From positions 3,136,001 through 3,200,000 of the forward strand of contig OZ244048.1 of NCBI GenBank assembly GCA_965215265.1: a DNA stretch of 64,000 nt, in the 5' to 3' direction. Of this stretch, positions 1-64,000 are shown piece after piece. The notes beneath the pieces are model-generated. The model worked only from the letters and a program-made list of their open reading frames with translations, did not search any database and had not been told where the DNA came from. The stretch is from Candidatus Poribacteria bacterium. GTDB lineage: Bacteria; Poribacteria; WGA-4E; WGA-3G. The position numbers were made by a program, and so were the translations under genes. How positions within the stretch are numbered: the stretch's first letter is position 1; each line of letters starts with the position of its first letter.

Positions 1-972
1 GATTCAACGACTCTTAACACTGCGGTATTCAGAGAGGCACACGAAAAACACAAAATTCGCCTGGTCAACGTTGTTGATGTTATTCCGCAATGCACGTTCG
101 CCGCTGCGTCTGTCGTGACAGACGGTGAACTGATGCTCAGCATCTCAACGAGTGGGAAGAGCCCTGCAATCAGCCGTCGCATCCGAGAATACCTTGAGGA
201 AACGTTGGACGTTAATTCATCACTGTATACACTAGGCTATGAAAATGGTAAGCCGGTACCGATTGTGAATCAAGGTCTTCCGTACCCAATTTATCTTTTA
301 TTAAAAAACCGCCGGTGCGTTGTCTTGTGTCGGAAGGAAACGCCGGAAATCGCACGTCGGATTTCACTGCTCCGGCAATCTGAGGCAACCGTTGTGCTGA
401 ACCCTGATCATCTTAACGATGCGTTTCTGATTGTCACGGATAATGGGCACAATGCGACTGGCGAGATAGAGACGAGTTGTATGGGCAGCCATGCAGGGTG
501 CGATAGCAAAGGAGACTCGCCGACCCCGCTCATAGAGAACGTTCAGCAACAAGATGCAGGCACCTATTTTACGCAGGAGCTCGTCATAGATGGTGACTTA
601 ATAATTAGTATTGCAGTTGGTGATAAAGAGCACGCTGATAAAGCGATACGTCTGCACAAAAAACTGGCAGAGCGGTTCGAAAACAGAGGGTATGCGGTTT
701 TTATTGATTTCCTCGGGGCACTCCGTCCAATTATCCTGAGTGCACTTCCGACCTCAAAAAAACGTGCAGCCTTTTTTGAGACGCTCATCGACCACGTTGG
801 AGTAGACAGTGCAGGTGCCTGCGTATCCCTTCAGTCTGGCCGATGTTGCTTAAGACTTAGACGGTCTGAATGTGACAGGGAATGTTTATTCAACTGGATG
901 AGACATGGCAGATTGGATGCTGCCGATCAGCTTGTATCCGCCCTGTTAAATGAGGCTGCGGCAAAGGCATGA
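1..972 (+). CDS. Precorrin-2 dehydrogenase/sirohydrochlorin ferrochelatase-like protein (SirC/CysG N-terminal type), 5' end outside the window, with a degenerate second copy of the domain
   Basis: Frame 1 is open from base 1: ...LVNVVDVIPQCTFAAASVVTDGELMLSISTSGKSPAISRRIRE, matching the SirC/Met8 motifs VNVVD and ISTSGKSP. A second YPIYLLLKNRRCVVL...DGDLIISIAV unit follows. It heads a heme operon. Confidence 0.75.
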   Translation, partial: DSTTLNTAVFREAHEKHKIRLVNVVDVIPQCTFAAASVVTDGELMLSISTSGKSPAISRRIREYLEETLDVNSSLYTLGYENGKPVPIVNQGLPYPIYLLLKNRRCVVLCRKETPEIARRISLLRQSEATVVLNPDHLNDAFLIVTDNGHNATGEIETSCMGSHAGCDSKGDSPTPLIENVQQQDAGTYFTQELVIDGDLIISIAVGDKEHADKAIRLHKKLAERFENRGYAVFIDFLGALRPIILSALPTSKKRAAFFETLIDHVGVDSAGACVSLQSGRCCLRLRRSECDRECLFNWMRHGRLDAADQLVSALLNEAAAKA

Positions 973-1808
973 ATTTTTTATTTTTAATCACGCTTCTAAT
1001 TTACTTGACAGCGAGCATTTTTCAGCTTCTTTCTCTGATTATAGGAAGTCGCACAGAAGTCTCAACCCTCCAGCATACAATTGCGAGTATCGCTTTTTGG
1101 GCGACTACTCTGGGCTTCGCGTTTCTGACGTTCTTTATCGGGCTGTGGTGGCTGCGTCAAGAACATTTCCCGATGACACATTGGCTGGATACAACCTCCT
1201 TTTTTGCTTGGGCGATCACGTTAATTTACTTAATCATTGTCCATTTGACACATCTTCGTGCGCTAGGGAGTTTTGTTGTGCCTGTAGCCTTCCTCGCAAT
1301 GCTCATCTCCTATAGTTTCTTCAAAAGTACGGCATCCTTGCCGGAACAGTTGCAGAACTACTGGCTTCTTGTGCACTCAACGCTGATTTTTCTGGCGTAT
1401 GCGGCTTTCATCGCTGCTTTCGGGTTTGGGCTGATGTACCTGATGGCAGAGAAGAAAATTCGAGAGAAGACACATTTGCTCTTATCCAATCTACTGCCTG
1501 CGCTTGGAAATTCTGATGAATTCGGTTATCGGTGTACTCTTATGGGCGTTATTCTTCTCTCAATAGGAATTATAGTCGGTATTCTTTGGACACAATACAT
1601 CCGCGAAATTCCGTGGCGATGGCTAGATGCCAAAGTTGTCTTCACGCTTATCACTTGGTTTATCTATACCGCGCAAATCGCTATTCGGCAATTTTGGGGT
1701 TGGCGTGGGCGAAAGGCTGCGTATTCGGCCATTATTGGGTTTATTGCTGTCCTCTGTACATACGTCGGAGTGAACCTCTTTTTACACAGCACTCACGCCT
1801 GGCGATAG
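969..1808 (+). CDS. ccsA: Cytochrome c assembly protein, CcsA/HemX family
   Basis: Polytopic membrane protein with WLLVHSTLIFLAY, GILW...WRWLDAK (WWD-like) and WGWRGRKAA, plus a C-terminal His. It lies directly before hemA. Confidence 0.85.
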   Translation: MNFLFLITLLIYLTASIFQLLSLIIGSRTEVSTLQHTIASIAFWATTLGFAFLTFFIGLWWLRQEHFPMTHWLDTTSFFAWAITLIYLIIVHLTHLRALGSFVVPVAFLAMLISYSFFKSTASLPEQLQNYWLLVHSTLIFLAYAAFIAAFGFGLMYLMAEKKIREKTHLLLSNLLPALGNSDEFGYRCTLMGVILLSIGIIVGILWTQYIREIPWRWLDAKVVFTLITWFIYTAQIAIRQFWGWRGRKAAYSAIIGFIAVLCTYVGVNLFLHSTHAWR

Positions 1809-2030
1809 TTCGGGTACGACTTGTCAGTTGCGTCTCTGCAGGTAATTTGACTTTGCTAGCAAAATGTTGTATAATTAAAGAACAGAGCCTCTGTAAAAAT
1901 GAGTAGTTCTATGGGAAAACACCACAGTGGGCAGGACGGAATACAGTCATATAATACTGTATCGGTTCCCACATGCGATATAAATTGTGATTCTAGAGTC
2001 TCTACTGCATTTGGGAATTTGCATGCTCCA

Positions 2031-3332
2031 ATGAAACAGATGAAGCAGATCTTTTCTATCGGGACAAGTCATCACGTTGCGCCGATAGAGTTCAGAGAGA
2101 GACTGGCATTTTCTGAAGCGAAACTGAGCGCTGCACTGCACGAACTTCGAGAATCAGATTCGGTACAGGAAGCGGTGATTCTGTCTACGTGCAACCGGGT
2201 TGAAATCTATGCCGTAATGAATGCCTGCCGGGGTGCCGAAGCGCCAACGCGGTTTCTACTTGAATTCCTCTCGCGCTATCACCGGATTGATGTGGACGTG
2301 CTCAAGCAGTTCACCTATATGCACCATGAGCTTCGGACAATTCTTCATCTTTTTAGAGTGACAGCTAGTCTTGATTCTATGATAGTTGGGGAGCCGCAGA
2401 TTTTGGGGCAGGTGAAAGAGGCTTATGAATTTTCGCGTTCTGCCGGGGGGGCTGGGCTGCTCCTAAATCGGTTGTTTACTAAGGCTTTCAGTGTTGGGAA
2501 ACGGGTCAGATCAGAGACGACTATCGCTAGCGGTGCGGTTTCGATCAGCTATGCGGCTGTCGAACTGGCAAAGAAAATTTTTAACACCTTAGCGGGCAAA
2601 ACGGTGGCGATTATCGGCGCTGGTGAAATGAGCGAATTGACAGCTAAGCACCTCGTTGCCAATGGGGTTTCCAAGGTCATCGTCGCGAATCGTACGTACG
2701 AGCGTGCTGTGAAAATTGCTGAGAAGTTCAAAGGCACTCCGGTGCCTTTCAAAAGCGACCTCGGTTTCCTGATTGATGCCGACATTGTTATTAGTTCGAC
2801 TGATGCGTCTCAATATCTTATTAGTCCACGTCCACTTGCTGAAGTAATGAAAAAACGGAAGCACCGGTATATGTTTCTCATTGACATCGCTGTCCCTCGC
2901 GACATAGACCCGGATGTCAGCAAAATAGACCACGTCTTTCTCTATAACATTGATGATCTGGAGGCTGTTGTTGCTTCGAATCTCAAACAGCGCCAACTCG
3001 AAGCTGCACGGGCTGAACAGATTGTCTCTGAAGAGGCGAATGGGTTTCATGGGCAATTGCAAATTTTTTCGGTCAATCCAACGATTAAGGCACTGCATCA
3101 GCAATTTCAGAAGATAGTTGAAGCAGAGCGTGCCGTCTGCTTTGGCAAGGCTGAACTGTCTGATAAACAACAGGCTGCTGTTGCGTCCATGACTCAGGCG
3201 ATTGTCAAAAAGCTGCTCCATCATCCGGTTAAAAATCTACGGGAGGCTGTAAACGATGAGGATGCGGACCACGGGCAATATATACAGGCACTCCAGGAAT
3301 TATTCGCCTTGGATGCTATGGATGAGAACTAG
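2031..3332 (+). CDS. hemA: Glutamyl-tRNA reductase
   Basis: Motifs LSTCNRVEIY, SLDSMIVGEPQILGQVK, IGAGEM and DIAVPRDID. The start is uncertain; the ORF is open from 1899. Confidence 0.96.
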   Translation: MKQMKQIFSIGTSHHVAPIEFRERLAFSEAKLSAALHELRESDSVQEAVILSTCNRVEIYAVMNACRGAEAPTRFLLEFLSRYHRIDVDVLKQFTYMHHELRTILHLFRVTASLDSMIVGEPQILGQVKEAYEFSRSAGGAGLLLNRLFTKAFSVGKRVRSETTIASGAVSISYAAVELAKKIFNTLAGKTVAIIGAGEMSELTAKHLVANGVSKVIVANRTYERAVKIAEKFKGTPVPFKSDLGFLIDADIVISSTDASQYLISPRPLAEVMKKRKHRYMFLIDIAVPRDIDPDVSKIDHVFLYNIDDLEAVVASNLKQRQLEAARAEQIVSEEANGFHGQLQIFSVNPTIKALHQQFQKIVEAERAVCFGKAELSDKQQAAVASMTQAIVKKLLHHPVKNLREAVNDEDADHGQYIQALQELFALDAMDEN

Positions 3333-3407
3333 TGATGTACGCATGAGTTGAGGGGCGGTGTAGTTTGGGGCGATTTCTCCTGCTTACCGGATTCTAAGTG
3401 AGAAGGC

Positions 3408-4325
3408 ATGTCGATGAACAGTTCGATTACAATAGGAACGCGTGGTAGTCAGCTGGCGCTGTGGCAGGCGGGATTTGTCAAGAAACAGTTCGCTATCTAT
3501 TTCCCAGAGCTCCCGGTGTCGCTCAAAATTATCAAAACGACCGGGGATATTGCGCAAAACCGTCCGATTCTCGGATTAGGCAGAGGCGTTTTTACAAAAG
3601 AGATAGAGACGGCCCTCTTAAAGCATGAAATAGACCTGGCTGTGCATAGTCTGAAAGACCTGCCTACCGAATTGCCTGCAGGGCTCTGTCTCGCAGCGAT
3701 TCCTGTTCGTGAAGATGCACGTGATGTCCTGATCACATCCTCAGGACTCACATTAGGACGGCTGCCAGAGGGTGCGAAAATCGGCACAACCAGCCCGAGA
3801 CGTAAAGCGCAGCTGCTGCATACGCGCCCAGATTTGCAGATACAAGAGGTGCGGGGCAATATTGATACGCGGCTCCGCAAACTTCATGAAACCCAATTGG
3901 ACGGGCTTATCCTCGCCGCCGCAGGCATTAAACGGCTCCGCAAGACAGCAAGCATTACGCAGTTTTTGGATAGAGAATTGATGGTACCTGCCGTTGGCCA
4001 AGGTGCCTTGGCGATTGAAACACGGCAGCAGGATAGGGCCATTGCGAAGTTAGTCGCCCTGCTAAATAACGCCCGGGCAGAGACTGAAATCACTGCAGAA
4101 AGAACGGTATTGGAAAGACTCGGCGGCGGATGCAATGTCCCTATTGGTGCAAACGCTATGCATGTGGCCGGTGAACTCTCACTTATCGCTACTGTCTGTC
4201 ATCCAGAAGGTACCCGGCGTATTGTAGAGAGGGCCACGGCACCCTCAAACGATGCCCAGCTGCTAGGCGAACTAATCGCCGATAAACTCCGCACCGGCGG
4301 GGCAGCTCAACTTTTAAAGATGTGA
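3408..4325 (+). CDS. hemC: Hydroxymethylbilane synthase (porphobilinogen deaminase)
   Basis: Motifs IGTRGSQLALWQA, GVFTKEIE, AVHSLKDLP, RGNIDTRL and LGGGCNVPIG. Confidence 0.97.
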   Translation: MSMNSSITIGTRGSQLALWQAGFVKKQFAIYFPELPVSLKIIKTTGDIAQNRPILGLGRGVFTKEIETALLKHEIDLAVHSLKDLPTELPAGLCLAAIPVREDARDVLITSSGLTLGRLPEGAKIGTTSPRRKAQLLHTRPDLQIQEVRGNIDTRLRKLHETQLDGLILAAAGIKRLRKTASITQFLDRELMVPAVGQGALAIETRQQDRAIAKLVALLNNARAETEITAERTVLERLGGGCNVPIGANAMHVAGELSLIATVCHPEGTRRIVERATAPSNDAQLLGELIADKLRTGGAAQLLKM

Positions 4326-5884
4326 TGACTACACAGAAACAAGGCACTGTTTATATCGTCGGAGCAGGACCGGGCGATAGCAAACTCATCACCCTTAAAG
4401 GCATAGAATGCCTTCAGAAGGCTGATGTCGTTATCTACGATCTGCTCTTGAACCACAGCTTGCTTGAGTACTGCCCTGCGCATACCGAAAGGATTCAAGC
4501 CCCGGATCCGAGAATTCGTACCGCCCGCCAAACTGAGCTGAATCAGTCGCTCATCCATCATGCGAAAAGCGGAAAAACTGTTGTTCGTCTGAAGGGTGGC
4601 GATCCGTATATTTTTGGGCGCGGCGGCGAAGAGGCGCTTGTACTCGCGGAAGCCGGAATCACATTTGAGGTTGTTCCCGGTATTACCGCAGCGGTAGCTG
4701 CATCGGCGTATGCAGGCATCCCCGTCACGCATCGCAACTATGCCTCGTCGGTTGCGTTTGTGACGGGGCATTCTGCGGCATTAAAACCGGATTCAAACAT
4801 CGATTGGGAACGTCTCGCTACGGCTGTCGATACGCTTGTTGTTTACATGGGTGTGGCACATTTACGCCAAATCGTGGAACGACTCAGAGGACACGGTAGA
4901 ACGGCACAAACCCCTGTTAGCCTTATCCGTGTTGGGACGACTCCACAACAACAGGTTGTACAGGGGACGCTTGCTGATATCGTGGAAAAAGTGGAGGCTG
5001 CGCAATTGAGGAGCCCGGCGATTATCGTTGTCGGGGAGGTGAACCAATTGCGGGCGCAACTCCGGTGGTTTGATACTAAACCGCTTTTCGGCAAACGGGT
5101 GCTTGTTACGCGTGCACGTGCCCAGGCAAGTGGATTGGCAGATCTCCTAGAACTTAACGGTGCGGAGGTTATCCAATTTCCGACTATACAGATTGAGCCC
5201 GTCGCAGAAACCGCTCGCCTCGCTAGTGCTATAGAGATTTTGCACGAGTATACGTGGATTATTTTCACTAGTGTCAATGCCGTTGAGATTTTCTATCAAC
5301 GTCTCCGGGAAAATGGGAGGGATGTGCGTGCGTTTGGAACAACGTCCCAGCTCTGTGCTGTTGGTTCCAAAACGGTTGAGGCGTTAAATCGTATCGGTAT
5401 CCATCCGGATTTCGTGCCTACTCAGGCACGTGGGGCTGCGATCGCTGCCGAGCTCGACAATGTAACCGCTCAGAAAATCCTGCTACCGCGCGCCAAAATT
5501 GCTCCACCCGACCTTCCTGACAGCTTACGCGCGAAAGACGCTATTGTTGATGAAATTCCGCTGTACGATACGATTAGCGTGGAGAGCGGAAACCGGGCGG
5601 CTATCGCAAAACAACTCCTGAAAGGCGAAATCGAATTGGCGACGTTCACCAGTTCGTCAACCGTAACCAACTTCCTTGAGATGTTTCCTACGTATACCGC
5701 TGATGTCTTATTGGCGGACGTTCGCGTTGCGGTTATCGGGCCCACGACACAGGCGACAGCAGTCGCACACGGAATGCGTGTTGACATCGTGGCGAAGCAT
5801 GCTACAATAGAACACCTCGTTGAGTCGATTGTTGAGATGTATCAAAATAGGAACTGCTCTCCCCATCATGGACATGATGCCTAA
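4322..5884 (+). CDS. cobA: Fused uroporphyrinogen-III C-methyltransferase / uroporphyrinogen-III synthase (CobA-HemD)
   Basis: N-terminal VGAGPGD, RLKGGDPYIFGRGGEE and VPGITA. C-terminal HemD domain with VLVTRAR, IFTSVNAV, FTSSSTV and IGPTT. Confidence 0.93.
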   Translation: MMTTQKQGTVYIVGAGPGDSKLITLKGIECLQKADVVIYDLLLNHSLLEYCPAHTERIQAPDPRIRTARQTELNQSLIHHAKSGKTVVRLKGGDPYIFGRGGEEALVLAEAGITFEVVPGITAAVAASAYAGIPVTHRNYASSVAFVTGHSAALKPDSNIDWERLATAVDTLVVYMGVAHLRQIVERLRGHGRTAQTPVSLIRVGTTPQQQVVQGTLADIVEKVEAAQLRSPAIIVVGEVNQLRAQLRWFDTKPLFGKRVLVTRARAQASGLADLLELNGAEVIQFPTIQIEPVAETARLASAIEILHEYTWIIFTSVNAVEIFYQRLRENGRDVRAFGTTSQLCAVGSKTVEALNRIGIHPDFVPTQARGAAIAAELDNVTAQKILLPRAKIAPPDLPDSLRAKDAIVDEIPLYDTISVESGNRAAIAKQLLKGEIELATFTSSSTVTNFLEMFPTYTADVLLADVRVAVIGPTTQATAVAHGMRVDIVAKHATIEHLVESIVEMYQNRNCSPHHGHDA

Positions 5885-5909
5885 TGATTGAGTCAAGGAG
5901 CCTTGAAAC

Positions 5910-6635
5910 TTGCGCAATTACGCCCAAATCACCGAACGTCTGAAAGACTTGGAAATGCCAATGGAATTGCTTGGGATTGTCCACGGTTATCCTATACACC
6001 AAATTCGCTTAGTATCGTCAGCACATAAGCCTCGACAGGTTCTTGTCACTGGCGGTGTACATGGCGATGAACCTGCAGGCGTTGAGGCAGTCTTACAGTT
6101 GCTTGCGCGTGACAATACTGCATTGCTAAAAAAGTTTTCATTTTTAGTGATTCCTTGTGTCAACCCCTACGGTTTCGTTCATGACACCCGTGAAACCCTC
6201 GACGGTGTAGACATTAACCGTGCTTTTGAAACAGATAATGTTGCGGAAGTGGCAGTCATCAAGGAGGCACTAGGACAAACGCAATTCTTGCTCACAATAG
6301 ACTTTCACGAAGACTACGATGCAACCGGTTTCTACCTCTACGAAGGTAAACGTGACGAGAAGTACATCGGACCTCAGCTGGCTGCAGCTGCCAAAGCAAT
6401 CGGTCCGCTGGATGCGGAGAACCCAGGCGAAGATGCCCCCGAGATTGCCGACGGAGTCTACAAAGTTGCGACCTCATGGGGGACTCAGGGGCTGGCACCT
6501 TACCTGTTACATTTTCACAGCGAACATGTTATCATTTCTGAAACGCCGACAATCTGGCCTCTGGAACAACGTGTCGCTCTCCATGTAGCCATACTGGATA
6601 CCGCACTAGACAGCGTATCAGAAAAGGGCATATAA
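5910..6635 (+). CDS. M14-family zinc carboxypeptidase / succinylglutamate desuccinylase-like protein
   Basis: Motifs GGVHGDEPAG, PCVNPYG, DINRAF, DFHED and ISETP. Confidence 0.85.
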   Translation: MRNYAQITERLKDLEMPMELLGIVHGYPIHQIRLVSSAHKPRQVLVTGGVHGDEPAGVEAVLQLLARDNTALLKKFSFLVIPCVNPYGFVHDTRETLDGVDINRAFETDNVAEVAVIKEALGQTQFLLTIDFHEDYDATGFYLYEGKRDEKYIGPQLAAAAKAIGPLDAENPGEDAPEIADGVYKVATSWGTQGLAPYLLHFHSEHVIISETPTIWPLEQRVALHVAILDTALDSVSEKGI

Positions 6636-6657
6636 AGGGAAAGGGAAGATTAGTAGC

Positions 6658-6681
6658 TACTATGTTCTTAGTAGATAGTTC
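6658..6681. repeat. 24-bp direct repeat, copy 1 (tactatgttcttagtagatagttc); left boundary of the island
   Basis: Identical to 19094-19117. Confidence 0.85.
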
Positions 6682-6873
6682 ACTTAACGGGAACCAAGAC
6701 TGCCATTTCATGACGGAGCCTCCAGAGTTCTGTTCCCGACACACGAAAAGAAATATTGGCAACTGTCACGTGAAAAATCTAAAAAATATACCTATACTTG
6801 TAATATGGACAGAGCACTAGTGTAATCGTTTTGCTCGCTCGAAGTTCTAAAGTGATATTATGTGTCATTTTTT

Positions 6874-7327
6874 TTAGAAAGCGTTTGCAACAATAACAAG
6901 GTCCAGGATATTCACCACGCCGTCGCCATTAAGATCCGGCTTGTATTCCCCGAATGCATTTGCAACGATAACTAGGTCAAGAATGTTCACGATACCATCA
7001 CTGTTGAGGTCGGCGGCCTTGCTAGTGCTTTTTAGGTAGATTTTTCCGTCTAAATCTGTGAGGGTATGCACGTCGGCTTTGATACCATTTGAAACCGCTA
7101 TTGTGTTTTCAGGCAATTCGATCTTCTGTTCCTTGCCACTATACTCCCATTTGCCGATGAGGCGCTCCTTTATCGCCGCCTTAACTTTATTCCGGATTGT
7201 ACCTTTCGCGGGCAGCATCAGAATCCGCAAGTAGCCTTTCTCTTTCCTTTTGCGTTTCTTGGGACTTTAGTATTACACAACTTGTGAACACCATTCCCAT
7301 TATGCCGAGTGTGACGAGTCTTTTCAT
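6874..7327 (-). pseudogene. Chimeric remnant: frameshifted lipoprotein 5' part joined to a dockerin-like C-terminal fragment
   Basis: ATG at 7327 gives MKRLVTLGIMGMVFTSC...ERYNPE*. A shifted frame continues ...KERLIGKWEY and then DLNSDGIVNILDLVIVANAF / DLNGDGVVNILDLVIVANAF, a dockerin/EF-hand-like pair. Confidence 0.65.
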
Positions 7328-7572
7328 AGGGTGAATCCTTATCCTGCATCCAATGCGAAACATTCTCTATTTGGGTTGCGCAGAGCTGGCACTTATGCGA
7401 ACCTGTCCAATGCTGTTTCAGTTTACGCCCCAACCTTGTGAACAATTAGCATGTAGCATGGATAGCATGTAGCATGGAGTGCAGGGAGGTCTTGAGTTTC
7501 GTTTTCAGGTTTCATAGGAAAAGTATACCCAAACCTACTCAAAATGTCAATAACTTACATAATGTAAACACT
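7140..7572. repeat. ~433-bp direct repeat, copy 1
   Basis: Near-identical to 18653-19086; the only difference I saw is a small substitution plus indel near 7517-7522. Confidence 0.95.
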
Positions 7573-7626
7573 CTCTAGAGAAATTCTCGATAAATGGAAT
7601 ATATCATAAACTTTATACGGTGTCAA

Positions 7627-8304
7627 CTAAAAAAACTGTTGCGCCGCTGCGAGGTGTTCCGGATATCCGATATCTATCCACGCCACGTTCGTTTTAAGAA
7701 CATAGAGATTTTTTAATTTCGGAAGCACATCGTAGGAAAGAGAGAAAACATCACGTGCGGGAAATTCACGTGCAATTTCCGTATTGAAAAGATATACCCC
7801 GGCGTTGATATATCCACTTTGGTGCGTGGTAGGTTTTTCCAAAAACCCGGTAATCCGCCCAGTGTCTGAAGAACTAATTTGCCCATAAAGACGCGTGTCG
7901 TCTACCCAAACAGCTAACAGCAACCCAACCATGTGCTCTTGAAAGGTAGATGTCATCTGGTTGAGAGAGAAGTCTCGCCAAAGCACATCACCGTTCAGAA
8001 CAAAGAAAGGTGAGCCTTGGATGGACCGCATCGCATTTTTGAGGGCACCGCCAGTGTCCAATTTTCGATCGTCTTTGCAATAACGAATCGAAAGCCCTTT
8101 GTATGTATTCCCAACGGTTTCTTGAAGGACGTTGTGAAGATAGCCCGTAGCAAGGATGAGTTCTTGAACACCGACTTCCTTTAGGAAATCACATTGCCAA
8201 TCCAGGACAGAACGTCCTTTGACTTGCATGAGGAGTTTCGGAGTGCGTTCTGCTGTTTTCCCCAATCGCGTGGCACGGCCACCACATAAAATTATCGCTT
8301 GCAT
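7627..8304 (-). CDS. Sugar-phosphate nucleotidyltransferase (NTP_transferase family; HddC/mannose-1-P guanylyltransferase-like)
   Basis: Motifs AIILCGGRATRL, PKLLM, LDTGGAL, VLNGDV, FLEKP, INAGVYLF and WIDIG. Confidence 0.88.
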   Translation of the reverse strand: MQAIILCGGRATRLGKTAERTPKLLMQVKGRSVLDWQCDFLKEVGVQELILATGYLHNVLQETVGNTYKGLSIRYCKDDRKLDTGGALKNAMRSIQGSPFFVLNGDVLWRDFSLNQMTSTFQEHMVGLLLAVWVDDTRLYGQISSSDTGRITGFLEKPTTHQSGYINAGVYLFNTEIAREFPARDVFSLSYDVLPKLKNLYVLKTNVAWIDIGYPEHLAAAQQFF

Positions 8305-8391
8305 ACCAAATCTATTTTTATCCTTTGCGAGAGCTGTGGGGACACTTTAAAAGTGTCCCCACAAATAATTCTAAGGTTCTGCCAACCTATG

Positions 8392-8745
8392 CTAAAGCGG
8401 CTCTGGATTCGGAGCATCGCTTGGTTCAGGACTTGGCTTGGGTTCTTCTGGGGGCAGTGGATCCACAACCCCTGGATGAGAAATTATTGACGCGGTTCGT
8501 GCAGCAACGTCCATAACAAGCGGCTCTGGATTCGGAGCATCGCTTGGTCCCGGGCTGGGTTTGGGTTCTGGTAACGGTGGCTTCACAATCCCCGGACAAG
8601 GAATTATGGATGCTATTTGCACGGAAGCGTCCATAAAAAGCCTTTCAACCGGTGTAGTCCCCTCGGCAAAAATGGCCGCTCCACAGAATGTTGTCATCAG
8701 TAGGAGACTGAGTCCAACCGAAAATACGCTAGGTTTACGTGTCAT
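8392..8745 (-). CDS. Small secreted Pro-rich protein with two ~42-aa tandem repeats
   Basis: GGAGG RBS before ATG 8745, a signal peptide (..GAAIFA), and a repeated MD..ASII..PG.V.P.P.EPKPSP.PSDAPNPEPL unit. Confidence 0.7.
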   Translation of the reverse strand: MTRKPSVFSVGLSLLLMTTFCGAAIFAEGTTPVERLFMDASVQIASIIPCPGIVKPPLPEPKPSPGPSDAPNPEPLVMDVAARTASIISHPGVVDPLPPEEPKPSPEPSDAPNPEPL

Positions 8746-8782
8746 AGTTTTCCTCCGAAAAAATGTATCCGTTTCGGGCAAA

Positions 8783-10630
8783 TTATTGGCACGGGGTGCC
8801 ACTTGCCCGCAACAGATGGTTTGCTCTAAATTGATGGTTGTCAACTAAAATAGTCGGGGAGGCTTTGATGCCCAGTTCAGCGGCACGTTTGATATTTTCT
8901 CTAAAGAGTTGTTCCGCCTCTGGAGCGTCAAAACGCGCTTGGATTTTCTCAACATCGATGTTGAGTTTTCGTGCGCATGCCTCCCAACTTTCGTTCAGTT
9001 TTTTAGCACGGCATAAGAGATAGTCCAGATACTTATCTGGGTATTCTTTCGCTATTAGCAGCTGCCGGATGTCCTCTGCTACTTCAGGATATCCGTGTAA
9101 ACTGACGAACGGTGTTATATCTTGCGAACGTTTTTCTGGATTCTCCTTAGCGATAAAGCGGAGTTTGAAGTCAATTGTATCACCGAATTCCTTCACAATC
9201 GGAATCAACTTCTGCTCTGCTTGAACGCCAAACGGACAATAGCTCATTACAAAGAGTTCCACGGTGGGAGTCCCTATTCGTGATACACGGGATGTCAATA
9301 GTTCCTCAAGGTTCATCGGGGAACGGCTGTGATCTACATCCTTGGTGTGCAGTGCCACGACCTCTGAGAAACCGGGCGAATGTTTGGTATCATGACATTC
9401 CAAACAGACCGATGTCTCATTGCCCCTTCGGATGTTAGCTTTCTTCGGATTACCGATGTGCTGTTTGCCGGGACCATGGCACGTTTCACATTGGACACCC
9501 TTGAGCGTTGAGGTATCGTCGCCAATCTGGAATCCTGTTTGGTAACCGAATCCAGTCGTATGACAGCTGACACACTTTGGATCAAAGTACCGCTCCTTTT
9601 TCAAAAGCGTTTCAAAGGCAAACGCATGTCGCGTCGCCGACCATTGGAGGTACTCTTGTTCATGACAACTCCGACACGCTGTTGCCGATACATATCCGTT
9701 TTTTGCTTGTTGTTCCAACGTTTGAGCGGCGAAGAGAGGCAACGGTTCAGACGTTTTCGCGACACCTCGGTAAAAATCAGTTAGCAATTGGCGGATCTGG
9801 GATGCTTCTGGCACATCACCGGTTAAGGCAAGCTGCGTTGCATGGTGCCGAGTCAACTCTCCGCCTGAATTTACCCACAGTGCCAAAAATCCTAACGTTT
9901 TTCCTTCGGGTGTAGAGCCTACCCATAGAGGTCTATCTGCCTCTTGTATCGGTGCGCCTTCCTCCGGGCTGATAACGATATCAATACCGGAGAATTCTGT
10001 CAAACGTTTGGCCCCCAAGGCGATGAGAACGTCTACCTCCGGGGTTTCGTTTACTGAAGCGGATACGAACCCCATGGACAACTCACCCACAGTTTTTAGG
10101 ACAAAACGCTGTGTGTCCAGACGGTTATCGCTGAGGAACGGGAACGACGCAGCAGCACGCTGTGCGCTGAGATATGCATCCTCATACCCGAGGTCGTTTT
10201 GACTCAGTGCCACCGCATGGTATCCCATTATGGACATCGCCTGGAGGTTAACCTGACACCGCTGTGCATCGATTTCTTCAGTGCCATTAAAGATATTCCC
10301 TGCATCAACGAGTAACACCGGAATGCCGGCTTGGCGTATCTGATCCACAACGTACGCTCGCCTCGGTAGTCCACCTGACTGCTCTTGATAGCAGCCACAA
10401 GGTTCCAGATGACTTTTCGTACCACCCGTATAAAGGATGATGATGGCAGGCGGATCTTCATCTTTTAGAAATGTGAGAACGGTTCCAAGGGTTTCACCCA
10501 TTGGCTGGCGCGCCTGTTGCTTCACTTCCTGTATCTGTGCTTGTCTGCGCGATTCTGCCCAATGCGTATAGAGTGGTGGAAACGCTACAATGAGGGTTAA
10601 AAGAATTAAAGTAATTATCGCAAGTTTCAT
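8783..10630 (-). CDS. Exported or membrane-anchored fusion: UshA/5'-nucleotidase-like domain + tetraheme cytochrome c (c554-like) + thioredoxin/DsbA-like domain
   Basis: N-terminal hydrophobic segment; HLEPCGC..GGLPRR..LVDAGN; four CxxCH motifs (CRSCH, CVSCH, CETCH, CLECH); C-terminal ELFVMSYCPFG and GIKASPTILVD. Confidence 0.8.
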   Translation of the reverse strand: MKLAIITLILLTLIVAFPPLYTHWAESRRQAQIQEVKQQARQPMGETLGTVLTFLKDEDPPAIIILYTGGTKSHLEPCGCYQEQSGGLPRRAYVVDQIRQAGIPVLLVDAGNIFNGTEEIDAQRCQVNLQAMSIMGYHAVALSQNDLGYEDAYLSAQRAAASFPFLSDNRLDTQRFVLKTVGELSMGFVSASVNETPEVDVLIALGAKRLTEFSGIDIVISPEEGAPIQEADRPLWVGSTPEGKTLGFLALWVNSGGELTRHHATQLALTGDVPEASQIRQLLTDFYRGVAKTSEPLPLFAAQTLEQQAKNGYVSATACRSCHEQEYLQWSATRHAFAFETLLKKERYFDPKCVSCHTTGFGYQTGFQIGDDTSTLKGVQCETCHGPGKQHIGNPKKANIRRGNETSVCLECHDTKHSPGFSEVVALHTKDVDHSRSPMNLEELLTSRVSRIGTPTVELFVMSYCPFGVQAEQKLIPIVKEFGDTIDFKLRFIAKENPEKRSQDITPFVSLHGYPEVAEDIRQLLIAKEYPDKYLDYLLCRAKKLNESWEACARKLNIDVEKIQARFDAPEAEQLFRENIKRAAELGIKASPTILVDNHQFRANHLLRASGTPCQ

Positions 10631-11782
10631 TTAAAAAAACCTATTGAAGAGAGAAATAATCCCTAAATGGAAAGGACCTTTACAGATGACTGTTAACAGC
10701 CCACCGAAGGTAATCACGGGGGCAAAACGAATAGCAGGTTGGATCTGGATTTTGTTATTGAAGTGCGTAAAAGCATTTTCTTTAACTAAACTTTGTAATT
10801 CACGAATTGTTTCCTCCGAGAGGCCGACTAGATCCGTTGTTATGAGCTCACCGCCTTGTTTTCGTTCGCTTCTGTCCATCTGTTTCTCATAAGAGACATG
10901 CCCGTCTGCCTGCTCCATTTTGACGATGTGTTCGCTGAGGATCATGCCAACCTGTAAGTCTGATACATCCACGGTCCGGTCAAACGCGACACTCGCTAAC
11001 TGGAGCACGAGCTGCTTCGCTACAACAAAGATGAGGAAATAAAAAGCTAAGAAAAAGGCGAGACTCCCTAACATCAAACCAATTGAAGGGGCAGTTTTTA
11101 GCATCAACCATCCACTCACGAATAGCATGATGACGACAGCAGTGGGTGTTTTCAACAACGAACCCAACACTTTTTGCACAATGGCCAAAAAAGCTAGCAC
11201 CAGCACCAATTGCATCACCCGGTCTAATTGCCAACCCAATCTATCTAAAAGATAAGAGAGTCCTGCTCCGATGAGAATAAATTGAAGCAGATTAAACAAT
11301 TTATCCAGCACCGAATTCCGATCGAGGGATGTCTTGATGAGTTGAATCAACACCGTACCTATTCCCCGGATCTTGACTAACTTTACGATGAGGTAAACCA
11401 CCGAGATTACGGTATAGGGCACGATAATATTTATCATCACTACCACAGGGGGAAACATTAACATCTCTTGTATGGGACCAAACCACCATGAAGGTAGTAT
11501 TAAACAAATTCCCCAGAAAAACTTTGAGTCCCCCGGTGAGAAGATGCCAAACGTATAAAATGCAATGGCGATAACACCACTGGTGACAAATAGGATTACA
11601 ATGTTTAAAGGGGTAGTCAACCCCAGGAACCATCCCATCAGCTGTCCGAGATTGCCTGCGTAGATGAGGCACATTGAACAGAAGTTTGGTATCTGGTGTT
11701 TTTTGATGTCCGTCCAACTTGCATAGCTGCAGAAGGCAAACGCAATAAAAATAAGGATGGATTCATAAGTGAATGTATTCAT
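10631..11782 (-). CDS. A24-family prepilin/preflagellin-type peptidase (GxGD aspartyl protease)
   Basis: ASWTDIKKHQIPN carries the first catalytic Asp and FSPGDSKF the second. It is polytopic and has a FlaK-like C-terminal IRFAPVITFG. Confidence 0.8.
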   Translation of the reverse strand: MNTFTYESILIFIAFAFCSYASWTDIKKHQIPNFCSMCLIYAGNLGQLMGWFLGLTTPLNIVILFVTSGVIAIAFYTFGIFSPGDSKFFWGICLILPSWWFGPIQEMLMFPPVVVMINIIVPYTVISVVYLIVKLVKIRGIGTVLIQLIKTSLDRNSVLDKLFNLLQFILIGAGLSYLLDRLGWQLDRVMQLVLVLAFLAIVQKVLGSLLKTPTAVVIMLFVSGWLMLKTAPSIGLMLGSLAFFLAFYFLIFVVAKQLVLQLASVAFDRTVDVSDLQVGMILSEHIVKMEQADGHVSYEKQMDRSERKQGGELITTDLVGLSEETIRELQSLVKENAFTHFNNKIQIQPAIRFAPVITFGGLLTVICKGPFHLGIISLFNRFF

Positions 11783-11884
11783 AAAACACGATTTCTGTTT
11801 CAGTTTATGCCCCCATGCGAAATCAATCCTAACCTAATTTAACGAGGCATTAGAAGGACTTCCCCTTCAATGACGGCTTTGGTC

Positions 11885-12483
11885 TTATTCAATCCGCTTG
11901 AAAGTACAGCGGATGCCCCCACGTTCTGCCCACCCGTTTGGAGTCAGTTCCATGATGCCATACAGCATCAGGTGCAACTTGTTCTGCGTGACTGAAATGC
12001 CTAGCCAATTGTTCCTCGAGGTCTTTTTTATCGAAACGGTTTTTCCGGTTCTAAGCCTGCTGGAGGACATGCCAGAGATGAATTCCGGGAACGGTATGCT
12101 TGTATCCCGAAAAACCCGTAAGAACGGAAAGTGGATATCGCCATAACGTTGTGTGCTGATTTTGAAACTTCCGGTCACCTTCGTGTCTCCATTTTTACCT
12201 TGATACCGGCGGAAGACGTTCCGGTCGGCTGATACGTCAATGCCGGTATCTCTTCACTCACATCGCCTTCATCAACTTCCATCTCAAGAAATTGCCATGT
12301 GCCGAGCAGCTTATCGGTTAGCGCCAGTTCCATTTTTCGTGGATCATGTTTCCTACGTTCATTTTCGACTGCTGCACGCCGTCTCTCGCGTTCGTTTTGC
12401 ATTTTCTGGTATTTCGGGCTGGTGCAATCTGTGAAAACGAGAGGAATGAGCAGGATAAAAGTTAATTGAACAGAATTCTTCAT
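11885..12483 (-). pseudogene. Putative lipoprotein split by one frameshift near 12230
   Basis: MKNSVQLTFILLIPLVFTDC is a lipobox-like signal, followed by DKLLGTWQF. The downstream ORF frame is open upstream of its GTG (..RYQGKNGDTKVTGSF), overlapping the first ORF. Confidence 0.55.
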
Positions 12484-13457
12484 TTCTGTTTCAATCTCCC
12501 CCAACTTGTTGTTAGCAATTGCACTTGAGGGTGGACAGGCAATGCTGCGGGGTCAAACAAGTGGCCGTCGATATTCTGCCCTTGACTTGTCAGTTGTTTT
12601 GTCACGCGAGTGGTCAGATCAATTGTGAAAAGTTGTTTCTTATCTTTCGATTTCTTTTCATAGAGGAGTTGTATTCCATTGGGGAACCATGTCGGATCCC
12701 TAGCAAAACCACCGGCTCTGGACACAATTTGCTGCCTTTTGCTCCCATCAGGTCTCATTATATGAATGGTACCCTGATTTATCTCATGGAGGAACCATGG
12801 CAGATCGGCAAAGGCAATCCATTCTCCGTCTGGAGACCATGCAGGGAAAATATGCCGTATATCGCCCAGAGACACTTTTTTCCGGACACCCCCTTGTGCA
12901 GGAATGAATATCAGGGGGTAGCCTTCTTTTTCTTGTTGTGCTCTCGCAGCTGGAGAAAAAGAGAAGACGATTCTATCACCGTCCGGGGACCACGCGGGCT
13001 GCCCCCCAAACTCCCCGGCGCGTGCCAAAGGTTTTTCATTTTCCCCATCAATGTCAGCACTGTAAATACTCTCGGTGTCTCGCAAGTAAACAATTTTTTT
13101 GCCATCAGGGCTCCATGCAGGCTCACTTCTATCCACGGCCCTGGGGAAAACCGCTTTTACATTCCGACCATCCACATCCATGAGGTACAAGTCTCTGATA
13201 CCGTCCCGATGGGAGACAAAGAGAATATGCTCGCCTGTGGGTGAAAAGACGGGGTCATAATCCGCTGACAGGTGCTCGGTTAATTGGATAACTTCGCTCC
13301 CGTTGGGATTCATGAGATAGATGTCCAGGTTCCCGTTTCGATCCGATGCAAAGACAACCTTTGCTGTTTCCGGTGCTTTTGCCCAAGTGATGTCCGAGAC
13401 ACGACAAAAAAGTGTAACACATAAAAAGCAAAAAAGGAAAAAAGAGCGTTTATTCAT
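12480..13457 (-). CDS. Secreted TolB-like (PD40/WD40-like) beta-propeller protein with a C-terminal TTSWGRLK tail
   Basis: Signal peptide from MNKRSFF; repeated P.WSPDG motifs; FASDRNGNLDIYLMN. Confidence 0.85.
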   Translation of the reverse strand: MNKRSFFLFCFLCVTLFCRVSDITWAKAPETAKVVFASDRNGNLDIYLMNPNGSEVIQLTEHLSADYDPVFSPTGEHILFVSHRDGIRDLYLMDVDGRNVKAVFPRAVDRSEPAWSPDGKKIVYLRDTESIYSADIDGENEKPLARAGEFGGQPAWSPDGDRIVFSFSPAARAQQEKEGYPLIFIPAQGGVRKKVSLGDIRHIFPAWSPDGEWIAFADLPWFLHEINQGTIHIMRPDGSKRQQIVSRAGGFARDPTWFPNGIQLLYEKKSKDKKQLFTIDLTTRVTKQLTSQGQNIDGHLFDPAALPVHPQVQLLTTSWGRLKQK

Positions 13458-13557
13458 AAGAATTCCTTTTCGACGAATTGGTATCATCCCCTTAAAAAGG
13501 AGCATTCGGCGGCTACCACCGGGGAACGTCATGGGAAGTTTTCCACCAAGCAGTGTC

Positions 13558-13597
13558 TGCGAGCATGAGACCGCCAGCGGCGACACCGAGTGCTAAT
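13558..13597. repeat. 40-bp exact duplicate of part of the precursor gene (13869-13908), encoding LALGVAAGGLMLA on the minus strand
   Basis: tgcgagcatgagaccgccagcggcgacaccgagtgctaat occurs at both positions. Confidence 0.9.
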
Positions 13598-13605
13598 AGA
13601 GGTTT

Positions 13606-13664
13606 AGGCGGGGCGAGATGTCACCACATTGCTTTTGCGTCGATATTTGCATCTCGCCTCGCCT
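13606..13664 (-). terminator. Stem-loop downstream of the precursor gene (terminator or mRNA stabiliser)
   Basis: aggcggggcgagatg ... catctcgcctcgcct inverted repeat, 28 nt after the stop codon. Confidence 0.6.
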
Positions 13665-13691
13665 GAGATTGTTAGAAACTAACATCTTTGT

Positions 13692-13979
13692 TTAAGAACA
13701 AAATTTATGTATTTCGACGATGTCTTCAATAACATGGCCTCGGTCCGGACAAAATACTTCTCTTGTCCCGACAACAATTCGATGCTCATCACATGTCTGT
13801 TCACCAGGACATTGGGAATCATTATCACAAACCTTACCAGCTTCCGCGTCGGGGGCGGTCATTGCCTGTGCGAGCATGAGACCGCCAGCGGCGACACCGA
13901 GTGCTAATGGCGTTTTCACGCCAACCCGCCCTTCCTCAGAATTAAGGAAGTCTCGGATTTTCGACTTGAGATTTTTCAT
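13692..13979 (-). CDS. Putative precursor peptide: Flp/class III-like leader + hydrophobic segment + 5-Cys core
   Basis: Strong RBS (AAGGAG). Sequence: MKNLKSKIRDFLNSEEG|RVGVKTPLALGVAAGGLMLAQAMTAPDAEA|GKVCDNDSQCPGEQTC...FC...KFCS. Confidence 0.75.
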   Translation of the reverse strand: MKNLKSKIRDFLNSEEGRVGVKTPLALGVAAGGLMLAQAMTAPDAEAGKVCDNDSQCPGEQTCDEHRIVVGTREVFCPDRGHVIEDIVEIHKFCS

Positions 13980-14001
13980 TCGGGTTACTCCTTTCTTTTT
14001 A

Positions 14002-14053
14002 CCGGGGATCTCAGCCCCGGCGGGATGGGCTCAACCTTTTAGGTTGAGCCCAT
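14002..14053 (-). promoter_or_regulatory. Two stem-loops in the 5' leader of the precursor gene
   Basis: Perfect 13-bp inverted repeat atgggctcaacct-ttt-aggttgagcccat (14025-14053) and ccgggg-N7-ccccgg (14002-14020). Confidence 0.6.
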
Positions 14054-14070
14054 TTTCAGTGCCAGAGAGT

Positions 14071-15629
14071 TCACTTGCACTGAAAATGCTTGAAAATAAC
14101 TTTTACTTCGGCAGGGGTATGGTGTTTAGATAACACTTCTACCAAAGCGTTTTCAAGAGGTTCAAATCGGTTCGTTTCCTGCCGATACGCACTTGGATAG
14201 GTGGTACCGGTCCGCGGATCATAGTATCGGCAGAAAATGGGTGGAGACAACGTGGAGACTGATGGATGCTGACGCACTTTCGCACGTGCCGGGCCCTCTT
14301 TAAAGAGTCTGACAATCTCCTGTGCAGTGTGTTCCCAGGTATATTTTGTTGCGAATCCTTTTGCAATTTGTTCAAACTTCGCTCGTCGTTTTGTATTTTT
14401 TAGAAGTTGGTTTATCGTTTTTGACAACTGCTGCATCGGTATGTCCAGATTGCTCCCTTTGCCAGAGGAGCATTCGACGAGTACCCCCGCACTCTCAATT
14501 TCTGGGGGTAAGCCATACTTTGAGAGGACAACCGCGGGGGTGCCGTACGCCATCGCCTCCAACACCAATGAGGGCGACGTACCCGGCACTGCGGGAAAAC
14601 AGACGATATCTAACGCTTGGAAAAAGATCGGTAACACCGCTCGGGTGCCTTCGTCCTCTGCACTGAAAAACACCACATTGCTTGGCGGGTTCCGGTACTC
14701 TTCTGCCAAGATGGAGTCGTAAACAAAAAAGGTGAGGTGTGGATTGGATGTTGCCAATTCCGAGATTACCTGCACGCTAGTGTTAGGTTCGAAACCTGAA
14801 ATAATTCCGATCAGAGGATGTTGTGCAAAGAGTGGGTTCTCCGTGAGTGCAGCAGTGTGTTGCTTTGCTAATGCTTTTCCGATGGGTTCAACAACATGGA
14901 TGCCTTCTGATATGACATGCATTCCGGCGGGATCTACGCCGAATCCTGCCAGCCAATCCGCAAGCCATGAGGCTTTGGGCAGAAGCAGATCCGTGGATTT
15001 CTGGGCGGTGTGTGAATTTAAGGCGTTTTCCAGAACCCCGTGTTGCACCCGTCTGTCACTTTCTATACAGCGAAGTATCGGCAGTTTTTTTGAATAGTAT
15101 AAGATGTCGTGATTCGGAAATTGCCCGAGTAGTAAGATACCATCGTAGCCATCCATTGCGTACCAAGGGAACCAGAAATTCGGAGGATCAATGTTTATCT
15201 GTCGATTTGACACGAGCTCGCCAAAATCGTGCCCTGAATCCCGGTGGGTGTTAATAGATGGTACCTATTCTCGTTTGTTACGGCATCCTGTGCACTTTTT
15301 TCTGGTAAAAACTGAAAAGGTACGAGTAACTTGAGAGGTTCCGTGGCTTGTGGAACTTTTTTCGTCTCTGCTGTAGGGCTTAACAGGTGTCCATGCCTGC
15401 TGAGTCGCTGTAACCGCTCAATGCCTTGAAAAATTTGATCGGTTTTGAATTGGGAGTTCAAGCCTTCAACGGTTGCATAAATTGTTTCCGCGAGGTCACG
15501 ATTGAGGAGTGCCCACTCCACGTCGTTGATTTCAGCGATGACATCGGATTCTGTATCTGCGGCATATTTCTTACCGCCGTGTTCAAATTTGTGGTGTTGA
15601 TGCACTCGGTATCTATCTTGAGTTTTCAT
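14071..15629 (-). pseudogene. Second RRE-like domain + GT4 glycosyltransferase, split by a frameshift near 15250 (ORFs 15195-15629 and 14071-15213)
   Basis: The N-terminus HQHHKFEHGGKKYAAD parallels HQLHIFEQDGGLYAAD of the 572-aa gene. The C-part has YDGIL, LVLEAMAYGTP and YTWEHTA, and shares the tail HTPAEV/HTPREV. Confidence 0.75.
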
Positions 15630-15707
15630 GATGTTTTTCTGTAAATTATCTTTCGTGAAAAATCGTAAATAGTAGGTTTCAAACCTCTACAACGGAATAG
15701 GCGTTTG

Positions 15708-17426
15708 TCAGGCAGTGGCTTGAATGAAACCCTGACATCTTGCGAGCATCGCTTTAGCGGCATCTTCATCTTCAACAAATTCACTGAGGATGGCTTCTAC
15801 TTCCCTGGGGGTGTGTTCCTTAAGAAGGCCAATAACCAATCCATCTACGACTTTCTGATTAAAAATTCCATAAGGATTTACAAGTTTCTCATATCGCGAG
15901 TTCATATTGAGCATTATAGACTTCTGCTCTACCTGTTTGCGATAAACATTCCAATAGGGTGCGAATAGGGTGTTGAGTCTGTTTTCGCAGGATAATTTCT
16001 TTTTGCGTTTGAGTTCTTCAAAGAGTTCTAAAATACGCTTAGCTGTTTTCTCCCAAGTGAATGTTTGTGCACGGTTCAGTGCCTTTTGCGCGTAGGTTTC
16101 TCGGAACGACTCGTCATTCAGTAACAGATTAACTTTGTCTGAGAAGTCAAGCGGCGAGGCATAACTGGTAATGGTGGCGATGTCTTGTTCAAAACGCACA
16201 GCTGGGACAATCACCCCCGCGTCTCCGACTACAGAAGGCACACCGTCAAAATCTGATATAATAGGTGGTACGCCGCAAGCCATTGCTTCCAGCACCGTCA
16301 ACCCGAACGTCTCCTCACCCGACACAGATGGGAAACAATAGACATCAAACGCGTTGTAAATTAGGGGTAGTTTTTCGCGCGGATGGAACCCGACATAGAC
16401 AAGGTTTTCAGGCATTGTTCGGTGCGCGTATCTGCCCTCGTTCCAGCCCGCTTGCAAAAAGAGGATATGCGGATTGAGTTCTGCCAATTTGAGATAGATG
16501 GAGGCACCTTTTTCGGCTTGGAGGCGGGAGAGGTATCCCACCGTAGGCATCGTCTTTACTCTGTCATCCTCTACAAGTGCTGCAAGTTCACACTTTGCTT
16601 GCTGTTTGGCCATTGGACGAAACAAGTTATGGTCAACGCCGTTAGGCACTGTGTTAAAAACGCTTTTATCCCAGATAAACTGAGAATAGAATTCACCAAC
16701 AGAATCGGAGGGGGCCGTAAACGCGTCAAAATCGCGCAGGGCGGCATAGTGTAAAAGTACAGAACGGATACCTGTGCCGCCATGTCCACGCACACAGTGC
16801 ACCTGCATGAGAATCGGTGGCAGTTCCGCGCATCGGAAGAGTGGGAGGAGGGTGTCCGTTTTCCGGTCAGAATGTATTGTAAGAATGCCGTCATACTGAA
16901 CAGCAATACTTTCAGGAACGTGGACGATGTCGCGCAGGCTCAAATCCACCTCGTAGAGATTCTCGTCGAGCTTTCTGTTTTGTTTACCGGCAAAGTAGAG
17001 CACTGCATGGTTTTTCAGTGCTTGGATGGTATATGCGAGGGCAATGTTGGTGCCTGCACTGGTGTTTTCTATGTCCGAAAAAGTGTCAGGATTGAATCCT
17101 GGCAGCACTAACAACACGTGTGGACAGTCATCTCTCTTCGGAAAGAGTACCGAAGGCTTTTCGCCACGGATGAAAAGCAACCCCTGTCCTGCATACTCGG
17201 TTAATGTTGCAAACGCCTCCTCGATTTCATTATCGCTATAAGCCTCTTTCAAGGATTGCGTAAATTCCTCAGTTGTCTTTGTCTCAGCGAATTTCAGAAT
17301 ATCGGCAATTGCCGAAGAGATTTCGACGAGGCGTGCTTTATCCAGGTCTGCGGCGTAAAGCCCACCGTCTTGTTCAAAGATATGGAGTTGATGTAGAGGT
17401 CTCGGAAATTTAAGCATACTTTCCAC
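15708..17426 (-). CDS. GT4 (GT-B fold) glycosyltransferase with an N-terminal RRE/PqqD-like winged-helix domain
   Basis: GT4 motifs VPNGVD, GYLSRLQAEKG, ETFGLTVLEAMACGVP (EX7E) and FTWEKTA. The first ~85 aa resemble the N-terminal RRE of SCIFF/ranthipeptide radical SAM maturases. Confidence 0.85.
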   Translation of the reverse strand: MESMLKFPRPLHQLHIFEQDGGLYAADLDKARLVEISSAIADILKFAETKTTEEFTQSLKEAYSDNEIEEAFATLTEYAGQGLLFIRGEKPSVLFPKRDDCPHVLLVLPGFNPDTFSDIENTSAGTNIALAYTIQALKNHAVLYFAGKQNRKLDENLYEVDLSLRDIVHVPESIAVQYDGILTIHSDRKTDTLLPLFRCAELPPILMQVHCVRGHGGTGIRSVLLHYAALRDFDAFTAPSDSVGEFYSQFIWDKSVFNTVPNGVDHNLFRPMAKQQAKCELAALVEDDRVKTMPTVGYLSRLQAEKGASIYLKLAELNPHILFLQAGWNEGRYAHRTMPENLVYVGFHPREKLPLIYNAFDVYCFPSVSGEETFGLTVLEAMACGVPPIISDFDGVPSVVGDAGVIVPAVRFEQDIATITSYASPLDFSDKVNLLLNDESFRETYAQKALNRAQTFTWEKTAKRILELFEELKRKKKLSCENRLNTLFAPYWNVYRKQVEQKSIMLNMNSRYEKLVNPYGIFNQKVVDGLVIGLLKEHTPREVEAILSEFVEDEDAAKAMLARCQGFIQATA

Positions 17427-17492
17427 CTATTACATTGTATTATCTGTACTTGTGCAGAGCACATCGACAAATAACGCTCACGCACTCTTTTT

Positions 17493-18116
17493 TTACTTTT
17501 TAAACATGTCGACAATTTCAGGATAGTGGGTTTCCAGCCACACCCTCATCTTGCTTACCGTCTGACTGTATAGTGCCCTGGTGCTCCCTATAGGGATTCC
17601 CAATTCTTTTGCTATGGCTTTATATTTTTTGTCAGAACCATTTCTCAAACGAAATACTACTAATTCCTTTCGAGTTAGCGTTTTCTCAAAGCAGAGACGG
17701 ATATCTCTTAACTCGTTTTCAAGCGCACTATGTTCGGGTTGATAAAATTCCGGTGCAGCGAGGCTCTCTACAAAGGATGTCTGTTCCGAATCTGCCTCAT
17801 GAACTTCATCCAGAGAAACAGGTTTGCGATGCTGTGCATCCCGACGAATCCTGCCTGCTCTAATATTCTTTGCTATAGCGAAGAGCCATCCCCTAAAACG
17901 TTTTGGATCCCGTATCTTTTCCAGACTACTCATCACTTCAAAGAAGGTTACCTGTACAAGATCCTCCGCATCTTCAACGGAGGCTATCTTATTTTTGAAA
18001 AATTCGAGAAGCTGCTCCCTATATCGTTGATAGAGAATACCCATTGCCTCGCTATCGTCTGTTTGAGCGAGGCACACAAGTTCCGCGTCGTTCAATTTCG
18101 TATAATTCCTTAACAC
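17493..18116 (-). CDS. ECF-type RNA polymerase sigma factor (sigma-70 family)
   Basis: Region 2 DAEDLVQVTF...FRGWLFAIAKN; region 4 YKAIAKELGIPIGSTR. Confidence 0.9.
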   Translation of the reverse strand: MLRNYTKLNDAELVCLAQTDDSEAMGILYQRYREQLLEFFKNKIASVEDAEDLVQVTFFEVMSSLEKIRDPKRFRGWLFAIAKNIRAGRIRRDAQHRKPVSLDEVHEADSEQTSFVESLAAPEFYQPEHSALENELRDIRLCFEKTLTRKELVVFRLRNGSDKKYKAIAKELGIPIGSTRALYSQTVSKMRVWLETHYPEIVDMFKK

Positions 18117-18612
18117 TAGAAAATGGCTCCTTTATTATATAATAACTTAAACCTCAAAAGTGGCCAAATGGATCTGCTTACCTCACAATAACATCATTGG
18201 TTCACGTTCATGTTCGGTTAATATAAAATCATCGTGTTAAGGTAAGGGTTACCTTGTCCAATTTCATTCCAATTTCATGCGTCTATATATAAAATTTAAG
18301 TGTCAAAAATGGTTGAAAAGGTCCGAAAAAAATGAGGGAATTGACTTCTAGATTAGATAGATTTCTGGCAGTCTTCTCCTCATTAATGCTAACAGAAGGG
18401 GATACTCTGCCACCTTATTCTGTTGGCTGAATTTTCTTTTCCCTGTGACTTCAATTGGCGGGAGACACGCCGGATCTACCTCCGATGCCTGTTCGTTTGC
18501 AGATGGATCCGGCGAGATTGGGACGGTTGCCTGTTCACTCGCGGCATCTTTGGAATGCACCTCTGCCGGTGTCTTCAGGGCATCTTGCATCTGTATCTGT
18601 ATCGGTATTGCT

Positions 18613-18840
18613 CTCTATACCATCATACTCCCGTCTTCAACCTCTAAACCGATATACTCCCATTTGCCGATGAGGCGCTCCTTTATCGCCGCCTTAACTT
18701 TATTCCGGATTGTACCTTTCGCGGGCAGCATCAGAATCCGCAAGTAGCCTTTCTCTTTCCTTTTGCGTTTCTTGGGACTTTAGTATTACACAACTTGTGA
18801 ACACCATTCCCATTATGCCGAGTGTGACGAGTCTTTTCAT
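18613..18840 (-). pseudogene. Frameshifted lipoprotein paralog of the 11885-12483 gene
   Basis: MKRLVTLGIMGMVFTSC..QKERER..YNP / KVKAAIKERLIGKWEYIGLEVEDG aligns by eye with ..LVFTDC..QNERER..HDPRKMELALTDKLLGTWQFLEMEVDEG. Confidence 0.65.
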
Positions 18841-19086
18841 AGGGTGAATCCTTATCCTGCATCCAATGCGAAACATTCTCTATTTGGGTTGCGCAGAGCT
18901 GGCACTTATGCGAACCTGTCCAATGCTGTTTCAGTTTACGCCCCAACCTTGTGAACAATTAGCATGTAGCATGGATAGCATGTAGCATGGAGTGCAGGGA
19001 GGTCTTGAGTTTCGTTTTCAGGTTTCATAGAAAACAGTATACCCAAACCTACTCAAAATGTCAATAACTTACATAATGTAAACACT
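18653..19086. repeat. ~433-bp direct repeat, copy 2
   Basis: Near-identical to 7140-7572. Confidence 0.95.
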
Positions 19087-19093
19087 ACCTAGA

Positions 19094-19117
19094 TACTATG
19101 TTCTTAGTAGATAGTTC
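19094..19117. repeat. 24-bp direct repeat, copy 2; right boundary of the island
   Basis: Identical to 6658-6681 and abuts the stop codon of the Type ISP gene. Confidence 0.85.
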
Positions 19118-19119
19118 GC

Positions 19120-22100
19120 TTACTCGTCGGTTAGCTGCGTGGGCAAACTCTCAATCATTTTCGCCGATTCTACACTCACATAGACGATGCGCTCTATCGC
19201 TGTGATAAGATCCCGCGGATGCTCAAACCAGCCGTTCGGGTCGTTGACAATGCCGCTGTACTTGTCTTGCTTGATTTTGTAACGGTTGATAAACCACTCC
19301 AAAGGCGTTCTGTCGTTGACTACGTAAAGATGCGCTTCTTCTGGAATCCCAGATAATTGGACGTGTTCATTGATGATGAGTGTCGTTTTCGTTTCTTTAT
19401 CGGTGAAACGCATGGCTCGCTTCCCTAATAGAAAATGCGCCGGTTTTTCTTCCCAAAATAAGATAGGTGTCCGTGTCCGGGGTTCAACTGTTAGATTTGG
19501 GTATCGTTCGCCTGTCTCGTAATTGAGGTGGAGTTCGGCAAGGCGGTTTCCTGCTTTAGCAAAAGTGCGGAATTCAGGTGCGAATGGGATATGTGGTAGC
19601 ATCTTGGACAAATCATTGGCAAATTGTTCTCGATAACAGGGTGCGTGGAGGAGCCCGTAAACGTAGTAGAAGATGTCGTCTTTGCTGATAGAGTCGTCTT
19701 GATAGTGTTCTTGGAAATTACGCAGTGCCGTGTCCGAGATATTGTCAATCCGTTCCGGTTCGCCGTCGATACTAGGAAAAGCGTTTGCTGCATCGGATGT
19801 ATCCATAGGCTTCAGATATCGATAGCGTGGGAAACACTGTGCACCGACTTCACAAAATTTGAGATGCGTCATCGTATCTGTCATAAGGACAGAAAACGGC
19901 TTTTTAGAACTGATGTTGGGGACACATATCACTCGGTTTTCGCTGGAACTGTCCGGGAAAATTCGATCCATCTGGTACTTACCCTGTACGAAGATGTAAT
20001 TAACATAACAGTTCATGGCAATGAATGGCCGGTACAAAACTTTCCTGATGTAGCGATGCACAAACTGGGTCTTTTTCTTTCGTTTCAGTTGTTGCTTGAG
20101 TTCCGGAGACCACTTAATATTCGTGAGATTGTTGTGACGGGATACCACCTCATCTACCGTGAGTTCAGGATTCGCCTCAAGTTCAGAAAGCGCGGCGAGG
20201 TAGTCTTGCGTCATCCGTCTTGCATTTTCAGCGCATGCCTCGCGAGAAAAATTGTAGAGGTATGCGTCTCTGCCTGTTGCCAACCCCAAGGAGTACAGCT
20301 GAAATATAGCATTATCCGCTCTGCCTGCTTTTGCCTGCTTTGTGCCCAGCGAATAAAACTTCGCAAATGCCTCGCCGCGTTGTTCAATCCAATCGTGGTG
20401 CTCATCGGGTGTGATTGTTTGCCAATCGTTGAATCCTTTTACAGAGACTGCCTTGCGGAGTGCCTCCAACTTCTCCTCACGTGTGAGGGAGTCGCCGATG
20501 TCACGGTAGTGGATGTGGCAGCCGTCGTGTGTAGCGTTCGGATTCTTGATTAAAATGGTAATAGCGACAGGGGACTGGGTTGCATTCCCGAAAACGCCTT
20601 CCCCTTCGGAGCGGAGTCCGCGTACATCACCTCGGAGGTTCAGGACATAGATAGAACTGAACTCCTCTGCCCAACATGCGCGAATTGCCGAATCGACCCT
20701 TCCAGTAATCCAACTACCAGGGGTGACGAATGCAACAACCCCTTGTTCTTGGAGCCTGTCGGATGCCCAGCGAATCGCCCTCTTGTAGGTATTGTAGAGA
20801 GGTTTTGTATTCGTCTCCGTAGAGAATTCAACGTAGGTTTCCCTGATACGCTCCTCAAGTGCAGGATATTTCACATTCGGATTGTCATCCGAGGCGCTCT
20901 TCTGTCCTGCGGACCAGGGTGGATTGCCGACGATAACCTGGATTGGGAGTTGCTGTTGCCGTTCGGCGCGTTCGTTGTTGTCGGGCAGCCACTCCTTCGG
21001 CAAAAGGGTGGGAGCTTCCTGCTTGTTCAGGTTGAATGTATCGGTAAGGACGATGCCCTCGAAGGGTTCGTAGGGGCTGTCTTCTCCGTGCCGGCCACGG
21101 AAGGCTTCCTCAATATTGACGGCGGCGATGTAGTAGGCGAGGAGGACAATTTCGTTTGCGTGGAGCTCCTTCCGGAACTTCCGGTCCAAGTCGTCAGGGC
21201 GAATGAGCTCGGATTGCAGCAGTTGAACCAGAAAGGTGCCGGTACCGGTGAATGGATCCAGCACCTGTACACCTTCGTCGCTGAGGCTGCATCCAAACTC
21301 GTCTTGTAATATATCATTCACACTGTGTAAGATGAAGTCTACCAACGCAATTGGGGTATAGGCAATGCCGAGCCGGTCTGCCTCCTTTTTCAACCCCTTT
21401 TTGAAGAACTGTTCGTAGAGCTCAGATAGGACCTGTTGCCGGCCTGCGCTGTTGTCTATACCGCGGACACGCATCCGGACGCTTTCGTAGAAGTCTTCTA
21501 AATCTCGCGTTTCGTTCTCCAGCCCGAATTCAGCGAAGTCCTGCTGTAGGTTATCTAACGCAGAAGCCACCGGGTTGCGTGAGGAAAAATCGTAATGCTC
21601 GAAGAGTGCCGCGAAAACGGGCTGGGTTAAGATGTGTTGTGCCATCATATCTATGGCGTGGCTCCGCGTGATTGTGTCGTTTATTGACGCTTTCAACTCT
21701 GTATGGAAGGTATCGAACCATTCACGAAGTGCCGTATTTGCGGGATTCTCCAACAGGTTTTCTATACGCCCAACAAGCCTGCCGAAAATAACGGCGACAT
21801 CCTTTGCCCAATTTTCCCAGTATTTCTTATCGCCGCATTTCTCCACAATTTTTGGGAGGATTGCACTGATAGGAATATCCATCGGCATCAGCAGCTGCTG
21901 CACATCTGAGTCGGCACCCGGCACACTAGCTTCAGCCCTGCTCTCTCCACTTTTGCCGAAGATGAGCCTGTCAGGGAGTCTTTTGTTCAGATCTATGCTA
22001 TTGATTTCAGCGTCCAATCTGTCGTCGTGTGAACGGAGGGCACGCAGCACGCCCCAGACGTTGGCGAATCGTTGATTGTCATCGAGTGCGGCGGCGGCAT

Positions 22101-23952
22101 CCTGACTTGCTGGAATAGCCACGGGCAGCACGATGTAACCGAACTCCTTATCCTTCGCTTTCCTCATCACGCGCCCGACTGCCTGAACGATATCAATCTG
22201 CGAGTTTCGCGGGGTGATAAAGATTACCGCGTCGAGTGCCGGCACATCAATGCCTTCGGAGAGGCAGCGCACGTTGGACAGAATCCGGCAAGTGCCCTCT
22301 TCACTCCCTTTTAACCAATCCAGGCACGCTTTCCGGTTCAACGCGTGCTCCGTTCCATCCACGTGCTGCGTTTCGCACTGGAAATCCTCTAGGTATTGTT
22401 CTTCCGGTAAGTGTTCAACCGCACGCTCAATAACTGGATTCCAGTTTTTAACCAGTGCCTTTGACGCTCTAATGGTGTCGGTAAAGGCGATGACGCGTTT
22501 TAGCGGTTTGATTGAGTCTTCGCCGAGCGCCTTGTTCTCTGGGTTTTGTAGCGCACGCCAGCAGCCTACAATCTTTGTTGCATCGTTAACGTTCAGCTCA
22601 TTGCTGACGGGGCCAGTCTCACCCCTCAAAGCAGCGTTGACACCCCCTTCCGCTACACCGAGCACAACGACTTTGTAGTCCGAGAGCTCTCCTATCTCAA
22701 CCGCTTTGGAAAACGGGAGATGGTAGAATTCGCGTCCGTATTTCTCGGTGTCGTCCATAGAGAACACGTCTCGTTTATAGTTTGCGACTTTGGTTTTCAC
22801 CGCTTCGGTGTAAATCTTTGGGGTGGCTGTCATATAGAGCCGTTTGGTAGCACGGATGCGAGTCTCATCGTGTACCAGAACGAAAGGGGAGAGCTGCCCG
22901 TCTGGCTGCTCCACACCGGTTGTTCTGTGTGCCTCGTCACAGAAGATAATATCAAACGGCGGTGCCCCGCCGGCTCCCTGGGCTTGCTCTACAAGCGGCA
23001 GTGAGTGATAGGTGCAGAAGACAACGCTCATTTTATCCGTATCAAGGGTTTTCAAGGTGTGTGAGATGGCTGAAGGGTTTGTGGTGACGGGGATTTTGAG
23101 TTCCAGAATGGACGCATCTTCGGCTGTATTTCCGGCACGGGTATCGGAGCAGATGCCGATGTAGCTATGCGGGATGCCGCGCTGTTCTGACCACTCGCGC
23201 ATCACTTGTGAGAGGAGCCCGATAGACGGCACCAGATAGAGGACCCTCCCGCCGATGCCGGCCAGCTGCTCTGCGATTCGGAGGGCGGTGAAGGTTTTGC
23301 CCGTGCCGCACGCCATAATCAACTTGCCCCGGGCAGCTTGTTTGAAACCTGCCATCACTTTCTCCAGCGCCGCTTTCTGATGCGGCTTCAGGTTGAACCG
23401 TCTCTGTTGGTAGGTGAGCTGCTCGGGTGCCTCCAGGCGCAAGTCTGGCCACTTGAAGTGACTGCTTTCAAGTTCGCGGAAGTTCAGGATGCGGAGCTTG
23501 TCCTTTATCGGTTCTATGGTGCGGAGGGCGTTCTTTCCCCACCCTCCCCCGGTATTGACAATAATCCGTGAGGTGAAGAGCTCGCTTGCCGAGGCGGCGA
23601 GAAAAGAATCTATGTGTGGTTTTGAAAGTCGAGTGGTTTCGGCATAACACTTACATTGGATAGCACAATAGCCGCCCTCTCGTTGCTTTGCGACGATGTC
23701 TATGCCGATATCGTTTCTGTCGAAGTCTGTGCGTCGGGCTGCCCAGTCTTTCCAGCGCCAGACTTCGGAGAACTGTTGTTTATAGTCCGGGTCCTCGCTG
23801 AAGTATGTGAGCATCAGGCGTTCGAAAAGTTCGCCTTTGTGAGACTCAGATTGAGCGGCTTCGCGGATGTAGTCCAAGACGTTTTGAAAGTCAGGATTGT
23901 TTTGGCTATTAGCACTGTGGGGGGTAAAGTAGGATTGCGTCAGTTGTGTCAT
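19120..23952 (-). CDS. Type ISP restriction-modification enzyme (Mrr-like nuclease + SF2 helicase + N6-adenine MTase + TRD; LlaGI/LlaBIII-like)
   Basis: Nuclease DIGIDIVA..AIQCKCY; helicase MACGTGKT, DEAH, TATP and QAVGRVMRK; MTase DPFTGTG and GNPPW; 1610 aa. Confidence 0.92.
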   Translation of the reverse strand: MTQLTQSYFTPHSANSQNNPDFQNVLDYIREAAQSESHKGELFERLMLTYFSEDPDYKQQFSEVWRWKDWAARRTDFDRNDIGIDIVAKQREGGYCAIQCKCYAETTRLSKPHIDSFLAASASELFTSRIIVNTGGGWGKNALRTIEPIKDKLRILNFRELESSHFKWPDLRLEAPEQLTYQQRRFNLKPHQKAALEKVMAGFKQAARGKLIMACGTGKTFTALRIAEQLAGIGGRVLYLVPSIGLLSQVMREWSEQRGIPHSYIGICSDTRAGNTAEDASILELKIPVTTNPSAISHTLKTLDTDKMSVVFCTYHSLPLVEQAQGAGGAPPFDIIFCDEAHRTTGVEQPDGQLSPFVLVHDETRIRATKRLYMTATPKIYTEAVKTKVANYKRDVFSMDDTEKYGREFYHLPFSKAVEIGELSDYKVVVLGVAEGGVNAALRGETGPVSNELNVNDATKIVGCWRALQNPENKALGEDSIKPLKRVIAFTDTIRASKALVKNWNPVIERAVEHLPEEQYLEDFQCETQHVDGTEHALNRKACLDWLKGSEEGTCRILSNVRCLSEGIDVPALDAVIFITPRNSQIDIVQAVGRVMRKAKDKEFGYIVLPVAIPASQDAAAALDDNQRFANVWGVLRALRSHDDRLDAEINSIDLNKRLPDRLIFGKSGESRAEASVPGADSDVQQLLMPMDIPISAILPKIVEKCGDKKYWENWAKDVAVIFGRLVGRIENLLENPANTALREWFDTFHTELKASINDTITRSHAIDMMAQHILTQPVFAALFEHYDFSSRNPVASALDNLQQDFAEFGLENETRDLEDFYESVRMRVRGIDNSAGRQQVLSELYEQFFKKGLKKEADRLGIAYTPIALVDFILHSVNDILQDEFGCSLSDEGVQVLDPFTGTGTFLVQLLQSELIRPDDLDRKFRKELHANEIVLLAYYIAAVNIEEAFRGRHGEDSPYEPFEGIVLTDTFNLNKQEAPTLLPKEWLPDNNERAERQQQLPIQVIVGNPPWSAGQKSASDDNPNVKYPALEERIRETYVEFSTETNTKPLYNTYKRAIRWASDRLQEQGVVAFVTPGSWITGRVDSAIRACWAEEFSSIYVLNLRGDVRGLRSEGEGVFGNATQSPVAITILIKNPNATHDGCHIHYRDIGDSLTREEKLEALRKAVSVKGFNDWQTITPDEHHDWIEQRGEAFAKFYSLGTKQAKAGRADNAIFQLYSLGLATGRDAYLYNFSREACAENARRMTQDYLAALSELEANPELTVDEVVSRHNNLTNIKWSPELKQQLKRKKKTQFVHRYIRKVLYRPFIAMNCYVNYIFVQGKYQMDRIFPDSSSENRVICVPNISSKKPFSVLMTDTMTHLKFCEVGAQCFPRYRYLKPMDTSDAANAFPSIDGEPERIDNISDTALRNFQEHYQDDSISKDDIFYYVYGLLHAPCYREQFANDLSKMLPHIPFAPEFRTFAKAGNRLAELHLNYETGERYPNLTVEPRTRTPILFWEEKPAHFLLGKRAMRFTDKETKTTLIINEHVQLSGIPEEAHLYVVNDRTPLEWFINRYKIKQDKYSGIVNDPNGWFEHPRDLITAIERIVYVSVESAKMIESLPTQLTDE

Positions 23953-24700
23953 ATCAGGCTCCTATTTTCAAAGAGGGTGTGTGGGTTGTTTGTGGCGCGT
24001 TCCCGTGTTGAAGTGGTGGCGTTAACGGGTTTCGGAGAATATGAGGAGCGACTAGGGAGTCGAGTTCTGTGGCTGTGTGGAGCAAGAGAGTGAGGAACGA
24101 ACGCGGTTGTGGGAGTGGGTGTGCGTGCGTGCACGAGGCCGTGCGGGTGCAGATGGAGTTCGGTGCTGCTTTCGCGGTAAAGGAACTTAACTTCTGTATA
24201 GTTAAGGGGGGGGGTAAATCGTTATTTGGGAGCGCCGCAACTTCGCAGCAGCAACACACGTGAAGCTCCCAAACGGAGCTCGGATATCGGCGGAGGCCAC
24301 CGATTTTCGCGGTTGTCTAAGAAGATATGTGTCTGTCCAGCCGTTCATAAGCACTGATTTTCCGGTGTCCGATGCTGTGGGAGAAATATCCCAATTATTA
24401 TACAATATGTCGACGGAGAATGCAAGTTCTATATCGATTATTATACTGCTAGAAGAATCCAAAGTTTTTATTTTCACAATTATTGTCTATGTGCTTGTCG
24501 CCAAAAGAGCGCATTTCTTCCCTCCGAAAAACTCCTAATCCAGCAAGACGTGAGTCAGACACAAAAAGCCAGCTCCGTCTGCCTAACATAGGGAGTTACT
24601 GCCTACCCGTTGGTAAATTCACGGATAGACAGGCCAGGTTCGTGCTTTTTCACCGTAGGCATCCCAAAACGGATACCGGAGCAAAGCTATCTGCGACTCA

Positions 24701-26194
24701 CTAAAACAGCGTGAAGATATAAGGCACAAGGACTTTTTGGTAAACCGTGATTGTGCCGAAGATTGAATAGAATCCGGCACACAACAATAAACCGATCTGT
24801 TTCCATAGGGGTGGCTGTATCTCCTTTGGTAAAAACTTCCGATTGACGTAAAAGGTATGCAGAGAGGTAATTACGAGGAGGTAGCCGCCGACCGTTGCCG
24901 AGACTAAAATCATAAAGAACGGTTTGGCGAGATACATCGCGATGACACCCCACACGATATAGATGAGCAGAATTGGATAGTAGATCCATTTTGCATTGTG
25001 TTCCCCCATTTTCCTCGCGCTTTTAAATCCTGTCCAAATAATATCCGTATACCGGCGCGGGACACTGTCCACGCCTCCGAGCTGTGTTGAAAAAAGGACC
25101 CAAAAACCACAGAGCAGTGTGAGGTACCAGAGGATTCTACCGCCCTTTTCGGCGAGTCCTTCGGCTTGAAATGCTGCTGCCGACCACTGGTCTATTTCCT
25201 GGCCAGACGGTACGAAAGCCAATGTGAGCATTGCCGGAAGTGCGAGCCCGACGAAACAGCCGATTAACCAGATATAATACTGCTCAAACCGGGTGTATTT
25301 CCACCATTCACGGAAGCGTTGGAGGTTTTCAGGCGTGATACGAAATACCTTTCCCCAATGTGAGAGTGTGACGTGTTGTCCGCCAATAATTGAGGGGATG
25401 GCCCCGACGAGACTGCTCATGCCCCAGCCCTTATCTCGTACGTAATTCGTAATTGTGACGTTCCCTAAGCCGCCGCTGCCGGCGTATGCGGCAAAAGCGC
25501 CGAGTAGTATCCAATCTATTTGTCCATTTCCGGCTGCGGCTGGCAATGTGCCGAAACTCACGAACCCTTTGATAACGTTCCACCACACTTTTGGGGGTAC
25601 CAGAAACAGGTCTATGATGACAAGGTAGCCGATGATCCAAACCACCATAAAGAGCTGCACTTTCTCTAGTGCGTTGTAAATTTTGCCGCCAAAGAGTACT
25701 ATGCCTAAGCAGGCGAAGAAAATGAAAAAGGCGAAGAGTCGGACGGTTCCGCCGTCGGCTTCTGCTGGCATGTACCCTAACCATGCGGCGGCGAGTGCTG
25801 TCGCTGCGGTCATGGCCCAGCCTGGCCAAATTCCGAAAAAATCGACGGCGGCGTAAAAAATCGCCCAGAATCGTGCGCCCGGTTTACAACGCATATAACC
25901 GCTCAACATCGGCTCGCCGGTATACAGTGTATAGCGAATTGCCTCGGTATTTAGAATCGCCTGAAGTATAATTGCAATCGTGGCGATCCAGAGCAGCCTG
26001 CCCCCATATTGTGCCGTGATTGCTGGTCCTAACAACCATTCGCCGCTGCCGATTGAACCGCCTAAAGCGATGATGCCGGGACCTAAGATGCTGCGAAACG
26101 CTTTTCCAAATTGATAGCGTGGCGGTGCCGGAAGTTCTGCAATGTTCCAATCCGGCAGCGCTCCACCTTGAATAATTTCTTGTTTTTCAGCCAT
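24701..26194 (-). CDS. NRAMP/APC-superfamily-like membrane transporter
   Basis: LGPGIIALGGSIGSGEW motif and roughly 11 hydrophobic segments. Confidence 0.75.
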   Translation of the reverse strand: MAEKQEIIQGGALPDWNIAELPAPPRYQFGKAFRSILGPGIIALGGSIGSGEWLLGPAITAQYGGRLLWIATIAIILQAILNTEAIRYTLYTGEPMLSGYMRCKPGARFWAIFYAAVDFFGIWPGWAMTAATALAAAWLGYMPAEADGGTVRLFAFFIFFACLGIVLFGGKIYNALEKVQLFMVVWIIGYLVIIDLFLVPPKVWWNVIKGFVSFGTLPAAAGNGQIDWILLGAFAAYAGSGGLGNVTITNYVRDKGWGMSSLVGAIPSIIGGQHVTLSHWGKVFRITPENLQRFREWWKYTRFEQYYIWLIGCFVGLALPAMLTLAFVPSGQEIDQWSAAAFQAEGLAEKGGRILWYLTLLCGFWVLFSTQLGGVDSVPRRYTDIIWTGFKSARKMGEHNAKWIYYPILLIYIVWGVIAMYLAKPFFMILVSATVGGYLLVITSLHTFYVNRKFLPKEIQPPLWKQIGLLLCAGFYSIFGTITVYQKVLVPYIFTLF

Positions 26195-26197
26195 AGT

Positions 26198-27226
26198 TTA
26201 CCATTCCCAACAGATGCTGACGTTCAGTTTTTCGGCAATGTCAGCGAGGCTCCGCAAATGGTCTGCGTGAATCGGGATGCCACTTTTAATCCAGTTATCG
26301 TAGTTATTCCACTCTATTTCACCAGGGAGATATGCCTGCTCTACCCCTTCTGCTGTTTTTGAGTTGTGAATTTTATGTATTCCGTTCTGAATTTCTGCAA
26401 CGTAGCCGTCATAATCGGTGAAGTTAGCGATATTAATTGCCATAAAGAAATGCTCTGACGGATCGTCTGACTTATTGCATGCCATTAGCCCTCCGCTCAA
26501 AGGTCCGGCTAAGATGCCCATAATAAGAGCCAGACCGTAGCCTCTCGCGCCTGATGCGGGTGCCAATAAACGTCCTTTATTGGGGTCCTCGGTAGGCTGT
26601 CCTTCGTCGTCCAAAAGCCAGCCTTTGGGAATCGGTTTTCCGTACATCCGGAGGGTGCCGATCTTTCCCCACGCGGAAACGCCACACGCCATATCCAGTA
26701 CAATCGGATGCTGATTACCGGTAGGCAGTGCATAACTCATCGCGTTGTTTGCGACGACCGCTTGCGCACCGCCTGGTGCTGCAACAGAGGGACCGCCGGT
26801 ATTTGTCGTTGAGAAACCGACCATCTGCTTGGCTGCTGCCATAATGGAATAGCATGCCGCTGCGCCGAAATGCCCGGCGTTCCTAACACCTACGGCAGCA
26901 ATACCTGTTACCTTCGCTTTTTCTATCGCTGTCTGCATTGCGAACGCACTTGCCAGATGTCCGATACCGTTATCACCGTCAACTATAGCAAAACTGGGTC
27001 CCTCTGTAACAACCCGAAGATCTGGTTTGGGGTTCATCTTGCCGTCCAGAACTTGATTTAGGTACCCCGGCAATGCACGGGTGCCGTGTGAATGCACACC
27101 ACGTAGGTCAGTCTGTACCTGAAGGTTCGCCATCTGTTCCGCATCTTCTGGACGCAGTCCTGCTTTTAAACAGAGTGTCCGCGCGAATTCGTGCAACTTT
27201 GCTGATTCTATCACAATTTCCTGCAT
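26198..27226 (-). CDS. Ldh_2-family (type 2 malate/L-lactate/ureidoglycolate) dehydrogenase
   Basis: Motifs DLRGVHSHG, VDGDNGIGH, GHFGAA, LDMA and YLPGE; GAGGAG RBS before ATG 27226. Confidence 0.9.
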   Translation of the reverse strand: MQEIVIESAKLHEFARTLCLKAGLRPEDAEQMANLQVQTDLRGVHSHGTRALPGYLNQVLDGKMNPKPDLRVVTEGPSFAIVDGDNGIGHLASAFAMQTAIEKAKVTGIAAVGVRNAGHFGAAACYSIMAAAKQMVGFSTTNTGGPSVAAPGGAQAVVANNAMSYALPTGNQHPIVLDMACGVSAWGKIGTLRMYGKPIPKGWLLDDEGQPTEDPNKGRLLAPASGARGYGLALIMGILAGPLSGGLMACNKSDDPSEHFFMAINIANFTDYDGYVAEIQNGIHKIHNSKTAEGVEQAYLPGEIEWNNYDNWIKSGIPIHADHLRSLADIAEKLNVSICWEW

Positions 27227-27477
27227 AACATGCTCCTCAATAATGAATTCGGAATCCATTTTAGCAAAAACCTATTTATGAATCAAGGGTAATGCGAACG
27301 TCTCTGACGTTTCTGTTTTTTTGGTTGACAAAGCGGTCTGTTCATGCTACCATTCTTATCAGTTTTGCTCCGGAAGAGAGACACTCAGCAATATGGACTT
27401 GTAAGAGGAACGGAAAAAGGGTGATGCAAATGGCCATCATCCTAGGGGTATTGAAGGACAACCAGGAGGAAAATGTA

Positions 27478-28365
27478 ATGTATACCAATCCACTTTTAGA
27501 AACGAGGCAACTTTTTGAAAGTTTCTTCCCCGAACCAACTCTTCGTGCACGTTGTTTATCCTGGTTCGCAGAAAGCATCACAAACGCGCACCGGTACGCC
27601 CCCGGTGAATGGACGGTTCGTCTTCATATTCGTAAGCCTAAGCAAATTTACCTTATCGTTGGGCATCTAGTTCCATTCTCGGTAGTACAAGGAAATATCT
27701 GGATGGCTTTGGATCAGCAGCAACTAGAGGCACACCCTCAGTACACGGAGTATCTCAATGAGGCACAGAGTTGGAAATGGGAAAGCGGACGCTATGCATA
27801 TTTCAAACTTGTTCCATCGCGGAACGGTTGCTATTTTCCGGATGCAGACCCTTCTCAAGAACTCTGGCCCCGAGTTTGGAAGCTAAATTCTACTTTTGTC
27901 AAGCGCATAGGTGAGTTAAAGCGCAAGCTTCATCCGCAGAGTCGAGGAGGCTACGAGCCAGCCATAATAGAATATTTACGCCAAGAGTTGAAAACGTCTC
28001 TTCCAGAACCGGCAACCGATTCAGCATTGCCGGAAGAAATTGAGGGCACCGTTTTCTATGAAGGTGCACGCAAGCAGATCTCAGTAAATGCTTATGAACG
28101 GAACCAGGGCGCGCGACGTATCTGTTTACAACACTATGGCACTCGGTGTACAGTGTGTCTGCAAGATATGTCCGAAATCTACGGCACGGTTGCTGACGGA
28201 TTGATTCATGTTCATCATCTGAAACCGTTGAGCGAGGTTCAGGAGGGTTATGAGGTAGATGCGATTAGAGATTTGCGTCCTGTTTGTCCGAATTGTCATG
28301 CTGTGATCCATCGTCGTAAACCGCCATATACAATTGAAGAGGTCAAAAATTTTTTGAATAGGTAA
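27478..28365 (+). CDS. HNH endonuclease, McrA-like (putative modification-dependent restriction)
   Basis: EGARKQISVNAYERN, CTVC, IHVHHLKPLSE and LRPVCPNCHAVIH; AGGAGG RBS before ATG 27478. Confidence 0.85.
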   Translation: MYTNPLLETRQLFESFFPEPTLRARCLSWFAESITNAHRYAPGEWTVRLHIRKPKQIYLIVGHLVPFSVVQGNIWMALDQQQLEAHPQYTEYLNEAQSWKWESGRYAYFKLVPSRNGCYFPDADPSQELWPRVWKLNSTFVKRIGELKRKLHPQSRGGYEPAIIEYLRQELKTSLPEPATDSALPEEIEGTVFYEGARKQISVNAYERNQGARRICLQHYGTRCTVCLQDMSEIYGTVADGLIHVHHLKPLSEVQEGYEVDAIRDLRPVCPNCHAVIHRRKPPYTIEEVKNFLNR

Positions 28366-28378
28366 GGCTGGCTCGCAG

Positions 28379-30466
28379 ATGATAAAAACAGATATGATCC
28401 AAAAGATACTCAGGGATAGTGATTACCACTTGAATCTCTTTGCACAAACTGAAATTCAAGCGGTTTGTCAGAGAAGTTTTAAGGAAACGGTGAAGGGAGA
28501 TCAGGAGGCATATTTTATTCGCTGCACTATTCGGAATAAGGTTGTGCCCTTAAAACCGGAGGAACTCATCCGCCAACTTTATGCGGTACGGCTGATTGAG
28601 AAATACGGATACCCCAGCACGCGCCTAGCATTTGAGTATTCTGTCAGTTTCGGTCGGGAAAAGAAACGTGCCGATATCGTTATTGTTGACAAGGACAGGC
28701 CGGATACGCCTTACATTATCGTTGAAGTGAAAAAGCCGAAACTGCTGGATGGAAAAGCACAACTCCGTTCTTACTGCAATGCCACCGGGGCTCCTATCGG
28801 TGTGTGGACAAATGGGCAACAAATCTCACACTACCATCGCAAAGATCCGAATTATTTTGAAGAGATTACTGATATTCCTAACGCAAACCAAACCCTCGCG
28901 GATATCCTCAGTGAACGGTTTACCTTGAAGGATTTAATTCTTAAGGACAAATTGGTTACGGAACGTAAATCTTTAAAAGACATCATCTTGGAACTGGAGG
29001 ATGAGGTCCTCGCCAATGCAGGAGTAGATGTCTTTGAAGAGGTCTTCAAACTCATCTTTGCTAAACTCTATGATGAATCACTGAGCCATCAAGACAGAAG
29101 TGTTATTGACTACTTCGTACGTCAGACACAAGGCACCGACACCGTAACATACGAGATGGATTATGAAGTTATTAAGATGGGGGCTGAAGCGGTTTCAGAT
29201 GATAACTTTAGGGTAATGGCGTTCAGGAACACAGGGCAAACCGATGCAGAATTGAAGGTGAAGATTCAACAACTTTTCGACGATGCTAAAGAACAGTGGC
29301 AGGGGGTTTTTCCAGAGGGCTCAAGGTTTCAGCTCTCCGATAGTCATTTGGCAGTCTGTGTCTCTAGCTTGCAGGATGTCAAACTATTCAACTCTAATCT
29401 GCAGATTGTAGATGAAGCATTCGAATATCTCGTCAATAAATCGGCAAAAGGTGAGAAGGGGCAATACTTTACGCCCAGACATGTGATTGACATGTGCGTC
29501 AAGATGCTCAACCCACAGCCGGGTGAATATATGATTGATACTGCTGCCGGGAGCTGTGGATTTCCAGTCCATACCCTTTTCAAGCTTATCGGACAAACTT
29601 TCACCACTGCCTCAATTCCCCAGGAAGAGAAGCAACATGTACTCAAGGTCTTTGGGATTGACTTTGACGAAAAAACGGTCCGAGTTGCCAGAACCCTCAA
29701 CTTAATTGCGGGTGATGGCGAAACCAATGTGTTACACCTCAATACATTGGACTATAAACGTTGGGACGACGAAGCCGCGAGAGAAAGTCAGTGGATAGGC
29801 ACTTACGGCAGAGGGTTTGACCGGCTCAAAGCCTTAAGAGCAGAAGGAAACGAAAACCGACGGTTTAACTTTGATATTTTGATGGCGAATCCCCCCTTCG
29901 CTGGAGACATCAAGGAGAGCCGCATCCTATACCAATATACCCTCGGCTTTAAGAAAAATGGAAAGGCGCAAACTAAAGTGGGCCGCGACATCTTGTTTAT
30001 TGAACGCAATCTGGATTTTCTCAAACCGGGGGGACGCATGGCAATTGTCTTGCCACAAGGTAGATTCAATAATACATCCGATAAGTACGTCCGTGATTTT
30101 ATCGCCGAGCACGCACGCATATTAGCAGTGGTAGGACTAGATATAAACACCTTCAAACCCCACACCGGCACAAAAACGAGTGTTCTCTTTATACAAAAGT
30201 GGAACGCTGACCCGGCCGCAGGTCCACTGTGTCCAAAAGTGGATGACTATCCGATTTTTTTCGCCGTAAGCGAGAACGGTGGGAAGGATGCCTCCGGCGA
30301 TTATGTTTACCTAAAAACTAGCGATGGACATTACAAATTGGATGAAAATGGACATCTCATTGTTGAGCATGATTTGCATAATCACGAGGGTGAACTGCCG
30401 GATGGTATTGCTGAAGCCTTCATAGAGTGGGCAAAAAATGAAAAACTATCGTTTTGGGCGGGATAA
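28379..30466 (+). CDS. Fused restriction endonuclease (HsdR_N-like PD-(D/E)xK) / N6-adenine DNA methyltransferase
   Basis: Nuclease PEELIRQ..RADIVI..IIVEVKK; MTase GQYFTPRHVI, DTAAGSCGF and MANPPFAG. Confidence 0.9.
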   Translation: MIKTDMIQKILRDSDYHLNLFAQTEIQAVCQRSFKETVKGDQEAYFIRCTIRNKVVPLKPEELIRQLYAVRLIEKYGYPSTRLAFEYSVSFGREKKRADIVIVDKDRPDTPYIIVEVKKPKLLDGKAQLRSYCNATGAPIGVWTNGQQISHYHRKDPNYFEEITDIPNANQTLADILSERFTLKDLILKDKLVTERKSLKDIILELEDEVLANAGVDVFEEVFKLIFAKLYDESLSHQDRSVIDYFVRQTQGTDTVTYEMDYEVIKMGAEAVSDDNFRVMAFRNTGQTDAELKVKIQQLFDDAKEQWQGVFPEGSRFQLSDSHLAVCVSSLQDVKLFNSNLQIVDEAFEYLVNKSAKGEKGQYFTPRHVIDMCVKMLNPQPGEYMIDTAAGSCGFPVHTLFKLIGQTFTTASIPQEEKQHVLKVFGIDFDEKTVRVARTLNLIAGDGETNVLHLNTLDYKRWDDEAARESQWIGTYGRGFDRLKALRAEGNENRRFNFDILMANPPFAGDIKESRILYQYTLGFKKNGKAQTKVGRDILFIERNLDFLKPGGRMAIVLPQGRFNNTSDKYVRDFIAEHARILAVVGLDINTFKPHTGTKTSVLFIQKWNADPAAGPLCPKVDDYPIFFAVSENGGKDASGDYVYLKTSDGHYKLDENGHLIVEHDLHNHEGELPDGIAEAFIEWAKNEKLSFWAG

Positions 30467-31906
30467 TTTGGTTATAAACGATTTACCCCCCCCCGAAAAA
30501 TTTTTTTCACATTCGTTAAAAATTACGCTGAGACGCAAGAGGCTGAACGCATTGATGCCGATTATTTCCACCCAAAATATGAGGCCATCATCATGGCTAT
30601 CAAAAACTACCCAGGTGGATGGGATACATTGGGAAATATAACTCACTTGAAAGATACAATTTTCAAACCCGTGAGTGGAACTGAGTACAAGTACATTGAA
30701 CTTGCGAATATCGGAGCGAATGGCGAAATAACTGAATGTATAATAGAGAAAGGACAAAACTTACCAAGCAGAGCGCGGCACAAGGTAAACTCTGGAGATG
30801 TTATTGTTTCATCTATAGAGGGCTCTTTGGATAGTATTGCCTTGATAACTGAAGAGTATGATGGAGCCCTTTGTTCGACAGGATTCCATGTTATCAATTC
30901 AGATGTATTAAATTCGGAAATTTTGTTCGCTTTCATGAAAAGCAGAGCCGGCCAGTTGCAACTTAAAAAAGGGTGTAGTGGAACAATCCTTACAGCCATT
31001 AACAAATCCGAATTTAAGAAAGTCGTTTTACCACTGTTTATCGCATCTAAACTCTTCAGACTCTCCATCGTGGACACCGTTAGAAATTCTATTTCGTGTC
31101 TTTCCAGATCCAAGCAGATTTACGGAGAAGCTCAAACCTTTTTCCTCTCCAATTTCTGCATTGCTAATTGGAGACCGGGACGGAAACTCACCTATGTCAA
31201 GAGTTATGCCGATACGCGGCATGCTGAACGAATGGATGCGGAGTACTTCCAGCCGAAATACGATGACATCATCAACACCATTAAAGAATACCCAGGCGGA
31301 TGGGAGACTTTGGGTAACCTAGTCACGCTAAAAAAATGTGTTGAGATAGGAAGCCGAGAGTACTTTGATGAAGGTATCCCTTTTATTCGTGTAAGCAATC
31401 TTGACCTGTTTGAAATCACGGAGGAGAAGTACATTTCCGAGGAACTGTACACAGCACTTTTGCAACATCAACCAGAACAAGGCGAGATCCTGCTCAGTAA
31501 GGACGGAACCCCGGGCATAGCTTATCATTTTCGCGAACAGCCTCCCAAAATGATTCCGGCATCCGGTATACTCCGATTGAAATGTAAAACGGATAGAATT
31601 CGAGCTGAGTATCTAGCGTTGGTCCTTAATTCAATTCTAATTCAGGAACAGGTTAACCGAGATGTCGGTGGTTCCTTAATTCCCCATTGGCGGACCAACC
31701 GGGTTGCCAGCACCCTTATTCCTTTATTGCCCGAGGAGAAACAGGTTAACCTTCAGCAAAAAGTCATCGAAGCGTTTAACCTGCGTAACCAATCCAAACA
31801 TTTGTTGCAATGTGCTAAACGGGCCGTGGAAATCGCTATTGAGCAAGATGAACAGACTGCTCTCGACTGGCTGGAACGAGAATCTCGTGCACGCCCAAAA
31901 AACTAA
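30438..31906 (+). CDS. Restriction-modification specificity (HsdS-like) subunit with two TRDs; 5' end disrupted at a C9 tract (intact ORF 30593-31906)
   Basis: Internal repeat ERIDADYFHPKY..YPGGWDTLG / ERMDAEYFQPKY..YPGGWETLG; TRD motifs STGFHVI and ILLSKDGTPG. Confidence 0.8.
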
Positions 31907-32005
31907 AAAAGGGGTGAAAATTAAAAAATGTTGACAAAACACGCGGTTTTAGCGTAAAATTTTGGACAATCGCTAACGTATTTAATACCACCAAGGAGAT
32001 TTGAC

Positions 32006-32788
32006 ATGCTAACGCAAGAACAGGTCGATTTTTACCACGAGAACGGCTATCTCAAAGTGGAGCAGCTCTTCAGCCCGGAGGAGACGAAGGAACTGGCCTC
32101 CGAAATGGTGCAGATTATCAACAATTGGGGGCAGGAAACGATCGGATGGCCCGGGCCGTGGCGGCAACGTTACCTCAAGGAAGAGGACCAGCAGACGACT
32201 AAGGCGGTCTTCATGCACAACCCACATTTCTATTCAGCTACGTGGGGCCGTGTAATTTTTCACGAAAGACTGACGGGTGGTGTTCAAGCCCTTATCGGGG
32301 ATACTATCCAGTGGCACCATACCGTACTACACGCGAAGCCGCCGGAAAAAGGCACCCCGTTCCCGATGCATCAGGATTATCCGTTCTATCCACACGATGG
32401 GCTTGACTTCGTGGATTGCCTCGTACATCTTGATGACGCGCCCTTTGAGAGCGGGGCACTGCGCGTTGTACCCGGAAGCCATAAGGAGGGACCGCGGGAA
32501 CATGTCACCGGAGAAGGGACGGCACCTCATCTACCGACGGATAAGTATCATCCGGATTTCATCGATTCCATTCCGATACCGGCGAAGGCGGGCGATGTGA
32601 TTTTTTTCAGTTACTGTCTCATCCACTGGTCAGAAGTGAATCGGACAGATCAGTGGCGGAAGGCGGTCCGCTTCGGATTCCACAAACCGGAAATGCGCCC
32701 GGTCGGACGCGACCCAAAAGAAGCTTACAACAGCATTGTCGCAGGCGGGTTTAAATCGAACCCTGAGGCTAGAGATACGCTCGCTTAG
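32006..32788 (+). CDS. Phytanoyl-CoA dioxygenase (PhyH) family Fe(II)/2-oxoglutarate oxygenase
   Basis: FYHENGYL, HQD, LRVVPGSH, AGDVIFF..LIH.S..N..R. Confidence 0.92.
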   Translation: MLTQEQVDFYHENGYLKVEQLFSPEETKELASEMVQIINNWGQETIGWPGPWRQRYLKEEDQQTTKAVFMHNPHFYSATWGRVIFHERLTGGVQALIGDTIQWHHTVLHAKPPEKGTPFPMHQDYPFYPHDGLDFVDCLVHLDDAPFESGALRVVPGSHKEGPREHVTGEGTAPHLPTDKYHPDFIDSIPIPAKAGDVIFFSYCLIHWSEVNRTDQWRKAVRFGFHKPEMRPVGRDPKEAYNSIVAGGFKSNPEARDTLA

Positions 32789-32854
32789 CACCGAACCTGA
32801 TGAGGCAGATGCTTCGCCTACAGTCATTTCCTAATGTCACCATCACAAGAAAAA

Positions 32855-32883
32855 AAGGGGCGGAAACGTACGTTCCGCCCCTT
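32855..32883. terminator. Intrinsic terminator between convergent genes
   Basis: aaggggcggaa-N7-ttccgcccctt with an adjacent A-run (U-tail on the minus strand). Confidence 0.75.
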
Positions 32884-32907
32884 GTCATATTGTTCTTGCT
32901 AAGTCTA

Positions 32908-33108
32908 TCAGCGACGTTTTATGTTGCCCCATGTCGTTGACAGTTTGCCCCCCATTGTTTCAGGCATGTAACGTTCTCCGGAGGCTCCTGTAGTGTGCCT
33001 AAAGCGGATGCCTGATGCCTCAGTGACATCCACAAATTTTACACTTGCACTTGCACGGAGACAAATACAGATGAGGATGCCTGCGAGAATAAATTTCTGA
33101 ACGTGCAC
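32908..33108 (-). pseudogene. Deletion remnant: CRTAC1/ASPIC-UnbV-like N-terminus fused directly to a TTWGxIK C-terminal tail
   Basis: Signal peptide + FVDVTEASGIRFRHTTGASGERYMPETMGG + KLSTTWGNIKRR*. Confidence 0.65.
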
Positions 33109-33139
33109 AGCCAAACTGTGTTTTTCGACGTATAAGTTA

Positions 33140-34138
33140 TCAGGTTTTGTAAAATTCAACCACTGTGCCTGCCATATCTGCAACTTTGTCTATAAGTTGA
33201 TTCCGTTCATCATCATCCATGCCGGAAAAAGTTTTGGCGAGGTCAATTTTTTCCTGCATCTGCTCGGCATTATCTGGCCCCGTAACCAAGGTGCTGACCG
33301 GCAGCGACCAGACAAACCGCATCGCTTCAGCAATGCTGACACGATCCGGCACTATTTTTGGGTTTGGTCCATGCTGTCCATGTCTGGTCCCGCCGAAGAA
33401 CCCTCCATTCGCCAATGCTTTCATACCAATTACCCCTATGTTTCGTTCAACGAGCGTGGGTACAACTCTTTCTATAAAGCTCTCGTAGCTGACATCAACA
33501 AGGTTGACTGATAATTGACAAGTATCGAAAATATCCGTTCGCTCCAGCACGCGTTCATGTGCAGCTGGGCTGGCGTGCCCAGTAAATCCAATATAGCGAG
33601 TTTTTCCGGATTCCTTTGCTTCGCGCATCACGTCAAAAACGCCATTGTCAATGCGTCCATCAACGTCAGCCGCATCCTGAACTGAGTGCACCTGCCACAG
33701 GTCCAGGTGAGTTGTATTGAGGCGGTTGAGAGATTCCTCTAGGTGTTGTCTCGCGAGTTCAGCACTTCGTGCGGTTGTTTTCGTCATGAGAAAAACATCA
33801 TCGCGATATTTCGGTACGAGCAGTTTTCCTAATCGACTTTCGCTCCGTTCATTATTTTCCCGGTAAGATTCGGCGCTATCAAAGAAGCGCACGCCGCCTT
33901 CAAGAGCGGTTTCAATGGTTTTCTGGGCTTCTGTTTCGCTCATTTTTACGATATGCCATCCACCCACACCGAGCATTGTCACTGCTTCCCCGGTCCGCCC
34001 AAGCCTCCGAGTTGGCAGGAGGGGCCCTAACCGGTCGCTGGTGCTGCCTTCTTCGCCGGCTTCTGCACAGGCGGACGATAGAAGCAACCCGGTCGTTAAA
34101 CCAGCCATCGATTTTAGAAATTCACGTCGATCTATCAT
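33140..34138 (-). CDS. Aldo/keto reductase with a Tat signal
   Basis: DRREFLK; RRLGRTG, FFDSAESY, LMTK, LDLWQVH, IGFTGH and GMKAL. Confidence 0.92.
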   Translation of the reverse strand: MIDRREFLKSMAGLTTGLLLSSACAEAGEEGSTSDRLGPLLPTRRLGRTGEAVTMLGVGGWHIVKMSETEAQKTIETALEGGVRFFDSAESYRENNERSESRLGKLLVPKYRDDVFLMTKTTARSAELARQHLEESLNRLNTTHLDLWQVHSVQDAADVDGRIDNGVFDVMREAKESGKTRYIGFTGHASPAAHERVLERTDIFDTCQLSVNLVDVSYESFIERVVPTLVERNIGVIGMKALANGGFFGGTRHGQHGPNPKIVPDRVSIAEAMRFVWSLPVSTLVTGPDNAEQMQEKIDLAKTFSGMDDDERNQLIDKVADMAGTVVEFYKT

Positions 34139-34383
34139 GGTTTATACCTCCTAATTTTCTTTTTATCTTATCGTATTTCTAAATTTTTGTCAAGAAAAAA
34201 TAGAGGGAGCGGATGTTCCACGCGCAACCGATAATCTGCTATCTCAACGCATCTTTTACAATCCTGCAAATCGGCCTCACAATCTTAACATAAATTTTTG
34301 CTTGACCTAAAAGGTTGTTTGATATAAAATAATTTTGCATATCGGGCAAACGTACCAAAATCTTATAAAAGCGACATGTTTAT

Positions 34384-35127
34384 ATGATGGAAAACAGAAC
34401 ACGCCAACCCATCCCTGAGAAACTCGTTGTTCTCACTTTTGATGATGGCTGCAAATCGCAAGCAACCTTCGTTGCACCGCTCTTAATGCACTACGGTTTC
34501 GGTGCAACCTTTTATATTACCGAAGGACTCGGTTTCCTCAACAATAAAGAGGCATACATGACCTGGGAAGAGGTGCGCGGGTTACACGAGGCGGGTTTTG
34601 AAATTGGGAATCACACGCGTCACCATCGCAACGTCACGCAGCAGACTGCCGAGGAACTTGAAGCTGATTTGCACCATATTGACGTGCGTTGTGAGGAATA
34701 TGGTATTTCGTGTCCGACAACCTTCTGTTATCCCGGCTATAGTCACGGTGAAGCGGCTGTCGAGGTGATTGCTTCACACGGTTTCCATTTTGCCCGGCGC
34801 GGTGTCTCTCCTGAATTTCCTTATAATGGGGAAGGGGGGCGCGGTCCTGCCTATAATCCGACACGGCACCATCCACTCCTCATCCCGACTACTGGTGCTT
34901 CAGGCCCCAATTGGAATTTTGACGATTTCACCTGGGCGCTTTCGCAGGCAACAGCTGGAAATATTCCAATTCTGACCTTCCATGGTGTCCCTGATCTGGA
35001 GCATCCCTGGGTTCACACAGAGCCTGAGACGTTTGAAACCTATATGGCATATCTGGCCGATAAAGGCTATACTGCAATTGCTCTCCGAGACCTCAGCCCC
35101 TATATTCTCCCCTATCATCCGTCTTAG
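34384..35127 (+). CDS. Polysaccharide deacetylase (CE4/NodB family)
   Basis: Motifs VLTFDDG, EIGNHTRHH, FCYPG and LTFHGV. Confidence 0.9.
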   Translation: MMENRTRQPIPEKLVVLTFDDGCKSQATFVAPLLMHYGFGATFYITEGLGFLNNKEAYMTWEEVRGLHEAGFEIGNHTRHHRNVTQQTAEELEADLHHIDVRCEEYGISCPTTFCYPGYSHGEAAVEVIASHGFHFARRGVSPEFPYNGEGGRGPAYNPTRHHPLLIPTTGASGPNWNFDDFTWALSQATAGNIPILTFHGVPDLEHPWVHTEPETFETYMAYLADKGYTAIALRDLSPYILPYHPS

Positions 35128-35748
35128 TAGTCCGCAACGCCTTGTGGTTATACGTGTTTTTTTTATAGTGCTGCCGACCTCATCGCGTGCAAGTAATAGA
35201 CTGCAGATGCGCCGATGTATCCGTGAGGGGCTTCGCACATAGTTTTTGATACAAATTTGTCTAATTTTTTTAATAGAAAAAATATAATTCTGCAAAATAT
35301 ACAGATTATAATTTCATAGAATAGGGAAAAGCGCCTGTTTTTCCCTATGCACCTCGGATTTACGCGAGAAGTTCCGCTATGAAAATCGTAATTATACAGT
35401 AGATTTTTAAGGACTTGGTCATTGTGCTCTACGAGGTTTCTGCCCTCGACTCCCGAGGTAGTTTTTTTTGGTCATCGATTTCTCGTGAAAATATGTTGAT
35501 GCAAATAGTTAAAAAGTGCTATAATATCTTTAATGGAAAAATTGTCCTTGAGAATTGCCTTCCAACGATCGAATGGGGCACCTCTCCTTTTAGGACATTT
35601 CCGCGGTTAAGCCAATATTTTTGGCGAATGGATGTATGTCTAAACACAAAGTGCAGAATCGAGAAATGAATCGGCTTTGTCGTTTTAGTGAAAACCTATC
35701 ATTCTTTGTAAATTTTTACTTTCAAATTTAGAAGAAGGAGCCTTAGAA

Positions 35749-36591
35749 ATGCTTAAATTTCAGATAGTCCTAGTTACTATTCTAGTCGGTTGTATCGCTT
35801 TCGTATCGTGTGAGCGGACACAGAAAATGTTAGCCCCGATGGGCGATGATATGATGATGGGCGATGATGGCACAATGAATGTTGTGGATACGGTGAGTCA
35901 CAAGACGTGGCAGAGTGTCGCCCTTCCGGCACCAGGGCCACAAGATCAAGCGATGAGTGCAGCAGGAACCGGTGCAGTTCACGGTCTGGGTACCCGCACT
36001 GTCTATTTCAACGAGATTAGTGTCTCGGCAAATGCAACGGGGACAGCGTATCCGGTTGGAAGTATAATCGTTAAGGAGATAATGGATGATACGAACATGT
36101 TTGTGGCAAAAATCGCGACGATGACGAAGAGCGCGGATCCGATGTACGCTGCCCACAACGGCTGGATGTATGCGAAATATGCGCGTGCGTCAGAGACAGC
36201 GGATTACGCGCCGGTCGGTGGCGATGTTGCCGAACGTGGTAGTGCAGGGTGCCACGGCTGCCATGCTAAAGCCACAAATGACAGTGTTTTCGTCTCTCTT
36301 GCCACAGCGGATGCTGACATGGATGCCGACATGACTGGCATGGATACTGGCATGGATACTGGCATGGATACTGATGTGGATACTGATGTGGATACTGGCA
36401 TGGATGCTGATGTGGATACTGGCATGGATGCTGATATGGATACTGACATGGATGCTGATATGGACGCTGATATGGATACTGACATGGATGCTGACATGGA
36501 TGCTGACATGGATGCTGATATGGATACCGCAGCGGACGAGAGCGAGGCAGAGCCTACCGTTACCGAGGCTGAAGAGGTTATCCAGAATTGA
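35749..36591 (+). CDS. Lipoprotein with a cytochrome P460-like monoheme domain and an Asp/Met-rich repeat tail
   Basis: Lipobox FVSC; YPVGSIIVKE, GWMYAKY and C-terminal CHGCH..NDSVF. Confidence 0.7.
   Translation: MLKFQIVLVTILVGCIAFVSCERTQKMLAPMGDDMMMGDDGTMNVVDTVSHKTWQSVALPAPGPQDQAMSAAGTGAVHGLGTRTVYFNEISVSANATGTAYPVGSIIVKEIMDDTNMFVAKIATMTKSADPMYAAHNGWMYAKYARASETADYAPVGGDVAERGSAGCHGCHAKATNDSVFVSLATADADMDADMTGMDTGMDTGMDTDVDTDVDTGMDADVDTGMDADMDTDMDADMDADMDTDMDADMDADMDADMDTAADESEAEPTVTEAEEVIQN
36310..36528 (+). repeat. Degenerate 12-bp coding tandem repeat (gatgctgacatg / gatactggcatg) encoding D-A/T-D/G-M/V
   Basis: About 18 units visible directly in the sequence. Confidence 0.9.
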
Positions 36592-36853
36592 CACGGAGGA
36601 TGTCTCCGAAATTCTCGACTTCCATTTTGATGAGTTAATTGGGGAGTAGGTTCTTGACCTCTCCCCATATCAAAACCGCGGGACGTTAGTTTGAAATAGA
36701 CAGTGGATCTCCGTGCAGCTGATGCGTACCTTGTGATTTAAGGTAGAGAGCGTTTTGAATTTGACATTAATTTGTAATCACTTGAGAAGGTGTAAGACGG
36801 ACTGACGGATGATACTCCGTTTAATATATTTGAATCGCATATAGGAGTCAACA

Positions 36854-37081
36854 ATGGGTCCTATATTCATTGTTGTTGCTATCAACATAAAGAGAGGATG
36901 GCTAAGAACCATCTGTTTCCTGATACCTATTATTGGATCTGTCGCCGGTGTAGTCGGAGCGGGTGAAATGGTTTTTGTAGCCCTGCTTTACCAAGCCATT
37001 GGATGGATAGTATGGATCGCTGTTGGATATGCTATCCGTTTCGGCATTCGATATGTTAAGCAACGGCTCGAAAAACAGTAA
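36854..37081 (+). CDS. Small hypothetical membrane protein
   Basis: AGGAG RBS and two hydrophobic segments. Confidence 0.5.
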   Translation: MGPIFIVVAINIKRGWLRTICFLIPIIGSVAGVVGAGEMVFVALLYQAIGWIVWIAVGYAIRFGIRYVKQRLEKQ

Positions 37082-37410
37082 TTCTCACTAACTGCGAGGG
37101 GAGACTTCCACTTTCCCTTCTAACCTCTATACTGATCTAAACGAATGCAAGCGAGTCACCATTGTCGAAAAAATTGACAGTTTTCGCCTTGCGTTAGATA
37201 TAAATGCGAATCACACAGCAGATAAGCATGTAGTTATCGAAAGATATAACACAGAAAAAGAAGCTATTGCTGCTTTTGAGAGTATCTCGAAATTATTAGG
37301 CTCGCTGTACCTGACAGAGATAAACCCACCTGTTAGATCGTCTTCCGGTTTACCATTTGGATTTGAGCGTCATAGTGAACCCTTTCGGTGAAAGACCTCC
37401 GGGCATTTGA

Positions 37411-38820
37411 CTAATAGGGTGTTCCGCGTGTTGTCAACGAGCACCAGCGCGATGAAAACAGGTGGTTGAAGAGCACGTCTTGTGCATCCGGTGTCTTAAT
37501 CTCCATTAACGCCAATGCCGCGTGAAAACGGACATATCGGTTTTCATCCTCCAGTGTCGCAATAAGCGTAGGTATCGCTGGTTCCGCGAGTGTGCCCAAT
37601 TTCGCTAAAGCGCGTGCAGCGTTATCGCGCACCCAATGGTAGTCATCATTCAAGCCATCTATCAGGACTTGTACCGCTTCTGCTAAATCAATCTCTTCAT
37701 CGACTTGTTGCCCGATAAGGCCTAATCCCTCTATTGCGTGTCGCCGGACCCATTCAGATTTATCTTGTGCTGCCCGCGTCAAAGTCGGTATTGCCGTCTG
37801 CGCAGTTTTTCCCATATCCGCCAAGGCATACGCCGCCGTAGCCCTAACCGAATCTGATGAGGTATCAAGTGCATCGATTAAAGTCGGTACAGCAGGTTCT
37901 CCTGCAATGCTTAAGGCGTAACCTGCGTAGTTTCGGATAGTATCAGAGCTGCCATGCAATGCCTGTTTCAGCATAGGAATGGTAGGTTTTCCACTCTTCC
38001 CGAGACAATAGGCAGCGTTCAACCGTGCCCTTTCATCATCGTCTTGCAAAGTTTCAAGCAGTGTGTTAACTTCAGTATCTGACACGCTGCCGGTGGCTCG
38101 ATGCTGTTTTCCGTGAAACCAATCCCATATTGATTCCCACATTATGGGGTGTCTTGCTGCATCTGCTCCGTTGCTAAGGGCTTCCCATTCAGCCATCTCG
38201 CTGTTCCATGACGGTGTTTTAGGTTCGTCTAAGCGAGAAAAGAGAAACTTCAACATATACCGTTTTTTGTCGCTCCGATTTGGCATCGCCCTGTGCCAGA
38301 GATCGTAGTGGACAATGGTTACCGTGCCGGCTTCCCCACAGAGTGCCAATTCTGGCTGTTTATGTGCGCTCTCGCCGGTGTCGTAATATTGGGAACCCGG
38401 TAACACAGCGGTGGGTCCCATATCTTCGGTAACATGTTGTGGATAATAAAACGCCATTGTCCAGCGGCATCGGTGCCTCCGAATCTGCTCATCGCCTTCG
38501 TAGGTATCCTTATGAAAATTCTGTCCTTCGCTGCCTTGCTGATTGTAATGGCAGTAACGGTGGGGGTGCATCACATAGTTTTCACCCAGTACTCCTTGCA
38601 TCGCGCCGTGGACCACCGGATGATCGAAGACATCCTGGATTTCCGGTATAAGTGGCAGTACATTATTGCCCAAGTTGCCTGTCTGCTCAAACATCTCATC
38701 CAGCTGCTGGTAAATTTTCTGGTGAAAACTTAGCGGAAAGTCTGTTTTCACCTTAACGTACCCATTGATGATGAAATCCCGCATCTCTCCATCTGTCAGT
38801 TTCAGTGTGTCAGTATTCAT
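37411..38820 (-). CDS. PhyH-family dioxygenase fused to HEAT/PBS-lyase repeats
   Basis: FIINGY, FHKD, VLPGS and HYDLWH; C-terminal repeats VR..AA.AL..G. Confidence 0.88.
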   Translation of the reverse strand: MNTDTLKLTDGEMRDFIINGYVKVKTDFPLSFHQKIYQQLDEMFEQTGNLGNNVLPLIPEIQDVFDHPVVHGAMQGVLGENYVMHPHRYCHYNQQGSEGQNFHKDTYEGDEQIRRHRCRWTMAFYYPQHVTEDMGPTAVLPGSQYYDTGESAHKQPELALCGEAGTVTIVHYDLWHRAMPNRSDKKRYMLKFLFSRLDEPKTPSWNSEMAEWEALSNGADAARHPIMWESIWDWFHGKQHRATGSVSDTEVNTLLETLQDDDERARLNAAYCLGKSGKPTIPMLKQALHGSSDTIRNYAGYALSIAGEPAVPTLIDALDTSSDSVRATAAYALADMGKTAQTAIPTLTRAAQDKSEWVRRHAIEGLGLIGQQVDEEIDLAEAVQVLIDGLNDDYHWVRDNAARALAKLGTLAEPAIPTLIATLEDENRYVRFHAALALMEIKTPDAQDVLFNHLFSSRWCSLTTRGTPY

Positions 38821-39010
38821 ATTGTGCGGCCTCCTTCTATTTCATGGTGAAAGTATAGCAGCAAAGAAATAGGAAGTCAAGTTGTAAAACAAGGCTTCAT
38901 ATCCCGGAGCAGAATGGCCCCATTAAAACTGCCACTTACCAACAACGTACTGTCCGGGGAAAGGGTGGCCTCTTGAAGAACGGTTGCAATATACCTGAAG
39001 CTGCCTAGCA

Positions 39011-39039
39011 AAACCACGGTTTTTCACAAACCGTGGTTT
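39011..39039. other. Perfect 12-bp inverted repeat in a divergent intergenic region
   Basis: aaaccacggttt-ttcac-aaaccgtggttt. Confidence 0.55.
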
Positions 39040-39234
39040 CTCTTTGCTTTATATCTACAATTCTGATATACTATTTTTGTCAGCAGTAGTGATAAGGTAG
39101 GGGTATCAAGGTAGAATGTCCGTGTGGGATTCAGCGAGCATGAAAGTCTTTGTACCGAGCTCGGAAGCGACGGTATCCGTTCGCTCTTCACTCACGAACT
39201 GAGAGGCTTTTTAACTATTTTGGAGGAAAATTGC

Positions 39235-40206
39235 ATGAGTACATCCGAAAGAAAGTGGGATGGAACGTTGGTTCGCTATCCGGACCCGGCGATTGAAGTG
39301 ATTGATTCTCGCTTTGCGAAATACAAAATTGGCAATTCGGTTGTAGAAAGGTTGTGGACCGGTGCGCGCTGGTCGGAGGGCCCTGTTTGGTTCGGCGATG
39401 GCGGCTATCTACTCTGGAGCGATATTCCCAACAATCGCATCCTGAAATGGGAGGAGGCCACCGGTGCTGTGAGTGTCTATCGCCAGCCGTCAAATTATAG
39501 CAATGGACATACTCGCGACCGGCAAGGGAGACTCATCAGTTGTGAGCACGGTGCGCGGCGTGTCACACGCACAGAGTATGACGGCACTATTACCGTCCTG
39601 ATAGATAGTTTTGAGGAGAAACCGCTCAATGCTCCAAACGATGTAGCCGTTCACCCCGATGGACATATCTGGTTTACCGATCCGGGCTATGGGATTATGC
39701 TCAATTACGAAGGACACATAGCCGAATTTGAACTGCCGACTTGTGTTTATCGACTCAATCCGGAGACTGGCGAAGCAACTGTTGTCACGGATGAACTTGA
39801 GAAGCCTAATGGTATCTGCTTTTCCCCCGATTATAAAAAACTCTATCTCGTTGATACGGGTGTCACGCATAAAGAAGGAACCCCTCGGCACCTGTTTGTC
39901 TACGATGTGGTAGATAACGCCCAGTTGGACAACAAACAGGTGTTCTGTGATATGGCCCCCGGCATCGCGGATGGCATCCGCTGCGATATAGATGGTAATC
40001 TCTGGGCCAGTGCCGGATGGGTCGGAGAAGGGTACGATGGCGTGCATGTCTTCGCGCCAGATGGGGAGCTCATCGGGAAGATTCACTTACCTGAAATCTG
40101 TGCTAACCTCTGCTTCGGCGGAGTCAAACGGAATCGGTTATTCATGACTGGAAGCCAATCTCTCTACTCCGTTTATGTAGAGGCGCAAGGTGTGCGTTTG
40201 TTCTAA
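39235..40206 (+). CDS. SMP-30/gluconolactonase/LRE family protein
   Basis: WSEGPVW, WSDIPNNRI, LNAPND, PNGICFSPD, DGIRCD and ANLCFGG; GGAGG RBS. Confidence 0.92.
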   Translation: MSTSERKWDGTLVRYPDPAIEVIDSRFAKYKIGNSVVERLWTGARWSEGPVWFGDGGYLLWSDIPNNRILKWEEATGAVSVYRQPSNYSNGHTRDRQGRLISCEHGARRVTRTEYDGTITVLIDSFEEKPLNAPNDVAVHPDGHIWFTDPGYGIMLNYEGHIAEFELPTCVYRLNPETGEATVVTDELEKPNGICFSPDYKKLYLVDTGVTHKEGTPRHLFVYDVVDNAQLDNKQVFCDMAPGIADGIRCDIDGNLWASAGWVGEGYDGVHVFAPDGELIGKIHLPEICANLCFGGVKRNRLFMTGSQSLYSVYVEAQGVRLF

Positions 40207-40594
40207 CCGGCTGAGAAACTTTCAAAAGCGAATTTATTAACAAATTAAAACCGATGCTAACAGACAACCTTGAGTATATAAACTGCCCGACCTGTGAACG
40301 CGATGATGAAAAAAAACTGTTTACTAAAGACGCACTTTCAGTGGTTGCGTGTAATCGGCGGAGTCAAACGGAATCGGTTATTCATGACTGGAAGCCAATC
40401 TCTCTACTCCGTTTATGTAGAGGCGCAAGGTGTGCGTTTGTTCTAACCGGCTGAGAAACTTTCAAAAGCGAATTTATTAACAAATTAAAACCGATGCTAA
40501 CAGACAACCTTGAGTATATAAACTGCCCGACCTGTGAACGCGATGATGAAAAAAAACTGTTTACTAAAGACGCACTTTCAGTGGTTGCGTGTAA
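40115..40594. repeat. Exact 240-bp tandem duplication (40115-40354 / 40355-40594)
   Basis: The sequence lines repeat exactly with a period of 240. Confidence 0.95.
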
Positions 40595-41312
40595 TAGGTG
40601 TGGGTTGCGGTATGTGAATCCTCGCATTCGTGAAAAAAAGCTAGAAGAGAGTTACGTTGAAGGCTACTATCCGCCTGAGAAAATTGAACGTATCCGGACT
40701 GACAGCATGGAGTGGCTGCAGATGGCGGAACGCCTGACCGAATTGGAGAAATATGTTCCTAAGAAGGGATACCTGCTGGATGTCGGGTGCGGCATTGGGA
40801 CGTTTCTGCATCTGGCAGAGGAGCGAGATTGGAAGACATCCGGCATTGAGCCCTCAAAGAGTGGTGTCGCTTTTGCGAAGCAAGCCTATGAATTGGATGT
40901 GCTGTGTGGGGATCTCTTCACTGCTGATTTCCCTGCAGCGCATTTTGACGCGGTGACTGCCTACCACGTGCTGGAGCATATCTCTGACTTAAATCCGTTC
41001 CTTGAGGAAATCCGGCGGCTTTTGAAACCGGAAACCGGAAAATTGGTGATTGAAGTACCGAACGGCGGGAGCCTGCAGAGCCGTCTTCAAAAGGCGGATT
41101 GGCCCTATGTCCATCCCCAAGATCATCTCTACTATTTTTCTGCCAGCACGTTGCCGAAGTTGCTTCGGAAACACGGTTTCCGGCATATCACTTTGGGCAG
41201 CCCGAGGCGTGTCGGTCCGAAAGCGGGGGTACGTTTCGGACTTCGCCGCGCGACAACCCGGGTGCTGGTCCGCTTGCACTTAGGGACTGTTATTCGTGTA
41301 TATGCGAGCTAG
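40494..41312 (+). CDS. Class I SAM-dependent methyltransferase with an N-terminal Zn-ribbon
   Basis: CPTC..CNRCGL; LLDVGCGIG; HVLEH; IEVPN; HLYYFS. Confidence 0.88.
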   Translation: MLTDNLEYINCPTCERDDEKKLFTKDALSVVACNRCGLRYVNPRIREKKLEESYVEGYYPPEKIERIRTDSMEWLQMAERLTELEKYVPKKGYLLDVGCGIGTFLHLAEERDWKTSGIEPSKSGVAFAKQAYELDVLCGDLFTADFPAAHFDAVTAYHVLEHISDLNPFLEEIRRLLKPETGKLVIEVPNGGSLQSRLQKADWPYVHPQDHLYYFSASTLPKLLRKHGFRHITLGSPRRVGPKAGVRFGLRRATTRVLVRLHLGTVIRVYAS

Positions 41313-41772
41313 GCGGCTGATATGAAAAGGTCTGTATGACATCATTTACCAGGAGCCTGTGTGCGATAGTTTCAAGCACTTCAGAGGTTAACTGTCCGGT
41401 GAGCCAATATTTATGTCCGGTGCGGACGGCCTTAACCCCTATAATGCCTAAATCTTTTATACCCTTGACGGTGCTATCGCCTACCGCGTCCGTGACACCA
41501 GGCTTGAATTGCACCTCAATTGTCCATTCATCTGTTTGCGAGACTTCGGAGGTGTAAGAATAGGTTTGTGTAATCGGATCTGCGAGGAGGTTGGTACTTA
41601 TTCGGTTAAGAGTTTGGGCATCGACATGGCCTTCAATCCAGTAGAGCGCAGCTGTACGCACAGAATTGATGCCACTGATACCGAGATCTTCGATATCCCC
41701 AAGGATGCCTTGCCCGACAGTATCAGGGACTTCAGGCTTATAGAAAATTTGAATTTTCCAATGAGTGGACAT
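41290..41772 (-). CDS. purS: Tandem PurS-like domain protein (FGAM synthase subunit)
   Basis: Two repeats: KPEVPDTVG..LLADPI and KPGVTDAVG..LLVNDVI. Confidence 0.7.
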   Translation of the reverse strand: MSTHWKIQIFYKPEVPDTVGQGILGDIEDLGISGINSVRTAALYWIEGHVDAQTLNRISTNLLADPITQTYSYTSEVSQTDEWTIEVQFKPGVTDAVGDSTVKGIKDLGIIGVKAVRTGHKYWLTGQLTSEVLETIAHRLLVNDVIQTFSYQPPSSHIHE

Positions 41773-41885
41773 AATGTTTCGACTGGTATGCAGCCAGCCG
41801 CCTTATCTTTACCTCAATTAGGAGCGATATGTGCCCCGGAACGGTTTGGACAACCCGGAAACCGGGGGCGCTTAGGAAATGAACA

Positions 41886-42710
41886 ATGGTTAAAAAACAG
41901 ATACGTGTTTTAGTATTCGGTGCACATCCGGACGATTGTGATATTAAAGCCGGGGGTGTAGCTGCTTTGTACGTCGAGCAAGGGCACCCTGTTAAATTTG
42001 TATCCGTCACCAACGGCGATGCCGGCCATCATGAAATGGGTGGCGGTCCGTTGGCACGGAGGCGGTACGCCGAGGCGAAAGCCGCTGCTGCAGTAATCGG
42101 AATTGAGTATGAATTGCTTGACAACCACGACGGCGAACTGATGCCGACCTTGGCGAACCGTTATCAGATTATCCGCACGATTCGCGAATTTCAGCCAGAT
42201 TTGATTATGACGCACCGGCCTAACGATTATCACCCAGACCACCGTTATACGTCAACGTTAGTCCAGGATGCAGCGTATATGGTGACTGTGCCTAACATCT
42301 GTGCGCTCACCCCGCATCTCCAAAAAAATCCCGTCATCGCCTATTTGAGCGATAATTTCATGAAACCTTATCCGTTTACGCCAGATGTTGCTATCGGTAT
42401 AGATGCCGTGGTTGACCAGAAAATTGAGATGCTTGATTGCCACACATCGCAATTCTATGAATGGCTCCCCTACAACAGTGGTACGTTAACTGAGGTTCCG
42501 TCTGACGATGCCTCGAGGCGCGCGTGGTTAACGGAACGTTTATTAGCTCGATTCCACGCGACGGCTGAAAAATACCGCACACTGTTGATTTCTCTCTACG
42601 GCGAAGAAATGGGGGCGAACATCCAATATGCTGAAGTCTTTGAGGGTTGTGAATACGGTGCACCTTTAACAGCAGAAAATATTCTGACCCTTTTCCCATT
42701 TTTCGGATAA
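41886..42710 (+). CDS. PIG-L/LmbE family deacetylase
   Basis: Motifs GAHPDD, TNGDAG and DYHPDH. Confidence 0.92.
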   Translation: MVKKQIRVLVFGAHPDDCDIKAGGVAALYVEQGHPVKFVSVTNGDAGHHEMGGGPLARRRYAEAKAAAAVIGIEYELLDNHDGELMPTLANRYQIIRTIREFQPDLIMTHRPNDYHPDHRYTSTLVQDAAYMVTVPNICALTPHLQKNPVIAYLSDNFMKPYPFTPDVAIGIDAVVDQKIEMLDCHTSQFYEWLPYNSGTLTEVPSDDASRRAWLTERLLARFHATAEKYRTLLISLYGEEMGANIQYAEVFEGCEYGAPLTAENILTLFPFFG

Positions 42711-42766
42711 CTGCTTGCATCCTGCATGAGGGTCCTGAAGCCAAAAAAGGAGTTTTATTTCAAAAT

Positions 42767-43024
42767 ATGCCAACCGAAGAAGCCAGTGCCCGAACCCTTA
42801 TGGTGATTGTGAGTGTGATTGGGCTTATTTTTGCTATTGTTATGGTTATTCTCTTTTTCAACGCTGCCCCGGCGCGCTCTAATATTGAGGTGCACCGCAC
42901 ATCAAACGAGGCTGCTGCGTGTCTAAAATGCCATTTAATAGGCGACGAAAACACACCAACAATGCCCCATCTTGATCTGGGCGGATGTAACCTCTGTCAC
43001 GGGCTATCAAAGGATTCGCGCTGA
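42767..43024 (+). CDS. Small membrane-anchored diheme cytochrome c
   Basis: One TM helix; CLKCH and CNLCH with an intervening PTMPH. Confidence 0.75.
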   Translation: MPTEEASARTLMVIVSVIGLIFAIVMVILFFNAAPARSNIEVHRTSNEAAACLKCHLIGDENTPTMPHLDLGGCNLCHGLSKDSR

Positions 43025-43059
43025 ATTCGCCCTCTTAAAAACGCTGCTGCATTTTTACC

Positions 43060-43971
43060 TTAGACGGATAAGGCCGAGGCGTTGCGCAGCTGCGCTTTTA
43101 TTGCAACCCACATGATGCCATCTTCCGCTTCGCTCTTAACTTCAAAAGACTGAAAACCGTTTGTTGCCAGAACCGATTTAACTTGTGCTTGTTCCGCATG
43201 CAAAATTCCGGAGAATATGACGATTCCTTCAGGATGCAGGTGTTCGGCACAGCTTGGGATAATTGGGAGAATCGCTTTCGTCAAAATGTTGCCAACGATG
43301 ACATGGTACCTGCCGCGTACACTTTTCAGGCCGTCTCCTTGAAACAGACGTACCCGTGCATTGACACCGTTGTTACGGAAATTTGTTTCTGCTACCGGAA
43401 TTGCTGTCGGATCTAGTTCAATAGCATCAACCTGTCTTGCGCCTAACTTCACCGCAGCTACGGTTAAGATACCGGAACCGGTACCTATATCGGCGATACA
43501 GTGATTCAAGCTTACCGTTTCTTCTAACAACTTCAAAGAGAGGCGTGTAGTTGGGTGGTACCCTGTGCCGAATGCCATCCCAGGGTCGAGACGAATTAAG
43601 ATGTCCGTTTGATTTGGAACGATGTCGGCCCAGGTTGGCGCGATGAGCATCCGGCTGCCGATTCGTTGAGGTGGAAAAGCAGTCTTCCAAGACTCTCCCC
43701 AGGCTTCAGATTCTACCCGTTCCAACGTGCATTCTGTTTGAGACGTGGGCGGGGTGCTAAATCCCCACGTCGGGAGTTGGGCAAGAAACTCTTGCAATTT
43801 CTGAAGTTTTGAACCGACCCGGTCATCCATCGGGTAGTAAGCGATGAGGCACGTCGTAGAAGCGGGGCCTTCTTTAATTTCAACGCCGAACGCATTCAAT
43901 CCAAACAGGTAGTTTGCAACCGCATCCGAAGCATCTTGGGAGATAGTTACCGTAATTTGCGCCCACTGCAT
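43060..43971 (-). CDS. prmA: Ribosomal protein L11 methyltransferase
   Basis: LDPGMAFGTGYHPTT and DIGTGSGIL; downstream of dnaJ. Confidence 0.95.
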   Translation of the reverse strand: MQWAQITVTISQDASDAVANYLFGLNAFGVEIKEGPASTTCLIAYYPMDDRVGSKLQKLQEFLAQLPTWGFSTPPTSQTECTLERVESEAWGESWKTAFPPQRIGSRMLIAPTWADIVPNQTDILIRLDPGMAFGTGYHPTTRLSLKLLEETVSLNHCIADIGTGSGILTVAAVKLGARQVDAIELDPTAIPVAETNFRNNGVNARVRLFQGDGLKSVRGRYHVIVGNILTKAILPIIPSCAEHLHPEGIVIFSGILHAEQAQVKSVLATNGFQSFEVKSEAEDGIMWVAIKAQLRNASALSV

Positions 43972-43995
43972 CTTTTTTTTTACATGTTATCATCA

Positions 43996-45087
43996 TTACC
44001 ACAGTTTGTGTTTGTTCCAAAAACTGCTGTGTTCCGTTTCACCGGTTTCCCCGAGCAATTCGGCGAATTCTTCTAACTTTTGGCGCTGCTTATCATTTAG
44101 ATGCTTTGGGATTTCGATTTCGACACTGACAACCAGGTCGCCTACACTCGAGCGTTTGTAGTGCGGTATACCTTTACCCGGGATACGCAGTTTCGCGCCA
44201 TACTGTGTTCCGGATGGAATCCGTAACTCTGCAGGTCCGTCAATCCCTTCAACGGTAATTTTTCCGCCGAGTGCTGCTTGAACAAACGAAATTCTCGCAG
44301 ACGTGAGTAAATCGTTCCGTTCGCGTTTAAAACGTTCATGTGGCAGCACATTGACAATCACGAAAAGGTCTCCGGGTGGTGCACCATTCCTACCGGCTTC
44401 GCCTTCCCCACGCAGCTGATACTTAGAACCGGTTTCAACGCCTTTATCAATATTGAGTTTGATATCGCGTTTCACACGGACGCGCCCTTGTGCATGACAT
44501 GTCTGACACGGCTCCGTAATAATTTCACCTTCACCCTGGCAGCGAGGACAAGTTCGGGACATTGTGAAAAAACCTTGTGAATGCGTGACCTGGCCCCTGC
44601 CGTAGCATTCTGAGCATTTTTCAACTCGCGCGCCTTTCTTCGCGCCGCTGCCTTCACACGTAGGACAATCTTCGATTCGCGGCACCTCGATTTTCACCTC
44701 TTTACCGTGGATAACATCCTGAAGTGTGATGTCAAGTTTGTATTGCAAGCTGCGTCCACGTTTGGGCGAATGCTGCCCACCCCCCACGAGATCGCCGAAG
44801 ATATTACTAAAAATATCGTCTAAGTTCACCCCGAACCCACTGAAGTCGCTAACGCTGTCCTCCACGCCTGCATGCCCGAACCGGTCGTAACGCCCCCGTT
44901 TTTCCGGGTCGCGCAGCACCTCATAAGCCTCAGTCGCCTCTTTGAATTTATCCTCAGCGGTTTTGTCACCTGGGTTCTTATCCGGGTGATATTGAATTGC
45001 AAGCTTGCGATAAGCTTTTTTTATTTCTTCTTCATCGGCTGTGTGCGTAACATTCAGAATTTCATAATAGTCGCGTTTTTGCGTCAT
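43996..45087 (-). CDS. dnaJ: Chaperone DnaJ
   Basis: J domain with HPD, a G/F-rich region and four CxxCxGxG-type repeats. Confidence 0.97.
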
Positions 45088-45189
45088 TTATCCTACCTAC
45101 CTATTGCTCAATGTTAGGATTCATCTCATCGGAAGTAATATTGGAAAGCCAAAGCCCACGTTAAAAAAACAGGAGAAGTGTTCTCCGGG

Positions 45190-45927
45190 CTACTCACTAA
45201 CCTCAGCCGTATCAATTTCGCCTGCATCTTCATCCGGCTGCGCTTCTTTTTTCTCTGGGGCTCCCTGAGAGACGACAACTTGCGCAGCGCGTATAACCCG
45301 CTCATGCAACAGATAGCCGCCCCTATATTCTTCAACGACCTTGCCTGCAGGTATCTCATCTGATTCCACTGCCAATATTGCTTCATGCCGCGTCGGATCG
45401 AATATTTCATGAACTGCTGCAATGGGGGTAAGTCCATGTTTTTTCAGTACATCCAACAACTGTTTTTGAACAAGTTGCATGCCTTCACTCAGCTTCGCGA
45501 CTTCTTCTGTATCCATGTTCTCAGTGTTGCTCGGGTCGGCTTTTGCGACGGCTTTTAACCCTAAATCCAAGCTATCCAACACAGGAACTAACTCTTCAAT
45601 AAGATTTTCGTTGGCGTACTTGAGTTGACGTTGCGTATCCGTTTCTAATCGTTTCTTTGCATTTTCTGCTGCTGCTGCCGTACGCATCAAAAGGTCGCGT
45701 TCTGCTTGATATCGTTCCCGCTCCTCGCGTTCAACAGTCTCTAATTTTTCTTTAAATTCCGCTTTTAATGCTTCTAGTTCTGCCTCTACAGTTTCAAGCG
45801 TTCGCACTTCCCGTGGCTCCCCGGGTTGTTTAGATGCATCTGCATCCTCGGTTTCTGGAGAGGCAGCAGTTGCATCAGGTGTTGTTTGCTTTTCTATATT
45901 TATGGGTATCTTTTTACCTTCAGACAT
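45190..45927 (-). CDS. grpE: Nucleotide exchange factor GrpE
   Basis: LVPVLDSL, FDPTRHEA and GYLLHERVIRAAQVVV. Confidence 0.95.
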   Translation of the reverse strand: MSEGKKIPINIEKQTTPDATAASPETEDADASKQPGEPREVRTLETVEAELEALKAEFKEKLETVEREERERYQAERDLLMRTAAAAENAKKRLETDTQRQLKYANENLIEELVPVLDSLDLGLKAVAKADPSNTENMDTEEVAKLSEGMQLVQKQLLDVLKKHGLTPIAAVHEIFDPTRHEAILAVESDEIPAGKVVEEYRGGYLLHERVIRAAQVVVSQGAPEKKEAQPDEDAGEIDTAEVSE

Positions 45928-45988
45928 TGTTTCACCTCACTTGATTTTCGGCTTACCGATTAAGGGTTCTTTATTGCTGTAAGTGATT

Positions 45989-46735
45989 TTAGCCATGAAT
46001 AGCATCAGCGAACTGTTTCATCAATTCAAAGGATCTATTTCCTTCAAGCACATTGCCTGTGACGATGAAATCGGCCCCTGCGTTTACTTTTTCGGAAGCG
46101 ATTTCTGGTGTTTGAATGCCGCCTCCAACAATCACTGGAATGCTCACTTGCGTTTTTATAACAGAGATAATCTCATTGGGTACCGGATGTTTAGCCCCGC
46201 TCCCCGCTTCTAAGTAAACTAACTGCATGCCCAGGTACTGGGCGGCGAGTGCATGTGGCACCGCAATGTCAGGCTTATCGCGCGGAATCGGCATCGTCCC
46301 GCTCATAAATTCAACAGCCGTACGGTTACCGCCCTCAATGAGTATATAGCCAGTAGGGATAGGTTCCAAGGCGTAACGCTGGATCCACGGTGCTGCTTTG
46401 ACCTGTTCAGCGATAAGATAATTTGGGTTGCGCCCACTGATGAGACTCGTATACAGAATCGCGTCTGCGTGTGGCGTGAGGTGCATCGAATCCCCTGGGA
46501 AAAGAACAATAGGAACGGATGTTTCCGTTTTTAACGCTTGTGCAACCGCGTGCAAATCGCACGTTAAAAAGCTCCCACCGAGTAAAATTATATCTGCGCC
46601 TGCCTCTTCAATGTCGCGTGCAAGTTTCGCGCACTTTGCAACCTGACAACTTTCCGGATCGATGAGAACAACATAGCCGGCGCTATATTTATCAAGTGTC
46701 TTATGGAAGTGGCTAAGAACCCAATCTGATATCAA
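45989..46735 (-). CDS. Geranylgeranylglyceryl phosphate synthase (GGGPS, group II-like)
   Basis: LIDP, LGGS, LFPG, ADAILYTSLISGRNP, PTGYILIEGG, YLEAGSGA, VGGGI and GADFIVTGN. Confidence 0.92.
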   Translation of the reverse strand: MISDWVLSHFHKTLDKYSAGYVVLIDPESCQVAKCAKLARDIEEAGADIILLGGSFLTCDLHAVAQALKTETSVPIVLFPGDSMHLTPHADAILYTSLISGRNPNYLIAEQVKAAPWIQRYALEPIPTGYILIEGGNRTAVEFMSGTMPIPRDKPDIAVPHALAAQYLGMQLVYLEAGSGAKHPVPNEIISVIKTQVSIPVIVGGGIQTPEIASEKVNAGADFIVTGNVLEGNRSFELMKQFADAIHG

Positions 46736-47004
46736 ATCTAAACTGTCCTTAGAGGTATACGCTTAAAGGTATTTCCGCTGAAATGCCGAGCGATTTTCAG
46801 GCGAAACGTGTCTAATCCGAGCACCGGCAGAGGATGTTGTTTTAACCCCGACTCAAAAACTCTACTTAATTATTTTACTACATTTCTCGTAAATTGTCAA
46901 ATTCCAGCAGTATTTAGGCGTGCTCTTTTACGAACGGATTGCTTGCATCCACTGGGCCGCATCGCTTTCTGCCGCTTATCACGCTGCCATCGCATGCCGC
47001 TATT

Positions 47005-48201
47005 TTAAAGCCAGCCTGCTAAAATCAAGTGGCGCAGCTCAAGAAGCAATTGCGGTTGATGTCTTAATATTATTGTAAAAACTCGTCTCAATGTCATTTC
47101 TTGGGTTGGGATTTGAGAGAGGGTTTCTGCCCATCCATCTATATCATCGTCGCTAAATTTGTACATCCTGTCTCGGATACGACAGATCGCTTTAAAATTT
47201 TTACCAATCTCGCTATCCCACCGTTTGGGGTATGCGCTGAGCACGTTTGTGGAGACATCCCTGCTGCGGATAGCTTCTACGGCGACTTCTGCAGCGAATT
47301 TTCCGGAGTGCATCGCGTTCGGAATACCGCCTCCAGATATCGGATCGCTGTGATGTGCAGCATCTCCCACAAGCATGATGCCGTTTCCGATAATTTTTGG
47401 AAGTCCTTCTCCTACTGGTACTGCACCGCAAACCAACCCTAAAATTTTACCCTCCGGGAATTTGCGTTTCACAAACTCATTTAAGTAGTCTATTGCGAGT
47501 TTACCACTTCTGCCGCCCGAAAGTGCACCGTTGATGCCAATCCCGACGTTGGCGATGTTATCGCCTTTAGGAAACATCCATACATAGCCCCGCGGCGCGA
47601 CTTGGCGTCCAAAATAGAGGTCAAAATATGTCGGATCTATATCAATGTCTCCAAGAAGGTACTGAGCACAGATACCGACATCGTGCAGCGAGTGGGTGGT
47701 ATCAATGCCAGCCCACCGGCCGACCTGGGATTCAACCCCGTCTGCTGCGATAACGACCTTTGATTTGCAGGTATATTCTCGCCCTGAATATCTAAACACA
47801 ACCCCGTCAACGGTGTCATCATCCGATTTGGTAACCTGTGTCACACGTGCTTTCACTATCACCTCTGCTCCAGCAGTTGATGCCATTTCTGCTATAACCC
47901 GGTCGAAAACTTTTCGCTCAAGGACGTAGCCCGGTTTTGGCAAATGAATCGGGACTGCGGTTTCGTTCGGTGAAAACAGGCGGGCCCCTGGAATTTTGCA
48001 CGACACCCAGGCCGGATGCGGTTGAAGAAATTTGCACAGATCCTCTGTGCCTATGCCCTCCGCTCAGCGGATAGGGGTACCGATTTCTTGACGTTTCTCC
48101 AGCAGTAGCACCCGCAAGTCGTTTTCAGCAGCGACTTTCGCGGCAATGGAACCGCCCGGGCCGGCACCGACAACAATCACATCGTACTCAGAATGTCTCA
48201 T
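47005..48201 (-). CDS. Geranylgeranyl reductase (digeranylgeranylglycerophospholipid reductase-like) with an in-frame TGA at codon 46; probable selenoprotein
   Basis: GGAGG RBS + ATG 48201 gives [17 protein letters not shown]...[11 protein letters not shown][TGA]AEG, in frame with ORF 47005-48006 ([30 protein letters not shown]). Confidence 0.85.
48034..48050 (-). promoter_or_regulatory. Putative bacterial SECIS hairpin
   Basis: mRNA GCACAGA-GGA-UCUGUGC begins 13 nt after the UGA (48064-48066), with G at the start of the loop. Confidence 0.6.
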
Positions 48202-48262
48202 TCTACCTCCTATGGAAACCGCTTTTCCAAATTATTCTAAAAACTGCGTCTTTTGTCTCTAA

Positions 48263-48481
48263 TTAGAAAAGACCTCGCCCTGGGTACTCCGGATAGTAGA
48301 TCTTACCATTTCGTTCCATAGCCAGTACACCAACCGGACAGCCCTTCACGCACTTCATACAATCAATACACTTCGGCTGATCTATTTTTAAGTGTGTATC
48401 TACTAACTCAATGATATTTTCTGGGCATACAGCAACGCAGGCACCACAATAGACGCAGAGTTCCTCGTTAATATGAATCAT
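48263..48481 (-). CDS. 2[4Fe-4S] ferredoxin
   Basis: CVYCGACVAVCP and CIDCMKCVKGCP; AAGGAG RBS. Confidence 0.93.
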   Translation of the reverse strand: MIHINEELCVYCGACVAVCPENIIELVDTHLKIDQPKCIDCMKCVKGCPVGVLAMERNGKIYYPEYPGRGLF

Positions 48482-49850
48482 TTTTAAGTTCTCCTTCGAG
48501 AGATAAAGGTTTGGCAACTGATTGGGACTGTTTATGCCGTACTAATTCATAGAGCAAAACGCCTGCGGCAACGCCTACATTGAGTGAAGATTGCCCGGCT
48601 GCCATCGGAATTCGGACCAAGTTCGGACATTGCTCACGCGTTTCTGCCGACAACCCTACGTTTTCATTTCCGACAATGACTGCAGCAGGGAGGTTAAACG
48701 TTGTGGAGTACAGCTCCTGTTCGGCACTCGCAGTTGCACCGAGTAGGAACCCGCCTGCTTTGTGCAATGTCTCAAGAACGGTTTGCAAATCTTTTGTATA
48801 GAACAAAGGCAAGCGGCCGACAGCTCCGCGTGCAGCACGAATACAGTTTTTATGAAAAGGGCTTGCTCCTTCGCCACTTAGTAAAACCGCGGATACACCT
48901 GCTGCATCGGCTGTTCGCAGTGTCATCCCTAAATTATCAGGATTCCCAATATTTTCCGTGATAAGCAACGTGCAGCCTGGGCTAAAATGAAAATTGAGTC
49001 CTCCGAATTTAGACAACGCATTGCGATAGGTGAGCTGCACCGAAGCAACGACTGATGGGACAGGCCGCGTTGTCGTAACCGAGCCCATCACGCCATCGCT
49101 CACTTGATAGTAGGGTAGATGCTCGGTATGGGCTTGTTTTAGGAGTGCAGCCCCGGCTCCGTGCTTCACAAGTTTTGGTGTATACAGCACTGTGTCAATG
49201 GGGAGCCCGTCATCAATCGCACGTTTCACTAACATCCGTTCTTCTACAATAAATCCGGAGTGTTCAAGTTTACCCTTCAAAGAAGTTAATTTGCGAAACT
49301 GCGATGTAATCGCATCCTTCCGTTTGGAAACAACTCGCTTTTCTAAGCGGGGGCTGCCGGTCAACGCCCCGCGTTTGATACCTCTATAAACCTGTTTTCT
49401 CTTCGGCTGAGCCTTGTCCTGTTTTTCGACCAGTTCTGCTGTTCGTTCGAATGAGGTTGTATGAATGTTGACAATTGTGCCTTCTAAGACTTCTGTTAAG
49501 GCATTGTACATCCATTTTGCTTGAACGTGAAACAGCCCGGTATATTGTCTTGGGAAAGTGAGTAGGAGCTCCCGCAAAGCCCTTTCGGTTGTTGCAGTGA
49601 GAGATACATAATACTCAGAAGCGGAATCTTGAGCTGAGGACACGTCTACCGGCGACATCAACATGACACCATCTAAATTCTGCCATCCTGCAACGCTAAC
49701 ATTATACGGAATGTGCCATTCACCGGTTTTGAAAAATGAGTGGTACGCTTGTTTGAAACGGTACACTGCGGCAGCATCCGTGCACTCTTTTTCCAAGAAG
49801 GCGATAACCTTGTCGTAGTTTAAGGGTTTAGCATCTATTAACATTGGCAT
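48468..49850 (-). CDS. TrmH/SpoU family RNA methyltransferase with a long N-terminal extension
   Basis: NPDNLGMTLRTADAAG, VGNENVG and IPM..SSLNVGVAAG. Confidence 0.85.
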   Translation of the reverse strand: MPMLIDAKPLNYDKVIAFLEKECTDAAAVYRFKQAYHSFFKTGEWHIPYNVSVAGWQNLDGVMLMSPVDVSSAQDSASEYYVSLTATTERALRELLLTFPRQYTGLFHVQAKWMYNALTEVLEGTIVNIHTTSFERTAELVEKQDKAQPKRKQVYRGIKRGALTGSPRLEKRVVSKRKDAITSQFRKLTSLKGKLEHSGFIVEERMLVKRAIDDGLPIDTVLYTPKLVKHGAGAALLKQAHTEHLPYYQVSDGVMGSVTTTRPVPSVVASVQLTYRNALSKFGGLNFHFSPGCTLLITENIGNPDNLGMTLRTADAAGVSAVLLSGEGASPFHKNCIRAARGAVGRLPLFYTKDLQTVLETLHKAGGFLLGATASAEQELYSTTFNLPAAVIVGNENVGLSAETREQCPNLVRIPMAAGQSSLNVGVAAGVLLYELVRHKQSQSVAKPLSLEGELKNDSY

Positions 49851-49969
49851 CCCAATCTGGGCCGGTTCAATCGGTTAGGCTTGCAAATCAGAGTGGCAGG
49901 TGCTTATTGCATTCCGCCGGCATAACTATTCCTGCGCATTTGGCTTATACTGGGCTCTCAAGTCCGATA

Positions 49970-50827
49970 CTAAAGTGTTCCGATATAAATTGCACCCAGT
50001 CCAATGAAGATGTCCCACTTCATCCAGCGTTGGATGAAGGCACAGTTTTCTTTAGAAGCATCTCTCCATAACCGAATTCCTAAGCAAATGAGGACCACGT
50101 CCACGCCAAGTACAACAGCGGCTAAATAGAGAGTGGAGTACCACCCATATAGATAAGGGATAGGACTAAAGAGGATGACAGCTGCCATGAAACCTAATGC
50201 TATTTTCACGGCGAGCAGAGGATTGAGAATAGCAAGTGTTTTCACGCCGTTTTTGATGTCGCCTTCTGTATCCTCAATGTCTTTTATAATTTCGCGTGGC
50301 ATGGTAAAAAGAAAAGCAAATATTGCCGGAATGAGCGTTCCTTTCACTGAATCGATCGCTATTCCGCCAGCAATAAAGGTTAACCCAGTTAAGCCGCTGA
50401 CAACTAAATTCCCGATGAACGGTGTACGCTTCAGCCAGAATGCGTAGCAAACAAGGACGATAGAAACCAGCACCGCAATACCTAATGCGTAAATATTGAT
50501 ACACGCGCCAAGTGCTATGCCGATTCCGATCAGAATTATGGCGAAAATCAGCGCAGCACAACGACGGAGTCTACCCGACGGAAGCGGTCTCCGTTTCCGG
50601 TTGATTCGATCTATGTTATAGTCACAGTAGTCATTTATAGCGTTTCCTGCAGAAAGCAAGAAAAGTGCCGAGAATGAAACCAACAAGAGCCGCATGTCTC
50701 CAAGGGTTGTCAATTGGCCTTCGTTAGCAAAGATACCGCCGAGGCATGCAGAAATAAAAGCGATGAGCCCGTTAAGCGGACGTGCTAACTCAACATAAGC
50801 CACGAAGGTTTTGTGTATCGCGTTCAT
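49970..50827 (-). CDS. UbiA-family prenyltransferase, digeranylgeranylglyceryl phosphate synthase (DGGGPS)-like
   Basis: ELARPLN, GNAINDYCDYNIDRIN..RPLPSG, LKRTPFIGNLVV and REIIKDIEDTEGD. Confidence 0.85.
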   Translation of the reverse strand: MNAIHKTFVAYVELARPLNGLIAFISACLGGIFANEGQLTTLGDMRLLLVSFSALFLLSAGNAINDYCDYNIDRINRKRRPLPSGRLRRCAALIFAIILIGIGIALGACINIYALGIAVLVSIVLVCYAFWLKRTPFIGNLVVSGLTGLTFIAGGIAIDSVKGTLIPAIFAFLFTMPREIIKDIEDTEGDIKNGVKTLAILNPLLAVKIALGFMAAVILFSPIPYLYGWYSTLYLAAVVLGVDVVLICLGIRLWRDASKENCAFIQRWMKWDIFIGLGAIYIGTL

Positions 50828-50939
50828 CGGACAAAACAAGCGTAAGCCGGACACAGCGTTTATCGCAGCAGATGGGTCCGGAATTTACAGCGGCAAATAT
50901 GCTCAGACTGGCAGCTCCGGTATGCTGTCCTCCAGGGGC

Positions 50940-52010
50940 TTATTCTTCCTCCAATTCCTCAATTTTTGCTTCCAGTTGCTCAACACGTTTTTGGAGTTTA
51001 CTAAGCTCGGGTAAGAGTTCCGGTAGTTTTCGAGTTGCGGCATGAATTCGCAATTCTTGTCGATGTGGGCGTGCTGGGAATCCGGAGAGCCGGCTCCGTG
51101 GGGGCATATCCTTTGTGACAGCGGATTTTGCATAGACAATACTATCCTCACCGAGTGTGAGATGACCTGCCGCGCCTGCGTGCCCTGCTATATCGACCCG
51201 GTCGCCCAGGGTGCTACTCCCGGCTATACCGGCTTGCGCAGCTAGGCGGCAATCTTCCCCTATCACGACGTTATGGGCAATTTGAACGAGGTTATCCAAT
51301 TTGGACCCACGTTTAATCAGGGTTTCGGAACATGTTGCCCGATCAATCGTCGTATTCGCGCCAATTTCAACGTCGTCTTCAATAACAACTGTCCCAATCT
51401 GTGGAATTTTGTGGTGGAGTGGCGCATCTTCGCCGAAAAGACTGCCTGCCGGCGTGAAACCGAAACCGTCGCTCCCGATGACCGCCCCGCAGTGGATGAT
51501 CACCCGGTCCCCGATAGTTACTCGTTCCCGGATGCTAACGTGCGGGTAGATTAACCCGTCCGATCCGATTTTACTTCCTTCCCCAATGTAAACAAACGGA
51601 TGGATAACGGTCTTATCGCCTATTTCGACGTTGTCTCCAATGACAGTAAACGGTTGTATTGCGACATGCTCGCCGAGTTTTACGTTTTTTCCTAAAATCG
51701 CTGTCTCATCAACACCGGGCATCGTTTGATGCTGTTTATCGAGAGAGAACATTTCCAAAACTTGAACAAATGCCCAGTACGGATTCTCTACCCGGATCGT
51801 CGGCTTTCCATTGCCGGAGACACCACGTCCAATGATAATCGCAGCGGCTCGGGTCGTCGCAATTGCAGCAAGATACTTCGGATTTGCAACGAAGGTAATC
51901 TGGTTCGGAAGTGCATCTTTAATTCCTGAAACACCGGTAATCTCAATATCACCATCGCCGGATAGCTCGCCATCCAGTTTTTTACATATATGTTTGAGTT
52001 TCATATACAT
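50940..52010 (-). CDS. lpxD: UDP-3-O-acylglucosamine N-acyltransferase
   Basis: Hexapeptide repeats, GSDGFGF, IGANTTIDR and KLDNLVQIAHNV. Confidence 0.96.
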   Translation of the reverse strand: MYMKLKHICKKLDGELSGDGDIEITGVSGIKDALPNQITFVANPKYLAAIATTRAAAIIIGRGVSGNGKPTIRVENPYWAFVQVLEMFSLDKQHQTMPGVDETAILGKNVKLGEHVAIQPFTVIGDNVEIGDKTVIHPFVYIGEGSKIGSDGLIYPHVSIRERVTIGDRVIIHCGAVIGSDGFGFTPAGSLFGEDAPLHHKIPQIGTVVIEDDVEIGANTTIDRATCSETLIKRGSKLDNLVQIAHNVVIGEDCRLAAQAGIAGSSTLGDRVDIAGHAGAAGHLTLGEDSIVYAKSAVTKDMPPRSRLSGFPARPHRQELRIHAATRKLPELLPELSKLQKRVEQLEAKIEELEEE

Positions 52011-52178
52011 ATTTTCGTCTACTGGCGTACCGTCACGCTTTATGCTGTGTGAATGACAGTGTCCAGTTCGTCAGAGCCGCTTTATGCTATGCCTAAGATA
52101 TCTCCGACGAGATTTGTAAAGGTTTTAACATTGCAGCAGCCTTTATGGTATTACAGTAGACAAAGGCCTTTCCTCGCC

Positions 52179-52724
52179 TTACTTGGAGTCTTCGTTCATT
52201 AATCCGATTAACCTTTGCGTTAAATCGTGTTTTTCGTCTACATAGAGGGTGATAAGTCGCTTTTCAAAGATGACATCAAAGCCTTCTGATTCACCAATTT
52301 GGCCGATCACAGCGCGAATTTCGTCAAAAATCGGCACCATTAGCTCCTGTTCTTTATCCAGGAGTGCTTGTTGACCTATGTCGACTTCACGTTGGTACTC
52401 TTGCTGCTTGAGGAGAATTTCCTGCTCCAAATCTGCTATCTGTGCATTCTCTACAAAGAGTGCTGTTTTTGTCTTTTTCTCTTGCAGCGTCCGAATCTCA
52501 TCCGCAAGGCTGCCCACCTTTGTCTTCAGACGTTCGCTCGCAGCTGTCAAAAGTGCCTCTGCATCCTTGGCTTTCTTGTAATTCTCAAGCACTTCTTGTG
52601 TATTGACAAAACCCATTTTAAAGGATTCTTGGCTGAGACTGCCTGAGCTTAAACATAAAGAGATAATAGAAATAATTAAGATAAATAGTCGTGCTTTGTA
52701 AGCACCCAACCGAAGTCGTTTCAT
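52179..52724 (-). CDS. skp: OmpH/Skp periplasmic chaperone
   Basis: Signal peptide, KMGFVN, coiled coil and DLT; lies between bamA and lpxD. Confidence 0.85.
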   Translation of the reverse strand: MKRLRLGAYKARLFILIISIISLCLSSGSLSQESFKMGFVNTQEVLENYKKAKDAEALLTAASERLKTKVGSLADEIRTLQEKKTKTALFVENAQIADLEQEILLKQQEYQREVDIGQQALLDKEQELMVPIFDEIRAVIGQIGESEGFDVIFEKRLITLYVDEKHDLTQRLIGLMNEDSK

Positions 52725-52772
52725 AATGTAATCCTCAAAGTCGCCGCATAAACCGACGGTACTCACGTTAAT

Positions 52773-55367
52773 TTAGAAGCCCGGACCGACTGTGAAATGA
52801 AATTTGCCTGCAGGCTCCCCTGTAATCCGATCGAAGCCGTATCCCCAACCGAGCCGAACTAACATGCCAAGCATCGTCAAGCGGGCTTCAGCTCCGACAG
52901 ACCGTTTCATGTTGATATTTGTAAAGACGTTTTTAACACTTTCATCCCAGACTTGGCCGATATCAAAAAACAGGGCTGCTGTCAGCTGCTCAGAGATAGG
53001 GATGCGATATTCAAGATTGGAGTAGAATACCTTATCCCCGCCATGCGGGTTGAAGGTATCCGGATATATCTCCCAGTCCTCGTAGCCACGGAGCGTATCG
53101 ACACCGCCTAGGAAAAACCGTTCGTAAAAAAGGAAGTACGAATCCTTGCTCTTACTCAGCATGTAGCCAGCCCGTGCATGCGCTGCGATAACGTGGTTCC
53201 ACCATGGACTGTAGAACCAGCTTGTATCAGCGGAATACTTCTGGAATTCGTTGTCTGCCCCCAAAATACCTCCGGAATACTCATAAGAAAGCGTGTGCAA
53301 AGAGCCATCTGTCGGATCAAACAGTGAGGTACGGTAGTCGCGTGTATCTCTGGCGACAGCAAACAGAATACTTCGGGTTGATCTGTCAATTAATTGTTCG
53401 TCTGGATTGGATGCTTCAATGTGTTCATTGCGGAAACGCACGGACAGGTCTATATCTTGTGTAATGGGGTGTCCCAACGTCACAGAAGCCCCTCTTCTTC
53501 CCCAGACATACCGGTCGTACAGATATGGGCTACGGATGCGACTCAGTGCAGCCCCAACTGTGCCGTAGTAACGGCGGAATCGCCTGTTATCGTAGAGTCG
53601 CGCGTTCAGCCGGGTCGGTGTCCCTAAAATCCAAGGCATCCCGAAGCTTACTTCCGCTGTGTGATGGTCACGTGTCCCTAATTCCCCTTTTAGGTGCAGG
53701 CGATACGCGCGGCCTCGGAAATTATTTTGTCCTACCTCGGCAACGCCGAAGATACCGCCTTCGCTGCCGTAGCCGCCGCCTAAGCTCAGCATCCCAGTTC
53801 GCGGCGTTTCGGCAATATTAACTCTTAAATCTTTACGGTTCTCATCGGGTGTATCACTCGGTACAAAATCGACAGCTCGAATAAAGGAACCCATTTGAAA
53901 TAAACGCTGCCGTGCTTTCCGCAGCGATTTTACATCTAGAAGCTCATCTGATTTGATGTTTAACCAATTTAACTCGCGTCTAACTACGTATTCCTTCGTC
54001 TTTTCTAACCCTGTAATCACGACGTTATTAATTATGATGACATCCCCTTGATTAATATTCAACGTGATGTTAACTAATCCATTGGCCTCATCAAACACCG
54101 GAATCGGGACAACCTCTGAAAGTAAGTAACCTTTATCAAGATAGGCTTGCTGTAGGTTTGAAATTGATTCATCAAACGTGCCGCGGTTGAAAATCTCGCC
54201 TTCTGCTGGATCCAGCATGTCGCGTATTTTATCTTCCGAAAAGGCGGCTTTTGTCCCTGATTGCACTTCCAGCGTATACGTGCCCATAATAAATTCTGGC
54301 CCCTCGTCAACTTTGATGTCCAAGATTAACCCTGTCCTATCGTCCGTGAATTCTTTTTCATATCCTAAGATTTTCACCTGGGCAAATCCCTTGTCCTGAT
54401 AATAGTTACGGAGGTTGAGACTCAAATCTTCTTCTTCAAACAGGATCTGATCAAAGTGTTTACCCATGCGCGTTTTGAGTTGCTTACGCAATTTTTGCGG
54501 GGGGAGTCGTTCATTTCCGATAAAATTGATTTCCTCAATTTTGACACGGGGGCCCTCATTTATCTCAAACGTGACTTGAATTGTATCATCTCGCGCGGAA
54601 TCTTCTATTGCTGTCTCAAGGTTAGAGTTCTCTCCACTTGTTGGTACAGCAGCCGAGGCACTGTCTTCGGACAAGTTAGGTACTGCAGTGTTTGAAACGT
54701 TGTTCTTTTCCTGCGAATCGGTATCTGTATCATAAAACGGGCGGATGTGTGTTTGGATGCTTACCAGATAGTAGCCTTTTTCGTGGTAAAGCTGCCGTAG
54801 GGCACGTTCGCTTTGCCATCGCTGCCGGTCGCTGTAGATTTCAAATGGACGGATTGTCAATTTATCCTTCAGGTTCCGATTCCCGAGTTCCTCATTGCCA
54901 ATAAAACTGATGCCGCCGATTTTTGGGCTTTCCACAACCTTATAGATAACCTCTAAGCCGCCCCCTTCAAAAGGCTCTACATCTACGGAGAGATCTGAAA
55001 AGAAACCTGTATCCTTATATAGGTTCTCTATATCTTGTGTCAGTAATTCTTCAGAGATTTCCTGCCCGACTTGCGTTTGAATGAGCGTGTGCAGCATGTC
55101 TTCAGACGTAGTTAAGACGCCTTTAAAAGAGATCTTCTTAACGAGGAACATCTCATCAACTTCAGGTTGTGCGGTTTTCGCCTTTGCGTCAGGTTGTTCT
55201 CCGGTATCGTTCTGAGTAGCAGCTTCGCTTTGTGGCTCTGTAGTGCGTTTCGGACCCAATACGGGTACGGCTTGTTCTTCCGCATCCGCTATACTAACAG
55301 GGAGGCAAAATGCGCTTGAAGCTGCAATTATCAAAGCGAAAAGGGTTTTTATTTTTTTCATGTTCAA
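52773..55367 (-). CDS. bamA: Outer membrane protein assembly factor BamA (Omp85)
   Basis: POTRA repeats (I.FIGN), FFLGGVDTLRGY and a C-terminal Phe. Confidence 0.92.
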   Translation of the reverse strand: MNMKKIKTLFALIIAASSAFCLPVSIADAEEQAVPVLGPKRTTEPQSEAATQNDTGEQPDAKAKTAQPEVDEMFLVKKISFKGVLTTSEDMLHTLIQTQVGQEISEELLTQDIENLYKDTGFFSDLSVDVEPFEGGGLEVIYKVVESPKIGGISFIGNEELGNRNLKDKLTIRPFEIYSDRQRWQSERALRQLYHEKGYYLVSIQTHIRPFYDTDTDSQEKNNVSNTAVPNLSEDSASAAVPTSGENSNLETAIEDSARDDTIQVTFEINEGPRVKIEEINFIGNERLPPQKLRKQLKTRMGKHFDQILFEEEDLSLNLRNYYQDKGFAQVKILGYEKEFTDDRTGLILDIKVDEGPEFIMGTYTLEVQSGTKAAFSEDKIRDMLDPAEGEIFNRGTFDESISNLQQAYLDKGYLLSEVVPIPVFDEANGLVNITLNINQGDVIIINNVVITGLEKTKEYVVRRELNWLNIKSDELLDVKSLRKARQRLFQMGSFIRAVDFVPSDTPDENRKDLRVNIAETPRTGMLSLGGGYGSEGGIFGVAEVGQNNFRGRAYRLHLKGELGTRDHHTAEVSFGMPWILGTPTRLNARLYDNRRFRRYYGTVGAALSRIRSPYLYDRYVWGRRGASVTLGHPITQDIDLSVRFRNEHIEASNPDEQLIDRSTRSILFAVARDTRDYRTSLFDPTDGSLHTLSYEYSGGILGADNEFQKYSADTSWFYSPWWNHVIAAHARAGYMLSKSKDSYFLFYERFFLGGVDTLRGYEDWEIYPDTFNPHGGDKVFYSNLEYRIPISEQLTAALFFDIGQVWDESVKNVFTNINMKRSVGAEARLTMLGMLVRLGWGYGFDRITGEPAGKFHFTVGPGF

Positions 55368-55459
55368 TTTCCTCCTATGCCAAGGTATATAAACCAGAAA
55401 ATCTCCTCGGTTTTCGTACGTCAGTGGGCCGATGGGTTATATAGTGGTTGCTCGCGTAT

Positions 55460-56326
55460 CTAGATCGGGGTGCCAGTATTATTCGCTAGCTGCCGAAACG
55501 CGGCAATTAGTTTCTCTGTCACGCTGCCGGGCTGTCCTTTGCCGATAATCCGCTGGTCAATCTTCACAACCGGAATCACCTCTGCCGCTGTACCGGTCAG
55601 GAAACATTCGTCGGCAGTATAGAGGTCATGCCGAGTGAAGACCTGTTCTTTCACCGGCATGCCCGTGGCACGCGCTAATGCGATGACACTATTCCGGGTG
55701 ACACCTTCCAAAATGCCGAGGTGAACCGGGGGTGTCACAAGAACATCGTTCTTCAGGTAAAAAATATTGTCCCCACTACATTCAACAACATAGCCGTCCG
55801 CACTGAGCATCAACACTTCCTCTGCCCCGGCTTGCTTTCCCTCAATTTTGGCTAAGATATTGTTGAGATAGTTCAACGACTTAATACGCGGATTAATCGC
55901 TTCTGCATAATTCCGGCGCACAGATACGGTAACTATATCCAATCCATCTTCATAGAATTTCTGTGGGTAGAGCGTGATTTTATCTGCAATAATAATAATA
56001 GAGGGCTTGGGACATTTATCCGGGTCCAACCCCAAATCCCCTATTCCGCGTGTTACGATCAAGCGAATATAGCCTTCGCGGAGGTGATTTCGACGGAGCG
56101 TTTCCAGAACCGTTTCCTTCATTGTTTCAATCGGCATCGGGATGCGCAGCATAATTGATTTTGCAGAATCGTAGAGGCGTTCGAGGTGTTCATCAAGTTT
56201 AAACACGCGGCCGTTATATGAGCGAATGCCCTCAAAAACCCCATCACCGTAAAGTAGGCCGTGGTCAAACACCGAGACTTTGGCTTCTGCTTTCGGTAAA
56301 AATTCTCCGTCGAGATAAATTAACAT
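55460..56326 (-). CDS. ilvE: Branched-chain amino acid aminotransferase
   Basis: DHGLLYGDGVFEGIR, KSLNY, ILEGVTR and FLTGTAAEV. Confidence 0.95.
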   Translation of the reverse strand: MLIYLDGEFLPKAEAKVSVFDHGLLYGDGVFEGIRSYNGRVFKLDEHLERLYDSAKSIMLRIPMPIETMKETVLETLRRNHLREGYIRLIVTRGIGDLGLDPDKCPKPSIIIIADKITLYPQKFYEDGLDIVTVSVRRNYAEAINPRIKSLNYLNNILAKIEGKQAGAEEVLMLSADGYVVECSGDNIFYLKNDVLVTPPVHLGILEGVTRNSVIALARATGMPVKEQVFTRHDLYTADECFLTGTAAEVIPVVKIDQRIIGKGQPGSVTEKLIAAFRQLANNTGTPI

Positions 56327-56352
56327 AAACGGTTCCTTCCAAATCAAAAGAT

Positions 56353-57087
56353 TCACGAGCTGTGCGGCGGCAGCTTGGCCGTGTGCTCCTCATGGCTGCT
56401 ACTGATTCTGCCATCAATGAGATGGACGATTCTATCTGCGCGTTCGGCAAGCGCCGGATTGTGTGTCACAATTATAAAGGTTTGTCCTGTTTGTGCATTC
56501 AAATTCCATAATAGTTCCAATACAGCTTCGCTATTACGCCGGTCGAGGTTGCCGGTCGGTTCATCTGCGAGTACGACTTTGGGTTTATTCATGAGAGCTC
56601 GTGCAATCGCAACGCGCTGTCGTTCTCCCCCGGATAACTGGCTTGGATAGTGTTCTAGCCTCTCAGCAAGCCCCACGTAGTCAAGTAGTGCCTGCGCTTC
56701 ATCATAAATACGTTTATTTTCACGCTGCTTCATGCGGATTAACGCACTCATTGCAACATTTTCAACCGCTGTAAACTCCGGAAGCAGATGATGAAACTGA
56801 AAAACAAAACCGAGCCCTTCATTACGAAATTGGGCAAGTTCTCTATCGGGCAAAGCGAAAAGGTTCTGTCCTTCATAAGAGACATGCCCTGCCGTTGGCC
56901 GGTCTAAAGCACCAATTATATGGAGCAGGGTACTTTTTCCGACACCTGAGGCACCTATAATCGCGATTACCTCGGATGCATAAACTGTCAGGTCTACTCC
57001 TCGCAACACGCAGAGTTCCGTTTCCCCATCATAATACGATTTGTGTAAATCTACAATACTGATTAGTGCTTTCAGCGGATCCTGCAC
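56353..57087 (-). CDS. lolD: Lipoprotein-releasing ABC transporter ATP-binding protein
   Basis: GASGVGKS, GFVFQFHHLL, LSGGE and ADEPTGNLD. Confidence 0.9.
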   Translation of the reverse strand: MQDPLKALISIVDLHKSYYDGETELCVLRGVDLTVYASEVIAIIGASGVGKSTLLHIIGALDRPTAGHVSYEGQNLFALPDRELAQFRNEGLGFVFQFHHLLPEFTAVENVAMSALIRMKQRENKRIYDEAQALLDYVGLAERLEHYPSQLSGGERQRVAIARALMNKPKVVLADEPTGNLDRRNSEAVLELLWNLNAQTGQTFIIVTHNPALAERADRIVHLIDGRISSSHEEHTAKLPPHSS

Positions 57088-57120
57088 ATTATTGCTCCTG
57101 TGGTGAACTTCCGTAGCGTG

Positions 57121-58581
57121 TTATTCATGTTGCAGGGCTTCAACCGGCTTCAGATTTGCTGCCTGCCACGCCGGGTACAACGTTGCGCTCCAGCAAATTA
57201 GAAACGAAAGCGCGTTGATGAAAATGACAAAGAACCAATTCACCTTAATCGGTAGTAGATTCATCTGGTAGATTTGGCTGAGGCCAAGTTCTAAAAGTGA
57301 GATCGGCCGAACTAAGCAGTAAAGCGCGAAGCCGATGCCAACCGTCCATAAGATGCTTAATGCAAATTTCCAGCTTCCACGTTGCTGCACTGTCCGCTGT
57401 AGCGCAATAAATAACTGCAGCAAAATTGGCACGAAGACTACTAGCGCGAACCAATAAGAGGGGCGCGAGGTTGTTGAGCTCAGGAGCCAACAGAGAGCGA
57501 GGCCTAAACCGGTGCCGAACAGCGTCCCAAGCATTCCAATAACGCTGCCCTGAATCATGAAGATTCGTATAATGTTCCCTCGTGAAGAACCGAGAATTCG
57601 CAGTGTTCCGATGTCCTTTGTTTTTTCCATCACGGTCATAATCAGCGTACTTGCGATGTTGAACGAAGCAACTAAAATAATGAGTGCTTCAATAATGACG
57701 GTTGCAACTTTCTCTAGCCGCAGTGCCGCGAACAACGGTGCGTGCATCTGCATCCACGTTCGGGTTATCGGCATCCCTTCTAAAACGGTAAATTCAACTG
57801 TATTTTCAATACGTTTGGCAGCGTGAGGTGCCAATTCAGCGTCAGTTAGCCGTACAAAGATTGCGTTGATGCGCCCGCTTTTGTTGTAGAGTTTTTGTGC
57901 CGCGTCTATATGAACAAACGCGAGGTTACTATCATAAACAGCCAATTCGGATTCATACGTACCGATTACTACGAAGTTAGCAAAGTCTGCAACAAGTGTT
58001 CCCGGATTAAAAGGATGCGGATTAAGTTTGACCACAAGCCGCAAGATATCACCTTTAAAAATGCCTAATCGCTCCGCTAACCGAGTGCCAACCACAATTC
58101 CGCCCGTAATTGTGTTATCGCTCAGAAGTGCTGCCTCTTCTATGTAAGGCGAATTTTTGAAATCTACAGAGCCATTCACAAATGTCGAAAATTCGGTTAC
58201 TTTGTCTTCATGCTCAGGTGCAATGCCCTTTATGTAAATCACGTCTTGAATTGTATTGCTATGTTCCGAGAAAACGCCAATCTGTGAATAAACTACCGGT
58301 GATGCGGCGATAACTTCATCTAGTGCCTCAATTTGTTCTATCCGTTTTTCGTACTCCCCAAAAAATGTATTGCCGTGCAGGAGTAGCACAACGTGTGCTT
58401 CATTAGCCAGGAATCGATGCTTTAACCCATGTTCAACGCCGTTTAAGACAGCAATCACCAAAATGACTGTGGCTACCCCCAAGGCGACACCACCAATAGA
58501 GATGACGCTGATAACAGAAATAAAGGATTGTTTTCGCCGAGACCGGAGATACCGTGAGGCGACAAACCATTCAAATTTCAT
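57121..58581 (-). CDS. Lipoprotein-releasing ABC transporter permease (LolC/E family)
   Basis: RYLRSRRKQSFIS, VASFNI..MTVMEK and YPAWQAA.L.PVEAL. Confidence 0.9.
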   Translation of the reverse strand: MKFEWFVASRYLRSRRKQSFISVISVISIGGVALGVATVILVIAVLNGVEHGLKHRFLANEAHVVLLLHGNTFFGEYEKRIEQIEALDEVIAASPVVYSQIGVFSEHSNTIQDVIYIKGIAPEHEDKVTEFSTFVNGSVDFKNSPYIEEAALLSDNTITGGIVVGTRLAERLGIFKGDILRLVVKLNPHPFNPGTLVADFANFVVIGTYESELAVYDSNLAFVHIDAAQKLYNKSGRINAIFVRLTDAELAPHAAKRIENTVEFTVLEGMPITRTWMQMHAPLFAALRLEKVATVIIEALIILVASFNIASTLIMTVMEKTKDIGTLRILGSSRGNIIRIFMIQGSVIGMLGTLFGTGLGLALCWLLSSTTSRPSYWFALVVFVPILLQLFIALQRTVQQRGSWKFALSILWTVGIGFALYCLVRPISLLELGLSQIYQMNLLPIKVNWFFVIFINALSFLICWSATLYPAWQAANLKPVEALQHE

Positions 58582-58978
58582 ATTTTTCGCATTTGTCCTA
58601 TACGGTTCCCGTCTGACGTTTTTGTATCATCTTTTCAAGTTTGTCTCGGTTGCGATTCCTCGTACTCACTAATGTACTCACTTTTTAGTAGATTGTAACA
58701 GACTAAATCTTCAAAACGTCCACATTTTTCTATATCTTCTGGATAGTTGTGTTGATAGCAGATGCCAATTTTTCCCGTGCCCAGTCTGGAAGCCCGATTC
58801 AGTTTTTCGTATATCTCCGTACCGTCGATGTCTATGCTTTTGAGGGCTCGTGTGTCCAGCTCGTCGGAGATATCTTAGGCATAGCGTAGCATAAAGCGAA
58901 GTAGTAGGTGTCACTCGTATTTAAGAATAACTCTCGCTGCCTCATTGCAGTATCCACAGTTCGAATAAGGGTTTCCAA

Positions 58979-60451
58979 TTAGTTTTCCGGTCGCATCTGT
59001 GGAAACAAGATAACATCCCGGATGGAGTATTGATTCGTCAACAACATAGTAAGTCTATCAATTCCGATACCGAGTCCGCCAGTGGGTGGCATTCCATATT
59101 CCATAGCGCGCAGATAATCTTCGTCCACCATGAATGCCTCTTCGTCGTTATCTTCTAGCTTTTCTGCCTGTTCCATAAAACGTTGCCGCTGGTCGATCGG
59201 GTCGTTGAGCTCGCTAAATGCGTTTCCAACTTCCATCCCGCTGATGAAAAATTCGAAACGTTCGACAAACGTCGGATCTTCGGTTTTCTTTTTCGCAAAT
59301 GGCGATACCTCAATAGGGTAGTCCGTGATAAACGTCGGCTGTATTAATTTGGGTTCGACAAACGCATCAAAGAGTTCTGCTATAATTTCACCTTTTGATT
59401 CATCGCCTGCGAGAGTTATCCCGGCGTTGATTGCCTCTTTATAAAGTTCGTCGCCGGAGCGGGAAGCTGCATTGATGCCACTGTGTTCTCGAATTGCGTC
59501 TACCATAGTCAAGCGCTGCCATGGGGGTTTAAAATCAATTTCAGTGTCCTGATAGGTAATCTTTGTTGTTCCGTGAAGGTTTTTCGCTGTTTGTGCAATA
59601 AGTATTTCTGTCAATTCCATGATCTCGACGTAGTCGGCGTAGGCCTGATAGAGTTCAAGCATCGTAAATTCAGGATTGTGATCGCGGTCCATTCCTTCGT
59701 TGCGAAAATCGCGCGAAAATTCATAGACGCGTTCAAAGCCGCCAACTATCAATCGCTTTAGGTATAACTCATTGGCGATGCGGAGGTAGAGGGGCTGCGA
59801 CAAGGTATTGTGATAGGTTGTGAAGGGGCGGGCGTTGGCTCCGCCGTATATCGGTTGAAGGACAGGTGTTTCCACTTCAATGAATTTCCGTTCGTTAAGC
59901 ATGTCGCGAATTGCTTGGACAATCTGTGTCCGTTTGATAAAAACATTCTTCACTTCTGGATTCATGATGAGGTCAGCGTATCGTTGGCGGTAGCGTGTCT
60001 GTTTATCTTGTAAACCGTGCCATTTTTCAGGTAGGGGCCGGATGGATTTAGAGAGCAGCTGCATCACGTTAACAAGGATGGTCAATTCGCCTGTACGCGT
60101 CCTGAATACCACGCCTTCTACGCCGATAATGTCTCCGATATCAAAGCGGCGATAAATCCTATAAGGTTCCGCCCCAACCTTGTCTCGGCGTACATAAACC
60201 TGAATTCTGCCTTCACCATCTTGTAAATGTGCGAAGCTGCTTTTACCGTGGTCGCGCTTCGTCATGATGCGTCCTGCGATGCAGACTCGCTGGGTTTCGT
60301 CTGGTGTTTCTTCAATCTCTCTGAATTCTGTGTGAATTGCAGATGTGGTGTGTGTTGGTGCGTACTTATGTGGGTAAGGCTCTACTCCGAATTCTCGAAT
60401 TTCATTTAATTTCTCGCGACGTTGCCGCATGAAATCCTTTGTCTCTTCCAT
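58979..60451 (-). CDS. lysS: Lysine--tRNA ligase (class II)
   Basis: YGGANARPF, FRNEG..HNPEFTMLE and GMPPTGGLGIGIDRL. Confidence 0.98.
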   Translation of the reverse strand: MEETKDFMRQRREKLNEIREFGVEPYPHKYAPTHTTSAIHTEFREIEETPDETQRVCIAGRIMTKRDHGKSSFAHLQDGEGRIQVYVRRDKVGAEPYRIYRRFDIGDIIGVEGVVFRTRTGELTILVNVMQLLSKSIRPLPEKWHGLQDKQTRYRQRYADLIMNPEVKNVFIKRTQIVQAIRDMLNERKFIEVETPVLQPIYGGANARPFTTYHNTLSQPLYLRIANELYLKRLIVGGFERVYEFSRDFRNEGMDRDHNPEFTMLELYQAYADYVEIMELTEILIAQTAKNLHGTTKITYQDTEIDFKPPWQRLTMVDAIREHSGINAASRSGDELYKEAINAGITLAGDESKGEIIAELFDAFVEPKLIQPTFITDYPIEVSPFAKKKTEDPTFVERFEFFISGMEVGNAFSELNDPIDQRQRFMEQAEKLEDNDEEAFMVDEDYLRAMEYGMPPTGGLGIGIDRLTMLLTNQYSIRDVILFPQMRPEN

Positions 60452-60709
60452 CAGTCTACCTTCCTTCGGTTTTTATCGCTTTTCTGTTGCTACATTGTTG
60501 CTTTTCGGCTGCAATAAAGTTTTTGTGAAGTACGTGTGAGTGGTTCCTACTATAATTCCAATTATACCTTAATTTTGCTCATGATGCAACAAAAAAAATC
60601 CTGATTAGGTTATACGGTACCAGAGGATGCTGTTTTTTTTAGACTGTTTCTACTCGTGGGGAATAATTCTAGAAGTGTCATCTGATACCGTGTTCGCCGT
60701 GTTCGAGGA

Positions 60710-61814
60710 CTATTGCTGCTGCACCTTCATTTTTAGGTAGCTCTCAATAAAGGTATCCAAGGCCCCATTCAGGACGGCATCAACGTTGCCAGTCTCAACA
60801 TTGGTGCGCAAATCCTTGACACGTTGGTATGGGTGCAGGACATAAGACCTGATTTGGCTTCCGAAGTTAATCTCTGGGCGTTCACTTCGCTGTTTTGCGA
60901 ATTCAGCTTCTTGCTCTGCGCGATATAGTTCATAGAGGCGTGAACGTAAAAGTTTCATGGCAATCTCACGATTCCTGTGCTGTGAACGTTCATTCTGGCA
61001 CTGCACAATGAGCCCAGTGGGTTTGTGCGTAATCCGTACAGCGGAATCTGTCACGTTGACGTGTTGGCCTCCTGCGCCACTCGCGCGGTAGCAATCGATC
61101 CGAAGGTCTTCTGCTTGGATGTCAACCTCCACGGTATCATCAATTTCGGGTGTAACATTAATCGCAGCGAAAGAGGTATGCCGCCGGTTGTTAAAATCGT
61201 ATGGGGATAGGCGAACGAGCCTGTGAACGCCTATCTCAGCTTGCAAGTATCCGTAAGCCAAGCGCCCTTTAACCAGAATCGTCGCGCCTTTAATTCCTGC
61301 TTCATCGGCACCAGTCAAATCCACAATTTCAGTTTCGTATGCGCGCTGAGCGCACCATCGTAGGTACATCCGCATCAACATTTCAGCCCAATCTTGTGCA
61401 TCAATTCCGCCTGCCCCGGAGTGAATGCTGAGAATAGCGTTGTTTTCATCAAATTCGCCTGTCAGCATCAGTTGCAGTTCAATCTGTTCTAGACGTTGCT
61501 CCACAGCATCTACGCCACCTGCAATTTCAGTGTGTAGGCTGGTGTCTTCTTCCTCAATTGCCAACTCAACCAAGATCTCGAGTTCTTCAATGTCGTCGCT
61601 CAATTTTTTATACTGAGTAATTTCATTGCGAATGGTAGCAATGCGCTGATTCACTTGTTGTACCCGTTGTGAGTTGCCCCAAAACTCTGGTGCCAGCGTC
61701 TCTTTCTCTAATCGGGTTAGTTCGTTCTGTTTTTCAGACAAGTCAAAGATACCCGCCGAGCTCAAGCAGGCGGGTGTGTATCGCTTCGACTTGCGTTTTT
61801 AATTCTACAAGCAT
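60710..61814 (-). CDS. prfB: Peptide chain release factor 2 with a programmed +1 frameshift
   Basis: ATG 61814 gives MLVELK...GGYL, then CTT TGA C (61742-61748) with upstream GGCGGG. The +1 frame carries SPY and GGQ. Confidence 0.96.
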
Positions 61815-61871
61815 ATATCTCCTTATCTTTTTATGACGATGCAAATTTCATCGATAGTTTTGAGTGTAACT

Positions 61872-63512
61872 TCAGGCTTTACGAGAATCTCTATATTTCA
61901 ACACAAAAAGCGCCGCGGATCCTCCGAGGCAGATAAGCACGCAGAGAATCGGGAACCAATCGCCGTAACGTGTATACAACGTTTGTTCCGATTCTGATAA
62001 GACCGGGGCACGGGAGACAAGGAACTCTTGCTCGGTGCTCGGTGTAACCAAAGGCGTGATAATCCGTCCGAATTTATCGACTATGCACGAAATCCCGCCA
62101 TTCGCACAACGGAACACAGTGATTCTGTTCTCAACTGCGCGAAAAGGTGCCATCGCGAGATGGAGCTCCGGAAAAGCGGTGCCATCAAACCACGCATCGT
62201 TCGTGAGAATTCCCATGACGTGCGCGCCTTTTTTGACGAACTGCCGGAAATGAGCTGGAAAGGATGATTCAAAGCAGATGGAGACACCTATCTCTAGCGG
62301 CTCATCTCTTGAGGCGATCTTGCTATCCCTTTTAACGTTTGAGAGCCGTAAAAGGTTTACCGTTTTTCCATGTTCAAACGGTTTGAAAAGAATGAAATTC
62401 GGAAGTTGAATAAAATCGGGGAGAAAATCGACTAGCGGTATATATTCGCCAAACGGCACGAGGTGCATTTTCGCATATCTATTAATGACGTTGCCCTCTG
62501 ACGACAGCAAAAAGACGCTGTTGTAAAGCGGCACCGACTGCTTCTCGTCCGGATTATCCACATCTTCATAAGTTGCTCCGATGAGGAGAGGGAGGCCGGC
62601 ATCGCGCAGCATCTGCTTAAGTCTATTGCTGTAAGTTGGCCATTTCCCTGATAGCACCTCGCCTCTTACTGCGGTCTCAGGCCACACAACCACATCTGGA
62701 GCGTCTCTCGTCGCCTGCTGCGTCAACGTAATATATCGCCTGAGGATGGATGGGAATTCATTAATGTTCCATTTTCTGAGTTGCGAAATGTTGCCGGGGA
62801 CGAGTGCAATTTTCAAATCTTTTTCTGCTACATTGTTTACATTGTCAACCGATCGGAGGTGGAAAAATCCGTAAGCGAAGCAAATCAGCGTTAGAATTAA
62901 GGGAAGAACCATTGCTCGGAGCTGCTTCCTCCATTGATGGCGTTCCCGAATCAACATGGCGATACCGGCGTTAAAAAGCACCACAACGAAACTGATACCG
63001 TAAACCCCTATTATTGATGCTACCTGTATCCCCGGTAGATTGTTCCACTGTGAATAGCCGACACTCCCCCATGCAAACCCGGTTAACAGCCAACTCCGAA
63101 CCCACTCTAAAGCTGCCCAGATACAGGCCACTGACAACGGGAACCAGACTCCAGAACGCCACGGTAGCAGAGATACTAATGCCGAAAAAGCTGCAAAATA
63201 GAGGGCGGTATATCCAACCAGAAGCAGATAGCCCAGCAATGTTGCGTAGATGCTCGCGTAGGGGTAAAGAAGAAGGATGGCGAAAAGGAGCCCACCAAAA
63301 AACAGGAAACCTGTTAAATAGCCGATGCCAAAAGCGGATTTCCAATTCTTAGCGTGCTTAAGGGCGACGAGTAACGGAACTATCGAAATCCAAGCCAGCG
63401 GAAAAAGGTTTAAATTCGGGAAGCTGCAAAACAGCAGTATCGCTGAGAACGTTGCAAGCAGCCAAGGGTAATAGCGATTCACAAAATTTCTCGTAGTAGC
63501 ACCCTCCGACAC
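61872..63512 (-). CDS. lnt: Apolipoprotein N-acyltransferase
   Basis: VWPETA, KMHLVPFGEYIP, ICFES, TNDAWF and RAVENR. Confidence 0.95.
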   Translation of the reverse strand: MSEGATTRNFVNRYYPWLLATFSAILLFCSFPNLNLFPLAWISIVPLLVALKHAKNWKSAFGIGYLTGFLFFGGLLFAILLLYPYASIYATLLGYLLLVGYTALYFAAFSALVSLLPWRSGVWFPLSVACIWAALEWVRSWLLTGFAWGSVGYSQWNNLPGIQVASIIGVYGISFVVVLFNAGIAMLIRERHQWRKQLRAMVLPLILTLICFAYGFFHLRSVDNVNNVAEKDLKIALVPGNISQLRKWNINEFPSILRRYITLTQQATRDAPDVVVWPETAVRGEVLSGKWPTYSNRLKQMLRDAGLPLLIGATYEDVDNPDEKQSVPLYNSVFLLSSEGNVINRYAKMHLVPFGEYIPLVDFLPDFIQLPNFILFKPFEHGKTVNLLRLSNVKRDSKIASRDEPLEIGVSICFESSFPAHFRQFVKKGAHVMGILTNDAWFDGTAFPELHLAMAPFRAVENRITVFRCANGGISCIVDKFGRIITPLVTPSTEQEFLVSRAPVLSESEQTLYTRYGDWFPILCVLICLGGSAALFVLKYRDSRKA

Positions 63513-63908
63513 GTCATGAAATTGGAGATATTTTACAATAAATTTGGCGAAATGTCAAATTATTTTCTTAGAGATGCGGATAGATGTTTTGACTATGATT
63601 GGGAGTATCTCAACAAGTTGATTTGATAGTTCTTACAAGCGAATCTTGGGTGCATGTAGGCGTTTTTGATAAATTCAGCAATCCCCTTGTGTCTGCACAG
63701 GAAGTCGGAAGGTGGTAGAGCATCCGTTCTCAAGAGCCCGAATACATCATCCTGAGATATAGTTCATCGAGAACTCCTTTCAGATATCGGTTCAGTTCAC
63801 AATTCACAATTGTTATGCGTACTGTCTCTAGAATAGTAAGCTTGGTTCTCTGTGCAGACTTTATATGGAAACGTCTGCTCTTACCACTTCGACACGGTGG
63901 GTTAACTG

Positions 63909-63940
63909 GCGATTGCTGCCCGGCGCTGGGCAGCAATCGC
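63909..63940 (-). terminator. 13-bp stem-loop following a CDS that ends at 63956
   Basis: gcgattgctgccc-N6-gggcagcaatcgc; the minus frame ...KVGQHYRLTIRKGE* runs in from the window edge. Confidence 0.55.
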
Positions 63941-64000
63941 TGTTTGCATTAAAGGTTATTCGCCTTTGCGGATGGTAAGCCGGTAGTGCTGACCGACTTT

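Follow-up and report, generated by a model that had tools for sequence, protein, structure and literature searches.

Glycocins of the sublancin and glycocin F type are disulfide-bearing ribosomal peptides to which a dedicated glycosyltransferase attaches a sugar prior to export. Here we describe a locus of Candidatus Poribacteria, within an analysed stretch of 64,000 nucleotides (the window), whose precursor peptide has five cysteines, which we take to be the same number as in sublancin. The differences from glycocins are several: the transferase is of family GT4 (PF00534) rather than GT2, with a predicted N-terminal RiPP recognition element (RRE) and a degenerate paralogue; the leader is long and membrane-targeting, the locus has an A24 peptidase and propeller partners, and no C39-peptidase ABC transporter is found among the ORFs of the cluster; and the glycosylated product is putative. 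A second parallel is offered by GtfA/GtfB, the O-GlcNAc transferase pair of serine-rich adhesins, in which an active GT4 enzyme is joined by a paralogue of GT4 fold that lacks the catalytic motifs. GtfA/GtfB act in the cytoplasm on large serine-rich adhesins, which are exported afterwards via the accessory Sec system. The likeness, an active GT4 paired with a degenerate GT4 paralogue, lies at the level of the GT4 fold; GtfA and GtfB have no RRE domains, whereas both GT4 proteins described here are predicted to carry one.

A leader-binding RRE has been crystallographically defined in a sactipeptide radical-SAM enzyme (5wgg/5why). Our transferases share a homologous N-terminal RRE with this sactipeptide/SCIFF maturase, but their catalytic domain is GT-B rather than radical SAM/SPASM, and the leaders of their substrates have no relation to each other. 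RRE-glycosyltransferase fusions have already been proposed, in passages of two genome-mining papers (PMC7470986, PMC12710340), as uncharacterised RiPP clusters; the 2025 paper (PMC12710340) names PF00535 (GT2) for them, and the passages make no mention of GT4, a pseudo-glycosyltransferase partner, A24 peptidases, propellers or Poribacteria. An earlier note on this DNA knew of no described class that combines RRE-GT4 enzymes with prepilin-type processing. We found no description of that combination, nor of the cassette reported below, in the literature, but RRE-glycosyltransferase fusions as such are known.

Like the prepilin and preflagellin peptidases of family A24 (FlaK, TadV), the peptidase of this locus has two invariant aspartates, a GxGD-type motif and a FlaK fold with a C-terminal domain, and its neighbouring substrate carries E-x-G ahead of a hydrophobic helix. 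Unlike in A24 pilus systems, there is no pilus or archaellum machinery alongside, and the substrates are not pilins. The terms “prepilin”, “aspartic” and “A24” do not occur in the searched text of a review of RiPP leader proteases (PMC10885120). Finally, in bufferins (PMC11626156) and lipoprotein-pathway RiPPs (PMC13056109) a general export signal serves as the leader, with periplasmic maturation and Cys-rich cores. An export-signal leader and a Cys-rich core are found here too, but domain searches found no MNIO/DUF692 enzyme in the cluster, unlike in bufferin-type systems, and a proposed glycosylation, an A24 peptidase and a long conserved signal n-region distinguish it from those RiPPs.

A recurrent cassette in Poribacteria

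All genes listed in the earlier note were found at their positions in one co-oriented minus-strand block, with the ECF sigma factor gene first and the nucleotidyltransferase gene last (Table 1). Locus mapping recovered the same gene order in dozens of loci, so the arrangement is far beyond chance. Of the loci centred on the A24-like peptidase gene, 79 were kept, all of them from Poribacteria or from MAGs without a name, and 58 were fully flanked. These 58 include a leader-type peptide in 57 cases, a UshA-like/tetrahaem/thioredoxin fusion in 46, GT1 (RRE-GT4) in 43 and a TolB-like propeller in 35. Of the 27 best peptidase matches other than the own one, 25 have a peptide match within about 2.5 kb, and among 81 sampled Poribacteria genomes 25 have the peptide, 23 have the peptidase and 21 have both. 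The proposal that RRE-GT4 enzymes, A24-like peptidases and F..E.G peptides with variable cores co-occur in other genomes is thus confirmed across Poribacteria. The conserved module consists of an RRE-GT4, an RRE-pseudo-GT4, one to eight pairs of precursor and beta-propeller, an A24/FlaK-like GxGD peptidase and the UshA-like/tetrahaem/thioredoxin fusion.

Table 1. Features of the locus in the window
Feature	Position	Strand	Details
Co-oriented block	7627-18116	-	ECF sigma to nucleotidyltransferase
ECF-type sigma factor, 207 aa	17493-18116	-	PF04542 2.1e-11; TIGR02937 73.7 bits
GT1, RRE-GT4, 572 aa	15708-17426	-	PF00534 80.5 bits; predicted N-terminal RRE ~17139-17423, GT-B domain, C-terminal extension ~100 aa
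GT2, RRE-pseudo-GT4	14071-15629	-	PF00534 39.4 bits; BLASTP to GT1 1e-32
GT2 piece, 144-aa ORF	15195-15629	-	predicted RRE and start of GT
GT2 piece, 380-aa ORF	14071-15213	-	
Stem-loop between GT2 and peptide gene	14024-14050	-	13-bp stem; -26.5 kcal/mol, z -5.28 (window 14012-14062)
Precursor peptide, 95 aa, 5 Cys	13692-13979	-	RBS AAAGGAG 8 nt before ATG
Stem-loop just 3' of peptide stop codon	13612-13664	-	-33.7 kcal/mol, z -5.41 (window 13605-13692)
Second-leader relic, 18 residues	13552-13605	-	78% identical to leader residues 22-39; E 0.59, weak alone
TolB-like PD40 beta-propeller, 368-aa ORF	12480-13586	-	PF07676 104 bits
Lipoprotein-like homologue, frameshifted	11885-12504	-	109-aa and 97-aa ORFs
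A24-family GxGD aspartyl membrane peptidase, 383 aa	10631-11782	-	PF01478 23.3 bits and PF06819; FlaK-like including C-terminal domain
Membrane-anchored or exported fusion	8783-10630	-	UshA-like domain with C78-G-C80, four CxxCH haem sites, thioredoxin/DsbA-like domain
Pro-rich repeat ORF, signal-like N-terminus	8392-8844	-	no Pfam match of note
Sugar-1-phosphate nucleotidyltransferase, 225 aa	7627-8304	-	PF00483 97.4 bits

One whole genus carries peptide, propeller, peptidase and cytochrome fusion without the RRE-GT4, which was found nowhere in the genome at E<=1e-20. Since the rest of the cassette is kept there, glycosylation is an accessory step and not, as first supposed, the core of the system. 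The leaders of this genus are equally conserved; the RRE therefore cannot account for leader conservation.

Within the arrays, almost all peptide genes are succeeded by a propeller gene, at a ratio of about 1:1 and in up to eight pairs, and in some cassettes a peptide is found without a propeller. Both the pairing and the arrays are additions to the earlier note. The window propeller likely starts at M44 (MNKRSFF...), which would open a signal-peptide-like stretch, and TIGR02800 covers the propeller part alone (243-385 of 418).

The glycosyltransferase pair

The N-terminal domain said to be shared by the two GT4 proteins is borne out by BLASTP (E 5e-05) and by alignment. Adoption of the RRE fold by these N-termini had been set beforehand as a test. 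A profile of 33 N-domains matches residues 4-84 of 5wgg_A at E 1.1e-14; the AF2 model of the GT1 domain (pLDDT 90.6) has three strands and three helices, and Foldseek places 5why/5wgg on top, followed by leader-bound lasso-peptide B1 proteins and the PbtF RRE. Profile and model thus agree on the same top folds, and the extra domain of the GT4 enzymes is, on both predictions, a RiPP recognition element. Among 59 full-length representatives with the same RRE type, 12 are radical-SAM enzymes and 22 have GT4 Pfam matches; a 1024-aa protein fuses two RRE-GT units.

Both proteins are GT4 as described earlier, but the catalytic motifs are kept in GT1 alone. GT1 orthologues conserve R301/K306 and GEETFGLTVLE, so that the donor-binding motifs are intact; in GT2 orthologues the R/K motif is missing, as is the first E of EX7E, and with these donor-binding motifs lost GT2 would be a pseudo-enzyme partner. 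GT2 directly adjoins GT1 in 25 of the 25 best GT1 matches. In the window, GT2 is split: comparison with intact orthologues (tblastn) places a frame change at about 15246-15249, and a contig from an independent study (X6) is 37 nt longer than the window at 15249-15254. By arithmetic, these 37 nt restore one GT2 frame. Two other contigs (X1, X5) are as the window at this site. Judged from these contigs, a 37-bp deletion at about 15249-15254 has disrupted the pseudo-GT of the window strain.

Leader, core and peptidase

The ribosome-binding site and the five cysteines reported for the 95-aa peptide are present. Its conserved leader consists of F11..E15-x-G17, a hydrophobic stretch and P-D-A-E-A; across 45 aligned peptides E15 never varies, and F11 and G17 both reach at least 90% conservation. 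The family has 303 members at E<=0.01, those named being from Poribacteria, and among 120 members listed none has a Pfam domain. Orthologues of the window peptide are 77-84% identical. Across 990 pairs, mean pairwise identity is 49% in the leader versus 17% in the core: a conserved leader precedes hypervariable Cys-rich cores, mostly with four or six cysteines. The motif [ST]C is found in 83 of 98 cores of GT-containing loci versus 0 of 12 cores of truly GT-less cassettes (L077, L080-L093), a contrast that involves only two or three lineages and becomes 83/98 versus 10/20 when all GT-less loci are counted; for G[ST]C the Fisher p value is 0.047 with relatedness ignored. In keeping with a second-leader relic (Table 1), a 40-nt contig piece at 13869-13908 has raised depth in four of four runs, and one piece fits two places of the stretch. 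Since it has no T-run, the stem-loop at 13612-13664 is not called an intrinsic terminator.

The assignment of the peptidase to A24 stands. Residues D25 and D85 (PGDSK) are invariant in alignments of 21 and of 38 homologues, the best VIA-align match is FlaK (3s0x_B, Z 12.5 over 174 of 186 residues, with the next match at Z 6.6), and in the genome search PF01478 scores 26.8 bits, above the cut-off.

Accessory and decayed genes

The gene after the peptidase gene in most loci had been read as a tetraheme cytochrome-thioredoxin fusion; the four CxxCH sites and the thioredoxin-like domain (PF13435, PF03227/PF01323) are there, but an N-terminal UshA-like domain had been omitted (NF041198, 207 bits; cut-off 275). 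The thioredoxin-like domain has a single C465 (CPFG), not CxxC, and the C-G-C, CxxCH and C465 cysteines are all invariant in 13 homologues. Three genes of the block lie outside the conserved parts of the cassette. The nucleotidyltransferase, once proposed to supply the sugar, is present but only as an occasional accessory (16 of 58 fully flanked loci); its best NCBIfam matches are mannose-1-P guanylyltransferase-like, all under cut-offs. The Pro-rich secreted protein is dropped as a part of the system, with a homologue in one of 79 loci (L030). The supposed lipoprotein gene, without a Pfam family, is a frameshifted copy found in the closest loci only: where L009 has an intact 212-aa version, the window encodes residues 1-81 in one frame and 98-212 in another (tblastn). 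Overall, the RRE fold and the co-occurrence of the genes survive from the earlier interpretation, and the details of GT2, lipoprotein, nucleotidyltransferase and Pro-rich gene do not.

Discussion

The best explanation as a whole, to which we would give an even chance of being right, is that the window locus represents a partly decayed copy of a Poribacteria-specific RiPP-like cassette for exported disulfide-rich mini-peptides. We infer the following pathway. The RREs of GT1 and GT2 would bind the N-terminal leader in the cytoplasm, and GT1 would act as the catalyst with GT2 as its degenerate partner, presumably in a role like that of GtfB beside GtfA, adding a sugar to the core, possibly on Ser/Thr preceding Cys. 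The hydrophobic stretch would then enter the membrane, where the A24-like peptidase may cut after E-x-G on the cytoplasmic face, in the style of a prepilin peptidase, and the core is probably set free into the periplasm at an A-x-A site of signal-peptidase-I type that immediately precedes it. There, the haem/CGC/thioredoxin fusion may oxidise the Cys pairs, and the mature peptide could bind the neighbouring propeller as its receptor, carrier or immunity protein.

The last step can also be imagined as signalling, which we consider unlikely: the exported peptide would be a putative ligand sensed by the propeller, and where a single membrane helix joins that propeller to an ECF sigma domain, ligand binding would control transcription. 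Glycosylation would then only tune the ligand, and the A24-like GxGD protease may cut the membrane segment of the sensor like a site-2 protease, instead of or besides the leader. The window cassette opens with an ECF sigma gene, and 31 of 58 fully flanked loci have sigma-like genes close to the cassette, often as long sigma-TM-propeller fusions. More than 30 of the 79 loci have an ORF of 957-1023 aa with a sigma-like N-terminus next to a peptide gene, once 4 nt downstream; the sole fusion scanned (L018, 991 aa) combines ECF sigma regions 2 and 4 with BNR/sortilin-type propeller repeats, and in each of four inspected a single membrane helix is predicted behind the sigma part. Propeller type varies (PD40 in the window, Kelch beside a second leader type) while the pairing persists. 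However, the window has no sigma-membrane-propeller fusion, the peptidase keeps company with peptides in 57 of 58 loci versus 31 for sigma-like genes, and arrays of up to eight pairs would be unusual for a signalling circuit.

The arrays can also be pictured as the product of diversifying duplication, in which the Cys-rich peptide would be a putative effector, either bacteriocin-like or directed at the host, with the periplasmic propeller next to it as cognate immunity protein or decoy. TolB propellers bind colicin peptides, and a conserved leader with a hypervariable core, tandem one-to-one units, and leader relics and in-frame leader-propeller remnants that point to recombination are all consistent with such a pair. 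The cores weakly match defensin-, nodulin- and conotoxin-type Cys-rich families, but all far below Pfam cut-offs; some peptides have no propeller, and every locus kept is confined to Poribacteria or unnamed MAGs. We hold this to be improbable, to the same degree as signalling.

A reading of the peptides as small pilins or pseudopilins, cut by a TadV-like peptidase and assembled into a fibre with a Cys-rich head, is very improbable. The N-terminus, which we take to resemble Flp prepilins (basic start, F..E.G, hydrophobic helix), and the dedicated A24 peptidase next door suggest it, and the “Flp leader” of the earlier note keeps its conserved F..E.G; but none of 45 peptides matches Flp_Fap at E<=1, nor does anything in the window genome, the window peptide lacks the pilin E5/Y6 after Gly, and a conserved A-x-A site separates helix and core. 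The window genome has a single PilC-like T2SSF protein and a separate PilD-like peptidase, and no cassette mapped with the window's genes contains an ATPase, platform or secretin gene. Finally, although GT4 is a very large envelope-enzyme family and GT-less cassettes exist, the idea that the pair builds an envelope glycan or glycolipid merely beside secreted-protein genes is disfavoured as highly unlikely, given that both proteins carry a predicted RRE with a homologue on a peptide-modifying enzyme, that the pair keeps its synteny with peptide and peptidase genes at identities as low as 33-37% and in 43 of 58 loci, and that RRE-GT4 + A24 (785 aa) and RRE-GT + methyltransferase fusion proteins exist.

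To return to the RiPP-like cassette, two genes of the window copy, GT2 and the lipoprotein-like gene, are broken, so this locus may not be fully functional. In sponge-symbiont Poribacteria, the cassette appears to tag, probably glycosylate, trim and export small Cys-rich peptides.

Results

All the genes that the earlier note had listed, from the ECF sigma factor to the nucleotidyltransferase, were recovered on the minus strand between 7627 and 18116 (see the table), in a closed genome of 4.83 Mb. Directly upstream the block adjoins a Type ISP restriction-modification gene, whose 1610-aa product carries Mrr-like nuclease, helicase, coupler, N6-methylase and specificity domains, and is followed downstream by plus-strand haem-biosynthesis and carboxypeptidase-like genes and by an ORF with a dockerin-type repeat. 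The peptide gene is flanked on both sides by stable stem-loops (z -5.3 and -5.4); scans for promoters (15 found, 14.5 expected) and terminators (15 found, 11.9 expected) stayed at chance level. Wherever homologs of the cluster proteins carry a taxon name, it is Candidatus Poribacteria.

Features of the gene block, its surroundings and related loci (window positions unless a locus or genome handle is given; L0xx, homologous loci of other genomes; G000:C1, own genome)
Feature	Location	Strand	Remark
ECF sigma	17493-18116	-	
GT4 no. 1 (GT1), 572 aa	15708-17426	-	PF00534 80.5 bits
GT4 no. 2 (GT2)	14071-15629	-	PF00534 39.4 bits
Peptide, 95 aa, 5 Cys	13692-13979	-	AAAGGAG 8 nt before ATG
PD40/TolB-like propeller	12480-13586	-	
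A24-like peptidase	10631-11782	-	
Four-CxxCH + thioredoxin-like fusion	8783-10630	-	
Pro-rich ORF	8392-8844	-	from sequence
Sugar-1-P nucleotidyltransferase	7627-8304	-	
Type ISP restriction-modification gene	19120-23952	-	upstream bound
Uroporphyrinogen-III methylase/HemD fusion	4322-5884	+	downstream neighbor
AstE/M14-like carboxypeptidase-fold protein	5910-6635	+	downstream neighbor
118-aa ORF with dockerin-type repeat	6874-7230	-	downstream neighbor
298-aa methyltransferase	L010:15292-16185, L012:13256-14182, L021:10214-11110, L023:15726-16622, L024:13305-14201		
Sigma-like long ORFs	L040:9626-12697, L052:9720-12659, L058:11831-14803, L018:12578-15550		others in >30 loci
Leader-propeller ORF	L021:2438-3586	-	core missing
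MQTH-type orphan peptides	G000:C1:1971244-1971414, 1976235-1976441, 797454-797609	-	

The genes of this block travel together across the phylum. Among 81 poribacterial genomes, the peptide query was found in 25 and the peptidase in 23, with 21 in common; GT1 (E<=1e-20) occurs in 20, of which 18 also have the peptidase. A peptide match lies within about 2.5 kb of 25 of the 27 best peptidase matches outside our own genome, the two exceptions lying on fragmented assemblies. The order that recurs among 20 mapped loci is GT1, GT2, one to eight units of peptide plus propeller, peptidase and cytochrome fusion. A wider search, in which the peptidase alignment was run against 185,579 species genomes, returned 126 relatives; the best 80 of these gave 79 loci, all from Poribacteria or unnamed MAGs. 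The predicted co-occurrence of RRE-GT4 enzymes, A24 peptidases and variable-core peptides held among the 58 of the 79 loci (best 80 of 126) that have full 8-kb flanks: a leader-type peptide is present in 57, the cytochrome fusion in 46, GT1 in 43, two or more GT-like ORFs in 42, the propeller in 35, a sigma-like gene in 31 and the nucleotidyltransferase in 16. One genus carries a cassette of peptide, propeller, peptidase and cytochrome fusion, with no RRE-GT4 anywhere in the genome at E<=1e-20. The reading in which a GT4 pair merely happens to lie beside genes for secreted proteins was rejected.

The proposal that the N-termini of the two GT4 enzymes are RiPP recognition elements was confirmed both by fold and by homology to an experimentally defined RRE. 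A profile built from 33 N-domains of GT1 and GT2 orthologs matched residues 4-84 of 5wgg/5why among PDB sequences (hmmsearch, E 1.1e-14), a radical-SAM enzyme deposited under "thioether bond formation in sactipeptides"; PqqD (3g2b) reached only E 1.1 with the same profile. The AlphaFold2 model of the domain (pLDDT 90.6) has three strands followed by three helices (E13-18, E21-26, E31-35, H37-45, H51-58, H64-79), a PqqD-like winged helix-turn-helix, and Foldseek placed 5why/5wgg first, followed by leader-bound lasso-peptide B1 proteins, the PbtF RRE and McbB. Neither the RRE domain alone nor the C-terminal extension of the GTs matched anything in Pfam or NCBIfam. A complex prediction from the RRE alignment and leader residues 1-47 (score 0.00, mark 0.32) speaks neither for nor against binding.

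Searched against 1.84 billion representatives, the RRE profile found 661 proteins at E<=0.001. The 59 full-length ones include 22 with GT4 Pfam domains and 12 radical-SAM enzymes; a taxon name is known for one of ten RRE-GT representatives, and it is Poribacteria. Three proteins are fusions in one chain: the metagenomic P0131 (1024 aa, a single representative) is a tandem of two RRE-GT units, P0208 (863 aa) joins an RRE-GT to a methyltransferase, and the metagenomic P0147 (785 aa, also a single representative) joins an RRE-GT4 to an A24 peptidase domain, a fusion that gene calling may have produced artificially across a deletion.

The two glycosyltransferases proved to be unequal: the donor-binding motifs are kept in GT1 and lost in GT2. 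The PF00534 score of GT1 is over the cut-off, and across 17 GT1 sequences the stretches SRLQAEKG (with its Arg/Lys pair) and GEETFGLTVLE are conserved, which we take to be the R/K and EX7E donor-binding motifs of GT4 enzymes (GT-B fold). In all 15 GT2 orthologs the Arg of the pair is replaced by Gly and the Lys by Asn, and a two-residue deletion removes the first Glu of EX7E. GT2 directly adjoins GT1 in 25 of 25 top GT1 matches, and from these substitutions we read it as a probable non-catalytic partner of GT1, for which GtfA/GtfB may offer a parallel.

GT2 of the window is itself split into ORFs of 144 and 380 aa. Intact orthologs (532-545 aa) align to it in two frames, switching at about 15246-15249. 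Contigs of sequencing runs X1 and X5 are identical to the window here, whereas the contig of run X6, from another study, carries 37 extra nt at 15249-15254 and shows a repeat of 6 nt at the joint; the contigs of run X8 leave about 15094-15236 uncovered, and hence no allele was read from that run. With an offset of 416 nt between the two ORFs, an additional 37 nt brings both into one frame, which shows the break to be a genuine 37-bp deletion allele rather than an assembly slip.

Two aspartates of the peptidase, D25 (T-D-I-K..I.N) and D85 (S-P-G-D-S-K), show no variation in sets of 21 and of 38 homologs, down to 23% identity. They correspond to the pair typical of family A24, of which the second lies within a motif of GxGD type. 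In Pfam, PF01478 gave a borderline score (23.3 bits against a cut-off of 26.5; 26.8 bits in the genome search), PF06819 was matched at E 3.2e-4, and phmmer found no match among PDB sequences. The AlphaFold model has a pLDDT of 69.9, a moderate confidence. With it, Foldseek gave a weak FlaK row (rank 36, probability 0.60), and VIA-align placed the GxGD protease FlaK (3s0x_B) first, at Z 12.5 and rmsd 4.2 over 174 of 186 residues (model residues 6-377), with the next row at Z 6.6. Profile and modelled fold together point to a member of family A24, the Pfam part being borderline.

The peptides form a large family in which the leader is kept and the core is not. At E<=0.01 a search with the family profile retrieved 303 proteins; among the 120 matches listed none has a Pfam domain, and the few named are poribacterial proteins annotated as hypothetical. 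In the 81 genomes mentioned above, the peptide query gave up to 19 matches in a single genome. Across an alignment of 45 peptides E15 never varies, and F11, G17 and V19 each reach at least 90% conservation; mean pairwise identity (990 pairs) amounts to 49% for the leader as against 17% for the core, which mostly has 4 or 6 Cys. The leader consists of a basic N-terminus, the F..E.G motif, a hydrophobic stretch and a P-x-A-x-A site directly before the core. Between the genes for peptide and propeller there is an 18-residue relic of a leader. The assembly graphs of all four sequencing runs break within the part that codes for the leader (13869-13908), where a 40-nt piece has a depth raised about 1.6- to 3.4-fold, as would be expected if this sequence recurred among leader copies. 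In locus L021 a leader (MKNNLRGKIREFMASEEGRVGVKGPLTL...) runs in frame into a propeller ORF, which looks like a recombination remnant within an array.

Our own genome encodes three further peptides with different Cys-rich cores and a related but distinct leader (MQTH...KEDG). Their neighbors are secreted Kelch propellers and LamG-like proteins, with an ECF sigma gene beside the third, and no cognate GT or peptidase was found near them; outside this genome, peptides of this leader type come with a divergent GT/peptidase cassette of their own.

The leader resembles that of Flp prepilins, and the earlier note had called it an Flp leader. Flp/Fap pilins carry the processing motif G/XXXXEY. Here the leader Gly is followed by K/R-V-G-V-K, the pilin Glu5 and Tyr6 are absent, and Flp_Fap (PF04964) matches neither any of the 45 peptides at E<=1 nor any protein of the genome. 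A search of the genome for T2SSF platform proteins gave only one two-domain (PilC-like) protein, and a PilD-like peptidase is encoded separately. We reject the label and, within the scope of these searches, a role in an Flp pilus.

Within the arrays, nearly all peptide genes are followed by a PD40 propeller gene of their own, and the second leader type adjoins Kelch propellers. In more than 30 of the 79 loci (best 80 of 126) a peptide gene has as its neighbor a long ORF (957-1023 aa) whose N-terminal part resembles an ECF sigma factor; one such ORF begins 4 nt after the peptide gene. Pfam, run on one of these ORFs, detected sigma regions 2 and 4 and BNR/sortilin-type propeller repeats, and in each of four that were inspected a single membrane helix is predicted behind the sigma part.

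The tetraheme cytochrome-thioredoxin fusion does have four CxxCH motifs and a thioredoxin-like domain; a third domain, UshA-like (NF041198, 207 bits), had been missed at its N-terminus. It contains an invariant C-G-C, presumably at the position where UshA-type enzymes bind metal, and all Cys of the protein are invariant in 13 homologs. The supposed lipoprotein gene turned out to be a frameshifted, broken version of a 212-aa gene whose intact form is present in locus L009. ORFs of 109 and 97 aa and the Pro-rich ORF had no match in Pfam or NCBIfam. In array-type cassettes a conserved 298-aa SAM-dependent methyltransferase is encoded directly before the peptidase gene.

In many cores Ser or Thr directly precedes Cys, often as G-T-C. 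The pattern occurs in 83 of 98 distinct cores from GT-containing loci, compared with 10 of 20 from loci without a GT and 0 of 12 from cassettes truly without one. One closely related group has N-G-T-C in its GT-containing loci and N-S-I-C or N-G-I-C in the GT-less ones. Drawn from two or three lineages and uncorrected for relatedness, these counts are a lead to the residue that may be modified rather than a result.

Discussion

The identity of the RRE, the division between GT1 and GT2, the conservation of the peptidase active site, the synteny and the contrast between leader and core are established by these data. The system is a real, conserved and undescribed variant of leader-guided peptide maturation, and the partner-protein logic of its cassette may be something new. 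As the most likely mechanism we envisage that the RRE would bind the precursor leader, that the peptide would be glycosylated, that the leader would be cleaved at the E-x-G and/or A-x-A sites and that the cytochrome fusion could form disulfides in the peptide. The propeller may bind the peptide, which we suppose mainly because their neighborhood recurs.

Three known systems invite comparison. Quinohaemoprotein amine dehydrogenase combines a small cross-linked Cys-rich subunit with a propeller and a haem subunit; we dropped this analogy because the cores here are hypervariable. Glycocins use a GT2-type S/O-glycosyltransferase and a C39-peptidase ABC exporter, whereas the enzymes here are GT4, and no ABC transporter or C39 domain was found among the cluster ORFs scanned. 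Bufferin-type signal-peptide RiPPs, as described in PMC11626156 and PMC12452194, depend on an MNIO (DUF692) enzyme and a partner protein, whereas no MNIO (DUF692) family is present among the cluster proteins. Export signals do serve as leaders elsewhere, for example in bufferins and in a lipoprotein-pathway RiPP. Our literature searches found no description of the system. The accessible text of PMC7470986 and PMC12710340 mentions RRE-glycosyltransferase fusions only as uncharacterised mining hits (Fig. S7 of PMC7470986 might show a related cluster), the terms "prepilin", "aspartic" and "A24" do not occur in the accessible text of a review of RiPP leader proteases (PMC10885120), and a preprint on a sponge "srp RiPP" has, from its accessible part, NHLP proteusins as its subject.

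If the proposed steps hold, the cassette would constitute a new class of RiPP, three of whose components would be without precedent: a GT4 that binds leaders and works with a pseudo-enzyme twin, an aspartyl protease of the prepilin type acting as the leader peptidase, and a dedicated propeller partner for each peptide. RiPP enzymology would gain an engineerable leader-guided peptide glycosyltransferase; the genes are small, and the hypothesis is directly open to heterologous expression. A bolder proposal, which we offer tentatively and consider rather unlikely, is one of diversifying peptide-propeller recognition, in which glycosylated, disulfide-knotted, hypervariable peptides are released from a common leader by a GxGD protease of the prepilin type and each is read by its own beta-propeller, either free in the periplasm or fused to an ECF sigma factor. 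If true, no aspartyl membrane protease before this one would have served as a RiPP leader peptidase, and peptide and propeller would form cognate pairs, as ligand and receptor (or as toxin and immunity protein), that serve kin discrimination or communication with the sponge host. Poribacteria are one of the dominant phyla of sponge symbionts; to our knowledge, their molecular dialogue with host and neighbors is largely unknown. For research on this symbiosis, the system, if true, would provide a large family of secreted, fast-evolving peptides.

Follow-up and report, generated by a model that had tools for sequence, protein, structure and literature searches.

A geranylgeranyl reductase with a candidate selenocysteine at its active-site position in Candidatus Poribacteria

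The closest described relatives of the enzyme treated here are the archaeal DGGGPL reductases/GGRs of T. acidophilum (3oz2), S. acidocaldarius (3atq/4opd) and the Methanosarcinales. In these proteins the cysteine of the active site sits behind the flavin (SaGGR Cys47, TaGGR Cys45; PMC6309074). The available text of PMC10821996 terms this residue "essential for catalysis", and its role is given only as "redox modulator" or "involved in electron transfer" in the available portions of PMC6309074 and PMC12004948. In M. acetivorans, GGR depends on the ferredoxin encoded at the same locus (PMC10821996, available text). The gene described below is homologous to these reductases over its full length, shares their motifs and, as in M. 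acetivorans, has a ferredoxin gene in its locus. It differs from them in carrying a UGA, read as selenocysteine (Sec), in place of the active-site Cys, in its bacterial host and in scoring under the archaeal equivalog cut-offs.

For the selenocysteine side, the comparison is with the fdhF-type system (SelA, SelB, SelC and SelD), which the locus resembles in having a UGA at a redox-active Cys position and complete machinery in the genome. Its hairpin, like the fdhF-type coding-region SECIS, follows the UGA closely on the 3' side, with a G opening a small apical loop and a 20-nt spacing. Among known bacterial selenoproteins, the available Table 1 of PMC13188914 holds 119 families/subfamilies, and GG-red-SF/PF22578 lies outside them; the same table does list as selenoproteins some FAD-dependent oxidoreductases, which share the FAD dependence of the GGR. 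Those enzymes belong to different families and act on sulfur substrates by thiol/disulfide or sulfide chemistry, whereas here the motif is R-U-A-E-G and the chemistry would be isoprenoid C=C hydrogenation. In the listed FAD-dependent selenoprotein oxidoreductases, Sec stands where a redox-active Cys would lie close to the flavin. Archaeal-type ether-lipid gene sets of bacteria have reportedly been described by Villanueva et al. (PMC7852524, cited in PMC10821996), for example in Ca. Cloacimonetes (FCB group). The present gene set is like those in combining GGGPS (PcrB) with a DGGGPS-like UbiA in a bacterium, and unlike them in belonging to Poribacteria, in clustering with a ferredoxin-GGR pair, in having a probable Sec-GGR in one order and in that CarS was not found.

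A GGR-family gene with an in-frame UGA

The gene lies on the minus strand of the window, the whole stretch of 64,000 nucleotides that was analysed. The host, Candidatus Poribacteria, is a sponge-associated-type bacterium. The complete coding sequence (47005..48201) has 398 codons including Sec46 and ends at the TAA at 47007-47005. Four nucleotides 5' of the ATG at 48201, a Shine-Dalgarno-like GGAGG can be read at 48206..48210 (minus strand). When TGA is translated as U, the frame from 48201 to 47005 gives 398 residues with U46 (48064..48066, minus strand) as the single non-standard codon. The table-11 ORF list places the GGR start at a GTG at 48006, which yields 333 aa, and a 45-codon ORF running from the ATG at 48201 to the TGA at 48064 stands in the same frame immediately 5' of it. 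In public databases, the nearest protein records measure 283-346 aa and are likewise N-terminally truncated at the UGA.

The full-length product was placed in the GGR family by two kinds of model: Pfam GGR_cat (PF22578) matches with an E value of 1.2e-24 (86.4 bits, cut-off 27), together with FAD domains, and NCBIfam TIGR02032 (GG-red-SF) gives 229.5 bits against a cut-off of 158.8. Residues 5-393 match the T. acidophilum DGGGPL reductase 3oz2 with an E value of 1.1e-73, and identity to the GGRs of Methanosarcinales is about 50%. All motifs in the definitions taken from the available portions of PMC6309074, PMC10821996 and PMC12004948 were found, namely GxGxxG (GAGPGG), RxxFD, YxWxFP (YVWMFP), LxGD and GGG (SGGGI). 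The UGA codon falls on the active-site residue, the position of TaGGR Cys45 and SaGGR Cys47: in the alignments, U46 is matched to the Cys of ...SPVRCGEG... in 3oz2 and to the invariant Cys of 20 full-length homologs. The protein is assigned to the GGR family only, because it scores under the cut-offs of the DGGGPL-reductase equivalogs NF041160 (274.7 of 780 bits), NF041080 (174 of 580) and NF041385 (98.4 of 700), which are archaeal lineage-specific models.

Everything that the original prediction had observed is confirmed: it saw that the ORF track begins at 48006 and misses the FAD-binding N-terminus, started the protein at the ATG with its GGAGG, considered the frame otherwise intact past the UGA and put the UGA at the Cys of a P(V/I)RC(G/A)EG motif. 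A second GGR paralog bearing the Cys was also looked for in the genome. The sole other GG-red-SF-like match reaches 125.8 bits, under the cut-off, and reads ...FKIGESL... at the site, without a Cys, which sets it apart from GGRs of the present type.

Neighbouring genes and the probable substrate

Directly upstream of the GGR gene, on the same strand, is a 2x[4Fe-4S] ferredoxin gene (48263..48517; Pfam Fer4_7, 3.7e-16). Its exact start is uncertain, as an ATG (MIHINEE...) also occurs 12 codons into the frame. Directly downstream is the gene of a PcrB-family GGGP synthase (45989..46735, minus strand; Pfam PcrB, 1.2e-44), identified as such by 222.3 bits against NCBIfam TIGR01769 (GGGP; cut-off 161.55). 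A UbiA-family prenyltransferase is encoded at 49970..50854 (minus strand; Pfam UbiA, 6.1e-43); its nearest models are of DGGGP-synthase type, and it remains below their cut-offs, with 218.3 of 269 bits for PRK12884 and 200.4 of 296 for PRK12882. Between UbiA and the ferredoxin stands a SpoU-family RNA methyltransferase gene (48468..49850, minus strand; Pfam SpoU_methylase, 7.4e-34), which occupies that place in some relatives only and may be no more than a neighbour of the system.

The ferredoxin-GGR-PcrB/UbiA neighbourhood is conserved across the phylum, in Sec and Cys forms. The ferredoxin gene is found upstream of GGR in the loci of 37 of the 41 TGA-form genomes, PcrB adjoins GGR in families f2-f4 and in the genus of the host itself, and UbiA is located upstream of the ferredoxin-GGR pair in many relatives. 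Other Poribacteria even have ferredoxin-GGR fusion proteins. CarS (PF01864) had no match in the one-contig genome, whose completeness is estimated at 95%, and the only G1P-dehydrogenase-like candidate in the genome is weak (124.8 bits versus 413).

Because the cluster holds a ferredoxin, a PcrB GGGP synthase and a UbiA prenyltransferase, saturation of archaeal-type isoprenoid ether lipids is on balance the likely function, with a DGGGP-type substrate suggested by the gene neighbourhood. In this scheme, the ferredoxin encoded directly upstream would be the probable donor of electrons, and the GGR would probably hydrogenate the C=C bonds of the geranylgeranyl chains made by the neighbouring PcrB and UbiA, giving saturated archaeal-type isoprenoid glycerol ethers.

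It is possible, if somewhat unlikely, that the enzyme is a true selenoprotein acting on a different polyprenyl compound, for instance the side chain of a quinone, a polyprenol, a carotenoid precursor or a sterol-like molecule. GGR-family enzymes are described as promiscuous and as having many paralogous functions in the available portions of PMC10821996 and PMC12004948, and both the scores under the DGGGPL-reductase equivalog cut-offs and the missing CarS match fit such a substrate. So does the persistence of PcrB in many genomes without a GGR ortholog: within the host's own family, 104 of 111 genomes have PcrB and 15 have a GGR ortholog at an E value of 1e-40 or better. The position of the gene beside PcrB and UbiA in both its Sec and Cys forms argues against this, as does the fact that its nearest characterised relatives, T. 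acidophilum 3oz2 and the Methanosarcinales enzymes, are archaeal lipid GGRs.

The hairpin and the selenocysteine machinery

A SECIS-like hairpin, GCACAGA-GGA-TCTGTGC, is found at 48034..48050 on the minus strand (5' arm 48050-48044, loop GGA 48043-48041, 3' arm 48040-48034). It has 7 bp and begins 13 nt 3' of the TGA, and its loop opens 20 nt downstream of the UGA. Folding of the 45 nt counted from the UGA gives -14.6 kcal/mol, against a shuffle mean of -7.99 (z = -2.81; 3 of 200 shuffles fold equally well). As the organism is a bacterium, the appropriate model is a bacterial SECIS within the coding region. The consensus for such elements, in the available text of PMC13188914, asks for a loop of 3-9 nt, a stem of 4-16 bp, a G within the first two nucleotides of the loop, a UGA-loop spacing of 16-37 nt and an MFE of -7.5 or lower. 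With its 3-nt GGA loop, 7-bp stem, 20-nt spacing and MFE of -14.6, the GGR hairpin lies inside this consensus. The perfect 7-bp hairpin seen in the original prediction is present where it had been placed, and its likening to a SECIS, as a hairpin just 3' of the UGA with a G in the apical loop, agrees with the published description.

The pairing is kept among relatives. Across 37 distinct sequences, 97.3% of 259 cells are paired compared with 88.0% in shuffles, and 26 cells are changed on both sides compared with 9.1, counts that overstate independent events since the sequences are related. The paired percentage, the double-change cells and the covariation score were each reached by 0 of 500 shuffles, and slid-register controls paired at 10.8-62.2%. 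The remaining two of the five covariation measures lie within the shuffle range, with no excess: the number of pairs changed on both sides was matched by 259 of 500 shuffles, and that of further pair types by 359. Double changes occur in three of the seven pairs, and the compensatory changes alter the protein, a Thr-to-Ala change going together with a Cys-to-Arg or Cys-to-His change. All seven pairs can form in 33 of the 41 TGA-form loci and six of seven in the other eight, whereas the Cys-form loci (n = 9) have only one to four of the seven. Third codon positions are also constrained, their entropy being 0.56 bit over the six codons of the hairpin versus 1.38 bit over 52 others, and invariant third positions number 2 of 6 in the hairpin versus 0 of 52 elsewhere. 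One of the two is the first loop G, whose codon encodes E, A, V or P. A 3-bp extension of the lower stem (columns 19-21 with 41-43) was rejected: in 21 of 37 sequences the bases of pair 21-41 do not pair, and pair 19-43 shows no variation.

The genome encodes what decoding would need, and tRNA-Sec, SelA, SelB and SelD all exceed their family cut-offs. The tRNA-Sec scores 80 bits (cut-off 47) and is called SeC(tca) by ARAGORN; selA reaches 515.7 bits; the SelB wing domain is found in a 656-aa frame that ends about 50 nt before tRNA-Sec, which places selB directly upstream of it; and selD (359.6 bits) itself has one in-frame TGA. Ten further genes with an in-frame TGA were tested, and nine belong to families with known selenoprotein members, namely an FdhA-type molybdopterin oxidoreductase, four AhpC/TSA, a thioredoxin-like protein, two HMA and UGSC. 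Other UGA genes of the genome carry similar hairpins, among which that of GGR (13 nt, 7 bp, GGA) is typical. General recoding of UGA was considered as well and rejected: 472 of the 2157 open frames of at least 300 codons end in TGA, which is thus an ordinary stop here.

Taken with the conservation described below, these data strongly support the earlier reading of codon 46 as Sec, and we consider it very probable that the UGA is so decoded. The SelB/tRNA-Sec system would read the UGA at 48066-48064 under the direction of the coding-region hairpin at 48050-48034. The product would be a full-length FAD-dependent GGR of 398 residues, with Sec in place of the invariant Cys behind the isoalloxazine ring.

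Read-through without selenium is improbable. It could take the form of Cys or Trp inserted by a near-cognate tRNA, or of Cys loaded on tRNA-Sec under selenium scarcity, with the hairpin acting as a general read-through stimulator; Cys is tolerated at this site by all homologs aligned, and the sequence itself fits any inserted residue. A complete and widely used Sec system in the genome speaks against it, and the hairpin agrees with the SelB-type consensus as well as with further SECIS hairpins found in the genome. If Cys were wanted, a one-base reversion to TGT or TGC would also be simpler than keeping a TGA and a hairpin in 41 genomes.

Conservation of codon 46 in the phylum

A scan of 176 genomes of the phylum found 39 genomes with one TGA in the GGR ortholog, and a pattern search added G028 and G094, giving 41. 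Codon 46 is TGA in all 41 same-order genomes whose ortholog covers it, and these span four families. The recurrence of TGA and hairpin at the identical codon and register in the 41 genomes is far beyond what chance would give. Outside the order, 13 matches cover the codon and none has a stop; nine were read as TGT or TGC, and for the other four, L059 and L060 (G052, G051), which did not fit the motif patterns, and G055 and G043, the result is that of the scan, no stop inside. The nine poribacterial Cys-form loci that were read are without the hairpin. Orthologs with TGA and a covarying hairpin, as well as selA, selB, selD and tRNA-Sec, were what the original prediction had proposed to look for, and all are present. 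Two findings would in its terms have refuted the reading, a genome lacking Sec machinery, or TGC or TGT throughout close relatives and raw reads, the latter meaning a mutation or an error; the machinery is there, and the 41 same-order genomes that cover the codon have TGA.

The dN/dS ratio is 0.04 for the 40 codons upstream of the UGA and 0.12 for the 40 downstream (34 loci; dS about 1.5). Strong purifying selection acts on both sides of the UGA, and both sides are translated on this evidence.

That the UGA is a true stop, leaving a nonsense-mutated or N-truncated GGR with a 333-aa product from the GTG at 48006, or nothing, is highly improbable. Table-11 ORF calling does yield exactly that product, and the length of the closest public records agrees with it. 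Three of the 41 TGA-form copies have extra lesions, a TAG at the invariant Trp65 in G141 and frameshifts in G094 and G028, and many relatives have no ortholog at an E value of 1e-40 or better. Against such a stop speak the 45 upstream codons, which are in frame, evolve at a dN/dS of 0.04 in 34 loci and encode the GxGxxG FAD-binding fold, a part indispensable to the enzyme; in addition, all 41 genomes, from four families, keep their TGA at a single codon, the hairpin covaries and the genome is equipped for Sec. The lesions, and the lack of an ortholog at this threshold in most genomes of the family while PcrB stays, indicate that GGR is dispensable or replaceable.

A sequencing or assembly error is refuted by the TGA codon in 40 other genomes and in contigs of three other studies (runs X5, X6 and X7, with depths of 4.2, 19 and 52), in which codon 46 is unchanged. 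The X7 contig has a synonymous change 4 nt from the TGA codon, and a contig of run X9 spans 47609-47753 only, away from codon 46.

Sec-GGR is apparently a selenoprotein family that current inventories and public annotation lack. The 119 prokaryotic selenoprotein families of a 2026 inventory include no GGR, and its available text has no occurrence of "geranylgeranyl" (PMC13188914); the supplements of selenoproteome papers may carry the family under a generic name such as "FAD-dependent oxidoreductase". Full-text literature searches for GGR, DGGGPL or prenyl reductase with selenocysteine or selenoprotein gave no relevant report by title or abstract, and the literature on Poribacteria and selenocysteine gave none on GGR by title or abstract. 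The enzyme would probably be the first selenoenzyme of membrane-lipid (isoprenoid) biosynthesis: a flavin C=C reductase with Sec behind the isoalloxazine, long fixed in one Poribacteria order within an archaeal-type ether-lipid cluster and absent from the 119-family inventory. The prokaryotic selenoproteome would thereby gain a family from lipid/isoprenoid hydrogenation, an area with no listed selenoprotein, and the degree of lipid saturation in these symbionts would be governed by the selenium available to them. The truncated database proteins could be corrected in public annotation; because the closest of them lack the N-terminus, reconstructions of poribacterial pathways would score GGR as broken. 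The occurrence of the archaeal-type cluster (GGGPS, UbiA, ferredoxin and GGR) across Poribacteria is of interest for the "lipid divide" on its bacterial side.

A Sec naturally selected at the GGR Cys site would argue for redox or nucleophile chemistry by this residue, and we infer a catalytic benefit of Sec there. The natural Cys/Sec pair could give a direct handle on the catalytic role of the active-site cysteine, and matched Sec and Cys orthologs are on offer for enzymology. The Cys-to-Sec change (TGT to TGA) would have arisen once, at the base of one Candidatus Poribacteria order, and would then have been kept by selection. In the tree, the Sec forms make up one clade (support 100/99) that is nested within the Cys forms.

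The reductase frame and its in-frame TGA

The minus-strand geranylgeranyl reductase (GGR) gene is, judging from sequence, very probably a genuine bacterial selenoprotein gene. Both the enzyme family, here in a selenocysteine (Sec) variant, and the decoding mechanism are already known. Its frame runs from ATG 48201, preceded by GGAGG at 48210-48206, to TAA 47007-47005, and the TGA at 48066-48064 (codon 46) is the only stop codon within it, as originally predicted. Standard ORF calling reports two separate pieces instead, one of 45 codons (48201..48064) and one of 333 aa from GTG 48006, in agreement with the earlier remark that the ORF track misses the N-terminal part. With the TGA read through, the product has 398 residues. 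It matched the Pfam catalytic domain PF22578 (1.2e-24) as well as FAD-binding domains, and scored 229.5 bits (cut-off 158.8) against NCBIfam TIGR02032 'geranylgeranyl reductase family'. In the alignment of residues 5-393 with the T. acidophilum digeranylgeranylglycerophospholipid reductase 3oz2 (E 1.1e-73), the TGA lies opposite the Cys of SPVRCGEG, a residue invariant in 20 full-length homologs, which places it at the conserved active-site Cys as proposed. It is the active-site cysteine located behind the flavin, numbered Cys45 in TaGGR and Cys47 in SaGGR (PMC6309074), and PMC10821996 terms it 'essential for catalysis'.

The annotated 333-aa product was excluded as the functional form because the codons upstream of the UGA are under selection and encode the GxGxxG Rossmann motif. 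The dN/dS was 0.04 for the 40 codons upstream vs 0.12 for the 40 downstream, with dS about 1.5 (Nei-Gojobori, 34 Sec loci), and both halves of GGR, on either side of the UGA, are by this measure translated. The closest public GGR protein records are N-terminally truncated at the UGA (283-346 aa). The TGA as an error was rejected, since codon 48064-48066 is identical in the contigs of three runs, each from a different outside study (depths 4.2, 19, and 52); in one of them, X7, the strain differs by a synonymous change at 48070.

Selenocysteine machinery and other TGA-containing genes

The genome, a single 4.83-Mb contig, contains all four components that the original prediction proposed to look for: selA, a tRNA-Sec (80 bits, cut-off 47; called SeC with anticodon tca by ARAGORN), selB directly upstream of it with a gap of about 50 nt (L001/L011), and selD (L012), itself a selenoprotein gene with one in-frame TGA (VKCAG-U-ASK). 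TGA is otherwise an ordinary stop, terminating 472 of the 2157 open frames of at least 300 codons. A mechanical scan for in-frame TGA plus hairpin gave 227 candidates, mostly obviously spurious, from which 12 were chosen by recognisable motifs and 10 were run against Pfam. Nine of the ten belong to families with known Sec members (one FdhA-type molybdopterin oxidoreductase, four AhpC/TSA, one thioredoxin-like, two HMA-domain, and one UGSC-family protein).

Three paralogs of 410-841 aa carry the TGA in a conserved DESC-U-GSGK motif, with a hairpin 17 nt downstream (L129 1-1629, at 3112064-3113692 of the window's contig, G000:C1; G000:C1:1018276-1019508; G000:C1:1710399-1712924). The one paralog tested matched no Pfam or NCBIfam family, and the three may represent an undescribed selenoprotein family. 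The locus L127 1-1593 (G000:C1:3278917-3280509) encodes 530 aa in which WD40 repeats and a cytochrome c domain of planctomycete type are joined to a C-terminal HMA domain with GMT-U-GAC as its metal-binding motif; two more candidate selenoproteins, both small HMA proteins, map to G000:C1:2910019 and 2910432. Within the window, the scan also matched at about 1949, 3979, 21112, 22184, 23569, and 35474 (genome positions 3137949, 3139979, 3157112, 3158184, 3159569, and 3171474). These six matches have no recognisable redox motif and look like chance, on non-coding frames.

The downstream hairpin and the distribution of the TGA form

The perfect 7-bp hairpin of the original prediction, GCACAGA-GGA-UCUGUGC, was found at 48050-48034, starting 13 nt past the UGA. 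Folding of the 45-nt stretch that begins at the UGA gives an MFE of -14.6 kcal/mol (z = -2.81 vs shuffles). The spacing, stem length, and GGA loop are typical of SECIS elements in this genome, and the hairpin satisfies the bacterial SECIS consensus published in PMC13188914. All 7 stem pairs form in 33 of the 41 TGA loci and 6 of 7 in the other 8 (one of these through an N), compared with 1-4 of 7 in the same register of nine Cys-form loci. Across 37 distinct sequences, which are related so that their cells are not independent events, 97.3% of 259 cells were paired against 88.0% in shuffles, and changes on both sides were observed in 3 of 7 pairs (26 cells vs 9.1 in shuffles). The paired percentage, the double-change cells, and the covariation score were each reached by 0/500 shuffles, and sliding the 3' arm as a control gave 10.8-62.2% pairing. 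Two further measures, one based on the number of pairs and one on the number of pair types, were matched by 259/500 and 359/500 shuffles, which speaks against selection on the RNA. The compensatory changes alter the encoded residues, from ACA/TGC (Thr...Cys) to GCA/CGC (Ala...Arg) or GCA/CAC (Ala...His). Third-codon entropy averages 0.56 bit within the hairpin vs 1.38 bit in the 52 codons around it. The first G of the loop never varies, even though the codon that holds it can specify E, A, V or P, and the hairpin Leu is always CUG. We infer that the hairpin is under selection as RNA. Two Cys forms of family f8, outside the window's order (L058 and L062), have another strong hairpin, GTGCYGA...GGCAC, spanning the TGT codon itself (local MFE -31.7 and -25.6 kcal/mol over 60 nt).

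Among 41 genomes of relatives, an ortholog was found in 20 at E <=1e-30; all 19 full-length matches have exactly one in-frame TGA, the twentieth genome (G028) holds a split copy, and the TGA falls at one shared codon, in P-[VIL]-R-U-A-E-G. A scan of 176 genomes of the phylum matched 56 at E <=1e-40. Of these, 42 belong to the order of the window (families f1-f4), and 41 of them cover codon 46, which is TGA in 41/41 (39 scan rows with one TGA, plus G028 and G094 by pattern search). The orthologs with TGA and a covarying hairpin that the original prediction proposed to seek are present, and TGC or TGT, which would have refuted the prediction if all close relatives had it, is in none of the 41. 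Outside the order (f5-f11), 14 genomes matched, 13 cover the codon, and none has a stop there; the codon itself was read in nine loci, eight with TGT and the ninth with TGC, and two other loci did not fit the motif pattern. A search of 185,579 species genomes with a degenerate TGA motif, which divergent motifs escape, returned 40 stretches, 38 titled Poribacteria and 2 'uncultured bacterium', and none from other named phyla or archaea.

In a maximum-likelihood tree of 57 proteins, all 35 Sec forms make up one clade (100/99) nested in poribacterial Cys forms, and family structure within the clade agrees with taxonomy. The tree leaves out two truncated rows, the split G028 copy, L019 and L045 (SECIS segments identical to those of L018 and L022), and L059, L060, and L066 (pattern uncaptured). 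The topology fits a single Cys-to-Sec event followed by vertical descent. The Sec machinery, the conserved TGA, the hairpin covariation, and the selection on both halves make it highly probable that codon 46 is selenocysteine, as predicted.

No NCBIfam selenoprotein model matched GGR. A 2026 review (PMC13188914) tabulates 119 prokaryotic selenoprotein families and subfamilies in its Table 1, without a GGR-family entry; the flavoproteins there are only the CoA-disulfide-reductase type and type III sulfide:quinone reductase. Full-text searches brought up no relevant paper linking a GGR to selenocysteine or selenoproteins, though supplementary tables could list the family under a generic name.

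Gene context, predicted role and possible loss of the reductase

The minus-strand order is UbiA prenyltransferase (49970-50854), SpoU methylase, 2x[4Fe-4S] ferredoxin (48263-48517), GGR, PcrB (45989-46735), and grpE-dnaJ-prmA, the UbiA, ferredoxin, and PcrB being Pfam assignments. The cluster at 45989-50854 is a set of archaeal-type ether-lipid genes in a bacterium, with the SpoU methylase inserted and grpE-dnaJ-prmA adjoining. PcrB scores above the NCBIfam GGGP-synthase equivalog cut-off, and the best models for UbiA are of the DGGGP-synthase type, with scores below their cut-offs. The ferredoxin is directly upstream of GGR in 37 of the 41 TGA-form genomes, is missing at L018, L019, and L025, and at L066 the contig ends within the locus. 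Many loci of both the Sec and the Cys form have PcrB and/or UbiA beside the ferredoxin-GGR pair. The one-contig genome gave no match for CarS and only one weak candidate for a G1P-dehydrogenase-like gene.

Other Poribacteria have ferredoxin-GGR fusions of 460-481 aa in the Cys form, with an N-terminal 2x[4Fe-4S] domain (P0082-P0099 and others); as sequences, these are Rosetta-stone support for a ferredoxin-GGR partnership. A passage of PMC10821996 reports that M. acetivorans GGR needs a ferredoxin encoded in its own locus. Because of the PcrB, UbiA, and ferredoxin context, the fusions, and the M. acetivorans enzyme, GGR would be a ferredoxin-driven reductase saturating the geranylgeranyl chains of archaeal-type glycerol ethers, a plausible lipid substrate. 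This reading is weakened by the missing CarS match, the poor G1P-dehydrogenase candidate, and the patchy occurrence and lesions of Sec-GGR described below.

Selenocysteine has a lower pKa than Cys, is more nucleophilic, and is oxidized reversibly (PMC11431864). Stacked behind the flavin, it could tune the flavin's redox behaviour or a proton/electron relay, and in an oxic host it could keep the site from being oxidized irreversibly.

At E <=1e-40, a Sec-GGR ortholog is in only 15 of the 111 genomes of the window's own family (f1), and PcrB is in 104 of these and in 130 of the 159 genomes of the order. Since PcrB is kept where Sec-GGR is absent and three copies are lesioned, Sec-GGR is an accessory enzyme that has been lost repeatedly, or else something below the search threshold takes its place. 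The three TGA-form copies with extra lesions are L044 (G141), L067 (G094), and L034/L035 (G028). In L044 a TAG replaces the invariant Trp65, and the other two are frameshifted, near codons 75 and 117; these lesions suggest repeated loss of Sec-GGR or assembly errors in these copies.
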